Shown here one piece after another: positions 1 to 64,000 of a stretch of DNA of 64,000 nt. Source of the DNA: Isurus oxyrinchus (taxonomy: Eukaryota); assembly GCA_026770705.1 (NCBI GenBank), contig JANJGN010000039.1, positions 8,742,001-8,806,000 on the forward strand, read 5' to 3'. The notes beneath the pieces were generated by a model that was not told the DNA's origin, did not search any database, and worked only from the letters and a program-made list of their open reading frames with translations. The translations under genes were made by a program, and so were the position numbers. How positions within the stretch are numbered: the stretch's first letter is position 1; each line of letters begins with the position of its first letter.

Positions 1-490
1 CAATGCACAGCTCAGGACATGCCGGAGGAATGCTGCTCCAACAGCACTCAGGAACCCCAAAACCATCCACCACAAAGCTTGATTGGCAGCCTTCAATAAG
101 CGTGCACACCCCGCACTACCGACAAAGAGAGACAGCAGTGCACACCAGCTACAACATTTTCCTCAGTAGCAGACCGCTCTATCTTAGACAGTAAATCCCG
201 AATCCAGAACAGCTGCCATCTAGAATGACAAGAACAGCAGGCACATGGGAACACCAGCACTTGCAAGTTTTCCTCCCCGTCACTCACTGTCCTGGCTTGG
301 GACTCTCACCTTTCCCTCATTATCGCTGGGTGAGACCATGGAGCTACCTCCCTAACTGAACTGTGGTTTTATCTGCACCACATGTAGAGCCATGGCTCAA
401 GAATGTAGCTCCCCAGCAGCTTCTCAAGGGTAATTAGGACGGGCAGTAAATGGCTGCATACGCAGCGATGCCAAAATCCCGTAAAATAAT
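1..490 (+). mobile_element. 3' end of a CR1/L2-group LINE whose tail is shared with DeuSINE/SacSINE1-type SINEs
   Basis: Ends in cttctcaagggtaattaggacgggcagtaaatggctgc...cagcgatgccaaaatccc, matching the tail of the SINE at 32600-32680. The mirror copy continues 5' to ~61320. Confidence 0.7.
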
Positions 491-769
491 ATTACATATA
501 TAGCATGTAAATGAGGTGCGTATTTTTTCCTACTTTTCGTCATCATGTGGCATTCTGGTAGTAAACCATGAAGCAAATGTCATGGAATTTATTCAACGTA
601 GAGATAGAAAGATTTTTGGTAGAGCAATACGTTATGGGTTATGGACCATGTCTGAAGTTGGAGTACAGAGAGCTGGCAGGTCAGTTATGACCTTAATGAA
701 GAGTGGAGCAGGATAGAAGCGACCTACTCCAGCCGCTAAGCGCTATATTCAAATCTTAATTTTTCCCTA

Positions 770-1120
770 ATTAAAAACAATATATATATATACTCCTGTA
801 CTCTAATCCACTTACAAATAATGTCAACGTGTCATCTGCCCTCTTAATTGATTTCTTTACACGCAAGCCTTCACGTTTCACACTTTTTAAATATTATGCT
901 CTGCTTTCATTGTACTAGGGGGGAAGTCAATGACTTCACACCTCGACACATGACACTTCATCTAACATCATATGGACAGCAAAATTCAGCATTCTATATC
1001 TCTCCGCAACCTTTTTGTTCTCCCCCTCAGCTTACCTTTCTTCAAAGGTCTATATAATCAGCAAAGGTAGATGAATAATTGTTTTGTCTCTACTCTCGAG
1101 TCATTATATTGATTGTAAGA
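770..1120 (-). mobile_element. Degraded CR1 LINE RT fragment
   Basis: Weak reverse-strand similarity to the CR1 RT region seen in other copies in this window. Confidence 0.4.
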
Positions 1121-1739
1121 GCCATTCAGCAACTTTCAGCCTTTTACACAGGAACAGGACAAGGTCATTCTGAACGTCGGGTATTTTGAATTGAAATGTA
1201 ATAGGTATAGAATGCCTCGAGCCAGTTTCGCAGGAAATGAAGAAGTCTATTCAGTCCTTCTTGTGCTTGTTACAGACGAGCAGGAGGAAGGCATTCAGTC
1301 TCTGTCGATCCTCTTACACAGGGAAAGGGGGGACACAATTCATTCCATTTTCGACCCTGTCAGACAGGAGCAGGGGGATGTCATTTGGTACCCACAGCCT
1401 GTTGCCGTGGAACAGTGGGAAATGACTCTTTGGGAACAATAAGCACGTCGCTGGAATGTTCAATCCAGGCCTTAATGGATTACACAAGTTTGGAAAATTA
1501 TGCTTCTCTTGTAGAATTGCATATGTTGCAAGATATCGATGTTTTTTTTTTTTTGTTATTGGTAGTTTTTTATGACATGACAGTAACTAAGTGGAAGCTG
1601 TGCCGGGTGTCGCTGACACATACAACCATGAGGAATGGGTGATCCATGGTGCTGGAGTAAAGTTGTCAGAAGATAACAGGGGCTTCAGCACGCACATATA
1701 TATATATAGAGAGGCAGTGATATGTATACTTAGCAGCAC

Positions 1740-3275
1740 ATATTGGAAACAACAGGTTATATTAGATTTGTTTTTTGTTTGCATTTTCAAAGTTTCAGTT
1801 AATGGCTTCAGAGTTAAGGCACTCCTAGGTAGCAGCGAGCACAATATGATTGAAATTCACCTCCAGATTCGAATGGAGAAGAGTTGTCTAAGACTGGTAC
1901 TTAAGCTTCAATATGGACAAATAAGTTTGAATGCTGAGTGAGCTGAATTGAACGGTGATATTAGGCTAGTGGATAGATCAAATGGGAAGCACTGGCTGAC
2001 AGTTATTGAGGCATTTCTGAATACTCAGAATAAGTATATCCCTGCTGTGCAGGACGAATCTTAAGGGAGGACCTACCATCCACGGATAACTAAAAAAGTT
2101 AGGGAAAGCATCCAGCTGATGGAAAACGCAATAGACCGTGCAAAGTTTGCTGCCTGGTCAGATGATTGGCCAGAAAAAAAGGAACATCAAGGAATGACTA
2201 ATTGGTTATCAGAAATAAGAAATTAGAGTATTAGGGGAGTTGGAAATGTAAAACGGATAAAAACACTTTCAACAGACATTTCCAAAAAGCGTAAGTGAAG
2301 GGAGTAATACTCCCATTCTGAGTTCAAAAAGGCAGTCAATATTAGCTATTAAGGAAATGACGGATGAAATGCAGGCATATTTTATTTCTGTATTCAGCAC
2401 ACAAGTAACACAAATGTTCCAATAACAGCTAAAAAGCAGGAGAGGAAAGGGAAACCGAAACTTAGTGAAATTGCAATCACTCGGAAAGAGGTCGTGAACA
2501 CACTTTTGGAGCTGCAGGCAGACACATCTCAGGGTCCGCAGGAACATCATCCTCGGATCATAAAAGCTGTGACTAATGAGGTAGTAAATGTATTATTGTT
2601 AAAATTCCCATATTGCCTAGTTTCTGGAAACGTTTCATTCCACTGGGAGCACGACAGTAACTTCACTATTCAAGAAGGCAGGGGTATGGAAAACAGGAAA
2701 TCTGGAATATTATGTCTCGTTTTGAATTCCATTGATATGGGAGGATGTGTTTGCACGAAGGCGCTTCAGAAAAGGCTCAGTAGGTTGTCTCCTGGAATGA
2801 ATGGGATGTCTTGTGAGGAAAGGTTAGGAAGATGGGACTTGACTGCACAGCATTTTAGAGGAGGGCAGGGTGAAATAATTGAAGTGTATGCGTACCTGAA
2901 AGCTTTTGACAAGGCGTTGGGAAACCATATTTCATGTTTTGGGTGAGCCCTGCATTTGGAGACATTTATTTAAAAAAGGTTTGCCCTTTTAGGACAGATT
3001 TGATCAGTTTGTGTTATTTTGTTTTTTGTTTCTCCTCGAGGTTTACAAAACTTTGGAACTCTCTGACTTAGAAAGCGGTGGAGGTTCAATCACTGAATAT
3101 TGTTAAGATAGGGGTCAATATAGGGGTCAAAGAAAGTGAATCAAAGGTTATGGTGTTGGTTGGGATTTTGGAACTCGAATATAAAAGATTATCCAAGAAC
3201 TTAATGAAAGTTGGAGAAGGCTCGATGGGCGAAATAGCCTACGTCTGCTCATACTTTCCGTGCTCATATGTTCTT
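1740..3275 (+). mobile_element. Degraded, internally deleted CR1 LINE ORF2 and 3' end
   Basis: QVILDL...LLGSSEHNMIEI (endonuclease C-terminus), SQGPQEHHPRIIK (SPGPDxxHPRxLK motif), PGMNGMSCEERLGR, and 3' UTR ggctcgatgggcgaaatagcctac. Confidence 0.8.
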
Positions 3276-4122
3276 AATCGTGCCCGCATGGTCGAATTTG
3301 ATAAATTTAATGTTTATATTATTGTTAAGTTGTTTCCAGAGCGAAAGAGGTCAGTGAGCACAAGGGAGATTGAGGAATGAGGTTTCGTGAGATTTCGGAT
3401 ATAGGCAGCAGATCTTAAGATGAGTTTTGACCATACAGATTCGTAACTGGGTGTTACGAGGAAAATAATTAGAAACGTTGAGCCTTGATTTCCCAAAAGG
3501 ACAGGTGAGGCCTTGAGCAGCAGATAATCGGGAGTAGATGTAGATCGGGAGTAGCACTGGGTGAATCTGATGATATGGAGGCGCATGTCAATCAGGGTCA
3601 CGTAGCTGGCAGAGGTTCTGACCTATCTGATTCAGCATCAGATATTGGCCAGACACTGGTTCAGGAACCGTTACTGCTTAGAAATGAGGAATATGCTCGC
3701 CATCTTCCCAAACTTCAGCATCACGTCCTGTAAGGCAATGAATCATGGCTTTTAAGACATAGCATCTGGATATAATGAATTAACGGAAGTGCGCCAAAGC
3801 AATGGTGGGAAAGCGAGCTAACAAAATCATCAGTAAGCTTAGAATGAGTTGTCGAGTTAATAACTGAACGCAGAGTTTCAGAAAAAAATACAAAACAGGG
3901 GAGATTAAATGGCTACAAGAGTAACAGCGTCTAACATCGTCCATACAATTACTCACTGAGTAGAGTTTCTTATTGGGCCACAAAGAATAGCCACGATAAC
4001 TAAGACATGTAACTAAAAACTAGTCCGAAATGGATCCATTCGGCTTAGTTATCGACTAATCATCTGCAGAAATAACGTTAAATATGTAAGATAATCCGCT
4101 GTCCCTTGTTTGAACATTCAAC

Positions 4123-4306
4123 TCTATTCCCAGATCGACTGCATTGTGGTAACATTCAAACCAGTTGATCTCAGATTCAAATGAAGTTTTGCAACATACA
4201 AATCGATTGATCTCAGATTCGAATGTATTGTTGCAACATTTCATACTGTTGTTCTCAAATTCAAATACATTGTTGGAACTTCCTAATCTATTGGTCTCAG
4301 ATTCAG
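4123..4306. repeat. 42-bp minisatellite (~4.5 copies)
   Basis: ttgatctcagattc-like motif at 4165, 4207, 4249 and 4291 (period exactly 42). Confidence 0.85.
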
Positions 4307-4401
4307 ATCTGTGCGGGCAAACTGGGTAAATGTTGCTAGAAAATGGAAATCCAACGGCAAAGTGGAATCTCTGACTCCTGTGGAATGCAGCGGCAGGCCT
4401 G

Positions 4402-4472
4402 TTTTCCTTAGTGTATTGGGGACTATCCCAGCTTCCACACGGGAGACCGGGGTTCAGTTCAGCGACGGAGAG
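4402..4472 (+). pseudogene. tRNA-Asp-derived pseudogene, heavily decayed
   Basis: ttttccttagtgtattggggactatcccagcttccacacgggagaccggggttcagttcagcgacggagag aligns to vertebrate tRNA-Asp(GTC). There is a 1-nt deletion in the anticodon loop and the stems are broken. Confidence 0.8.
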
Positions 4473-6324
4473 ACAAGTCCTTCCTCGCGTTGTGCGAGGT
4501 GCAAAGCAAGCTCACCCTATTGATTCGCAAACCGGTTTACATTTCCACGTGGTGATCGACCGAAAGGGCATCTGCACAGCCTTTCGGACAGAAGGCAGAT
4601 TTGAAAAGATGGACCATGAGCAAAATTTCTGGACAGTTCTGGTTCTCAATATCACCTGTGATCAACGGCCATTTCCGCCATCATTCTGTCTCCTTCCACC
4701 TTGTGAGCGTCGAAACGTGTACCCAAAATAACGCATCTCCCTGTTTATCCAGGGCACTTTAATAAAAAAAAAAGACTTTAAGAGATGGTGGCAGCACAAG
4801 TTTTAAAAGATTTTGCAATAATCACTGATCCGGACATACTTCGCATCCCGCTCACGATTGATAATCCACGGCTAACTGAGGACTACACCTTCTAAGCAGG
4901 TACGGCGCCTGTACCAGATGCTGCTTAGGCCTGAAATAGGCTTGCCATGGCCAGAGTGTCAACCGAAATGTACACAATGCGTTTCGATGAGCTCCCATGT
5001 AGCGAACTCAGTAAAGAAATAGCATTTGAAGGCACGCAAATGTCCATTAAATGCAATAAATAGGAAAAATAATATCTTATTTCAATAACACGATCCTGTC
5101 CTTTCACGTCATTGCTGATTTTGTAAATTACTTATGGTATGTGAACTCTTCCCTTCAGCACATAAAAAATCAAGCCGAAGGAAACAGCAACCTTGCATGG
5201 AGTCTCCTCAAAAGGCCAAGATAACCATTCGTAAAAAAAATTTTGCCAAGTATCCCTTGGTTCTGTCAGCAACGCATCACATCTTTGCCGCCGGGTAACT
5301 CACTCTATTGCAAGTAAAGTTCTGACTGCCAAAATGTTCTAGGATTTCGAACGCCGCTCAATATCCTCGTCAGAATAAATTGTATTAAAACGTGGGATAC
5401 GCTATTCGAATTCGCCTTTGCCTGCAGCCCGAGTCATGCATGGTCTGTGCCTCGCAAGTAAGACTTTCCCTCTGAAGTGTCACATTGCCCGCTGTTTGAG
5501 ACCACGGGTCATTTAGCACAAGATGAAAAATTGCTGGAAAATATCAGAGGGCCTGACAGCTTCTGTCGAGATGTTGACCTTTCAACAGCATTGGAGTCTT
5601 CATCAGAACGGTCATTAGTCAACTTTGTTCAGAGGTATTTGCTTATGTTGCCGTAAGCACACTATCCTCACCGCCGTTATGCACTTCTCGTTAGGCAGTT
5701 AAAATTCAGCCAGAAATGAATACAGACCTGCGTATAATCTATCCAATAGCCCCATAAAATTCTGAATCAAATATGCTTCCCCCATGCAGCCTCTGCTTCC
5801 CTGATCTCTTTGTCCCTGTTAGCCCTACCTTCTGCATCTGCATGGTTCCTGCCGCTGCACTGAGGCTTTCTCTGCGAAGAGGGCGACCAGAGATTTTTAG
5901 AATTCAAAATGTGCCAGCTGGTGATTTAGAAACGTTGTCCAACATGTTTTCTTTTGTTGCTGAGTGGAAATGATTAAATAACCTTTTATCTTCCCCTTTT
6001 ACCGTGATGTTTTGAGTCCCACCCTCTGACTGTTGTCTGGATAATGGAAATGGAGCGCGGAATGTGGCTGCAGTAGGTTAGTGACTGAAACAGAATTCCC
6101 TTCGAGACTTTGCGTGTGACAAAATGAGGGAAATAGCCGAAGAAGAAACGCCTTTCCTTCTGGATGGCGGGAAAAACTGACACGATTGGATGAATTTCGA
6201 GAGGGATGATGCATCCGGTGTATTTCGTTGGAATTGTGCAGGCAAACTGGGTAACTGTTGCCTCAAAATGGAAATTCCAAGGCAACTCAGAATCTCATTG
6301 GCTCTGGGGACATTCGCAGGCCTG

Positions 6325-6397
6325 TCCTCGGTAGTATAGTGGTCAGTATTACCCGCCTGTCACAAGGGAGACGGTGGTTTAATTCCCCGACGGGGAG
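6325..6397 (+). pseudogene. tRNA-Asp(GTC) pseudogene
   Basis: tcctcggtagtatagtggtcagtattacccgcctgtcacaagggagacggtggtttaattccccgacggggag. GTC anticodon retained; B-box mutated (GGTTTAA); anticodon and T stems mismatched. Confidence 0.9.
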
Positions 6398-7254
6398 GCA
6401 CGTCTTTGTTCGAAACGTGTGCGGTGGAAGCCGTGCTCACTATTTTGCATTAAGTTTTTGGATTTCTTTTTTGGAAGTTACCATTCCTCCTGAAATTCAC
6501 TCAGCGCTGCAGAAGGTTTGTTCAAAGGACTAACACAACTGTCCTTCAAAACCTTCTATCCTCTTGTATCCTTTGGTTCCGTGAAATCATTGCGTCCTGC
6601 ATGTCCTCCCTTCTGCAATTAAAGATTTCAAAATGATTTGCGACATTTAATCGGCCGACCGAGCGTCTTCCTTAACTCCTGTGTTTAAAACTGGCCAAGA
6701 ACACTCAAGTTTTCTCTCTATTATATTTGCATTTCGAAGCTGCCAAACATGCCACGTGTCGCTGCACTGAGCGGTTCTCTCTGAAGAGGCTGCCCAGCAA
6801 CATTAAACAGCCACAGAATGTGCCAGCTGATGATTTGAAACTGTTCCTTCCGGACCTGTTTGCTTTTGTTGCTCATTGGGAATGAATAAACAATGTCTCT
6901 TACTGGTTTCAGGTGATGATTTGACTCCGACCCCATGACTGTGGTTGTGCTGAAAATGGAAATGAAGACCATAGCGGATCCGTAGGGTGCAGGGGACTGA
7001 AGTAGATGGACGGCTTCAAACCTTGCAAGTGATTAAATGACACAAATTGTCAGTGATGAAGCACATTTTCTTCTGAATAAAGGACAAAACTGAAACGATG
7101 GATTGATGACCTGGAGGGAAGATGCGCGCCGCCTATTTTGCTGGAATGTAAATATCTGGTTTGTGCAGGAAAACGGAGAAATTTGTGTAACAAAACTGTG
7201 GCTAACGGCAGATTGAAATCTCACTAGCCGACTGCGCGAACACAGGCCGGGCTC

Positions 7255-7310
7255 TCCTGGTTAGCATTGCGGTTAGTATCCTCACATGTCACGCGGCAGA
7301 AAACGGGGAG
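7255..7310 (+). pseudogene. tRNA-Asp(GTC) pseudogene lacking the T-arm
   Basis: tcctggttagcattgcggttagtatcctcacatgtcacgcggcagaaaacggggag; ~16 nt of the T-arm/B-box are deleted. Confidence 0.8.
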
Positions 7311-9120
7311 ACAAGCCCTTGTTCCAAACGTTAAACATTGAAAGCGGCCATGCTGCCTTACCTTCGCAAATTGCTTTCCAGTCCCGCGTGGGGGTTCATC
7401 ATAATGTTCCAGCGCTCAGCCTGGCGGACAGGGCGCAGATTTGCGTGAAGCAAACATGAGCAACCTTGCTGGACAGAGCAGGAGATCACAATCTCCCCTG
7501 GGAATCGGCCGTTTGCCCCATTATCGCCCATGGCTTGTCGGATTAAATAACCATCGCCGCGTTTCCCCGAGACAATTAATTTCTTGTGTTTCTATGACAT
7601 TTTCCTGAAACGACATGTTTTGGAAACAACAACGGCACAACTCATATTAGATTTTGCAAAGAAACACAAAGCCGACTTTCTTCACAACCTGACACTAATG
7701 AGGATCGTACACTGACTGACGACAATATGTTCTAGACAGCGTCACAGTTCCAGATCAGCTGCATCGTATCCGGTTAAAGCCTTAATTAAGGCCGCGGTGG
7801 CTAGTGTGTGATGTACAATTAACGCAATGAGTGTTAGTGAGCTATGAACCGCATAACCCAGAAAGTAAAGCACATTGAGGCACGCAAATTACAATTATGT
7901 GCAATAAATATGAAATATGCAAAAATTTTTCAATTACCGTCTCATCCGTTCGCTGTTCTCTCTCCTTTCTCTGCATTGATTAACGTGGAACTTCCTCAGG
8001 AAATGCAAACACTTCCTTTGAGTAAATTGCAATTCAGTAAGAAGTCAACAAAAAACACGTTGCATACAGTCTCTTCAAGAGGCCAAATTAATTTTGCGTA
8101 AAAAAAAAGTTCTCTCGCCTGGTGACTCGTCTTTTTGTAACTGAACTCTTCTTTCTGATAACGTCCCTGTATTTTGAACTCATATCTGTACCCTCTTCAG
8201 AAAATGCTTTGCTTCTATGGGAGCATATGTATTCGGTTCATCTTTGCATGTAACCGCAGTCATGCATGGTTGTTGCCGCATCACTGAAAATATCTCTGTC
8301 TAGTGTGATGCCCAGAAATCTAAAATATCCACAGGGTGGATCAACCGGTGACTTCCCAATTTGCTTCGGGCGTCTTTGCTTATGTTGTTCTGAATTCAGG
8401 CGATACTTATAGGATTTAGACTTCTCTATTGGCAGTTAACATTCAGCCTGAATTGAAAACAGCCTTGCAAACAGTTTGTCAAATGGACTGCCACAATTCT
8501 GCCTCGAAACATTCCTTCCTCATGCAGCCCCTGGTTCCCTGAAATCATTAACCCGCTGATTGCGCACCCATCTGCAAGAAAATTTCACCTAAATGTTCGT
8601 GATTTTTAACCCCTCGATCGAGCGCCTTCTTTCATTTCTGTGCTGAAAGCTAACCTTGACCAATCCTTTATTTCTCATGTCCCGCTGTCCGACATAGCTC
8701 CTGCCGCTGCACTCAGCATTTCCCTCCGAAGGGAGCCAGGAAGGATTTAAAATCCAGAGTGCGATGGACGGTGATTTGTAAATCTGGGTTCGGACGAGTT
8801 TTCTTATGTTGCTGAGTGGAAATGAATAAACCATGTTTGTTTCCTGTTTCATATGACGTGTTAAAACCGGCCCCCTGATGGGATTTGGCCTCGAAATGGA
8901 AATGCAGCGCGTACCGGGTGTGCAGATGTCGGGTGTCTGAAGTAGACGGGCGGCTTCAATGTTTCCAATGACTAGATTGTGGAAATTCTAGCTAACGATG
9001 CATTTTGGCTTTGATGATAAAGGGCAAAAACGGCTGAGCAATGATCTAGAGAAATGATACTTCACGTGTGCTTGATTGGAATGTACATTTCTGAGTAGTG
9101 CAGGAAAATTGGGACATTTC

Positions 9121-9146
9121 CAGGTTTCAGTTCCCTGTCAGGGACA
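9121..9146 (+). pseudogene. Possible 3' remnant (T-arm) of a further tRNA-Asp cassette
   Basis: caggtttcagttccctgtcagggac lies between upstream (8700-9110) and downstream (gatttgcaaatccgttttc) flanks homologous to those of the other cassettes. Confidence 0.45.
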
Positions 9147-9289
9147 GAAATATCTCTTCACGCCGTGAAGCAAGGACTCATATTTCTGATTTGCAAATCC
9201 GTTTTCCTTGTCACGCTGAGATCATTGTAAAGGTCATTCACTCAGCAGAATTGCAATAAGTTGTCTAGTTGATAAGAATAGGCCTTTCA

Positions 9290-12200
9290 GAATTGGCGCA
9301 GGGGCGACGGTTGGTGAGTGTCAGATGAATAACTATGTTATAAATTTCTGTCCTAAACATGTCACATACAATTTAATGTATGCCTGCTTTGCTGGGTCAT
9401 GTGGAATGTGCATCTGCCAGGCGTCGGAGATAGCGCAGGCACAAAGTGTTCTGGATGACTACATCTGCAGGAAAAGTATCCAGCTGCAGAAACTTGAGCT
9501 GCGGGTTGCGGAACTCCAGTGGCGACCACAGTTGCTGTGGTGCATCCAGGAGGCTGAGGATTACGTGGAAAGCAGGTTTAGAATGGAGGTCACACCGCAA
9601 CGAAGTAGTCGACAGTTAATAATGGATTGAATGGCCGCCAGAGTAACTAAGGGAAACAGGAATGCGGTGCTGGAATTCGCTGAGTTGATCTAGCTCTCTA
9701 AATGTGTTGTCATGTCCCTTTTCGGATGTTGGTAGGCGAGGCCGGTCCTCAGAGACATGCAGGAAGAGTCAAATTCTTTGGAAGACTGGTGGCTCAGCTA
9801 TACAGAATGAGAGGAGGATGAGCAAATGTGCTACCCAAGTAGGGGATTCCATAGCTAGGGGAGCAGACAGGATTTTCTGCCGCTGTAGATGTCACTACAG
9901 GATGTGATGTTGCCTGTCTGGTGCCAGGGCCATGGATGTCACAGAGCTGCTGCAGTACCTTTCTTTTTCTGCAGGAGGGTGAACACCCACATGTGGTGGG
10001 CCAATTTGGGACCATGGGGAGGAGAAATGATGAGGTCGTGAAGTCATTTTTTAGGGAAATAGAAAGGGAATTACAAAGCAGGAACACAAGAGCAACAACC
10101 TCACTATTACTCCCAGAAACACTTGCTAGTGATCATAAGAACGGGACTTTTAAACCGTTCAACCCGAAGCACAACAAATGGATTCGGAGGAATGGCATTT
10201 TTATTTCTTAGTTATTGGGACCAGTTATGGGGCAGCTGGAGCCTGTAATTACGCGCGGGTTACAGATCAACAGAGCCAGGAGACGAATGTCCTCGTGGGA
10301 AGGTTTGCTGTTGCTGTTGGGAGATTTAAATACATCGGCATGGGGAGGGAAACCGAAAGGGATTTCTAAGCTGGAGTGGAGAAAAAAACCTGGCATTGGG
10401 AATTAGAGAAATATTCACTGAAAAGAAGGAGATATCAGACAGCAGCATTAAAATAAGTCGAACACTTGGGGAGCGTTATAGAACTAAAAGCCGCAAAAGA
10501 ACGTTGTTAGATGAAGTCAGGATGAGGGAAATTTTTTTTAAAGAGCCTAAATCAGGCTTAACATGTATGTAAACCAATGCACGTATTATGATTATAAACA
10601 TTGGTGAACTAATGCACAGGTTGACAAATGGGAATATGGGATTATTGCTACAACAGAAGCCAAGTTCAAAGATAGGCACTCCTGGGCATTAAATATTCCA
10701 GGGTGAAAAATGTCGAGTAGAGACAGGAGGGATGGCTAATTATAACAATATTAGGCAGGAACTCAGGAATTTAGACTGGAGGCGGATGTTTGAGGGTAAA
10801 TCAGCAACCTACGTGTGGGGGACTTTCAAACGTCAGTTGATAAGAATTCAGGGCCGACATGTTCCTGCTAGGATGAGGGATATATATGGCAAATTTCGGG
10901 AAGATTCGATAACGATGGAAATTGTGAGATTAGTCAAAAAGAAAGGAAAAGCATTCGTAGGGGCTAGAGGATGGGAATAGATGAAGGCCATGGAGAATAT
11001 GAAGAAAGTCGGATGAAACTTAAGCGAGGAGTCAGGAAAGGTAAAATGGGTAATTAAATGTAATTGGCCACTAGGAATAAGGAAAATCCCAAGGCATTTT
11101 ATACATATGAAAAAAGCAAGGGGATAGCGTGCGAAAGGGTAGGCAAACTCAGGGACAGAGGTCGGAAACTGTTCTTGGAGCCAGAAGAAGTAGGTGAGGT
11201 ACTAAATGAGTTCTCACCAATGAGAAGGACTTAGCCGTTGATTTGTCTAGTGAAGAGTCTTTACATGGCCTGGATAATGCTGAGATGCAACAAGAGTAAA
11301 TGTTAGGCGTCTTGAAGAATATTAAGGTGGATACGTCCCCAGGGCCAGATCAGATCTGCCCCAGAGTACTGAGGGAGGCAAGGGAGGGGATTGCTGGGTC
11401 TTGACAGAAATCATTGCATCATCACTGGATACTGGAGAGGTCCCACAGAACTGGAGAATGGCCAATGTTGTTCCATTGTTTAAGAAGAGTAGCAGGGATA
11501 ATCCAGGAAATAACAGACCGGTGAGCCTTATGCCAGTAGCAGGGAAATTATTGGAGAACCTTCATTGCAACAGGATTTACTGCCACTTCGAGGCAAATGG
11601 GCGTATTACTGAGAGGCAGCATGGTTTTGTGAAGGGCTGGTCGTGTCTCAACAACTTGATGGAGCTTTTCGAGGAGGTAACAAAGATGATCGACGATGAA
11701 ATTGCAGTGGATGTTAGCTAAATGGATTTCAGTAAGGCCTTTGACAAGGTCCCTCATGGCAGACTGGTACAGAAGGTAAAGTCGCATGGGATCAGATGAG
11801 AGCTAACAATATGGATACAAATTTGGCTTGGTCATAGAAGACAGAGTGTAGCAGTGGAAGGGTGCTTTTCTGAATGGAGAGCTCTGACTAGTGGTCATCC
11901 ACAGGAAACAGTGCTGGGACCTTTGCTCTTTTGAGTATATGTAAATGATTTGGAAGAACATGTAACTGATCTAATAAGTAAGTTTGCAGACCACACTAAG
12001 TTTGGAGGAGTTGCACATTGTGAAGAGGATTGTGAAAGATTACAACGGGATAGAGATCAGTTGGAGAATTGGGCGGCGAAAGGTAGATTGAGTTTAATCC
12101 GGAAAAATTCGAGTTAATGCATTTTGGAAGGCCTAATACATGTAGGAATTAAAGTAAGTGGCTGAACTCTTAAGTGCATCGACGGGCCGAGGGATCTGGG

Positions 12201-12908
12201 TGAACAGGTCCACAGGTCACTGAAGGTGGCAATGCCAGTGGATAAGGTAGTCAGGCAGGCATACGGCATGTTTGCTTTTATCGGCAGGTGTATTGGCTAT
12301 AAAAGCTGGGAAGTCAGGCTGCAGTTGTATAGAACCTTGGTTAGGCCACACTTGGATATTGAGTGCCATTCTGGTCTTCAAATTACCAGATGGATATGGA
12401 GGCATTGGAAAGTGTGCAGAGGGGGTTTACCAGGTTGCGGTCTGGTCTGGAGCTTTTTAGCTATGAGAAGAGTTTGGAGAAACTTGTTCTGTTATGGCAA
12501 GAGCGACAGAGACTGAGGGGCGACAAAATAAAAGTTTACAAAATTAAGAGTGGCATGGACAGAGCAGACAGTCCAAAGCTTTTTCCTGGGATGCAGGTTT
12601 CAATTACTAGGGGACATACATTTAAGGTCAGAGAAGAAAATTTCAGAGGTGAATTGCGGGGCAAGTTTTTTGATGCAGGGTGCAGTGAGTGTCTGGAATT
12701 CACTGCCAGAGAACATTGTGGAAGTTGGTACGATAGTGGTGTTTAAGTGGCAGCTTGGAAATACATGAATATGATGGGAATATAGGGATACGGACCCCGG
12801 AAAGGAAAAAAGTATTTAGTTTGACAGGCAGCATTTTCAGCGCAGGCTTGGAGGCCCGAAGGGCCTCTTCCTGTGCTGTACTTTTCTCGGTTCTTTGTTC
12901 TTTGTTCT
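9290..12908 (+). mobile_element. Near full-length inactive CR1 LINE (ORF1 + ORF2 with an internal endonuclease deletion)
   Basis: ORF1: CGM...DDYICRKSIQLQKLELRVAELQ (zinc finger/zipper) and VGDSIARGADR (GDSL/SGNH esterase). ORF2: GEVPQNWRMANVVPLFKK, RQHGFVKG, DFSKAFDKVPH, SKFADHTK, RLQLYRTLVRPHL. (TTCTTTG)n tail ends at 12908. Many stops and frameshifts. Confidence 0.93.
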
Positions 12909-13674
12909 AATTGATTGTGGAGACTGTCACTTAATTTACAGAATCAGGGGTCATTCAGATTCGTACATGATTTTGGACACAGTCACTCAGGTGACAGAGC
13001 CAGTCGCCTGTCACTATATTAAATGATTAGGAAGTCTGTCACCAAGGGTGCAGAGACGCTGTCAGTCATTATAGGAATGGATTTGGAATACTGTCACTCT
13101 GTTTCCAGAGACTGGGTTCATTCACGATAGCAATTGATTGGGGGTACTGTCATTCAAGTTAAAGAGGCAGAGCTCATTCACGAAAGCAATTGATTGAGGA
13201 GGCAGTCACTCAGGTTTCAGAACCAGGGACAGCCAACATGGGGACTGCTTGGGCATAATGTCACTCAGGCTACAGAATCGTGGCCACTCATGAAAAGCAA
13301 CCTATTGGTGAGACTGTCATTCAGGTTACAGAGCCGAGTCCAGACACGACTGAAATTGATTGGGGTGAAAGTCACTCAGGTGAAAGAGGAGGGAAACAGT
13401 CATGCATAGAAATTGATTGGGGGTCTGTCAGCTTACTGTACCACGGGCCTGTCAGTAGTTCATTAGTACAGATAACTGGGGAGATTGTCACTCAACATAC
13501 AGAGCCGGCGGCCTGTCAGCATAGTAATTGATTGAGGAGCCTGTCACTCAAGTTACAGAGCCGGGGCTCGATCATTATTGTAATTTAATGGGGAATATGT
13601 CATTCAGGTTACAGAGTCAGGGGCCTGTAAATATAGCAATTGATTGAGGATAATGCAACTCAAACTAAAAAGCC
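12909..13674 (-). repeat. 55/56-bp satellite, truncated inverted copy of the end of the 40590-48180 array
   Basis: Recurrent ctgtcactcaggttacagagcc / aattgattgggg units; mirrors 47425-48180. Confidence 0.9.
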
Positions 13675-13936
13675 AGATTTTGGGTACTCAGATGTTTCCT
13701 ATGTTGAAAACTCGGATTGTTGCCAACGTAGGAAATGAAGGATTATTTTCAATAGAATGAAAAACTGGATTTGTGTAGAAGGCCAGCAGAAATGTGCCGA
13801 ATGACCTGCCCCCGCAGCTATTCCCTATGCCCTTGTATAAAAGCGGAGTGTGGTGGTGGTGCCGGTGGTGCAGGAGTCCACAAAATGATTCAATCTGCAT
13901 TGTCAAAGTGTGAAAGCTCTAGAATAGCCGCCCCCT

Positions 13937-14085
13937 TCATGCCAGCAGCTTCCTGAATTCCTGTTCTAGGCGCATCCAGATATTGTCCAGGTCTGTTCCC
14001 TCCCCCCTTGCACCCATTCAGACCGGTGACCGTACATCCGCTGCCAAGGGTTTATTCCTGCACTGACCTCGCCATCACCATAAGT
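13937..14085 (-). pseudogene. Candidate last coding exon of a small secreted-protein (pseudo)gene
   Basis: Acceptor tgctttattctccctttgtttaaacgatttctag|ACTTATGG. Phase-0 frame: TYGDGEV...TISGCA* (TAG 13968-13966). Phase-1 frame: NLW*WRGQCRNKPLAADVRSPV*MGARGEGTDLDNIWMRLEQEFRKLLA* (TGA 13939-13937). Confidence 0.45.
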
Positions 14086-14299
14086 CTAGAAATCGTTTAA
14101 ACAAAGGGAGAATAAAGCAACCACACCAAGATGAGGCTGTGATCAATGCAAATAATTTTATTGCTGATTATAGATCATTATTGCACTAAGAAAAAGACAG
14201 GTTCGGAAATGTGGTGGGGCCTGTTGTGCACACCCAATTACAAGGCTCGTGCTTATTCTGGGATGCCGATTGCAGTTGGGTGTTGGGGAGCACACTCAC

Positions 14300-14418
14300 T
14301 GGAGATTCATCCCAGACCCGGATAGCAGCAATCAGAACCGTTATCACAGAAATCTTCTTCAAGCAAATAACCCGGTGGGCCATTCCATCGGCATCCTCAC
14401 ATTTACTCGTGGAGGAAT
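14300..14418 (-). pseudogene. Candidate middle exon (119 nt), Cys-rich
   Basis: Acceptor ctctttgtttaaaattacag|ATTCC and consensus donor CCA|GTGAGT. Reads DSSTSKCEDADGMAHRVICL...; a shifted frame gives EEDFCDNGSDCCYPGLG*IS. Confidence 0.55.
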
Positions 14419-14599
14419 CTGTAATTTTAAACAAAGAGTTTAAAATTGGACAATCAGCCTGAGGGGCAGAGAGGAGAGTGAAGAGCAGTGGGAGATTGGT
14501 TTTCCTTTTTATGTTCACCGTGGCGATGTACGAAATGCAGCAGCCAGTGTTTACACAGCAATACATGGAAACATCAAGAGAACTGATAGCTCAGGTTGT

Positions 14600-14830
14600 T
14601 TTTCAGGATCGGACATTGGGTCATGTCAGTACTTGCAGGGGGGAGACGTGACCAAAAGCTCGATATAGAAAATATTTTAGTCACATCATAAAGGGGGAGA
14701 GAGGGTCAGAGAGATTTAGGGATGGAATTCCAGGGTTCAGGTTCCAGGAAGCTGAAGGCCGAAGAAAGGAAGGGTTGAAAGCAGAGATGTGTAAGAGAGA
14801 CGGGAACCACTGCAGTGCAGAGATGACTGA
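14600..14830 (-). mobile_element. L2 LINE 3' fragment
   Basis: Reverse complement gives gccttcagcttcctggaacctgaaccctggaattccatccctaaatctctc...gagcttttggtcac, resembling the shark-type L2 AFS...P..WNSLP end and 3' UTR. Confidence 0.7.
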
Positions 14831-16010
14831 GGTTGTCGGGACCTGGAATAGGTTACGGTGATTGAGGGCTGTAGGAACCTGCGGACTTGGCGAGGGTTCC
14901 AGTTGATGGGAGAAGTTATGAAGACAGAGAGGATTGTAGAAAATTGCAGGTGTTATGGAGATGTAGAGGATTGTAGAAGATGGGAAATGTTGCGTAGATG
15001 GAGATTGCTACTCGAACTGGTGGAATTCACATAATTTGGCAGAGTTGTAGGGCCTGGAGAAGTTCAGGAAGACAGAGACTTTTATATAAACTGGCAATGT
15101 TTACAGGGATAGGGAGGGGGTGACAGGGAGTGGATGAGGCTGCAGAGAAAGGGACAGGTTTGTAGAGGCCGGATTTTCTTTTCACAGAAATAGGCAGAGT
15201 TGTGAAGAATGCGGGTTGCTACGGAGATATGGAAGTCTAGGGGCCACAGGAGGCACGGAGAATGTCATGGCTGTTGGTGTTGAGGGAGGTAATGGCGACT
15301 GTGAGGCTTGTAGGACTGGAGTTGTTCACACAGTTTGCGAGAGTTGGGGGATTGAAGCTGCTTTGTAACAGTTGGTAATGTTAATGACATGGATGCTTTT
15401 GTTGGGTGGAGAAGGTGATAAAGATGGGGGTGGTGGCAGGGCTGGGGTAGGTTACGGACATTCAAGGAATCGGCAGTGCTGGAGTCTTTTAAAGAGACAG
15501 GCAAGGTTGCGAGGGCTGTGGGAATTTAAAGAGTTAAAGAGGGTTGATGAGATTGTGGAGATTGCAGACAAAATAGTTGTCCAATGGGTTGGATGTGCTG
15601 ATATAGATAGGCATTGCAGCATGTTCTAGTGGACTTTACAGAGGTAGAGAGGTTTGCAATGGCTGTTAATAGCTTACAGAGGTAGTGAGGGTTGTCAATG
15701 CTGGAGGAGGTTATGGAGATAGGGAATGTTGACGGGGCTGGAGGAGGTTATGGAGATAGGGAGGGTTCTCACGGCTGGAGGAGTTTACGTGTATCGAGAA
15801 GTTTTGACCGCTGCGAGAACTCATAGGCACACAGAGCCTTGTAGGGGCTGGTGGTATTTCCTTGATGGGCAGTTATGAAGCGGCTGCATGATGTTATGGA
15901 GAGAAAGGCTATTGTAGGGGCTGGAGATTTTCATAGGGACAGGAAAGGTTTTGGAGGAAGGAAGAGGTTGCAGAGGTCTGCACTCTCGAGGGATGTAGAG
16001 GGATTTGGCT
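14830..16010. repeat. Degenerate 37-bp purine-rich tandem repeat derived from L2 ORF2
   Basis: ctggagga(g) at 15701, 15738 and 15775 (period 37). Approximate consensus ctggaggaggttacggagatagggagggttgtagggg. Confidence 0.8.
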
Positions 16011-16222
16011 GCAAGAATGGGAATGACAATAAGGCTGGTTTAATTCCCGCTCCAACATTCTCCCTTTGTTTTCCTTGAGCACTGATTGGAAGGGAAAGGG
16101 ACTGAAAGAGCTCCTCAAACCTCTCCTCTCACCCTGCACCCTAACAACCACACAGAGAATCAAAGAGTTAGAAATGGACATTGTTCCAAATAGCTGCTGG
16201 GGACAGGGAGGTCGCTATTCAC

Positions 16223-16328
16223 CCACGACCTGGAAATCCTGAGCAATCAGCAGGTGACCAAGAAGCAGGATCAGAGTCTTCATCATCTTGAACAGAACCC
16301 TTCCGCGTCAGGATCAGTGAACTGGACA
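16223..16328 (-). pseudogene. Candidate signal-peptide (leader) exon
   Basis: Acceptor ctctctgttgttccacacacaatctctag|. ATG at 16286 with A at -3. Encodes MMKTLILLLGHLLIAQDFQVV (basic n-region, hydrophobic h-region). Phase-1 donor G|GTGAAT. Confidence 0.55.
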
Positions 16329-16714
16329 CTAGAGATTGTGTGTGGAACAACAGAGAGCGCTTGTGAGAATTTAACATTCCAAACAAGAGGAGAGGCTCCT
16401 GCTGAGGCAAATAGCTTCTGTCAAACTGAGACATGATTGGCAGTTTGGCTCAGGGTTCAAGACAATGGGTGTGGATAACCCCGGGTTTTATCAGGAGTGA
16501 CCTCAACTCTTGTTAATCCAGAAGAAATCTCATCTTTTGAAACACGGTTTCCAGTGGGGTGACAACAGAATCTACCGCAGTTAAATATCTGGGCAATAAA
16601 AAATAAGCAGGGCCGAAACTGTACCTGAACTTTGGTCTGCATTTGAAGAGGAGCAAATTCGGGCAAGCGAGCGAGACGAGTGTGGACGGGGACCCCATAA
16701 TGAACCAAGTCAGA

Positions 16715-17230
16715 GTCCCAACGCTGAACCTAGAACAATCCTGGACACAATCCGCACACTGAAGACAATCTACACCTGGAACCCTGAAACTCGGCTGACC
16801 GAATCCTCAGACTGAAAACCGTCCAGAGTCTGAACACAGAATAACTTTTGACACATATACCACGTTGAATACAGTCTCCACTCTGAACACCTCGATCATA
16901 CTCCGCATCCTGAACACAGTCCCCACACGGAATCTATAACAACCCAGGATACAATCCCCACAAAAACAGAAAGACACACTGGACACACTGGCCACGCTGA
17001 GGAGGGTCCACACTCTGAACACAGAATCACCTCTGAGACAATCCCCACACTGAATACATTCCCCACAGTGAACACAGTCTACACACTGATCACAATTCCA
17101 CTCTGATCACAGGCACTATTCTGAATCAGATTCAAAATTTGAACACAGAGCGACGCTGGAACAAATATTCGCAGTGAACACAGTCCCCATTCTGAATAAT
17201 ATCGCCTGTCTGAAAAAAGTGTCCATGCTC
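16715..17230. repeat. 18-bp satellite block 1 (ctgaacacagaccccaca-like)
   Basis: ctgaacacag recurs every ~18 bp. Confidence 0.85.
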
Positions 17231-17399
17231 AACATTACAGCACACGTCTCAAAGTCCACATTCTGTCCAATTATCACAATCAATGAGGGATGGAGAGTGT
17301 GGTGTTCCCAGGCAGATGATTGTTAGACGAGATCTCCATATGAAACATATTATTGTGCGCGTTTTGTTTCTAATTTTACACAGGCCATGATTTAACAAT

Positions 17400-18270
17400 G
17401 TTTAGATTATTAAAAAGAATTTCAAAGGTAGTGAACAATGAGGAAGGTAATATCATAGTATCTGTCGGTGCAAACTCGATGGGCTGAAGGGCCTCTCCTG
17501 CAATGTGCGATTCTGTGATTCTGTGACTTTACGAGGGTATAAGCAGACTATTGAAATGTGCAGGTGTGTAGAGACCCATTTTTCATAGAACAATGAGTAG
17601 TGATTATATAAAACTAATGGTAAAATCCAAAGTTGTTGCAGGAGCAGAGAAATCTGGAAGTGTCGGACGCAAATCACTGAAGGTGGCAGCACCACTGGAG
17701 AAGGTATTAGAAAGAAGTGGATCCATTGCCTTTACAAATAGAAGACTAGAACACAAAAAGCAAGGAAACTGTAACTGAACTGTTTATAACACACCGGTTA
17801 GACCCAAGATGTTGTTCATTGTCCAATTCTGAATCCACTCTTTAGGAAGGGTGTCAAGGCCATGGAGAGCATGCGGAGTTTTTTTTTTAAATTTGATTCA
17901 AGGAATGAGGCTCTCCAACTCATGTGAAGAGAATGGAGAAGGTGGGTTGTTCTCCATTGAACAGAGGAGACTAATTACATTTTGATTAGAGGCGTTTAAC
18001 ATCAGGAAATATTTTGATAGATTCAATCAGGAGAAACTCTTTCCTGGGACAGGATGGTCAGGAAAAATAAACACACAAGCTTAACCTGCTTGGCAGAAGA
18101 AAATCGTGGGATGCAAGGAAACATTTCATGACAAAGCCAGTTGTGCTGATCTGCTTAAATGCTTCAAATTAAGCAGTGAAATGGAGCAAGAGAATGGGAA
18201 TTGTGTCTAATTAAATGCAATTACAAAATATCTACCAGAAGCACGATGGGTTGAAAGGCTTTTTTTTTAT
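17400..18270 (+). mobile_element. Old CR1 3' remnant containing a ~70-bp younger CR1 tail insertion (17460-17527)
   Basis: tttaggaagggtgtcaaggccatggagagc (RKDV.ALE), 3' UTR gcacgatgggttgaaaggc, and nested gatgggctgaagggcct...gattctgtgattctgtga. Confidence 0.7.
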
Positions 18271-18769
18271 TTCATATGCCTGACGCTGTAACTAAAAAGG
18301 ATCAATCAAATGTGGTTTGAAACATAAACTTTACATACATAGTAAAACGTCACCGTATCCACAGAATATATTTGCATAAAGAGTGAGGGCGCTCAGGTGC
18401 AATGGAGGATCCTGTTTCCCTGAAATGCTAACCATCAGGATAGTGTGTGGAAACAAACTGACAGACAGGATCTTGGTTCACTGCGGTTAAAGTCACTGAA
18501 TGTTCCACAGTTGGACGCGGCAATCTCGGTCAAAATGGTTGTGAGCAGATAACATAGTGAAATATGCCGTGTCAGTAATGAAGGATGCCGGGGCAGAGAA
18601 ACACGGAGATACACAGTGACGGGGTTGTGGGAAATATTGAAAACATTCTCTAGAATTTTATTCCAACCATCCCTGTAATTTCGAGACTTTCATAACCTGC
18701 ATCCTGCTGAATGCCTGATAAAGCCCAGCAATGTCCAGATCGATAAACAAGCAAAGAAACAACGGGAAG

Positions 18770-21090
18770 AAACAAAACACAGGAAACACTCTGAACAAAA
18801 CAGCAACCGGAACACAAACCACATTCTAAGCGAAGACCAAACTCTGAACACATATCCCCACATGAAAAGAGAACCCGATCAAAACACAGATCCTCGTCTA
18901 CACTAATAGCATAGTTTGAACAGAAACCGCACTTTAAACAAATACCACACTCTGAACACATACCACAGCCTGAAAGCAGACAAGACCCTAAACACATCCT
19001 TTATTCTAATCAAATACCAGAGACTGAACATAGTCCCCACTCTGAAAACAAACACCAGTGTAAACTCACACCCAAGACTGACCAAATACCACAATCAGGA
19101 GACATCCCAGATTCGGAACGCAGGAACTAATCTGGGCACTGTCCTCTCATCTAATCACGGGCCCCTGTCTAAACACAAACCCGTTCTCTGAGCATATCCG
19201 ACTCCCTAATCACACATTTTACACTCAGCATAGCCCCGTCTCTAAACACAGATACCACTCTGAGCATGTTCCCCACTCTGAACAAACAATCCACACTGAA
19301 CAGGGATACCCATCTGAACACAGGGCCCACACTGAGGACGATCCCTGCTCTGAACATACACTCCACTCTGAAAAGAGACAGCTCCCTGAACGCAGAGTCT
19401 CATTGGAGCACATGCGCCACTCTGAACACGAACCCATACATAAAATGGACGCCTCTCTGAAAACAGGCAGCGCACTGAATTGTTTTGTTAGTGAATGTGT
19501 GCAGAGTGTTGTCTGTATTCAGCTTTACATTTTCAGAATGGGGCCTCTTTTTTGAATGGGAACTTTATAAGATGCAGTTATGCGTTCATTGGCTGTTTAG
19601 TGTCCAAGGTGCTGTTTGTGTTCAGGATAGGGATATTTGGCAAATTAGACGCCATGAACACAGACTAACAAAAACAGTGACCCTGCTCTGAAAGCGGACA
19701 ATGCACTAATCATACAGCTCTCTCTGAATACTGATCTCACTATGACCAAAAAACGACTCTGATCACAGTTCCGGTAATGATAAAATCTCTTCACGCTGAA
19801 AGAAAAAGCCACACTGAACACTATTCAGATAATGTTCATAGTTCCTTATCTTTAGAAAAAGGAATCACAGCAAGCGGTCCCATTCTGAACATATAGAAAT
19901 GAAAACATTTGCAAATATCACTTTCAGTAATGAGACCTGTTTGAAAAGACACATCAGAACAAAATCCACTCTAAGCACAGAACTCACTCTGTACTCAGAT
20001 CTCACACTGAACACAGTCTACACTTCGGACACGGGTCCCAATGTGAACACAGGGCTCTCTGTGAACACAAACCTCTTTCTAAATGCTCACTTCAATCTGA
20101 ATACAGAATCCACATTGACCCCAGGATCCAAACTGAACCCAGGCCCCACACTAAACACAGAATCCATTGTTAACACTGATCACACTGAGAACAGAAGCCT
20201 CTCTCTGAAACCACATGCCTGTCTAAACACAGACCCCAAGCTTTACACAGAATCCACACTGAACATAGGCCTGGCACGGAACACAGATCCCAATGAGACC
20301 ACAGACCCCTCACAGAAAACACATTCCACTGTGAACACAGTCCTCTTTCTAAACACACACACCTCACTTACAACAAACCCCACACTGAGCATAATATCCT
20401 CACTGATCAAGGTCCAAACAATGTAGTCAGGCCCCCAGTGAACACAGCTTCCAGTGTGAACAGAGACCTATCTCGGAACACTCACGGCTCTCTGTACACA
20501 TACCCGATTCTGAGCACAGAATACAAACTGAACACAGGCCGCACGATAAACATAGTGTCCTTCTTGATCCCAGAGCCCACACTCAACAATGAACTCTGAG
20601 CCCAGAATGAACAGAGAGGCAGTACTGAACACAGAATAAAACTGAACACAAACCCTACTGAATACACCGATTCATGTATGACCAGAGACCACAGCCTGAA
20701 AACACAATCTTCTCCATATGGAGACCACAGTCTGAGGGGAGAATGCACACGAATCCCTGACCCCAGAATCAACTCAAAGCCATCGCTGAACAGAGCGCCC
20801 ACCATGAAGACATTTCCCCCAAAGCGCGCAGTCAGAACAGAACGCACGCTGTACACTGTTACTCACTGCTCAAAAGGCACACATTGCACATAGAGTTCAC
20901 GCTGGACACAAAGGCCACACTGAACACAAAAGCCACACTGAACCCAGTCCATACTCTGAAAACGGATCCCACTTTGCTCACAGGCCTCACTCTAAATACA
21001 ATCCACAAACGTGAACACCGTCCGAACATGGACAAACTGTAACATGAACACAGTGCCCATTCTGAACAAAATCCCCAGACTGAACAAAGA
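18770..21090. repeat. 18-bp satellite block 2
   Basis: Degenerate ctgaacacag units; source of the LNT-rich and CSE/VFR-rich pseudo-ORFs. Confidence 0.9.
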
Positions 21091-21299
21091 GAGTCCAAGC
21101 TGATTAATGCTCCTCACGTCTCACAGTCCAGATTCTGAACATTTGTCACTTTCTATTGGGGGTGTATCGAGCGATGTTCACCTACATTTCATTTTGAGAC
21201 CACATCTCTAAATCATATTTGTTACTGACATGGATTATTACTATTATTGTTTTTTATACAAGCCTTGACATAAGAATTGTAAGATTATTAAAAAAACTA

Positions 21300-22090
21300 T
21301 GAAATGAAGTTAACAATGAGGACGATAGTCACATACATTATGAGGAGATAAACGGACTGGTGAAAAGGGCAAGTGTGAAGAGAGAGATTTTCCACTAAGT
21401 ATGAGCAGAGGCAATATAATACTTATGGAAAAAATACAAATTAATCACAGGAGCAGAGAGATCTGGGGGTTTCGGACACAAATTATTCAATCTGGCAGCA
21501 GAAGTGGAGGAAGAATTGGAAAGCACATGGAATCGTTGCCTTTATAAATAGAGGATATGAATACAAAAACAAGGAAACTGTAACTGAACTCTTTATAACA
21601 CACTGGTTAGGACCCAGATGAGTTCTGTGACCCAATCAGAATCCAAAATTTACGAAGGGTGTCAAGGCCTTGGAGAGGGTGCCAAGTTTATTTTCTGATT
21701 TGATTCCAGGAATGAGGGTATTTAACTCATGTGGAGAGACTGGAGAAGGTGGTTTGTTCACCTTTGAACAGGGAGGTTAAGTAAAATTAGATTATAGGCG
21801 TTCAACTGCAGGGTGTTGTTTGATTGAGTCAATGAGGAGAAGCTTTTTCCTGAGATGGGATGGTCAGGCAGAAAATAGACACAGACTGAAGCTCTTTGGC
21901 AAAATAACAAGAACAAAATTCAAGGAAGCATTTAATGACAGAGCCAGTTATGCTCATCATGGTAACTGCTTCTATTTAAGACTTTAACAGGGATATTAAG
22001 CAAGAGAAGGGGAAGTGGGACTAATAAAATAGCTTTAAAAATGATCTAGCAGAAACACGATGGGATGAATATCTGCTGCTTTTTTTTATA
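21300..22090 (+). mobile_element. Old CR1 3' remnant (duplicate of 17400-18270)
   Basis: aaggaaactgtaactgaact...acactggttag and gaagggtgtcaaggccttggagagggtgc, shared with 17760-17880. Confidence 0.7.
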
Positions 22091-22569
22091 TTTTATGTGC
22101 CTGACGCCTTAACCGAAAAGTTTTCATCAGTTATGCGGTTAAATCTAAACTTTACATGCATAGCAAACAAGGTGTCTTACCAACAGAATATATTTACATA
22201 AATACTGTGATCGCTCAGGGGCAATGGAGGAACCTATTTCCCTGAGACACTAACCATCAGGATATTGTGTGGAAACAAACTGAGAGGCGGGAACTTGGTT
22301 CACTGTGTGTAAAGTCGCTCAATATTCCCCACTGGGACAGAAAATTTTCGGTGTAAATGGCTGTGAGCAGATAACACCGTGAAATATTCCGTGTCAGTAA
22401 TGACGGATGACGGGGCAGAGAAGCTCGGAGAGACAGAGTGAGGGGATTTGGGAAACATTTTGAAACATTCTCTGGAACATTTATCCCAAACATCTGCTGA
22501 ATTGCTAGACACTCATAATCTGCACCCTACTGAATGATTGGAAATGCAAGGCAAGGCATGGATCGACAA

Positions 22570-24260
22570 ACAAGGACAGAAACTGACTACAGAAAGATAC
22601 AGAATACAGATCCGAGCCTGAAAAAGGACCGCAGTTTAAACACAAATATCAAATTAAGCAAAGACAACACTCTGAACCCATACACCACCCTGAAAACAGA
22701 GACCAATCTAAACACAGATCCTCCTCTAAATTAACAGCACCGTTTGAACAGAAACCACAGCTTTAAAAAGACCACACTCTGAGCCCATATAAAACCCTAA
22801 AAACAACCCAATCTAAACACAGATCCAAGTCTTTACTAACATTACAGTTTGAACACAAAGCCCACTTTAAACAAAGACCATAATCTGAACCGATATCACT
22901 CCCTGAAAAAAACCCTCGACATAAACACAGATTCTAGCCGCAACAAATATCACAAACTGAACACAGAATTAACTCTGAAAGCACACCTCAGTATAAACAC
23001 CCATCCGTGAGCGACCAAACACCACATTCTGAAGGCAGCCCCTATTCTGAATGCAGAAACCGCTCTGATCACAGGGCCTCATCTAAACAATGGCCCCACT
23101 CTGAACACAAACCACTCTTTGAGTAAATTCGTCTCTCTGATAACACAGGTCACATTAAACATCGACCACTCTCCAAACACAGAACTCACTCTGATCATGA
23201 TCGCTGCTCTGAACACACACTGAATACTCTGAACCTAGGCACCTCTAATCACAGAGCCGAGTCTGAACACGATCCCTGCTCTGAACATACGCCCAACATT
23301 GAACAGAGACATTTCTCCAAGTGCAGACCCTACTCTGAACACGACCACTGGTCTGAACAAAAACCCCACATTGAACATATATGTCTCCCTGAACACAGAG
23401 CACTATGAACACCGCCCCGTGTTGTAACACAGATGCGTCTCTGAATACTGACCACACTCTAGATGTAGTATTTATGAATGTGTGCATAGTGGTGTCTATC
23501 TGTAGCGTTCTAAAGTTTAGGATGGGGTCTTTGTTTTGAATGGGATCGTTAAAGATGCGGGTTAGTGTTCATTGACTGGTTAATGTCCAATGTGTCTTCT
23601 GTGTTCAAATTGCAGGCTTGTTCAGAAATTAGGCGCCTTTAACATGGACCCACACATAACATTGACTCCTCTCTGAACGCAGACTGCTCACTGAACACAG
23701 ACCCCTCTCTGACTGCAGATCTCACTATGAACACAAAAACTACTCTGAGGTCAGTGCGCTGTGGGGGATAAGTCCTCACACTGAATTCAGAAAGCACGTT
23801 GGAGACAGTTGAGACAATGAATACAGATCCAAACCTTTATTTAAAGGCACAGCAAAGGCCCTGTTGTAAAAGGAGAACCCTGAATGCAGACAACTCTCTG
23901 AAAACATTGATAAACACGACATTCAGCATTGAGCCCTGTTAGATAAAAAATATCACAACAAGCCCCCTCTGAGCACAGATTTCTCTCTGTAATCTGCCCT
24001 CACACTGATCTCGGTCGACACTATGAACACTGGCCCCATGATGAACACTGGCCTCTCTGTGAATACACACCCTCCCTAAATGCTTACCTAAATGCTAAAC
24101 AGAGAATCCATTCCGAACACACACTCCACAATGAAAACAGACCTCACTCTATTCACATAACCGAATGTGAACACAGGTCTCTCTGAATAAATACAGACAC
24201 ACTCCCCTCTCCAAATGCAAAGTCTAATCTGAAGAAAGAATGTGTTCCAGAAACAGAAAC
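22570..24260. repeat. 18-bp satellite block 3
   Basis: Degenerate ctgaacacag/ctaaacacag units, collinear with block 2. Confidence 0.85.
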
Positions 24261-24759
24261 TTCAAATCAGGGGCAATAGTGACATCTGTTTCCCTGAAAT
24301 CCCAAATGCCGCAATATTGTGTGGAAACAAACTGAGAGACAGGAGCTTGTTTCGCTGAGGGTAAAGCTGCTGGACATTCCATACTGGAAATGAATAATCT
24401 CGGAGATCATGGGTATGTGGCGATCACATCCTGAAATGTTTAGTTTCAGCACTGTTGGGTGCCCTTAAGAGTTCTCTGCATTGAGGCATTGAAGGTACAG
24501 AATGAGGGCTTTTGGAATAATTCTTAAACATCTGCCTTATTCCCAATCATTTCTTTAATCCTTACAGGTTTATGTGAACCACATGCAGCTGAAAAGACTG
24601 TTAATAGACGACATGGTGTCGATGGCTAACACGGCCTGAAATTGAAAGCCGAGTCTGAACACATTTCGGTCCAAAGATTCGGGAGATTCAATACAACATC
24701 AATGGCACAGTTCAAAATGGGGCACAGAGGCAGAGGCATCCGCTACAGCGCTTTACATT

Positions 24760-26910
24760 CATCACTCTGCACAGACTCTCCAGTCTGAACAGAGGGCCTA
24801 CAATGCTAATAGACACCACACTGATCAGTGACCCCGTGCACAACACCGACATTACACTAAACACGGACTCCACACTGAACACAGACCCTACGCAGAACAG
24901 AGATCCCAATTTAAATATAGCCCCCGCACTGTACATATAGCACGGGGCACAGATTCCACACTGAGCACAGGCCCCACACTGTACACAGAACCCACACTGA
25001 CAAAGGCACAAATTGAACACAGAGCCCACACTGAACAACGAACCCTCACGGATCACAGAGCACACAATGAACATAGAGCCCACCCTGAACATGGACACAC
25101 ACTGAAAACATATCCCACACTGAACACAGAATATGCACTGAACATAGTGCCCACTCTGAACACAGAGCCCGCGTTAAACAGAGATCTCATTTTGAACACA
25201 CATACCACTCTGAGAATAATCCTCGTAGCGAGAAAATTGTTTATGCTGACTACAGATCATACACTGAAGGCACCCCAGATATTTAACTGACCCTAACATT
25301 AAAAAGAGCCCATTCTGAACAAAGGCCCGATTGTAATCATAGAAGCCAGTCTCAAAGCAGACAGCAGCTTGAACACACCACAAAGTACACATTCAACGTT
25401 GAGACCAGATTGAACACACACACAATTAGAAAGAAACTTGATGAAGACAGATCTCATTCTGTACTGAGAACACAGTCTGAAGACTGATACCACTCGGGAA
25501 CAGGCAGCACTCAGAACACTGAATCCTATCTAAACACAGAGTCCACGCCGATCACAGATTGCACTCAGAACACAGTCTCCACGCCGAACACAGTCTCAAC
25601 TCCGAATACAATCCACTCGGAACACAGACTCCACTCCGAACACAGACTCCACACTGAACACAGACTCCACTCGAAACACAGACTCCACTCCAAACACACA
25701 CTCCATTCCGAACACACTCCACTCTGAACACAGACTCCATGCCGAACACAGTCTCAACTCCGAATACAATCCACTCGGAACACAGACTCCACTCCGAACA
25801 CAGACTCCACACTGGGCACAGACTCCACTCCGAACACAGTCTCAACTCCGAATACAATCCACTCGGAACACAGACTCCACTCCGAACACAGACTCCACAC
25901 TGGACACAGACTCCACTCCGAACACAGATCCACACTGAACACAGACTCCACTCCGAACACAGTCTCAACTCCGAATACAATCCACTCTGAACACAGTATC
26001 CACTCCGATCACAGACTCCACTCCGAACACAGAATCCACTCCTAACACAATCCACTCAGAACACAGACTCCACTCCAAACACAGACTCCACTCCAAACAC
26101 AGACGCCACTCCGAACACAATCCACTAGGAACAGAGACTCCACTCCGAACAGAGACCCCTCTCTGAAGACAGGTCCCACTGTAAACACAGGTCTCTCTGA
26201 ACACGTACACAATCTTAAAGCAGAATCTCCATTGAACACAGACCCCACAATGAACACACGGGAGTACAATGAACACACCCAAAACTCTAAAAACAGATCC
26301 CACTGTTAACACAGAACCCACTCTGAACACACACCCCTCTCAAAACACTGTCCCCAATATAAACACAGAATCCACAGTGAACACAGGGCATAGACTGAAC
26401 AGAGTACTCACAGTGAAGGCAGATCCCGCACTGAACAAAGGCCACACTCTGAACAAGGTCAAACTGTGATCTCAGTTTTCCCTCTGTACTCTGACACTAC
26501 ATCTTTCTGACCTCTCTTTAAATACAGAGGTCAATTTGAAAAATGACAGAAAATTGAGCAGAGCCCCAGGCTCAACACAAACTCCACTGTGGCCAGCGAT
26601 CCAAGAATGAATAATATCCCTAAACTGAACACAGTTCTCACAGTGAACACTGACTTTTTTCAACACACACGCATTTCTAAACACAGAAACTGCTTTGAAC
26701 AAAGACCCCCTACCGAACATAGAGGCGAAAATCCCACTGTGATGAAAGACCACACTTAGCATACTGACTTCACGTGGAACATTGAGACCACAGTAAACAG
26801 AGTTTCCAATCTGAGCACAGTGCCCACGCTGAATATTGTCTAAACTGAACACTGCCCCGCTTTAACCACTGATCCCACTTTGAGCACAGCTCCCACTCTG
26901 AAGACAGTCT
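24760..26910. repeat. 18-bp satellite block 4 with homogeneous core (25530-26150)
   Basis: Near-perfect ccgaacacagactccact units in the core. Confidence 0.93.
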
Positions 26911-26999
26911 TTCTTTGCTCAATTAATACAATGTGTCTTCCCATTGGCCAAGCTGGTGACTTATGTTCCCTTTGATACACGTATAATGGAGTTTTTTAT

Positions 27000-27930
27000 A
27001 CAGAGCTTATATATTGTTTTTTTAAGATGTAAGACGAATAGAAATCCTGAAATGTAATAAACAATGAGGAGGCTGGTGAAATATCCACTCAGGCACATGC
27101 AAACTGCTGAACGGAGTGGTCACTTGGCAAATTAAATTTATCAAAGATCAGTCTGAAGTGATTCAATTTGGTCAAAAGATGGTGAGAAGGCAATATAGAT
27201 TTAATTATACAGTTTAAAATGGAGCTCAGGATCAGAGACGCCCAGCTCTATGAACACAGATGTTAGAAGGTGCAAAGTGGTGAAGCTCCTTCCATGGGAA
27301 GATTTGGTTTGATTAATTGCGGAATAGAGTGTGAACGCGAGGAATTTATTGCTAGCCTCTTCATTAAGGCTAAAGAACATTAAAAAGTGATTCAGTTTCT
27401 GTTGTTTAAGAGGAGAGGAGTAGGTAAAGCAGGATAGAAGGCAGATTCCTGGGATTGTGGGGCTGATATATGAGGAGCTGTTTTGTTGGTTAGGAATATA
27501 TCTGCTAGAGTTCAGGGGAACGAGGGCACATCTCATAGAAACCTCTAAAATTCTAACAGGACTAGATTTGGTAGATGCAGGAAGGGTTTTCCCGATGGTA
27601 GGAGAGTTCATATCCAGGGGTCACAGTCTCATCATATGGGATAGACGACTGTAGCTTGAGATAAGGAGAAATTTCTTAACCAAGAGAATGGTGAGCCTTT
27701 TGGAATTCGCTACCACAGACCAGAGTTGAGATCAAAACATTGTATCATTTCGGGAAGGAGTTAGATATAGGTCTTCAGGCGAAAGGGATCAAAGGATATT
27801 GGGAGAGAGCAGGAGCAGGCTAATGAGTTGGATCATCAGCCATGTTCATAATGAAAGACAGAGCGGTCTCGAAGAGCTGGATTAACTATTCCCGCTATTA
27901 GTCGCATTGTTTTTTATGTTTCTATGTGAT
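27000..27930 (+). mobile_element. CR1 LINE 3' fragments
   Basis: GLIYEE...LEFRGTRAHLIETSKILTGLDLVDAGRVFPMVGE.ISRGHSL; tail tatgtttctatg. Confidence 0.85.
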
Positions 27931-29297
27931 AATATAGATATGATCCTGGCTTAAAAGAGAGAAAGAGATCGATAGAGATAGTCATTGAAAACCTTTGTCC
28001 ATGACTCTATGTTTATTGTTTCTAATTCAACCATTAGGTCTACGTACCCCTTTGGATTTTTATTGAGTTATTTCTGTAGGATACTGTAGGGTTTGCATGA
28101 TTTATTTCTTCGTGATTACCTGCCGCTGCTTATGTTTCTCTTCCGTTTCAAAAATTCATCCCTAACCTCTGGATCTGCTTTTCTTCCTACTTCTTTGATC
28201 CTCATTCAGCTTAGTGAATGTTTTTTTTTTCCTGCATTATATTGTCCCTCCGTTTCCTTTATTCATCTGGATGTTTTATGGTTGACTAATTTGTTGACTT
28301 TTATTGTGACATATTTGTCCCGAATTCCTCTCTCTCTATCTCTAACATCTTTATTTCTCGTAACTTTCTTTATCATTGACACAACAAATGATTAACTTTG
28401 TTTGAAGATGATGCCTCAACTTTCATTTGAAATGATTTCTCAAATCTGCTATGGCTTTAAAACAGTGTCTAAATACATCACATCTGCTTTTTTGAACAGG
28501 CTGTCTCATTGTTAGGGCTTCTTGTCCTGCACTCAGTAAAGGCCCCGTTGAATTTTCCCCTTCACCAACTCTGTCTCTGATTGAATGTTTGGGTTCAAAT
28601 TTCTATGATCATTAACGAGAATTTGCTCATTTCAGACTCTCGCTACTACATTTTTTTATCCCCTTCCAATATTTCGTCTGCCTGGAATGTTCAAGTTGTT
28701 AATGCCGGTTACCACACGTCAGTCCTGAGGCACTTGTTACTCTTAGTAAAATGCGATCCTCGAAAGCATAACATGTTTACAACTTATTCAAGTATCTATG
28801 TCTATTTTCGTTTTGGAAAGAACTTTTCAGTTCCTTTGACAAGCTGCCAGAAATAAATGAGTATCATTTGTATAAGAACACTGCATGCATAAAGGCCTTG
28901 GAAATAAGGCGGACAAGTAGCATTTCATCTTTTAGCATTCAATGTTTGTAAACATGATGATACCTGATCTATGACTTTCATCAGCTTTCCTGCTGTAGCT
29001 TCATATCAGCTATAACCTAAAACCCATACTTTTCAGTCTGGAATATACTCAGCAGCTGAACAGGCACAACCCTTTGGGGTAGAGCATTCCAAAATGCTCC
29101 ACGTTTTAGCACATAATAGCCACTCGTCTTCTCAGAATTTGTCCCCTTAATGTGACCTTTCCCCCCACCCCACGCACCCCATCCCCACCACCCCCCCCCC
29201 CCGCCCCCGCAACCCCCACTGCCCACAAAAAAGGGCTGTAAAATAGGTGGATAGTGTCATTTATATTTGAGTGGATAAAAAGTGACTTGAGGAATGC

Positions 29298-29378
29298 GAG
29301 AGAGAGAGAGATAGAGATTTATCGATGCAGTGAGAGAGAGAGAGAGAGAGAATGAGTGAGAGAAAGAGAGGGAGAGAA
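29298..29378. repeat. Interrupted (GA)n microsatellite
   Basis: gagagagagagag runs. Confidence 0.9.
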
Positions 29379-30039
29379 TAAATCTTTCGTTTCTTTGAAT
29401 GCACCCTTATTATTTCTGCTCCAATTCTGATTCCTCACTGTCAATTTTGTCTTTAGGATGATTTAATGCTTCTGTCATTCATTCCTAATTTAATTTCGAA
29501 GATTTCCTTTGCTTTCTTTTTTTTTGCTTTCTTCCTGAAAGCCTTGAATATGCTTTTTGCCGTTGGCTCCTCTTTGTTATTGCAGTTATGATATGCTTTT
29601 CACCTCAATTTCTAGTGCTTGCTGTTCCCCTTTTATTCATCCAGGAACTTATAACGTTATGTATTTATGTTTCTTTGTTTTAGTGGATCATATTATCCAG
29701 GACGTCAATGATAAATATATATTTCCTACTGTTATTCTCTCTCTTTGTCATCAATACACTATTCCAGTTTATCTACGCAATTAACATTCTCACTACTGCC
29801 ATAACAGTTCCTTACTATATGGTCTTGTTTTGGATATTCTATCCTTTACTTCTTTCTCAAACATTTGTAGATATTACCAATTGTTTTCTGATTGGAAATG
29901 ACTCTATTTCAAAAGGGTGTGATTTCTCATTTCTGTGTCGGTGATTTTTCTTTGTCTAGTTTCAAGACTAATTCTTTGGTGGGTTTCCCTACGGGGCAAG
30001 CATTGCAAACTGTAACACACAGATAATACCTAATTGTGC

Positions 30040-30290
30040 ATTCTCTGCAAGATTAGTTGGGCTTTCGAATGACCTTTGCGTTACTTAAAATTGCCCTGAC
30101 AGTCCCATCGTTGAAGACCCTGATTCCCACATGTAACAACAGTGTTCAGCATTAACAAATTGCTCGCCAATACTTTAAATGTTGAAGGTAAATTTGGAAA
30201 GTGGCGAAATCGCATCAGTTACAGAGACAGGATGTGATAAATATGGAAAAAGCAAGCACAGAAAATGATCAGAGCAATAGGATTTGAACG
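30040..30290 (+). mobile_element. Possible hAT transposase C-terminal dimerisation-domain remnant
   Basis: Frameshifted AFE..FALLKIALTVP....TCNNS(V)SAL resembles LL.IALTxPV....CERSFSAL. Confidence 0.3.
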
Positions 30291-31419
30291 CGTGTAATAA
30301 TCAAGATAGAAGATATGGTCGCAGGAGTAGCTCATTTCTCGTCTTAGCTTGCAGCCCCTTTCAATTGATTTGCACCTAATGTTTTACTTTTCCTCAAACG
30401 CTAGCAAACTCCATATAGCCTTTCATCCCAATTGCGTCAAGAGGTTTGATTAAATCATGCCCTGTTTATATTAAACGACCGAGTAATCTGCTGCTTTCTG
30501 GGGCAGAGATTTCCAAAGATCCACAACACTTTGAGTGAGAAGCATTGTTTACATCTTACTCATAAATGTCTGGATGCATAACACCAGTGTTTAGAATATA
30601 ATAAAACATATCTACACATTAGCGAGCAGATATATATCCGTGTTACCTGAAAGCTATAAGAAAAAGGGTTCAGGAATGGAAGCAGGTGAGATGGTGGGGC
30701 AGATTTGCGGCAGAGGTTCAAAGCAAAAGGCAAATTTCCTGGAAAAAAGAATGAAGAAAACCCATATATTGCCGGGGACCTAAAAGCTTAGGTCATCGCA
30801 GTTAATATGGTCATTGCGTTTTCTGGGCTTGTGTGAAGTTAAATGAAACAAAATTAACCTTTTGTTGGAAGGTCGGCCGGAGAAATAGGAAAAGAGGGAA
30901 AGAGCTCTGCTATTCGGCTTCCTCTTCTTTATTGTCATTGCACTGCAGATCTTAGATTTTATTCTAGTGTTCTTCACCTCCATTTAATCATCCAGGGCGT
31001 CTCGTTGTTGACCATTTTTATTTTTATTTTTATTGAAAATAATTCTCCTGGACACTACTGATCAGTTTAAAAATATTTTCAATGCTGTTCGCCAATACTC
31101 CATGGCAGTTGAATAACACAAAATACATTCCAATTGCCAGAATATGTGTTACCCCGCCCTACCACCGCCCCCGCCCCTCTCTCCACCCTATAACGGCAAT
31201 TATTTTCTTTTGGATTTTCTTACTCCTATTTCTTTCCGTATCCTAGCCATAAAAGACCATTAATTTCTGATAGATGAGATCTGCATTTGCAACTAAAATA
31301 ATTATTCATTCAATTCGGTGTTTTAAGTTCAAAGTCGAATTCCGCACCCCGAATTTGTGGAGTCTCCTATTAACTGGGTAAGGATTGTGTCTTTTGACGT
31401 AGACAAAATAACCCCCTTG

Positions 31420-31650
31420 ATTCACCAAATTTCGCAACTGTCCTTCCCAGAGTAACTGTTGTGGTTGAAACACAGCATGATAACGATCCTATGAATGTTA
31501 TTCGTGTCATAGCTTTGCTAACATTTTCCCTTCTAATCCCCTGCCACCATGCGTTGTTTTCTAGAAAAGCCTGTTTCATGTTATTTAACCTGCCTATGAT
31601 GCAGCCTTACCCAAGGCATTTGTTCTCGACAGGCAAATATAATCCACAGA
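31420..31650 (+). mobile_element. Possible hAT (TTF zinc-finger) N-terminal remnant
   Basis: Frameshifted WLKHS..ND...CYSCHSF ... AFVSTG resembles WLEYS..KD..FCF.CR.F ... AF.STG. Confidence 0.3.
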
Positions 31651-32349
31651 TCAGCAGCAACTGCTAAAGGTTTATTCAAATGTGTTCAGGTTGATTTTGA
31701 AGTTGAGAAGAATAACTTCAGTTAAAGAGGCAGTCTGTCAGAAATAAGGGGGGTGGGGTGGGGAAACAAATGAGATTTAAATAGCAAAGCGCATCGCAGC
31801 CATTCAAATGTCAGAAATAGTAGCATCCATATTCCATTCGGCCCTTCGATGTTGCACTGCCAGTTAATCAGATATTGCTAATAACACTAACTGCCTGCAG
31901 GTTCTTTACATGATTAATTGTCGAAAAGCTAACCAACTATGTCCTAAGTATGCACAAAATCAGAAAATCCACAACCCTTTATGGTGACGAATTCCAAAGT
32001 TGACAACTTTAGTCTGAAGATATTTGTTCAAACATTAACAATCGGTAATAGGGTTTTATTTCCTGACGGTGTGACCTCATTGTCGACTCCCCAGCTAGCA
32101 AGTGTACATAAACCGTTGAATATTTTCACTTCAGCTGAAATGTGATAAAAAAAATGTTCTGGAATTTTCCTGACTGTTGGGGGAGGCAGAACTAGAGCAG
32201 AATTTAAATCCAAACATAGACTTCCCTCAGGTTCACAGCAATATCTTCCATGACAGATAGCGAGTTTCGCACATCCATGGCAGATCGTTTTATACCTGGG
32301 GCTATAGAAGCTGAGTTAAGGTCTTAGAGGGGTGGGGGCCATTAAGAGA

Positions 32350-32680
32350 GTGGCAAAGCGGAAATGTTAATGAGCTAGTAATCCAGGCGGCCAGGGTTAA
32401 AGTTCCTGATAAACAAGAATTGAGAAGCTTGTCTCAATAATGGCACAATGAAGGGTATGTGGCAAAAGTCCATCGGGTTTGCTCATATCCTTTAGGAAAG
32501 GAAATCTGCCATCCTTCTGTGGCCTGGCCTTTATGTGACTCCAGGTCCACAGCAACGGGGTTGATCTTTTATTTCCCTCTGAAAAGGCCTAGCAACCCAT
32601 TCAGTTCAAGGACAATTAGGGATGGGCAACAATTGCTGGCCTTGACAGTGATGCCGACAAAAAGCTGAGATAAAAAAACA
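32350..32680 (+). mobile_element. SacSINE1/DeuSINE-like SINE
   Basis: Deu-domain-like core tcctttaggaaaggaaatctgccatcctt...ggcctttatgtgactccag...ctctgaaaaggcctagcaacccattcagttcaagg, followed by tail caattagggatgggcaac and an A-rich end. Confidence 0.8.
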
Positions 32681-33319
32681 ACGTTCTTGTGTTGACACAG
32701 GACTGACACAGGAGCAGTAGCAATTTAGAATGTTGACACGTTTAGAGAGAGGGGCAGATATAAAGCATCAAAGGAAGAGTAAACATACAGAAGAATATAA
32801 ATCAGGCAGAAGGTGAGGGAGGTCTGGACTGAGAGGGGTTGGGGCGTCGATAAAGAGAGCATGAGAATTATGTTGGGGCTGTAATAGCGGAATGTTATAT
32901 TGATAGCTAAAAATGATGCACAATAAGCATTTTTTCCCATTCAACGTCATTATCCGAATTAATCTCGTCCATCCTTTAATTAACCTGACTTAATGCTGAT
33001 TCCATTTTGACAATAGCTTTTCTGTGGTATATTTTACTATTTCTACTTATGTTAGGAGATAGGATACTGTGATATTCCTTTAGCCTTCTGAAATTTTTGT
33101 TCCGGCATTGAACCTAAAAGCTTGTGGTTACTCTTTATTGTATCCCTCTTTCTGTTCATTTTACTTGTTGGATAAGTTTATCTACTGTTTCAGTTCTGTT
33201 GAAAGCTCTACAATTTGCTCATTGTGCTTCATTATGATCAGCCTGTTCATGAATTTCTTTAGCAGAATATGAATCATTCTGAAGCTCAGTCTTCGAGTTT
33301 GAATATAATACACGTTACA

Positions 33320-35260
33320 ATGCAGGAAATGTGGCCAAGCCATGGCTAACTGGGGCAATTAGAAATATCATTAGCTCCAAGGAAGAGGCATACAAATTGA
33401 ATGGGAAATAAAAAAACAACAGACCTGAGGAATGAGAGCAGTTTCAAATTCAGCAATGTTTTTCATAGTTATGTGGAGATTGGTAAAGAAAAATGTACGT
33501 CCCTTACCGTCAGAAACGCGAACTTATAATGGGGAAAAAAGATATGGCTGACCAACTACTTGCATGCTTTGTTTCTGTCTTCACAAATGAGGACACAAAT
33601 AACATGCCAGAAATATTCAGAAACACAGGGTTTAGTGGAAGGGAGGAACTGAAAGAAATCAGTATTAGTAGAGAAATTGAGTTGGAGAAATTAATGGGAT
33701 TGAAGTCCTTATCTAACCCAGGGCCTGATAACTACATCAGTGTTTACTTAAGGAAGCGGCCCGACAGATAGTGGATTCATTGGTGAACATCTTCCGAGAT
33801 TCTAAAGACTCTGGAACAGTTCTGGCAGATTGGAGGACAGCTAATTTTAATGGGAACCCACTAGTTAAAAAGAAGGATAGAAACAAAACAAGGAGTTATA
33901 GACCAGTCAGCCTGTCATTGGTAGTCGGGAAAATTCCAGAGTAAGTTATGAAAGATTTCATATCCGAGCAGTTGGAATACAGTGGCTGAATTGGACACGT
34001 TTAGCATGGATTTACGAAAAGGAAATCACGCTTGACAAATCAACTGGAATTTTTTAAGGATGCAACTCGTAGAGTTGATGAGGGGGAGCCAGTTTATCTG
34101 GAATTTCAGAAGGCTTTCGACAAAGTCCCACATGAGAGTGTGTTTTGTAAAATTAAAGCGCATGAGATTGGGGGTTGTGTATTAAGCTGGGTATAAAAAT
34201 TTTTGGCAGACAGGAAACAAGTGTAGGAATAAGCGTGCTTTGTTTCCAAATGACAGGCGCTGACTAAAGGGGCACCATAAGGGTCGGTGATGGGTCCACA
34301 GCTACTTGCAATGTATAGTAATGATTTAGATGAGGGAATTAAATGTAGTATCCCTGGATTTGCAGTTGACCCAAAGCTGGGTGAGAAGGTGAGCTGTGAG
34401 GAGGATACATAGATTTTTTCAGAGTAACTTGAATAATCAAGGTGGATAAATGCAGGCAGATGCATTATAATGTGGATAATGTGTGGTTATCCAAGTGGTT
34501 AACACAAAGAGGAAGGTAGATTATTATTGAATGGCTACAAATTGAGAGAGGTGAAAATGCAAATAGACCAGTGTATCCACCTTAATCAGTCGCTGAAGTA
34601 AGCATTCAGGTCCAACAGATGATAAATAAGGTAAGTTAGAGGACATGAGCAGGGATGCCTTGTTGCAATTCTACAGGGCCTTGGTAAGACTACACCTGCA
34701 GTATTGTGTGCAGCTTTGGTCTCCTTATGTGAGGAATGATGTCCTTACTATAGAGGGAGTGCAGCGACTGTTTAACAGACTGATTCCTGGGATGGCAGGA
34801 CTGACAGATGAGGGGACATTGATTCGGTTAGGATTTTATTCGCTGGAGTTCAGAAGAATGAGTGGGAATCCCGTAGAATCCTACAAAATTCTAACAGGAC
34901 TAGGCAGAGCAAATGCAGGAAGGATGTTCCCGATGCTGGGGCACTCCACAACCAGGGGTCACAGTCTGAGGATCCGAGGTAGACCTTTTAGGACTGAAAT
35001 GAGGAGACATTTCCTCACCCAGAGAGTGGTGGGCCGTTAGACTTCACTACCACAGAAACTAGTTGAGGCCAAAACATTGTATGTTTTCAAGTGTGAGTTG
35101 CACATTGCTCTTGGGATGAAAGGGATCAAAGAGTATGGGGAGAAAGCGGGAGCAGGCTATTGAGTTGGATGATCAGCCATGATCATAATGAATGGCTAAT
35201 GAGGATAGAAGGGCCGAATGACCAACTCCCGCTCGTAATTTCTATGTATATGTTTCTATG
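33320..35260 (+). mobile_element. 5'-truncated CR1 LINE (RT region and 3' UTR)
   Basis: NPGPD, FQKAFDKVPH, LLQFYRALVRLHLQYCVQLWSP, TRGHSLRIRGRPFRTEMRRHF; tail tttctatgtatatgtttctatg. Confidence 0.93.
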
Positions 35261-35559
35261 TTGTTATTCTATTTCTTTGCATTTCACGTCTTTCCTTCAC
35301 ATTCCTTCCTGAGATCAAGTCCCGTCTCCTGAATATCAGCTGCACTATAGGTATAACATTTATCCTTACCTTATATATATCTTTGTCAATGCAACTTCCC
35401 TGACGTGTGTGATAAGCAGTCCAGCGTATGTAAGAAATATGGGAGATCCTTGAATGTGCCTGAGTTAACTTCCTCTCTGACAAACAACCAGGGGTAAACC
35501 TGTGATTGAGATGGGCAAACGACATTGGAAGGCTGTTCAAAGAATTTTTTTTTGGATTG

Positions 35560-36690
35560 CAGGCCCCAACTTATACACCAACCTACAACACAACTAATTT
35601 CCAAAAAGACATCCAAGGACAAGTAGTGGTCAAGAAAAAATTATGGAGGGGAAGAAAATAATTACGTCAATAAATGCATAACACGCAGATCTTGATACAT
35701 GGGAAACATACAAAGAGCAGCAAATGGTGAAAATGATATGAATGAGGTAACAAAATGTAATATTTCGAACTTTGCTGACAACACGGAACCTGGTAGGAGT
35801 ATGAACGGTCAGGAGTGTGTGAAGAGGCTTCAAGATGATTTAGTCAGGTGAATTGAGTGGGAAAATGATGGCTGATGCAATATAAGGACTTAAGTGTGAA
35901 GTTATCGACATTGGAATGAAAAAATAATGTGGAGAATTCAAAAACAGTTGTTAGATTTGATATTGTTGATTTTCAATAGGACATGTGTATTCTTGTACAA
36001 CTATCAGTGACAACAACCCTGCAGGCTCAGGAAGCATTTGAAAAGGATATGGTGTGTAGGCTTTCATTGCCAGAGGACTTGTGCACAGGATCAATGATAT
36101 GTTACTGCAGTTTATAGGGCCTTGCTGAGACCACACCTGGAGTATCGTTTGCAATTTTGGCCTCCATCCCGAAGTAAATATGTACTGCTACATAAGGGGT
36201 GCAGGGAAGTTTCACCAGAATGACTCCAGTGATGGCAGGCTGATCGTATGATGAGTAATTTGGTCGCTTAGACCCAAATTTGCTGGCGTTTAGATGTATG
36301 CGAGGGGATCACATTGGAACGTATACCATTTTGATACGGATGTACAGACTGGATGCAGTGATGATGATTCCTCCGGCTGAGGGGTCGAGAAAAACGGGGC
36401 CGCAGTCTCAGGATATGGGATAGGCCACTGAGGACTGAGATGAGCAAACATACTCATCACTCAAGGAGTATTGGACATGTGGAATTCTCTGCCACAGAAC
36501 CGTGTATAGGCCAGGTAACTGAATATGCTTAAGAAGGAAATAGATAGATTTCCGGACGCTAAAGGATGGAAGGGATGTTGGGAGAGGGCGAAAGCACGGC
36601 GTTATACTAGAGAATCAGCCATGATGAGACTAAACGGTGGAGCAGTTTAGGGAATCCAGTCGAGCTACTCTTTTTCCGATGTTCCATGTT
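35560..36690 (+). mobile_element. Degraded CR1 LINE 3' fragment
   Basis: aactttgctgacaacacg (FADDT-like), gagaccacacctggagtat (RPHLEY), tggaattctctgccacaga (WNSLP). Confidence 0.8.
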
Positions 36691-36739
36691 TTTCGGAAAT
36701 GAATACTCAAAAACAACATTAGGCAAGTTATATCTATTA

Positions 36740-37690
36740 ATGCTGCCATTGTCAATTAAAATAAAGAGGCGGCAGACATGCTGAATACGTACATTCCATC
36801 AATTTTTAATGTGAACGGAGTGATCAACATGCTAGGCATCACAAAGAAACTATTACGGAATCAGAGCAAAGGCTGAACAAAGTAGGGTATCAGTATTTGG
36901 AAATTAATAGCTCTAAAGACTGACAAAATGTCAAGGCTATTGCATTGCCGGACCTTAAAGGATGTAATCAGACACGTTGTAGATGATTCTGACCATAAAC
37001 TTACAAAATTTTCCATACTTGGCTAAAAGCCATTAATAGTGGAAAATATTACTTGTCTCTCCGCCATTTAAGGACGATGTCAGAAGGAGCCAATCGAATT
37101 ATCGGCCAGTAAGACTAGTTGTAGGGAGATTACCAGAAGTCTCTCTAATGTATAGCATGTGTAAACACATTGAGACGTTTCTGCTAATCAGACAAAGCCA
37201 TCATTGGTTTTTAAATGGTAGGTTGTGACCAAAAAATCATTAAATTTATTGAAGTGCTTATTTAATAATTTGACAGTGGAATGTCTATGGGCTTTATGTT
37301 TAAAAATACCCAGTGGACACCTGATAAGGTGCTGTATAAGAGATTGCCAGCTGAATTTCATACTGATGGAATTGATGACTAATTAATACTTTGGCCAGGT
37401 CTCAATGGAAGGAAACCAGAGTCTAGGGGCAATTGACAATCATTGTAATTGGAGATTGCGGCTACCGGTGCCCAGAAGGATCTCAACTATTCACTGTAGT
37501 TACTATTAACTTACATGATAATAGGAAGACCACGATTATATGATTAACCAATGGCACAAATATAGGCATCATTGCAAGCATCATTTTGGTTGGCAATATA
37601 ACATTTCGAAGAGACTTTCATCTTTGAAGTGAATGGGCAAAACTGTGAGAAATGGATTACAATGTAGGCAACGGTGATTTCTAACCACAC
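36740..37690 (+). mobile_element. Highly degraded CR1 ORF2 fragment
   Basis: aattatcggccagtaagacta (NYRPVSL-like), agccatcattggttttt (SQHGF-like), gataaggtgctgtataagagattg (DKV.HKRL-like). Confidence 0.6.
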
Positions 37691-37699
37691 GAACTGAAG

Positions 37700-38710
37700 A
37701 AATAGGAGCTGGAGTGGATGATGTAATCTATCGAGCTTCAACCGCTTTCAGTACATTCATGGCAGATGTAATAGATTAAACTTAAATTTCACACCCAGTC
37801 CCCATGTCCCCTTGATTCTCTGAAAGACTAAAAACCGTCTATCTCAGCCCCTTGCATGTTTAGAATGGAGCAGACAAAACCTACTGGCGTCGGGAATTCC
37901 CTTTATCCACAACCGCCTGAATGCAGAAATTCCAAATCAGCTCAGCCCAAACTGATCGCCTCCTTATGCTGTTACTGTGCCCATATGCTCTAGTTTCTCA
38001 TCGAGACGCGCAGAACTCTTACTTTATAATCTCCATAGTCCCTGTCAAAGCTGTGCATGTTTCAACGAAACAGATTTCTCATATTTCTGTACTGCTGGGA
38101 TAGCAAGTAAGTCGGCTTCTCATCATTAGATAATCCCTTCTTCCCTGGACCAACCTTGTGAAGCTTTGCTGTAAAACATCCCAGCTGATTATGCTTCTAG
38201 TTATACAAAGAGACCAAAATCACACACAGCCTCTCCAGATCAGGCCTTGAAAAGCCCTTGAAAATGTAGATAGGCGCCTTTATTCTAGCAGCCAACAAAC
38301 ACATGCTGTTTGCCATCCCAGTGCCTTTTTTTTTGCTGCATACATGCATCCTGCATTCCTTGTTCCGGTATGTGCAAACTAAATTCTCCCCGAAGCCCAA
38401 CATTCCGTAACTTCAAATACTGAAAAGAATCTGCTGTTTACTATATTTTCGAACAGCGTGTATACTTTCATAATATCAAATTGCGTTTCGCATCTTATTT
38501 CCTGCTGATGTAAAATGCTTGTATCTCTTTGCAGCCTACTTGTGCACTCCTTATAGTTTATAATTGCCAACTTGTGTTCTCTCTTCAGCAAATGTAAATA
38601 GATTACTCTCCGTCAGTTCATCGTTAATGCAGCTTGTATGTAATGGAGTCGCCAGCAGTAATCCCTGCGGCGCTCCACCAGTTCCAGCCTGACAAGTTGA
38701 GAATGCCCCA
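37700..38710 (-). mobile_element. Degraded CR1 LINE 3' fragment, antisense
   Basis: agaaataggagctggagtgg marks the reverse-complemented 3' UTR; ggagaccaaaa-like gagaccaaaatcacacacagc corresponds to C..FWS; minus ORF SRPDLE. Confidence 0.7.
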
Positions 38711-40499
38711 CCTAGTTAGATGGGGTGGCTGACCTGAGGCAGAGGTTAAACGCAATCATTCAACATTCCTCTTGTTTAATCGCAGAATCAGGTAGGAACA
38801 CATCTCACTGCGGCAATCCGGCACATCCAGTGAAACTGATTTTTAAAATCTGGTTGGAAAGCTGAGTTTCTTATATTAAATTTGCTACATGTGCTTGCTC
38901 GGTTACTGCAAAGAACATTTATCCAAAGGCGTGATAGTACAGAAATAAGGCTGGTTCGGAAGAGGGAGAGAGAAAGAGAGAGGGGAACAGAGAGAAAAAT
39001 GGACATAGAATACCTCTGCCAGGCCTCTTAGTTTATTCCTTCTAATGCATATTTATTGTCGTTGTGCTATTTTGATCTGTACTTTGTTATTTTTAATTGG
39101 ATATTTATAGGATTTATTTGGTTCATTCCTTTATGATTTACTGCTGCAGCTTATATTTCCCTTCCTCTTCAAAAACCTCTCTCTAACCTCTTGATCTGCT
39201 TTTCCCCCTACTCTCTTTTATCGCCATTCTACATAATGGATGACATTTACTTTGAGTTACATTGTTGCTCTGATGATTTTAGTCATTTTGATGTTTCAAG
39301 GTTGACTATTTCTTTATTACTGGGACATATTTGTCCCAAGTCCCCACCACCCCCCCCCCCCCCCCCCCCCCACCTCTCTCTCTCTATCTTCATTATTTAT
39401 TTTAACTTTGAATATCGTTGACAAGCGCATAGTTATGTTTGGGTTGATGATCAGGTCTCGAGTTTCGCCTAACAAGGTAGTCACATCTGCACTGGTTTGG
39501 TTTCAATATCTATATCCATCGACACTGTTTTAGTGGGCTTGTTATATTCGTGCTAAGGGTTGTGCCCTGTACTCAGTAAAGGCCCCATTGCATTTTTCCC
39601 TTTCCCCAACCCTCCGTCCTTGACTGATTGTGGTGGCTGAAACTTTTCTGATTGCTCTCCATTAATTTTATTCATTTTTTAGCTTTGTTAATATATTTTC
39701 CTCTCATCCCCGCCCAATATTTGTGCTTTATAAAATGCCATACGTCATGCTGTTCAAGCCGTGTATGATGCCCCCGAGGCATTTGTTCTTGTTATGTAAA
39801 TGCGTTCCACGAGCAGCAGAGAATGCTTATTACTTATTCAACTATTTAAGTTATGTTTCCTTTATGGAGAGAACGTTGCAGTTACACTGACTGGCTGCCA
39901 GAAATACATGTATAATATTTGCATTGGAACAAAGTGCAACACCCGCATACTGACGTAAGAAATAAAACGAACACAAGGACATTCGGCCTTTAATGTTTCA
40001 CTGCTTTTTAACATGATGTTGACTGATCTATGACTTTCCTCAACCTTCCTCCTGTACATTGCTATAACCTATTAGCTAAAACTGATAATTTTAAGCCCTG
40101 CATATACTCAACAGCTGAGCAGCCTTTGGTGTGGGGAATTCCAAAGATTCACAACCATTTTTGGAAAGCAAATCATCCCAATAACCCAAAACAGCCGCTT
40201 TTATTCCTAGAGTCTTTCTCCTCATTCTGCCGTCAATCCCCGACCAGGAAGAAAAAAACATATGTGGATAAGTGTGTGGATAGATTCATTTATGCTGGAG
40301 CGAAAGAAAATTAAGTCAGGAATAGGAGAGTTAGAGAGAGAGAGAGTGAGCGTGTGACACAGCGAGAGGGAGAGAGGGAGATACAGGCAGACAGATGGAC
40401 AGATAGATAATAACTCTTTCAATGCTTTCGAGATTATATTTATCACAATTGGAAACGGTTTCATGGTTTTCATTCGGTACATAAATTATTATTTTTTTT

Positions 40500-40585
40500 C
40501 CTTTTAGATTTTTATTGAATTTAAATGTTACCACCTGCCGTGGTGGTATTTGAACCCGAGTTCCCAGAGAATTACCTTGAGTCTC
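40500..40585 (-). mobile_element. SINE tRNA-derived head fragment (SacSINE1-like)
   Basis: Reverse complement ...tctctgggaactcgggttcaaataccaccacggcaggtgg contains a B-box GGTTCAAATAC. Confidence 0.6.
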
Positions 40586-40589
40586 TAAA

Positions 40590-43500
40590 TTACTCGTACA
40601 AACCTAGTGACAGGCCCCTGCTCTGCAAACATACTGACAGTCGCTCCAATTGATTACTATATTAACAGGCCTCGGGTTCTTTTAACGTGCCACCAGTCTC
40701 CCTACGCTATTGCTATACTGACAGGCACCCAGCTCTTTAAACGTAGAGGCAGGCTTCACACTCTGTTACTGTCGTGACAGTCTCACGGCGCTGTAAAAAT
40801 TCTGAAATTCAACCCACTCTATTACAAGAGTGACAGAACACCCAGCTCTGTAAACATACGGAAAGTCTACCCACTCTTATACGATTGTGTCCAGCCCCAG
40901 GCTCTGTAATCAAGCTGACCGTCTACCCACTGTATTACTACAGTGACAGAACTCCCAGCTCTGTAAACATACTGACAGTTTGCTCATTACGGCACTATAG
41001 GCACAAAACCCGGTCTGTAATGTTGCTGAAAGTCTCTCCACTATTTTAAGATTGAGACCCGCTGCCAACCTCTAAATATAATGACAATCTTCAAACTATA
41101 ATACAATAGTGTCAGGCCCCTGGCCCTGTTAACATACTGACAGCCAACCCACTCTATTACTATACTGACAGGACCCTGTTTCTGTCTAGCTGAAAGTCTA
41201 GCTTCTCGATTATTTTACTGATTGTCCCAGCTCTTTCAGCATTCCGACAGTCTAAACAATCTATTCCTATGCTGACAGGCCTCCGGGTGTGTAAACATTC
41301 TGGGAATCTTCCCAATCTATTAATAAATTGACAGGTCCCAGCTCTGCATATACTATGACATTCTCTCCAGCCTACAGCGTAAATGACAGGCCACAGGCTC
41401 TGTAAAAATACTAAATGACTACAAACACTATTACATTAATGACAGCTCCTGGTCTCTGTAAACATAGAGACAGTCTCCTCACTCTAGTACTCTAGTGACA
41501 GGCCCCGGGATCTGTAAACATCCCAGGAGTCTCCCAATTTGCTATAGTAACAGGCCCACAGCTCTGTAAACATTCAGACAGCCTCCTCCCTTTATTAGTA
41601 AATTAGCAGGCCATTGGCACTGTCAACATACTGAAAGTCAACCCACCTGTTAATATACTGCGAGCCCCCCTTCTCTTTATACATGCTAATCGTCTCTTCA
41701 CTCTATTGCAACAGTGAGAGGCCCCCGGCTCTGGAAACGTTCAGACAACCTTCTCAATCATATCGTATTGTGACTGTCCCCCACCCTATAAACACACTGA
41801 CAGATTCCCCAATCTGTTACTATAGCAAGAGTCCTCAGGCTCTGTAAAAATATTGACAGTCTCCTGAGTCTAATTTATTAGTGAAATTCTCCCAGCTCTG
41901 TGAGCACACTGACAATATCTCCCCTCTATTATTATTGTGACACATCCTGGCTCTCCAAACCTACTGAAATTTTCCCCACTCCATTAATATAAAGACAGGC
42001 CCCAGCACTGTATACATACCCACAGCCTCTCCAGTCTATTACTATAAAATCAAGTCGTGGCTCTGTAAACATACTCTCAGTCTACATACTATTATTATAG
42101 TGACAGGACCCCTTCGAAATGTACTCAAATCCTCCTTACTCTATTACAATAGTGAAAGAATGCTGGTTCTGTCAAAATGCTCTCAGTCTAACCTTCCCAT
42201 TACAATATTGATAGGCCCCATCCCTTTAAACATAGAGGCAGTCTCCTCAATCTATGACTACAGTGACAGGCCCCATCCCTTTTAACACACAGACAGTCTC
42301 CTCAATATATTACTATAGTGACAGGTCCCCTGCTCTGTCAATGTACTGACAGTGGGTGCACTCTAATAATATTATGACAGGCCCTTGGCATGGAAAACAT
42401 GCTGATAATCTCCAAACTCTATGGCTTTAGTGACAGTACCCCAGCTCTGTTAACATGCAGACTGAATACCACTGTATTCCGATATTGTCAGGCCCTCAGC
42501 TCTGTAAAAGTACTAACTATCTCCCCATTCTATTAAAATAGTGACTGGCCACTGGCTTCATTACCATGCTGACAGACTATCCACTCTTTACAATGGTGAC
42601 AAGTTACCAGCTCTGCAGACATACTGACAACATCACCTCACTACTAAAGTACAGACAGGCTCCTGGCCCGTTAAAATTGCTGAAAGTCTCCCCACGTTGT
42701 TGCTACAGTGACAAGGCCTCAGGTCTGTGAAAATACTGACAGCCTACCCACTCTGTTACTATAATGACAGTCCCTCGGCACCTTAAATATACTGATGGTA
42801 TTCCTACTCTTTTACAGGCTTTGAAGACATACCCTCAGTCACCCCAATCCTGTACTATAGGGCAGAACGCTGGCTCTATAAACATATTGTCAGTATGGAC
42901 TTTCTATTGCTATAATGAAAGGCACCCAGCTATTTAGATAGAGAAATATTATCCCCAAACTGTAACTATATTGTCAGGCCTCCATCCGATAAGGTTACTG
43001 CAGCGTATCCACTCTATTTCTAATTTTATAAGCATCTGACTCTGATAAATATACTGACAGTTCCCCCACTCTATTAATATTGTTACATGCCCCTTGCTCT
43101 GTCAACATAAAGTCAGTCTCTGCAATGAATTCATTTACTTACATGCCTCTGGCTCTATAAACATACTGACAGTGTGCACAGTACATTACTATAGTGAGAA
43201 ATTCCAGCCCTGTAAAGGTACTGACTGTATGCACAGTATGTTACAATAGTGAGAGGTCACAGCTATGTAAACATACTGACACTGTGCACAGTACATTACT
43301 ATAGTGAGAGACCCTAGTTCTGTAAACATACCGACAGTGTGCACAGTGCATTAGTATAGTGAGAGACCCCAGATCTCTAAAGCTATTGCCAGTGTGCATG
43401 GTATGTTACCATAATGAGACGTCCAAGCTCTGTAAACATACTGACAGTGTGCACAGTACATTACTATACTGAGAGGCCCCAGCCTTGTAAAAGTACTGAC

Positions 43501-46500
43501 TGTGTTCACAGTGCATTACTATAGTGAGAGAACCCAGCCCTGTAAAGGTACTGACTGTGTGCACAGTACATTAGAGTATTGAGAGACCCCAGCCATGTAA
43601 ACATTCTGCTAGTCATCCCAATCGATTATTATTGTGAGAGGGTCCCTGATTGTTAAAATACTGATGGTTTCCCCTCGCTACTCCCAGAATGACAGGCCCA
43701 CAGCTCTATACACATATTGACAGTCTCTCTAATGTGTAACAATATTGAGAAAATCCCTGCTCTGCAAACATACTAGCAGTCAGCCCAGTCTATTTCAATA
43801 GCCACAGGCACCCGGCCCTATAAACGCACTGACAGCCTCCCCTCTCCATTGATATTGTGGTGGGCCTCTGTCTCTGTAAACATGCTGACAGCCTCCCCTC
43901 TCCATTGATATTGTGGTGGGCCTCTGTCTCTGTAAACATGCTGACAGTCTCTCACAAGATTTTACTATTGTGACAGCACACGGGTTATGTAAAAATAGTC
44001 ACAGTCTATCGTCTCTATTACAACATTGACAGGCCCTCAACTCTTTAAACATACAGAGAGGCTAGCCAATCTATTGTTATTGTGGCAGGCCCCCGGCTCT
44101 CTAAAGATACTTACAATGCTCCCATTCGAATACGTCAGGGCAGGCCGCTGACCTGTAAACATGCTGACAACCTCCCCACTCTATTATTGAAATGACAGAC
44201 TCCCAACTCTGAAAATATACAGTCAGTCTCCGCAATCGATTCCTACAGTGACAAGCCCCTGGCTCTGTAAGCAAGCAGAGAGTGTACCACTGTATTTCTA
44301 TGTTGGCAAGCCCCCAGCTCAGTAAGCAAGAACAGAGTTTACCATTATATTTCTGTGTTGACAAGCCCCCAGCTCTATAAACACACTGACAGCCTCCCCA
44401 CTTTTTTGCGATAGTGGCCCCAGGCTCTGTAAACATACTGACAATCTGCCCACTCTAATAGGATAGAGACAGGCCCCAGGCTTTGTTAACATACTGACAC
44501 AGACTATCCATGCTTTACATTAGTGACAAGCCCCTGCCACTGTAAATACACTGAGAGTACTCCCACACTATTACTATAGTGACTGGGCCTCAGGTCTGTC
44601 AAAGCATTAATAATCTTGCCACTCTTTTACTATAATGACAGGCTGCAGGCTATATAAACAAACTGACAGTCACCCCAGTATATTGCAATAGTGGTAGGCC
44701 GCCGGCTCTGTAAACATTCCACCTCCTACACTATTAGGGTAGCGACAGTCCCCCAGCTTTGTGAGCATACTGACAATCTGTACCCACTATTATTGCAGTG
44801 ATATCCATTGGCAATGTAAACTTAATGAAAGGTTCCAACTCAACTGGTATAAAGACAGGCCTCAGCTCTTTAAACATACAGACAGTCTCCCTACCCTACT
44901 ACTAGAGTGAAAGAACCCTGGTTCTATCTTATTACCTACATTCCAGCCTCTCTCAAGCTATATTGACTATATAGGCCCCCGGCTCTTTGTCTATACTGAC
45001 AGTCTCCCCACTCTTTTACTAAAGTGACAGGCCATCAGATCTGTAAACATACTGATAACCTCCCCACTCTCTTAATATAGTGACAGGCTCCCGGCTCTGT
45101 AAACATACTGAAGGTCTCCCCACTCTATTGCTAAAGTAACTTGCAGCCAGCTCTGTAAAAGTACTGACTGTGTTCCCCACCATATAGATATTGTGATAGG
45201 CTCAAACTCTGTAAACATTCTGAAAGTCTCTGCACTCTATTACTATATTGACAGTCCCGTGGGTCTATGAAGATACCCACTCTCTTACTACATACTGACA
45301 GTCACCCTAGTCTATTGTTGTATTGAGAGACTCCCTGCATTGTAAACATTCTGACAGTCTCAACACTCTATTACTTTAGAGACAAGCTCCCGGATCGGTA
45401 AAATTACTGATGGTCCATCCTCTCTATTACTTTAGTGACAGGCAGTGTAAATGTGCTGATAGTCTATTCACTATATCCCTGTAGTGATAGCCGCCTGCTC
45501 TTTAAATAGACTGGCAACCTCCCCAGTGTATTACGAAAGTTAAAGGCCCACATCTCTGTCACCTGATTGGCATATGCCCCACTCTAATACGACAGTGACA
45601 GGGCACCTTTCTGTAAACTTAGTAACAGGACAACCCAACCATAACTCTCCAATTCTGTAGTGACTGGCCCCCTCCACTGTCACCTGAATGACATACTCCT
45701 CCCTGTAATATGTTTGTGACAGGGCACATTTCTGTAACCTGAGTGACAACGAAGCCCAAACACTGTCATCGGCCCTGTAAAAATACTGGCAGTCTCTCCA
45801 CACTCTATTAAATTATTGACTGACCCCAGGCTCTGTAAAGTTATTGACAGTCTCCCTATGCCATTAAAATAGCGAAAGGCCGTGGTTCCATAAACATATT
45901 GACAATCGACCCACTCTCTTAGTATGGTGACAGTCTCCCAGATCTATAAATATACTGACAACTCCACATGCTATTAATACAGTCATAGCAATACCCATCA
46001 CGACTCCTCACACCCACAGTCCCAGACTATTCCTAGAGTGACAGGCCCCCATGATTTGTAACCTGAGTGGCAGTCCACCCACTCTATTGTGATGTTGACA
46101 GCAACTGCGTCTTTAACTATAGTGACAGTGGCCCCCACCTCCACCCACTGTATTGCCCGTGCAAAGGGTCCAGCCATTATGATCACAGATTCGACACTCA
46201 ATCACTAGGTGAGTGGCGCCCGGGACTTGGCACATGAGTGACAGTCTCCACAATAAATTGCTGTACTGACTGGCCCAGCCCATCTAACCAGACTGATAGT
46301 CTCGCCAATCAGGTACAATACTGACTACCCTATGATTTTTGACCTGAGTGACAGTCTCCACAATCAGTTATGATACTGAGAGGCCCCTGGCTCCTCAACT
46401 TGAGTGACACTATTATTAGTTTGTTTCTCTAATGAATGACCCATGATTTTGTATCCGAACTGACAGTCTCATCAATTATTTATGTTACTGACAGGCCCCT

Positions 46501-48180
46501 ACTCTGTGACCAGAGTGAGAGTGTCCGAAATCAATTCCTATAGTGACAGGATCCCTGCTCTGTAATCTAAGTAACAGCTACCCACCCGCCCATCCACTTC
46601 CCAGTCATTTGCTGTACTGACAGGCCCCTGGTTCTGTTGCCAGCGTGACAGTCTCCCCAATCTATTGCCAGTTGACTGGATCTGGCGCTGTAACCTGATT
46701 GACAGTTTCCCCATATAATTGCGAAACATGAATGACACCCGGCTCAGTAGCCTGAATACAGTCTCCACAACCAATGAGCACACAGGCTGTCACTTGGTTC
46801 TGTAGCCTGAGTGACAGTCTACCCAACATATTAATATACTGAGAGGCCCCCGGCTTAGGGTCCTGAGTGACAGTCTCCACAATAAATTGCTCTGCTGACA
46901 GGCCCCTGGCTCTTTTTAACAGAGTGACAGAATCTCCTTCAATTATTATCTGGAATAACACCCGGCTCTTTAAACTGAATAACTGTGTCCTCAATCAACA
47001 CCTATAGTGACAGGGACCAGCTCTGTAACCTGAGAAACAGTCTCAACAATCAACTACAATAACAACTGGCTCCGCCTCTGTTACCTGAGTGATGGTCTGC
47101 TGAAAAAATTACTATACTGACTGTTCCTGGCTCTGTAACCTGCGTGACAGCCCCCCTCCCCACCACCCCAACCAACGAATTAATATACTAACTGGCCCCT
47201 GCCTCAATAACGTGAGTGACTTTTTCCACCATCAAATACTCTACAGATAGGCCTCCAGTTCTGTAACCTGACAGATAGTCTGCAAAGCCATTTTCTGTAG
47301 TGACAGGCCCCTGGCTAGATAACCCGACTGATAATCCCTCCAATAATTTATTGTGCTAACTTGGTCCAGGCTCTGTAACCTGTGTGACAGATTCCCCAAT
47401 CAACTACTATGCCGACTGGCCACCGGCTTTTTAGTTTGAGTTGCATTATCCCCAAGCAATTGCTATATTTACAGGCCACTGACTCTGTAACCTGAATGAC
47501 ATAATCCCCATTAAATTACAATAAAGACTGAGCACCGGCTCTGTAACTTGAGTGACAGGCTCCTCAATAAATTACTATGCTGACAGGCCACCGGCTCTGT
47601 AAGTTGAGTGACAATCTCCCCAGTTATCTGTTCTACTGACAGGCCCCTGGCACAGTAAGCTGACAGACCCCCAATCAATTTCTATGCATGACTGTTTCCC
47701 TCCTCTTTAACCTGAGTGACTGTTGCCCCAATCAATTTCTTTAGTGTCTGGACTCGGCTCTGTAACCTGAATGACAGTCTCACCAATAGATTGCTTTTCA
47801 TGAGTGGCCCCGATTCTGTAGCCTGAGTGACAGTCTCCCCAATCATTCCCCATGTTGGCTGTCCCTGGTTCTGAAACCTGAGTGACTGTCTCCTCAATCA
47901 ATTACTTTCGTGAATGAGCTCTGCCTCTTTAACTTGAAGGACGGTCCCCCCAATCAATTGCTATCGTGAATGAACCCTGGCTCTGGAAACAGAGTGACAG
48001 TATTCCAAATCCATTCCTATAATGACTGACACTATCTCTCTACCTTTGGCGACAGACTTCCTAATCATTTATTATAGTGACAGGCCACTGCCTCTGTTAC
48101 CTGAATGACTGTGTCCAAAATCATGTACGATTCTGAATGACCCCAATTCTGTAAATTAAGTGAAAGTCTCCACAATCAAT
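40590..48180. repeat. ~7.6 kb array of a 55/56-bp satellite
   Basis: Approximate consensus gtgacaggccccagctctgtaaacatactgacagtctccccactctattactata. ctgac at 43166, 43221 and 43276 (period 55); exact 56-bp duplication at 43829/43885. Confidence 0.95.
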
Positions 48181-48387
48181 TAGAACAAAGAACAGAGAAA
48201 AGTACTGCACAGGAACAGGCCCTTCGGGCCTCTAAGCCTGCGCTGAAAATTTTGCCTGTCAAACTAAATACTTTTACCTTTCAGGGGTCCGTATCCCTCT
48301 TTTCCCATCATATTCGTGTATTTCCAAGCTGCCTCCTAAACACCACTATCGTATCAGCTTCCACAATGTTGTCTGGCAGTGAATTCC
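48181..48387 (-). mobile_element. CR1 3' end (remnant of the 9290-12908 element in the right arm)
   Basis: Reverse complement of 12695-12908. Confidence 0.9.
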
Positions 48388-50194
48388 TCTACTCAGAAAT
48401 GTACATTCCAATCAAGCACACGTGAAGTATCATTTCTCTAGATCATTGCTCAGCCGTTTTTGCCCTTTATCCTCAAAGCCAAAATGCACCGTTAGCCACA
48501 AGTTCCCCAATTTAGTCATTGGAAGCATTGAAGCCGCCCGTCTAATTCAGACACCCGACATCTGCACACCCGGTACGCGCTGCATTTCCATTTCTAGGGC
48601 AAAACCCATCAAGGGGCCGGATTCAACTCGTCATATGAAACAGGAAACAAACATGGTTTATTCATTTCCACTCAGCAACATAAGGAATCTCGTCCGAAAC
48701 CAGATTTACAAATCACCGTCCAGCGAATTCTGGATTTTAAATCCTTCCTGGCTCCCTTCGGAGGGAAATGCTGAGTGCAGCGGCAGGAGCTTTGTCCGAC
48801 AGCGGGGCATGAGAAATAAAGGATTGCTAAAGCTTAGCTTTCAGCACAGAAATGAAAGAAGGCGCTCGATCGAGGGGTTAAAAATCACGAACATTTAGGT
48901 GAAATTTTCTTACAGATGGGTGCGCAATCAGCGGGTTAATGATTTCAGGGAACCAGGGGCTGCATGAGGAAGGAATGTTTCGAGGCAGAATTGTGTCAGT
49001 CCATTTAACAAACTGTTTGCAAGGCTGTTTTCAATTCAGGCTGAATGTTAACTGCCAATAGAGAAGTCTAAATCCTATAAGTATCGCCTGAATTCAGAAC
49101 AACATAAGCAAAGACGCCCGAAGCCAATTGGGAAGTCACCGGTTGATCCACCCTGTGGATATTTTGGATTTCTGGGCATCACACTGGAGAGAGAAATTTT
49201 CGGTGATGCGGCAACAACCATGCATGACTGCGGCTACATGCAAAGATGAACCGAATACATCTGCTCCCATAGAAGCAAAGCATTTTCTGAAGAGGGTACA
49301 GATATGAGTTCAAAATACAGGGACGTTATCAGAAAGAAGAGTTGAGTTCCAGAAAGGCGAGTCACCAGGCGAGAGAACCAGGGGCTGCTCGGGCAACTTT
49401 TTTTTACGCAAAACTAATTTGGCCTCTTGAAGAGACTGTATGCAAAGTGTTTTTTGTTTACTTCTTACTGAATTGCAATTTACTCAAAGGAAGTGTTTGC
49501 ATTTCCTGAGGAAGTTCCACGTTAATCAATGCAGAGAAAGGAGGGAGAACAGCGAACGGATGAGACAATAACTGAAAAATGTTTGCATATTTCATATTTA
49601 TTGCACATAATTGTAATTTGCGTCCCTCAATGTGCTTTACTTTCTGGGTTATTCGGTTCATAGCTCACTAACCTTCATTGCGTTAATTGTAGATCACACT
49701 CTAGCCACCGCGGCCTTAATTAAGGCTTTAACCGGATACGATGCAGCTGATCTGGAACTGTGACGCTGTCTAGAACATATTGTCGTCAGTCAGTGTTCGA
49801 TCCTCATTAGTGTCAGGTTGTGAAGAAAGTCGGCTTTGTGTTTCTTTGCAAAATCTAATATGAGTTGTGCCGTTGTTGTTTCCAAAACATGTCGTTTTAG
49901 GAAAATGTCATGGAAACACACGAAATGCATTGTCTCGGGGAAACGCGGCGATGGTTATTTAATCCGACAAGCCATGGGCGATAATGGGGCAAACGGCCGA
50001 ATCCCACCGGAGATTGTGATCTCCTGCTCTGTCCAGCAAGGTTGCTCATGTTTACTTCACGCAAATCTGCGCCCTGTCCGCCAGGCTGAGCGCTGGAACA
50101 TTATGATGAACCCCCACGCGGGACTGGAAAGCAATTTGCGAAGGTAAAGCAGCATGGCCGCTTTCAATGTTTAACGTTTGGAACAAGGGCTTGT

Positions 50195-50250
50195 CTCCCC
50201 GTTTTCTGCCGCGTGACAAGTGAGGATACGAACCGCAATGCTAACGAGGA
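50195..50250 (-). pseudogene. tRNA-Asp(GTC) pseudogene lacking the T-arm (mirror of 7255-7310)
   Basis: Reverse complement: tcctcgttagcattgcggttcgtatcctcacttgtcacgcggcagaaaacggggag. Confidence 0.8.
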
Positions 50251-51108
50251 GAGCCCGGCCAGTGTTCGCGCAGTCGGCTAGTGAGATTTCAATCTGCCGT
50301 TAGCCACAGTTTTGTTACACAAATTTCTCCGTTTTCCTGCACAAGCAAGATAATTACATTCCAGCAAAATAGGCGGCGCGCATCTTCCCTCCAGGTCATC
50401 AATCCATCGTTTCAGTTTTGCGCTTTCTGCAGAAGAAAATGTGCTTCATCACTGACAATTTGTCTCATTTAATCACTTGCAAGGTTTGAAGCCGTCCATC
50501 TACTTCAGTCCCCTGCACCCTACGGATCCGCTATGGTCTTCATTTCCATTTTCAGCACAACCACAGTCATGGGGTCGGAGTCAAATCATCACCTGAAACC
50601 AGTAAGAGACATTGTTTATTCATTCCCAATGAGCAACAAAAGCAAACAGGTCCGGAAGTAACATTTTCAAATCACCAGCTGGCGCATTCTGTGGCTGTTT
50701 AATGTTGCTGGGCAGCCTCTCCAGGAAGAACCGCTCAGTGCAGCGACACAAGGCATGTTTGGCAGCTTAGAAATGCAAATATAATAGAGAGAAAACTTGA
50801 GTGTTCTTGGCCAGTTTTAAACACAGGAGTTAAGGAAGACGCTCGGTCGGCCGATTAAATGTCGCAAATCATTTTGAAACCTTTAATTGCAGAAGGGAGG
50901 ACAGGCAGGACGCAATGATTTCACGGAACGAAAGGATACAAGAGGATAGAGGGTTTTGATGGACAGTTGTGTTAGTCCTTTGAACAAACATTCTGCAGCG
51001 CTGATTGCATTTCAGGAGGAATGGTAACTGCCAAAAAAAGAAACCCAAACACTTAATGCAAAATAATGAGAACGGCTTCCACCGCACATGTTTCGAACAA
51101 AGACGTGC

Positions 51109-51181
51109 CTCCCCGTCGGGGACTTAAACCACCGTCCCCCTTGTGACAGGCGGGTGATACTGACCACTATACTACCGAGGA
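51109..51181 (-). pseudogene. tRNA-Asp(GTC) pseudogene (mirror of 6325-6397)
   Basis: Reverse complement: tcctcggtagtatagtggtcagtatcacccgcctgtcacaagggggacggtggtttaagtccccgacggggag. Confidence 0.9.
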
Positions 51182-53491
51182 CAGGCCTGCGAATGTCCCC
51201 AGAGCCAATGAGATTCTGAGTTGCCTTGGAATTTCCATTTTGAGGCAACAGTTACCCAGTTTGCCTGCAGAATTCCAACGAAATGCACCGGATGCATCAT
51301 CCCTCTCGAAATTCATCCAATCGTGTCAGTTTTTCCCGCCATCCAGAAGCAAAGGTGTTTCTTCTCCGGCTATTTCCCTCATTTTGTCACACGCAAAGTC
51401 TCGAAGGGAATTCTGTTTCAGTCACTAACCTACTGCAGCCACACTCCGCGCTCCATTTCCATTATCCAGACAACAGTCAGAGGGTGGGACTCAAAACATC
51501 ACATTTAAAAGGGGAAAATAAAAGGTTATTTAATCAATTCCACTCAGCAACAAAATAAAACATGTTGGACAACGTTTCTAAATCACCAGCTGGCACATTT
51601 TGAATTCTAAAAATCTCTGGTCACCCTCTTCGCAGAGAAAGCCTCAGTGCAGCGGCAGGAACCATGCAGATGCAGAAGATAGGGCTAACAGGGACAAAGA
51701 GATCAGGGAAGCAGAGGCTGCATGGGGGAAGCATATTTTGATTCAGAATTTTATGGGGCTATTGGATAGATTATACGCAGGTCTGTATTCATTTCTGGCT
51801 GAATTCTAACTGCCTAACGAGAAGTGCATAACGGCGGTGAGGATAGTGTGCTTACGGCAACATAAGCAAATAGCTCTGAACAAAATTGACTAATGACCGT
51901 TCTGATGAAGACTCCAATGGAGTCGGAAGGTCAACATCTCGACAGATGCTGTCAGGACCTGTGATATTTTCCAGCAATTTTTCATCTTGTGCCAAATGAC
52001 CCGTGGTCTCACCCAGCGGTCAATGTGACACTTCAGAGGGAAAGTCTTACTTGCGAGGCACAGACCATGCATGACTCGGCTGCAGGCAAAGGCGAATTCG
52101 AATAGCGTATCCCACCTTTTAATACAATTTATTCTGACGAGAATATTGAGCGGCGTTCGAAATCCTGGAACATTTTGGCAGTCAGAACTTTACTTGCAAT
52201 AGAGTGAGTTACCCGGCGGCAAAGATGTGATGCGTTGCTGACAGAATCAGGGGATACTTGGCAAAACTTTTTTTTACGAATGGTTATCTTGGCCTTTTGA
52301 GGAGTCTGCATGCAAGGTTGTTGTTTCCTTCGGCTTGATTTTTTATGTGCTGAAGGGAAGAGTTCACATACCATAAGTAATTTACAAAATCAGCAATGAC
52401 GTGAAAGGACAGGATCGTGTTATTGAAATAAGATATTATTTTTCCTATTTATTGTAAGTAATGGAAATTTGCGTGTCTTCAAATGTTATTCCTTTAGTGA
52501 GTTTGGCAGATTGGAACTCACGGAAACGCAAAGCTGGAATCAAATATTTTAACTCAGCTTTAAGCACAGTGTATTCAGAAGAGGTTATAGAGCGGCTTTG
52601 AAAATCCAAGCACATTTTGGCTGTCAGCACTTTAGTTGCAGTTTTGTGAATTTGCAGGCGGCAAAGATTTGAGGCGTTGCTGACATAACCAGGAGATATT
52701 TGGCGAAACTTTTACGCATGATTGTCTTGTCCTTGAGAGGAGACTGCGTGCAGGGTTGCTGTTTCCTTCGGTTTGCAGTTTTATGTGCTCAAGGGAAGGG
52801 TTCATATACCGTAAGAAATTTGCAATTTCAGGAATGACGTGAAAGAAGGGCGAAGTGCGACTGAATGAGAATGGCTTGAAATAACATTTATTTTTTCCTA
52901 TTCATTGCAGTAATGGAAATTTGCGTGCCTTCAAATGTTCTTTCTTTACTGAGTTTGCCAGTTTGGAGCTCACCGAAACGCAGTGCGTTCATTTCAGTTG
53001 GCACACTGGCCATCACAATTCTACTTCAGGCTTTAGCAACATCGGGTACAGCGACGTGCAGCTGTGTTCCTGCCTGGAAGGTGTCGTCGTCAGTTAGACC
53101 TGGAAGTTCAAACGGGACCGGGATGTGAAGTATTTCGGCGATTATCGAAAAATCTTTTAAGACTTGTGCCATCGTCGTCTCTAATGTCTTTTTTTTTTTG
53201 ACTAACGTGCCAAGAATACAAATGGCGATGCGTTATTTTGGGTAAACGCTTCTACATTCACAAGGTGGAAGAAGACAGAACGATGGCGGAAAGAGACGTT
53301 GATCACAGGTGATTTTGATAACCTGAACTGCACAGAAAATTTGCTCATGCTATATTTTGTCAAATCAGCTTTCTGTCCGAAATGTTGCGTAGATTGTCTT
53401 TAGCTCAATCACCATGTGGAAATGAAAACAGGTTTGCGAATCAATAGCGTGAGCACGCGTTCCGCCTCGCGCAAAGCGAGCAATGAGTTAT

Positions 53492-53563
53492 CTCCTCGTC
53501 GGGGGATTGAACCCCGGTCTCCCCCGTGATAGGTGTGGATACTCACCACTATACTAACGAGGA
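53492..53563 (-). tRNA. tRNA-Asp-like gene with ATC anticodon; probable pseudogene; present only in the right arm
   Basis: Reverse complement: TCCTCGTTAGTATAGTGGTGAGTATCCACACCTATCACGGGGGAGACCGGGGTTCAATCCCCCGACGAGGAG (72 nt). A and B boxes and acceptor stem intact; two A.G mismatches in the anticodon stem. Confidence 0.85.
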
Positions 53564-55594
53564 GAGGTGATGGGCTGTTTCCAAAGCAGCTACTGATATT
53601 CCAATTTGGAGTGAGAGTTTCATTTTGAAGCGATAGTTACACAGTTTGCCTGCACAATGCAAACGATTAACTTCCACCGGTTTAAACGGGATGTATCTTC
53701 TTTCTTGAAACTCGCCACATGGCGTCAGATCTTCCCGTTTCCCAGAGGCACAGATGATTCTTCCTCGCTGTTTCCCTCGTTTTGTCACTCGCACTGTCTC
53801 GCAAAGAATCCGCAAGTAATTCCAGTCGTCCATCTGCTTCAGACGCCCATCTGCTGCAGCCACACTCCCCGCTCCATTTCGGTATTCCACAGAAACTAAG
53901 TCAAAGTATCAGATACAAGACTTCACATGTAACCGGTAAATAAAGACGTGTCTTTATACATTTCCAATCAGCAACGTAAGTAAATTTGTCAGATACAATG
54001 TTTACAAATCTCCGGATGTCGCTCTCTGCATTGTAAGTCCTTCTCGGTCCCTCTACAGAGATAAAGGCTTAGAGCAGCTGCAGGATCCACGGACGCAAGC
54101 GGCGCAATGCAAAATGAAAAAAAATATTGAATTTCAATGGTCAGTTTTCAGCACAGAAATAAATCCGGAATTGCATGAACCCTGTCGTTGCAGACGCGTG
54201 GACCAGAAGAATGGGGTGATGTCAGCGGCGCAGCGGCTACATGTGAATAGCGTGCGTTTGATGCAGTGTATCCGAGACTATTGGATAGGATTTCCACAAG
54301 GTTGTTTTCGTTTCAGACTGAATGTTAACTGCCTAAAGAGGAGTGCAGAAATGTGGTGAGGAGAGCCTGCGTACGGCAAGTTATGCAAATATGTTCGAAC
54401 AAAGCTGAAAAATGATCGTTTTGAAGAAGTGCCCCACGGACTCGTAAAGTAAACTATTTCTTTCCTTCCACAGATGCTGTCAGGCCCGCTGATTATTTTC
54501 CAACTATTTGGGTTTCAATCAAAATTGACCGGTTTTCTCGACCAGTCATCATTTCTGACATCTGCGCTTCACACTTGGAACAGACCCTCTTAATTTGGAG
54601 GAACAAGCCATTCATAACTTGAGCTGCTGGCAAAGCTAAATCGAATAGTTTATTTCAGCATCAAGCACAGTGTATTCTGAAGAGGTTATAGAGCGGAGTT
54701 CAAAATCCAGGCGCATTTTGGTGGTCAAAACTTCAGTTGAAGAAGGGTCTGTTACCAGGCGGCAAAGATTTGATGCGTTGCTGACAGAACCAGGGGCTTT
54801 TTGCCGAAACCTTGTTTTTACACATGAGTACCTTGGCCTTTAGAGGAAACCGCATGCAAGGTTGCTGCTTTTTTCGCCTTGATTTTTTTATGTGCAGAAG
54901 GAAAGTGTGCACATACCATAAGTAATGTACAAATTCAGGAATGACGTGAACGAAGAGTGGAGCGCGATTAATTGAGTATCGCTTGAAATAAGATTTCATT
55001 TTGCCTATTTATTGCATTTAATGGACATTTGCGTGCCTTCAAATGCTATTTCTTTACTGAGTTTGCTACATGGGAGCTCATCGAAACGCATTGTGTACAT
55101 TTCGGTTGACACTCTGGCCATGACAAGCCTATTTCAGGCCTAAGCAGCATCTGGTACAGGCGCCGTACCTGCTTAGAAGCTGTAGTCCTCAGTTAGCCGT
55201 GGATTATCAATCGTGAGCGGGATGTGAAGTATGTCCGGATCAGTGATTATTGCAAAATCTTTCAAAACTTTTGCTGCCGCCATCTCTTAAAGTCTGTTTT
55301 TAAATTAAAGTGTCCTGGATAAACAGGGTGATGCGTTATTTTGGGTAAACGTTTCGACGCTCACAAGGTGGAAGAAGACAGAATGATGGCGGAAATGGCC
55401 GTTGATCACAGGTGATACTGAGAACCAGAACTGTCCAGAAATGTTGCTCATGGTCCATCTTTTCAAATCTGCCTTCTGTCCGAAAGGCTGTGCAGATGCC
55501 CTTTCGGTCGATCACCACGTGGAAATGTAAACCGGTTTGCGAATCAATAGGGTGAGCTGGCGTTGCACCTCGCACAACGCGAGGAAGGACTTGT

Positions 55595-55665
55595 CTCTCC
55601 GTCGCTGAACGGAACCCCGGTCTCCCGTGTGGAAGCTGGGATAGTCCCCAATACACTATGGAAAA
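55595..55665 (-). pseudogene. tRNA-Asp-derived pseudogene (mirror of 4402-4472)
   Basis: Reverse complement: ttttccatagtgtattggggactatcccagcttccacacgggagaccggggttccgttcagcgacggagag. Confidence 0.8.
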
Positions 55666-55761
55666 CAGGCCTGCCGCTGCATTCCACAGGAGTCAGAGAT
55701 TCCACTTTGCCGTTGGATTTCCATTTTCTCGCAACATTTACCCAGTTTGCCCGCACAGATC

Positions 55762-55945
55762 TGAATCTGAGACCAATAGATTAGGAAGTTCCAACAATGT
55801 ATTTGAATTTGAGAACAACAGTATGAAATGTTGCAACAATACATTCGAATCTGAGATCAATTGGTTTGTATGTTGCAAAACTTCATTTGAATCTGAGATC
55901 AACTGGATTGAATGTTACCACAATGCAGTCGATCTGGGAATAGAG
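55762..55945. repeat. 42-bp minisatellite (mirror of 4123-4306)
   Basis: gaatctgagatcaa-like motif repeats with period 42. Confidence 0.85.
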
Positions 55946-56794
55946 TTGAATGTTCAAACAAGGGACAGCGGATTATCTTACATATTTAACGTTATTTCTG
56001 CAGATGATTAGTCGATAACTAAGCCGAATGGATCCATTTCGGACTAGTTTTTAATTACATGTCTCAGTTATCGTGGCTATTCTTTGTGGCCCAATAAGAA
56101 ACTCTACTCAGTGAGTAATTGTATGGACGATGTTAGACGCTGTTACTCTTGTAGCCATTTAATCTGCCCTGTTTTGTATTTTTTTTCTGAAACTCTGCGT
56201 TCAGTTATTAACTCGACAACTCATTCTAAACTTACTGATGATCTCGTTAGCTCGCTATCCCACCATTGCTTTGGCGCACTTCCCGTTAATTCATTATATC
56301 CAGATGCTATGTCTTAAAAGCCATGATTCATTGCCTTACAGTACGTGATGCTGAAGTTTGGGAAGATGGCGAGCATATTCCTCATTTCTAAGCAGTAACG
56401 GTTCCTGAACCAGTGCCTGGCCAATATCTGATGCTGAATCAGACAGGTGAGAACCTCTGCCAGCTACGCGCCTCCATATCATCAGATTCACCCAGTGCTT
56501 TTCTCTCGATCCCCAACATTATATCAGAACATCTACTCCCGATCATCTGCTGCTCAAGGCCTCACCTGTCCTTTTGGGAAATCAAGGCTCAACGTTTCTA
56601 ATTATTTTCCTCATAACACCCAGTTACGAATCTGTATGGTCAAAACTCATCTTAAGATCTGTTGCCTATATCCGAAATCTCACGAAACCTCATTCCTCAA
56701 TCTCCCTTGTGCTCACTGACCTCTGTCGCTCTGGAAACAACTTAACAGTAATATAAACATTAAAATTATCAAATTCGACCATGCGGGCACGATT

Positions 56795-58330
56795 AAGAAC
56801 ATATGAACACGGAAAGTATGAGCAGACGTAGGCTATTTCGCCCATCCAGCCTTTTCCAACTTTCATTAAGTTCTTGGATAATCTTTTATATTCGATTTCC
56901 AAAATCCCAACCAACACCATAACCTTTGATTCAATTTCTTTGACCCCTATATTGACCCCTATCTTAACAATATTCAGTGATCGAACCTCCACCGCTTTCT
57001 AAGTCAGAGAGTTCCAAAGTTTAGTAAACCTCGAGGAGAAACAAACAACAAAATAACACAAACTGATCAACTCTGTCCTAAAAGGGCAAACCTTTTTTTT
57101 CTAAATAAATGTCTCCAAATGCAGGGCTCACCCAAAACATGAAATATGGTTTCCCAACGCCTTGTCATAAGCTTTCAGGTACGCATACACTTCAATTATT
57201 TCACCCTGCCCTCCTCTAAAATTCTGTGCAGTCAAGTCCCATCTTCCTAACCTTTCCTCACAAGACATCCCATTCATTCCAGGAGACAACCTACTGAGCC
57301 TTCTCTGAAGCGCCTTCATGCAAACACATCCTCCCATATCAGTGGAATTCAAAACGAGACATAATATTCCAGATTTCCGGTTTTCCATACCCCTGCCTTC
57401 CTGAAGAGTGAAGTTATTGTCGTGCTCCCAGTGGAATGAAACTTTTCCAGAAACTAGGAAATATGGGAATTTTAACAATAATACATTTACTACCTCATTA
57501 GTCACCTCTTTTATGATCCGAGGATGATGTTCCTGCGGACCCTTAGATGTGTCTGCCTGCAGCTCCAAAAGTGTGTTCACGACCTCTTTCCGAGTGATTG
57601 CAATTTCACTAAGTTTCGGTTTCCCTTTCCTCTCCTGCTTTATAGCTGTTATTGGAACACTTGTGTTACTTGTGTGCTGAATACAGAAATAAAATATGCC
57701 TGCATTTCATCCGTCATTTCCTTATTACCTAATATTGACTCCCTTTTTTAACTCAGAATGGGAGTATCACTCCCTTCACTTACTCTTTTCGGAAATGTCT
57801 GTTGAAAGTGTTTTTATCCGTTTTACATTTCTAACTCCCCTAATACTTTAATTTCTTATTTCTGATAACCAATTAGTCATTCCTTGATGTTCCTTTTTTT
57901 CTGGCCAATCATCTGACCAGGCAGCAAACTTTGCACGGTCTATTGCGTTTTCCATCAGCTGGATGCTTTCCCTAACTTTTTTAGTTATCCGTGGATGGTG
58001 GGTCCTCCCTTAAGATTCGTCCTGCACAGCAGGGATATACTTATTCTGAGTATTCAGAAATGCCTCAATAACTGTCAGCCAGTGCTTCCCCTTTGATCTA
58101 TCCACTAGCCTAATATCACCGTTCAATTCAGCTCGCTCAGCATTCAAACTTATTTGTCCATATTGAAGCTTAAGTACCAGTCTTAGACAGACTCTTCTCC
58201 ATTCGAATCTGGAGGTGAATTTCAATCATATTGTGTTCGCTGCTACCTAGGAGTGCCTTAACTCTGAAGCCATTAACTGAAACTTTGAAAATGCAAACAG
58301 AAAACAAATCTAATATAACCTGTTGTTTTC
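56795..58330 (-). mobile_element. Degraded CR1 ORF2/3' end (mirror of 1740-3275)
   Basis: ORF 57128..57580- mirrors 2494..2946+. Confidence 0.8.
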
Positions 58331-59582
58331 AATATGTGCTGCTAAGTAAACATATCACTGTCTCTCTCTATATATATATATGTGCGTGCTGAAACCCCTG
58401 TTATCTTCTGACAACTTTATTCCAGCACCATGGATCACCCATTCCTCATGGTTGTATTTGTCAGCGACACCCGACACAGCTTCCACTTAGTTACTGTCAT
58501 GTCATAAAAAACTACAAATAAAAAAAAAATTACATCGATATCTTGCAACATATGCAATTCTACAAGAGAAGCATAATTTTCCAAACGTGTGTGATCCATT
58601 AAGGCCTGGACTGAACATTCCAACGACGTGCTTATTGTTCCCAAAGAGTCATTCCCCAGTGTTCCACGGCAACAGGCTGTGGGTACCAAATGACATCCCC
58701 CTGCTCCTGTCTGACAGGGTCGAAAATGGAATGAATTGTGTTCCCCCCTTTCCCTGTGTAAGAGGATCGACAGAGGCTGAATGCCTTCCTCCTGCTCGTC
58801 TGTAACAAGCACAAGAAGGACTGAATAGACTTCTTCTTTTTCTGTGAAACTGGCTCGAGGCATTCTATACCTATTACATTTCAATTCAAAATACCCGACG
58901 TTCAGAATGACCTTGTCCTGTTCCTGTGTAAAAGGCTGAAAATTGCTGAATGGCTCTTAAAATCAATATAATGACTCGAGAGTAGAGACAAAATAATTAT
59001 TCATCTACCTTTGCTTATTATATAGACCTTTGGAGAAAGGTAAGCTGAGGGGGAGAACAAAAAGGTTGCAGAGAGATATCGAATGATGAATTTTGCTGTC
59101 CATATGATGTTAGATGAAGTGTCATGTGTCGAGGTGTGAAGTCATTGACTTCCCCCCTAGTACAATGAAAGCAGAGCATAATATATAAAATGTGTGAAAC
59201 GTGAAGGCTTGCGTGTAAAGAAATCAATTAAGAGGGCAGATGACACGTTGACATTATTTGTAAGTGGATTAGAGTACAGGAGTATATATATATTGTTTTT
59301 AATTAGGGAAAAATTAAGATTTGAATATAGCGCTTAGCGGCTGGAGTAGATCGCTTCTATCCTGCTCCACTCTTCATTAAGTTCATAACTGACCTGCCAG
59401 CTCTCTGTACTCCAACTTCCGACATGGTCCATAACCCATAACGTATTGCTCTACCAAAAATCTTTCTATCTCTACGTTGAATAAATTCCATGACATTTCC
59501 TTCATGGTTCACTACCAGAATGCCACATAATGACGAAAAGTAGGAAAAAATACGCACCTCATTTACATGCTATATATGTATT

Positions 59583-61320
59583 ATTATTTTACGGGATTTT
59601 GGCATCGCTGCGTATGCAGCCATTTACTGCCCGTCCTAATTACCCTTGAGAAGCTGCTGGGGAGCTACATTCTTGAGCCATGGCTCTGCATGTGGTGCAG
59701 ATAAAACCACAGTTCAGTTAGGGAGGTAGCTCCATGGTCTCACCCAGCGATAATGAGGGAAAGGTGAGAGTCACAAGCCAGGACAGTGAGTGACGGGGAG
59801 GAAAACTTGCAAGTGCTGGTGTTCCCATGTGCCTGCTGTTCTTGTCATTCTAGATGGCAGCTGTTCTGGATTTGGGATTTACTGTCTAAGATAGAGTGGT
59901 CTGCTACTGAGGAAAATATTGTAGCTGGTGTGCACTGCTGTCTCTCTTTGTCGGTATTGCGGGGTGCGCACGCTTATTGAAGGCTGCCAATCAAGCTTTG
60001 TGGTGGATGGTTTTGGGGTTCCTGAGTGCTGTTGGAGCAGCATTCCTCCGGCATGTCCTGAGTTGTGCATTGTAGATGGTGGCCAAGCATTGGGGGAGTC
60101 AGGTCGTGAGTTACTCGCCACAGATTTCCTAGCGTCTGGCCTGCTCTTGTAGCCACAATATTTGTATCATTAGGCCAGTACAGTTACTTGTCAACGGTTG
60201 TTCCTAGGATGATGATAGCGGGGGTTTCTGAAATCATTATATAAGTGAATGCCTGGGGACAATGTTTAGATTATTTCTTGAAGATAAACATTGCTTAGCC
60301 CTTATGTGGCGTGAACGTTACTTGACACTTCTCTCCCCAAGGCTGGACAATGTCCAGACATTCCTCTATTTGGCCATGGACGGCTCAGTATGTGAGAAGA
60401 TGCATATGTTCTGTCCATTGAGAAAACTTCATCAAGCATCGCCTCTTCTGAGCCTATTGTGGAAGAAAGGTGATAGATGAAGCAGCTGAAGGTGCTGAGG
60501 ACTAGGCACACTCCTGAGCTTCACCTGCAGTGACATGCTTGAACTGAGATGAATGACCTGCAACTAACAGTACAATATTGATTTGTGCCAGATATGACTC
60601 CATCCAACAGAGAGTGTTCCCTTTGATTCGCATTGTTTCCACTTATTTGAGGGGACCTTGATGCCACACCGGATGATATGCTGCCTTGATAGTAAGTGCA
60701 GTCACTGTCAGGTCACATCTGGAGTTCCCCTCTTATCCCCATGAATGGACCTTAGCTATGATGCTATTGGAAACAGGCTGAAACTTTTGGAATACAAACA
60801 GAGCCTCAATGAGCAGAGTACTGTTCATCAGATGCCGATTGATCAAACCTTCCATTACTTTCCCGATGTTGAAATGTGGGCTGATGTGACTGTTAATGAA
60901 CGGCTTGTGTTTGTGCTGCGTTTTTGTGTATCACGTCCCTAGGCAATTTTCCACATATTTGGGTAGATGCCAGTGTTGAATCTGTACTGGAGCAGCAAGG
61001 GTATAGAAGGGGGCACTATCGAGTTCACAAGCCTTCAGTACAATTGTCGGAATATTTTTGGTGCCCCTCGTGTTGCAGTATCCAGAGGATCAGCCGGTTC
61101 CTTATACCACGGAGAGTGAAGACACTTGGCTGACGTCTATCAGCTGTGATGTTGGGAACCTACTGAGGAGGCCAAGATGGGTCATCCACTCGGCACATCT
61201 AGAGGAAGATCTTTGCGAATGCTTCAGCTTTAAATTTTCCAATGATTTGCTGGGCCCTCGCAGCATTGGAGGTGTGGATATTTGTAGAGCCTGCTTATGC
61301 AGTGAGTTGTTTAATTGTCA
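59583..61320 (-). mobile_element. CR1/L2-group LINE fragment (SINE-partner tail at ~59590-59660)
   Basis: Mirror of 1-490, extended 5'. Reverse-strand RT-like motifs include cttactatcaaggcagcatat (L.IKAA) and taggcatt-type FADD-region remnants; heavily decayed. Confidence 0.7.
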
Positions 61321-62740
61321 GTCTAACACGATTCCCCTTTCATATACCCTTCCTAACAATGCACAATGTTACCATTCTTTCCTAAACACACAGTTCCCGC
61401 ATCCGTACTAATAGATTATGACATTTTCCATACCATTTATGTCGAACTGACATGGCTGCAGTTCTCCCTCGTCCCATTTATTGCATTCTTAATAGTGATG
61501 TAACGTCTGATACTTTGCAATCTGCTGGAGACATTCCAGAACCTAAAGAATTCTGAAGGATAACAACCAATACATCAGTACTTTCTTTCTTCTTCTACTT
61601 CTCGTCCTACGTCAGAACTCTTGGGATGTAGTCCAGCGACTTATTTAACATTCAATCCAGTTCACATTTCAAGTACTACGTTTTCAACTGAAACTATTTA
61701 TTTATTTTCGCTCCCCTGTCTTACAAGTCGCTTGGTTGATTAGCTTATCTTGGAAATATTCTGTATGTTTCTCCGTGACGACAGGTGAAAAGCTGCTGTT
61801 TCATTGCTATGCTGTTTCCGTATTCTCCACATTAAATATTCCCGTACCCACATGTAAAGTGCCCAGATTTGCTCTTTAAGTTCCTCGCCGGATAACATTC
61901 CATACCCTTCCCATTTCTAAATCAGTTACTTGGTCCTTATTCGTTGGGATTTAAATTTCACCTAAAACTCAGATTTACCACTTTTTTCCCATGTGCCACG
62001 ATAAATCATTCCACTTCATGTAATGCAATATTTAATTTCATTTGGTAACAACGCTTGAGTTTTCTTTCCCTGTGTGTACTTGAGCTTTCGTGAATTCGTG
62101 TCTGATGTAGACACTGCATTGTTTCCTTAAATACTCGCTATTGCCTGTCCACTGAGAAACATTTTCCTATCTTTTGCAAACAATCATAGCCAACTTGGCT
62201 CTCTGACATTCATAATTTCCTTTCTTCAGATTTAAGAACCGAGTTTTGGAATTCAGCATATCGCTGTCATACATATTGCGAAACTATATCACATTGTCAT
62301 TACTATTTCCCAAAGGCTCCTTGAAAGCATGGAAATCCATTGAGTCCTTTGCTTGGCATAGCACTAAATCCTGACTAGCTGGATCATTAGTTGGCTCTTG
62401 AACGTACTGGTTCTGAAACCAATCTCGTATATATTCAATTAATTCCTCTTCCAGGCTATTAGTGCTGATTTGGTTAAGCACAGTCTTTTTGCAAATCGAA
62501 GTTTCCTATTTTCCTGCTTTAAGCATGTTACATTCAGCTCCAAAGTCATGATTTATACTGTGCAACAAATTAGCACCGTTGTATGGTGGCCTATAAACAA
62601 CTCCCACCAATATCAGATCCCCCTGTCATTCCCAGCTCTTCACATCATCATTTGTTGAAAGATCCGCTATTACCATTAATATCTTCCGTTATTAAGAGTG
62701 CTACCCAGCCTGCTTTTCATTTTCGCCAAACCCTTCGAAA
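61320..62740 (-). mobile_element. Degraded CR1 ORF2 5' part (endonuclease)
   Basis: ORF 62284..62481-: EELIEYIRDWFQNQYVQEPT...QDLVLC...KEPLGNSNDNVI. Confidence 0.8.
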
Positions 62741-62743
62741 TGC

Positions 62744-64000
62744 TAAAGCCACATGAAGCTGCATTTCGAATGATTGAATATTGTGGGTCACGCTGCTTGT
62801 GACGAATATGCTGTCGTGCCATTCAACCATTGCAAAGCGAAATTCGAAAGCTTCGACTTCATCATTGATCGAGGACTAAGGCTCAATTTTAACAGTTGGG
62901 TTGTCACATTCTTCAGTAACTGTAATCAATGCCTTCCTGATATCAGCTGTTTGGTAACAGATTGCATTTCCATTCTAGACTAGAGATTCCACCAACAGTC
63001 TGACAACGACTTGAACGTTATACAGGAAGCATCCGCTCTCAATATATGCCATCTGTTATTTCAAACCGAAATAATTCTGTAAATTTGCAGCACAACTCCA
63101 AAACAGTATCACTGTTTTAGAACTGCACTTTACCATATCCAGTACCAGATATAAGTTGTGGCAGCCTCGTGGAGTTCAAAACCCTCGACGGTTGGGATGA
63201 AGGGGGCACGATTGTACGTCTTGTTTTTTATCCTTAATGTTTACCCGACTGTTGTTCCCCTGCCTCTTACAGTCAGTGATCCAAAGGCCAAGCCCATCTG
63301 GCGCATCATGGAGAGAATCAGACAGGCCTTGCCAAGTTTTGTCTTGCATCAGCACAAAATGAGTTAAATCCTCCCTTCGATTCATATCTTCAGAAGTCAG
63401 ATCAAGCTAACAAAGCTCAAGGAATATCTGATCTTCCTTACTCAGTAGAGCGGTACAGACAAGAATAAGCGCAAGGTTTATTGACGCCTTCACCTTTACA
63501 ATAACTTTTATTTTCTTCACCTTCGAAGTCATCGTCCAAAATAGTTCATTTTGAATACAAAGTCCAAGAATATGGTCAGGAGTGTATTAGTTTTTGATGC
63601 ATGGGACATATCCATGAAACGTAGGGTCGTATTTAGCTCAAATGTCAATTAATCCCAGAAAGGAGACATTTTTGTGCGCATATAGTCTTGCATATGTTCA
63701 AATAAATTCTGAGTTATGATCAACTGGAGCTGAACGGCTGCTATAATGCCTGTCAACGTTGATTGTCATTTTCTTCACCTTGTTTATTTATCAATTTGCT
63801 TTCTCATCCAGTGCCTTCATTTCTGGAAACATTCACTTTGTTTCAATCCATTGTGTTGCGTTTTGAATATGCTCCTTAGACAGCTCGATAAAATTGCAAT
63901 CTGTCATTGAGATATTTCCGGGCACTGCAGCATTCCTTTCATAATTTCCGTGTGGTTTCTGAGCCGTACAATTTGCAGCACAATGAAAAAGACACATCAA
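62744..64000 (-). mobile_element. hAT-Tip100/ZMYM1-like transposase fossil
   Basis: Minus-strand conceptual translation, in order: ELSKEHIQNATQWIE...SFLGLIDI*AKYDP...HILGLCIQNEL...LILVCT (ILDCT), DCKRQGNNSRVNIK (D.RGQGYDNG.NMK), TPRGCHNLYLV (PCGCHSLNLV), RWHIL...TFKSLSD.W.ES, IRKAL...FEF..AMVEW.D...IQS.EMQLHVA. Confidence 0.88.

What the first reader, a model, noticed from the sequence alone, without database searches (positions are those of the whole stretch)
13937..16328. Hidden three-exon gene or pseudogene for a small secreted cysteine-rich peptide
Seen: three minus-strand segments of non-repeat sequence bounded by canonical splice sites with compatible phases (coding 16286-16223, phase 1; 14418-14300; 14085 onward). 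Spliced as-is they give an uninterrupted 100-aa ORF: MMKTLILLLGHLLIAQDFQVV-DSSTSKCEDADGMAHRVICLKKISVITVLIAAIRVWDESP-TYGDGEVSAGINPWQRMYGHRSEWVQGGREQTWTISGCA*. A single 1-nt shift near VICL gives C-LEEDF-C-DNGSD-CC-YPGLG-*-ISNLW*WRGQ-C-RNKPL...DLDNIWMRLEQEFRKLLA*, which stays in frame across the second intron. Knowledge: a leader exon with a phase-1 intron is typical of secreted proteins, and C-x5-C-x5-CC-x5-(C)-xn-C is knottin/ICK-like spacing, loosely also prokineticin-like. Inference: a decayed copy of a lineage-specific secreted knottin-like peptide family that I cannot name, with intact paralogues possibly elsewhere.
Basis: partly seen in the sequence, partly recalled or inferred. Interest (0 to 1): 0.75.

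Follow-up and report, generated by a model that had tools for sequence, protein, structure and literature searches.

The report
Probable broken secreted-peptide gene, unnamed family
A signal-peptide-like exon here matches a probably spliced transcript fragment of a related gene, so this is likely a decayed copy of an unnamed small secreted-protein gene of a shark-like fish; the proposed cysteine-knot fold is untested.

Summary
Exon 1 has outside support: one contig from a run with the same species label (RNA is a guess) matches 16222-16330 at 86%, without gaps, and leaves the window at the predicted donor; its listed differences give a more hydrophobic leader. Exons 2 and 3 rest on sequence features alone. 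Which frame is ancestral stays open. For the Cys frame: C-x5-CC and an amphipathic end helix share one spliced frame. Against it: it needs a frame change and holds three TGA, as many as a random frame, while the as-is frame is open for 100 codons. No relative was found in Pfam, PDB, 1.84 billion proteins or three word searches. The knottin spacing is not in the DNA as it stands, and a chance look-alike lies at 32282-32216. Trefoil- and LDLa-like motifs fit about as loosely. Best reading: a decayed copy of an unnamed secreted cysteine-rich peptide gene (0.45); an intact 100-aa gene is the main rival (0.25). Interest is modest until the relative's transcript is read.

The parts
16222..16330 (-). 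Stretch matched by a related contig: 44 nt of 5' untranslated sequence plus exon 1, ending on the first intron base
   Evidence: run X1 record 8: 249 nt, depth 3.3, record letters 139-247 laid, 15 other letters, no gaps
16223..16286 (-). Coding exon 1: 21-codon signal-peptide-like leader, phase-1 donor
   Evidence: relative's listed differences read codon by codon; hydropathy
14419..16222 (-). Intron 1 (1804 nt, GT-AG), pyrimidine-rich, with short repeat-like pieces near 14526-14755 and 15700-15767
14300..14418 (-). Candidate exon 2 (119 nt). Open in the as-is frame (Cys codons at 14401 and 14365); second frame holds C-x4-D-CC (Cys at 14348, 14330, 14327) and a TGA at 14309
   Evidence: sequence features only
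14086..14299 (-). Candidate intron 2 (214 nt, GTGAGT donor); its acceptor shares an 11-mer with acceptor 1 (copies at 14436 and 14106)
13966..14085 (-). Candidate exon 3 in the as-is frame: 39 codons to TAG
13937..14085 (-). Candidate exon 3 in the Cys frame: TGA at 14077 and 14020, Cys at 14062, predicted amphipathic helix in the last 18-19 codons, TGA at 13939

Best explanation
This is likely a decayed, single-copy member of an unnamed family of small secreted cysteine-rich proteins: exon 1 matches a related contig up to its splice donor and is predicted to encode a signal peptide, while exons 2 and 3 would have encoded a disulfide-bonded module and a C-terminal amphipathic helix, now interrupted by one frame change and three TGA stops. 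Shown: the coordinates, both translations, the related contig and its break at the donor. Inferred: that the contig is spliced RNA; that exons 2 and 3 are the true partners of exon 1; that the Cys frame is ancestral. An intact relative would be a secreted peptide of about 90 residues after leader cleavage, most likely acting outside the cell as a ligand or defence peptide; this copy would make no such product. The fold is not assigned.
For:: contig of 249 nt, 86% identical over 109 nt, no gaps, ends at 16222; a genomic paralogue would keep the invariant T of GT and align at least one base further; a break within 2 of about 250 positions is roughly 0.008 by chance (crude); of 6 listed coding differences 5 change the residue and 1 is silent; the window has Gly and His where the relative has Ala and Leu, and the best 8-residue hydropathy is 2.49 here against 3.69, which fits decay of this copy. 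C-x5-CC appears in any frame of 0.2% of 20,000 exon-2 shuffles, and C-x4-D-CC once in the window. The last 18 residues of the same spliced frame have a hydrophobic moment in the top 0.5% of 52,699 stop-free 18-mers and fold as a helix at pLDDT 86-91. In this reading exon 2 would be a class 1-1 exon, the class reported for shuffled cysteine-rich TFF modules (PMC7350206, passage seen). Both acceptors carry the same 11-mer, of 3 copies in the window; the two acceptor regions are matched by 11 of 1000 shuffles.
Against: Three stops in 68 codons is the mode for shuffled sequence (2-3). Neutral decay gives three or more with probability only 0.03-0.04 at 7% divergence and 0.15-0.19 at 14%. The shifted frame staying open for 59 codons has probability 0.06. 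The as-is exon 3 also folds with some confidence in the best of five models (helix plus hairpin, mean pLDDT 76.9; the others 63-50), so the helix prediction does not discriminate. Amino-acid composition favours neither frame. Both motifs were picked after the fact, and a six-Cys look-alike with incompatible splice phase lies at 32282-32216. The outside support is one contig at depth 3.3 in one of four runs whose RNA nature is a guess, and it bears on exon 1 only.
Confidence: 0.45

Rival explanations
1. An intact three-exon gene for the 100-aa as-is protein (leader plus about 80 residues, three Cys); the Cys motif and the helix in the other frame are coincidence.
For: Open for 100 codons across two junctions; 78 codons of exons 2-3 stay open in only 1.6% of shuffles; the other frame has the random number of stops; ATG and all four splice dinucleotides are intact; best model of exon 3 has a helix and hairpin at pLDDT 84-87.
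Against: Leader is less hydrophobic than the relative's. An odd Cys count and a second hydrophobic run are unusual for a small secreted protein (own knowledge). No fold match for the exon-3 model (best E 1.6, best Z 2.5).
Confidence: 0.25
2. Only exon 1 is real (a stranded or partly duplicated leader exon, or one whose true partners lie elsewhere or are eroded); exons 2 and 3 are pseudo-exons.
For: The related contig supports exon 1 only and does not bridge to 14418. Acceptor 14418 is not outstanding in a pyrimidine-rich intron. No protein relative for exons 2-3 in either frame tested.
Against: Consensus GTGAGT donor at 14300, a shared 11-mer before both acceptors, and two protein-like features in one spliced frame. 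A fast-evolving mature region below 80% identity would also fail to be laid.
Confidence: 0.2
3. The as-is frame is ancestral at both ends and only a short middle stretch of exon 2 (about 15 codons, the Cys motif) was read in the second frame, as after two compensating frame changes; the module would be LDLa-like (C-D-x3-D-C followed by an acidic D-E pair, motif recalled).
For: It explains at once the open as-is frame, the Cys motif, and the random stop count downstream.
Against: Needs two indels within about 45 nt; two of the six LDLa cysteines have no counterpart; leaves the amphipathic helix unexplained; no Pfam match.
Confidence: 0.1

Closest known systems
Inhibitor cystine knot (knottin) peptides, e.g. 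scorpion ICK consensus CX6CX4DCCX2-4K/RCX3GX4-6CK/R (PMC3694633, passages seen)
   Same: Leader exon, three exons, a C-x4-D-CC core, and a final Cys followed by Arg in the Cys frame
   Different: Only three of six Cys lie in one frame before a stop; loop after CC is 5 residues to a stop codon, without K/R-C; an extra upstream Cys; a long helical tail; in the scorpion genes the mature peptide is not split by an intron after CC; no Pfam or PDB match
Trefoil (TFF/P-type) single-domain peptides (PMC7350206, passages seen)
   Same: Secreted, six-Cys module in one class 1-1 exon would fit exon 2 under the Cys reading; R-x-x-C and CC-aromatic motifs (recalled) are present
   Different: Spacing between the second and third Cys is 5, not about 9, and between the third and the CC pair 5, not 4 (spacings recalled); G-x-P-G-I-T/S loop absent; no Pfam trefoil match
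Prokineticin / AVIT family (features recalled)
   Same: C-x5-C-x4/5-CC start and an I-S...L-W...R-G...C stretch after it
   Different: No AVIT start, at most six to eight Cys positions instead of ten, no Pfam or PDB match
Shark beta-defensin-like genes noted earlier in this scan (e1-8030859, e1-8030756; unchecked notes)
   Same: Small secreted Cys-rich peptides hidden in short exons in shark-type DNA
   Different: CC pair is internal here, not terminal; three exons; no sibling copy within this 64-kb window

Membership tests
ICK / knottin | Six Cys in C-C-CC-C-C order in one open frame | tested here: not met
   strict spacing 0 times in six frames; three Cys in one frame before TGA 14309
ICK / knottin | C-x4-D-CC core as in the scorpion consensus | tested here: met
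   (one occurrence in the window), consensus from PMC3694633
ICK / knottin | CC-x2-4-K/R-C-x3-G-x4-6-C spacing after the core | tested here: not met
   five residues then a stop; next Cys codon 17 codons after the pair, in exon 3
ICK / knottin | Knotted I-IV, II-V, III-VI disulfides | not testable with these tools
   No intact member or alignment available to fold
ICK / knottin | Match to a knottin profile or solved structure | tested here: inconclusive
   No match for the pieces; the pieces are short and were searched separately
Trefoil (TFF / P-type) | Six Cys in a single class 1-1 exon | tested here: inconclusive
   Exon 2 has five Cys codons over two frames plus a stop; class 1-1 only under the Cys reading; feature from PMC7350206
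Trefoil (TFF / P-type) | C-x9-C-x4-CC spacing with G-x-P-G-I loop (recalled) | tested here: not met
   x5 and x5, loop absent
Prokineticin / AVIT | N-terminal AVIT motif and ten Cys (recalled) | tested here: not met
Beta-defensin | Six Cys ending in a terminal CC pair (recalled) | tested here: not met
   CC is internal; no Pfam match
LDL-receptor class A module | C-D-x3-D-C plus D-x-S-D-E and six Cys (recalled) | tested here: not met
   first motif present, acidic cluster only partly and in the other frame, two Cys missing
Multi-selenocysteine protein | In-frame TGA with a SECIS element in the 3' untranslated region | tested here: not met
   Rfam at gathering score and at E up to 10 over 12900-16800 lists no SECIS; simple pattern absent from the first 650 nt after the stop; a frame change would still be needed
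Secreted-protein gene with leader exon | Basic N-region, hydrophobic core, phase-1 intron after the leader | tested here: met
   SignalP itself was not available
Transposable element | Match to a repeat consensus or many copies | tested here: inconclusive
   No second copy of any exon in the window and no Pfam transposon domain; no eukaryotic repeat library or genome was available

The most novel reading that the evidence does not exclude
Cartilaginous fishes carry an undescribed, expressed family of secreted peptides with a conserved leader, a fast-evolving cystine-knot-like module and a C-terminal amphipathic helix; this locus is a dead copy and the X1 contig comes from a live one. It would be a vertebrate knottin family outside agouti/AgRP (the only one I recall).
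Probability: 0.15. Interest if true: 0.65.

Novelty: new member of a known kind. Interest (0 to 1): 0.35.

Why it matters
The locus points to a small secreted-protein family that the libraries searched here do not hold, with a conserved leader and apparently a fast-changing mature part, the pattern of defence and signalling peptides (own knowledge). If the live relative proves to be a knottin it would widen the very short list of vertebrate cystine-knot mini-proteins. As it stands the evidence names no fold and no function, and this copy is probably dead, so the value is that of a lead.

Tried and rejected
No whole genome is held, so paralogues could be sought only in the window: none by tblastn or short-word blastn or by a 24-nt leader motif with 3 mismatches. 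Run search: no RNA holder listed; 5 runs came by species label only, sharing 0.00 of the words. In the 4 of 5 runs laid, exons 2 and 3 had no cover and no joint linked the exons; contigs show presence only, so this is not weighed. The unlaid 138 letters of record 8 were among 57 loose ends not shown. Pfam: no relevant family for 15 and 9 pieces of the locus; among 146 other frames only an RVT_1 fragment at 11326-11718 is credible. Word searches: P0002, longer proteins, no candidate; P0004, 7 candidates, none at E 10 or less; leader plus exon 2 alignment, no candidate. In a simulation that profile scored 124 of 200 Cys-frame and 194 of 200 as-is relatives at 55% identity at E 10 or less, but the three-word filter was not simulated. 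phmmer of P0004 (exon 2 as-is, exon 3 Cys frame) on 1.84 billion proteins: 0 at E 0.001; exon 1, exon 2 Cys frame and exon 3 as-is were not searched there, and exon 3 as-is was in no word search. PDB by sequence: only unrelated weak hits. Fold searches with the as-is exon-3 model: 0 at E 0.001, best Z 2.5. ESM Atlas gave no result. Metagenome scan with the leader motif: 3 loci, each matching 28 nt only, rejected as chance. Exon 3 as a duplicate of exon 2: rejected, 362 of 1000 shuffles score as well. Selenoprotein reading: rejected. Earlier scan notes by place and by four sequences: nothing. Paper searches (64 timed out) listed no description of such a family; I saw listings and abstract starts only, plus passages of PMC3694633 and PMC7350206. 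Subscription journals and supplements were not seen.

Full report
Observation. On the minus strand, exon 1 (16286-16223, 64 nt) ends in phase 1 before GTGAAT, exon 2 (14418-14300, 119 nt) lies between TTACAG and GTGAGT, and exon 3 starts at 14085 after TTCTAG. Joined as they stand they give 100 codons to TAG at 13968. A second spliced frame holds C-x4-D-CC (Cys codons 14348, 14330, 14327), TGA at 14309, 14077 and 14020, a Cys at 14062 and a final TGA at 13939. The full C-x5-C-x5-CC spacing is not present in any frame of the window: its first Cys (14365) belongs to the as-is frame.

Setting. The window is mostly repeats: an inverted duplication (1-9098 and 12695-13674 against 60072-47425, 92-96% identical), arrays of 18-nt and 55-56-nt units, LINE fragments (RVT_1 at 11326-11718) and a tRNA-Asp-like copy. 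The candidate lies between two arrays, just outside the duplicated part, and has no second copy in the window. That the host is a cartilaginous fish is my inference from recalled likeness of the LINE fragments; no call names it, and no genome was held.

Exon 1 is real with fair confidence. Of 118 ATG-to-phase-1-donor candidates in the window, 3 pass a simple leader filter and 2 of them are this exon. A looser scan finds other leader-like stretches, for example at 37569, so the shape alone proves little. The stronger evidence is external. In one of four runs laid (X1; same species label as the best holder; RNA is the tool's guess), a 249-nt contig at depth 3.3 lies on 16222-16330 with 15 other letters in 109 and no gaps, and its remaining 138 letters lie nowhere on 13600-16700 at 80%. 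The match ends on the G of the GT donor. A genomic paralogue would keep the T as well, so a spliced transcript whose next exon starts with G is the simplest reading; a break at this place has a rough chance of 2 in 250. Ten of the 15 differences were listed; 6 are coding, 5 change the residue and 1 is silent. The relative has Ala and Leu where the window has Gly and His, and its best 8-residue hydropathy is 3.69 against 2.49 (listed letters only). So a relative with a better leader appears to be expressed. Whether it is a paralogue or the orthologue of a related species cannot be told. It is a single low-depth contig, and the sister run X2 of the same sample does not show it.

Exons 2 and 3 rest on sequence features. 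For them: a consensus GTGAGT donor, the only one among the loose alternatives open through exon 2, and an 11-mer that starts 18 and 21 nt before the two exon starts and occurs 3 times in the window; 11 of 1000 shuffles match the likeness of the two acceptor regions. Against: on a crude pyrimidine score the acceptors rank 14th and 8th of the top 14 listed out of 108 AG sites, and 41 of 321 loose three-exon chains from exon 1 reach 100 aa. The related contig does not bridge to 14418; a fast-evolving mature exon below 80% identity would behave so, and so would an unrelated exon.

Which frame is ancestral. For the Cys frame: C-x5-CC arises in any frame of 0.2% of 20,000 exon-2 shuffles; the last 18 residues of the same spliced frame are in the top 0.5% of 52,699 stop-free 18-mers for hydrophobic moment and fold as a helix at pLDDT 86-91; exon 2 would then be a class 1-1 exon, the class given for shuffled cysteine-rich TFF modules (PMC7350206, passage); and the leader looks decayed. 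For the as-is frame: three stops in 68 codons is the random expectation (mode 2-3 for 59 codons); neutral decay yields three or more stops with probability 0.03-0.04 at 7% and 0.15-0.19 at 14% divergence; a shifted frame stays open for 59 codons in 6% of shuffles; and the as-is exon 3 also gives a confident helix and hairpin in the best of five models, although no fold matches it. Composition favours neither. Both Cys-frame features were chosen after the fact, and the window supplies a control: 32282-32216 reads C-x2-C-x5-C-x4-CC-x6-C in a 95-codon open frame, with nearby acceptors in phase 2 and no Pfam match. On balance I put the decayed Cys-frame gene at 0.45, the intact as-is gene at 0.25, pseudo-exons at 0.2 and a pair of compensating frame changes at 0.1.

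Likely working. An intact member would enter the secretory route by its leader, lose about 20 residues, close a small disulfide module encoded mainly by exon 2, and carry a C-terminal amphipathic helix that could bind a membrane or a partner or act as a propeptide. A conserved leader with a diverged mature part is typical of defence and signalling peptide families (own knowledge). All of this is inference; only the leader and its splice site have outside support. This copy, read as it stands, would give the 100-aa as-is product, if anything.

Comparison with what is known. No relative was found in Pfam, PDB sequences (19, 20, 47), three word searches of 5.8 billion proteins (13, 17, 46) or phmmer of one 159-aa read-through on 1.84 billion representatives (26). 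The pieces were short and could not be searched across junctions, and exon 3 in the as-is frame went only to Pfam and the fold searches, so these blanks limit close relatives only. Against the scorpion ICK consensus CX6CX4DCCX2-4K/RCX3GX4-6CK/R (PMC3694633, passage) the x4-D-CC core is met and the later loops are not. Trefoil, prokineticin, LDLa and beta-defensin patterns (spacings recalled) each fail at least one defining feature. A selenoprotein reading, prompted by all three stops being TGA, finds no SECIS. The locus may work like a small disulfide-rich secreted peptide gene, but it cannot be filed in any family. Eight completed paper searches on this question listed no such family in cartilaginous fishes; I saw listings and abstract starts, and passages of two papers; subscription papers and supplements were not seen.

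Verdict. A real leader exon with an apparently expressed relative; probable but unproven partner exons; probable pseudogene; fold unknown. New member of a known kind, interest 0.35. The boldest reading left open, a vertebrate knottin-like family with a helical tail, has probability about 0.15 and would deserve 0.65. Reading the rest of the X1 contig would settle most of this.

Noticed in passing
window 32282-32216, minus strand (open frame 32031-32315): Six-Cys stretch C-x2-C-x5-C-x4-CC-x6-C with a 27-nt internal duplication; nearby AG sites are phase 2; DNA likeness to exon 2 is reached by 12 of 1000 shuffles, protein likeness by 515 of 2000 Cys-fixed shuffles. Used as a chance control.
   Followed up: partly
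window 37584-37515, minus strand: Leader-like hydrophobic stretch after several ATG, followed by a phase-1 GTAAGT donor; no partner exon sought.
   Followed up: no
window 1-9098 and 12695-13674 against 60072-47425: Large inverted duplication at 92-96% identity; LINE-like sequence at about 9100-12700 lies in the left arm only.
   Followed up: partly
window 53491-53564 (minus) and about 6330-6400: tRNA-Asp-like copy with an ATC anticodon; a similar degenerate stretch seen by eye near 6330-6400, inside a family of diverged 0.5-1.1-kb repeats.
   Followed up: no
window 16800-26400, 40600-48200 and 12900-13670: Long diverged arrays of 18-nt and 55-56-nt units flank the candidate gene; the 18-nt arrays give spurious Cys-rich frames.
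   Followed up: no
window 63197-63275, plus strand: The only other stretch that passed the strict leader filter; weak donor GTGATC.
   Followed up: no
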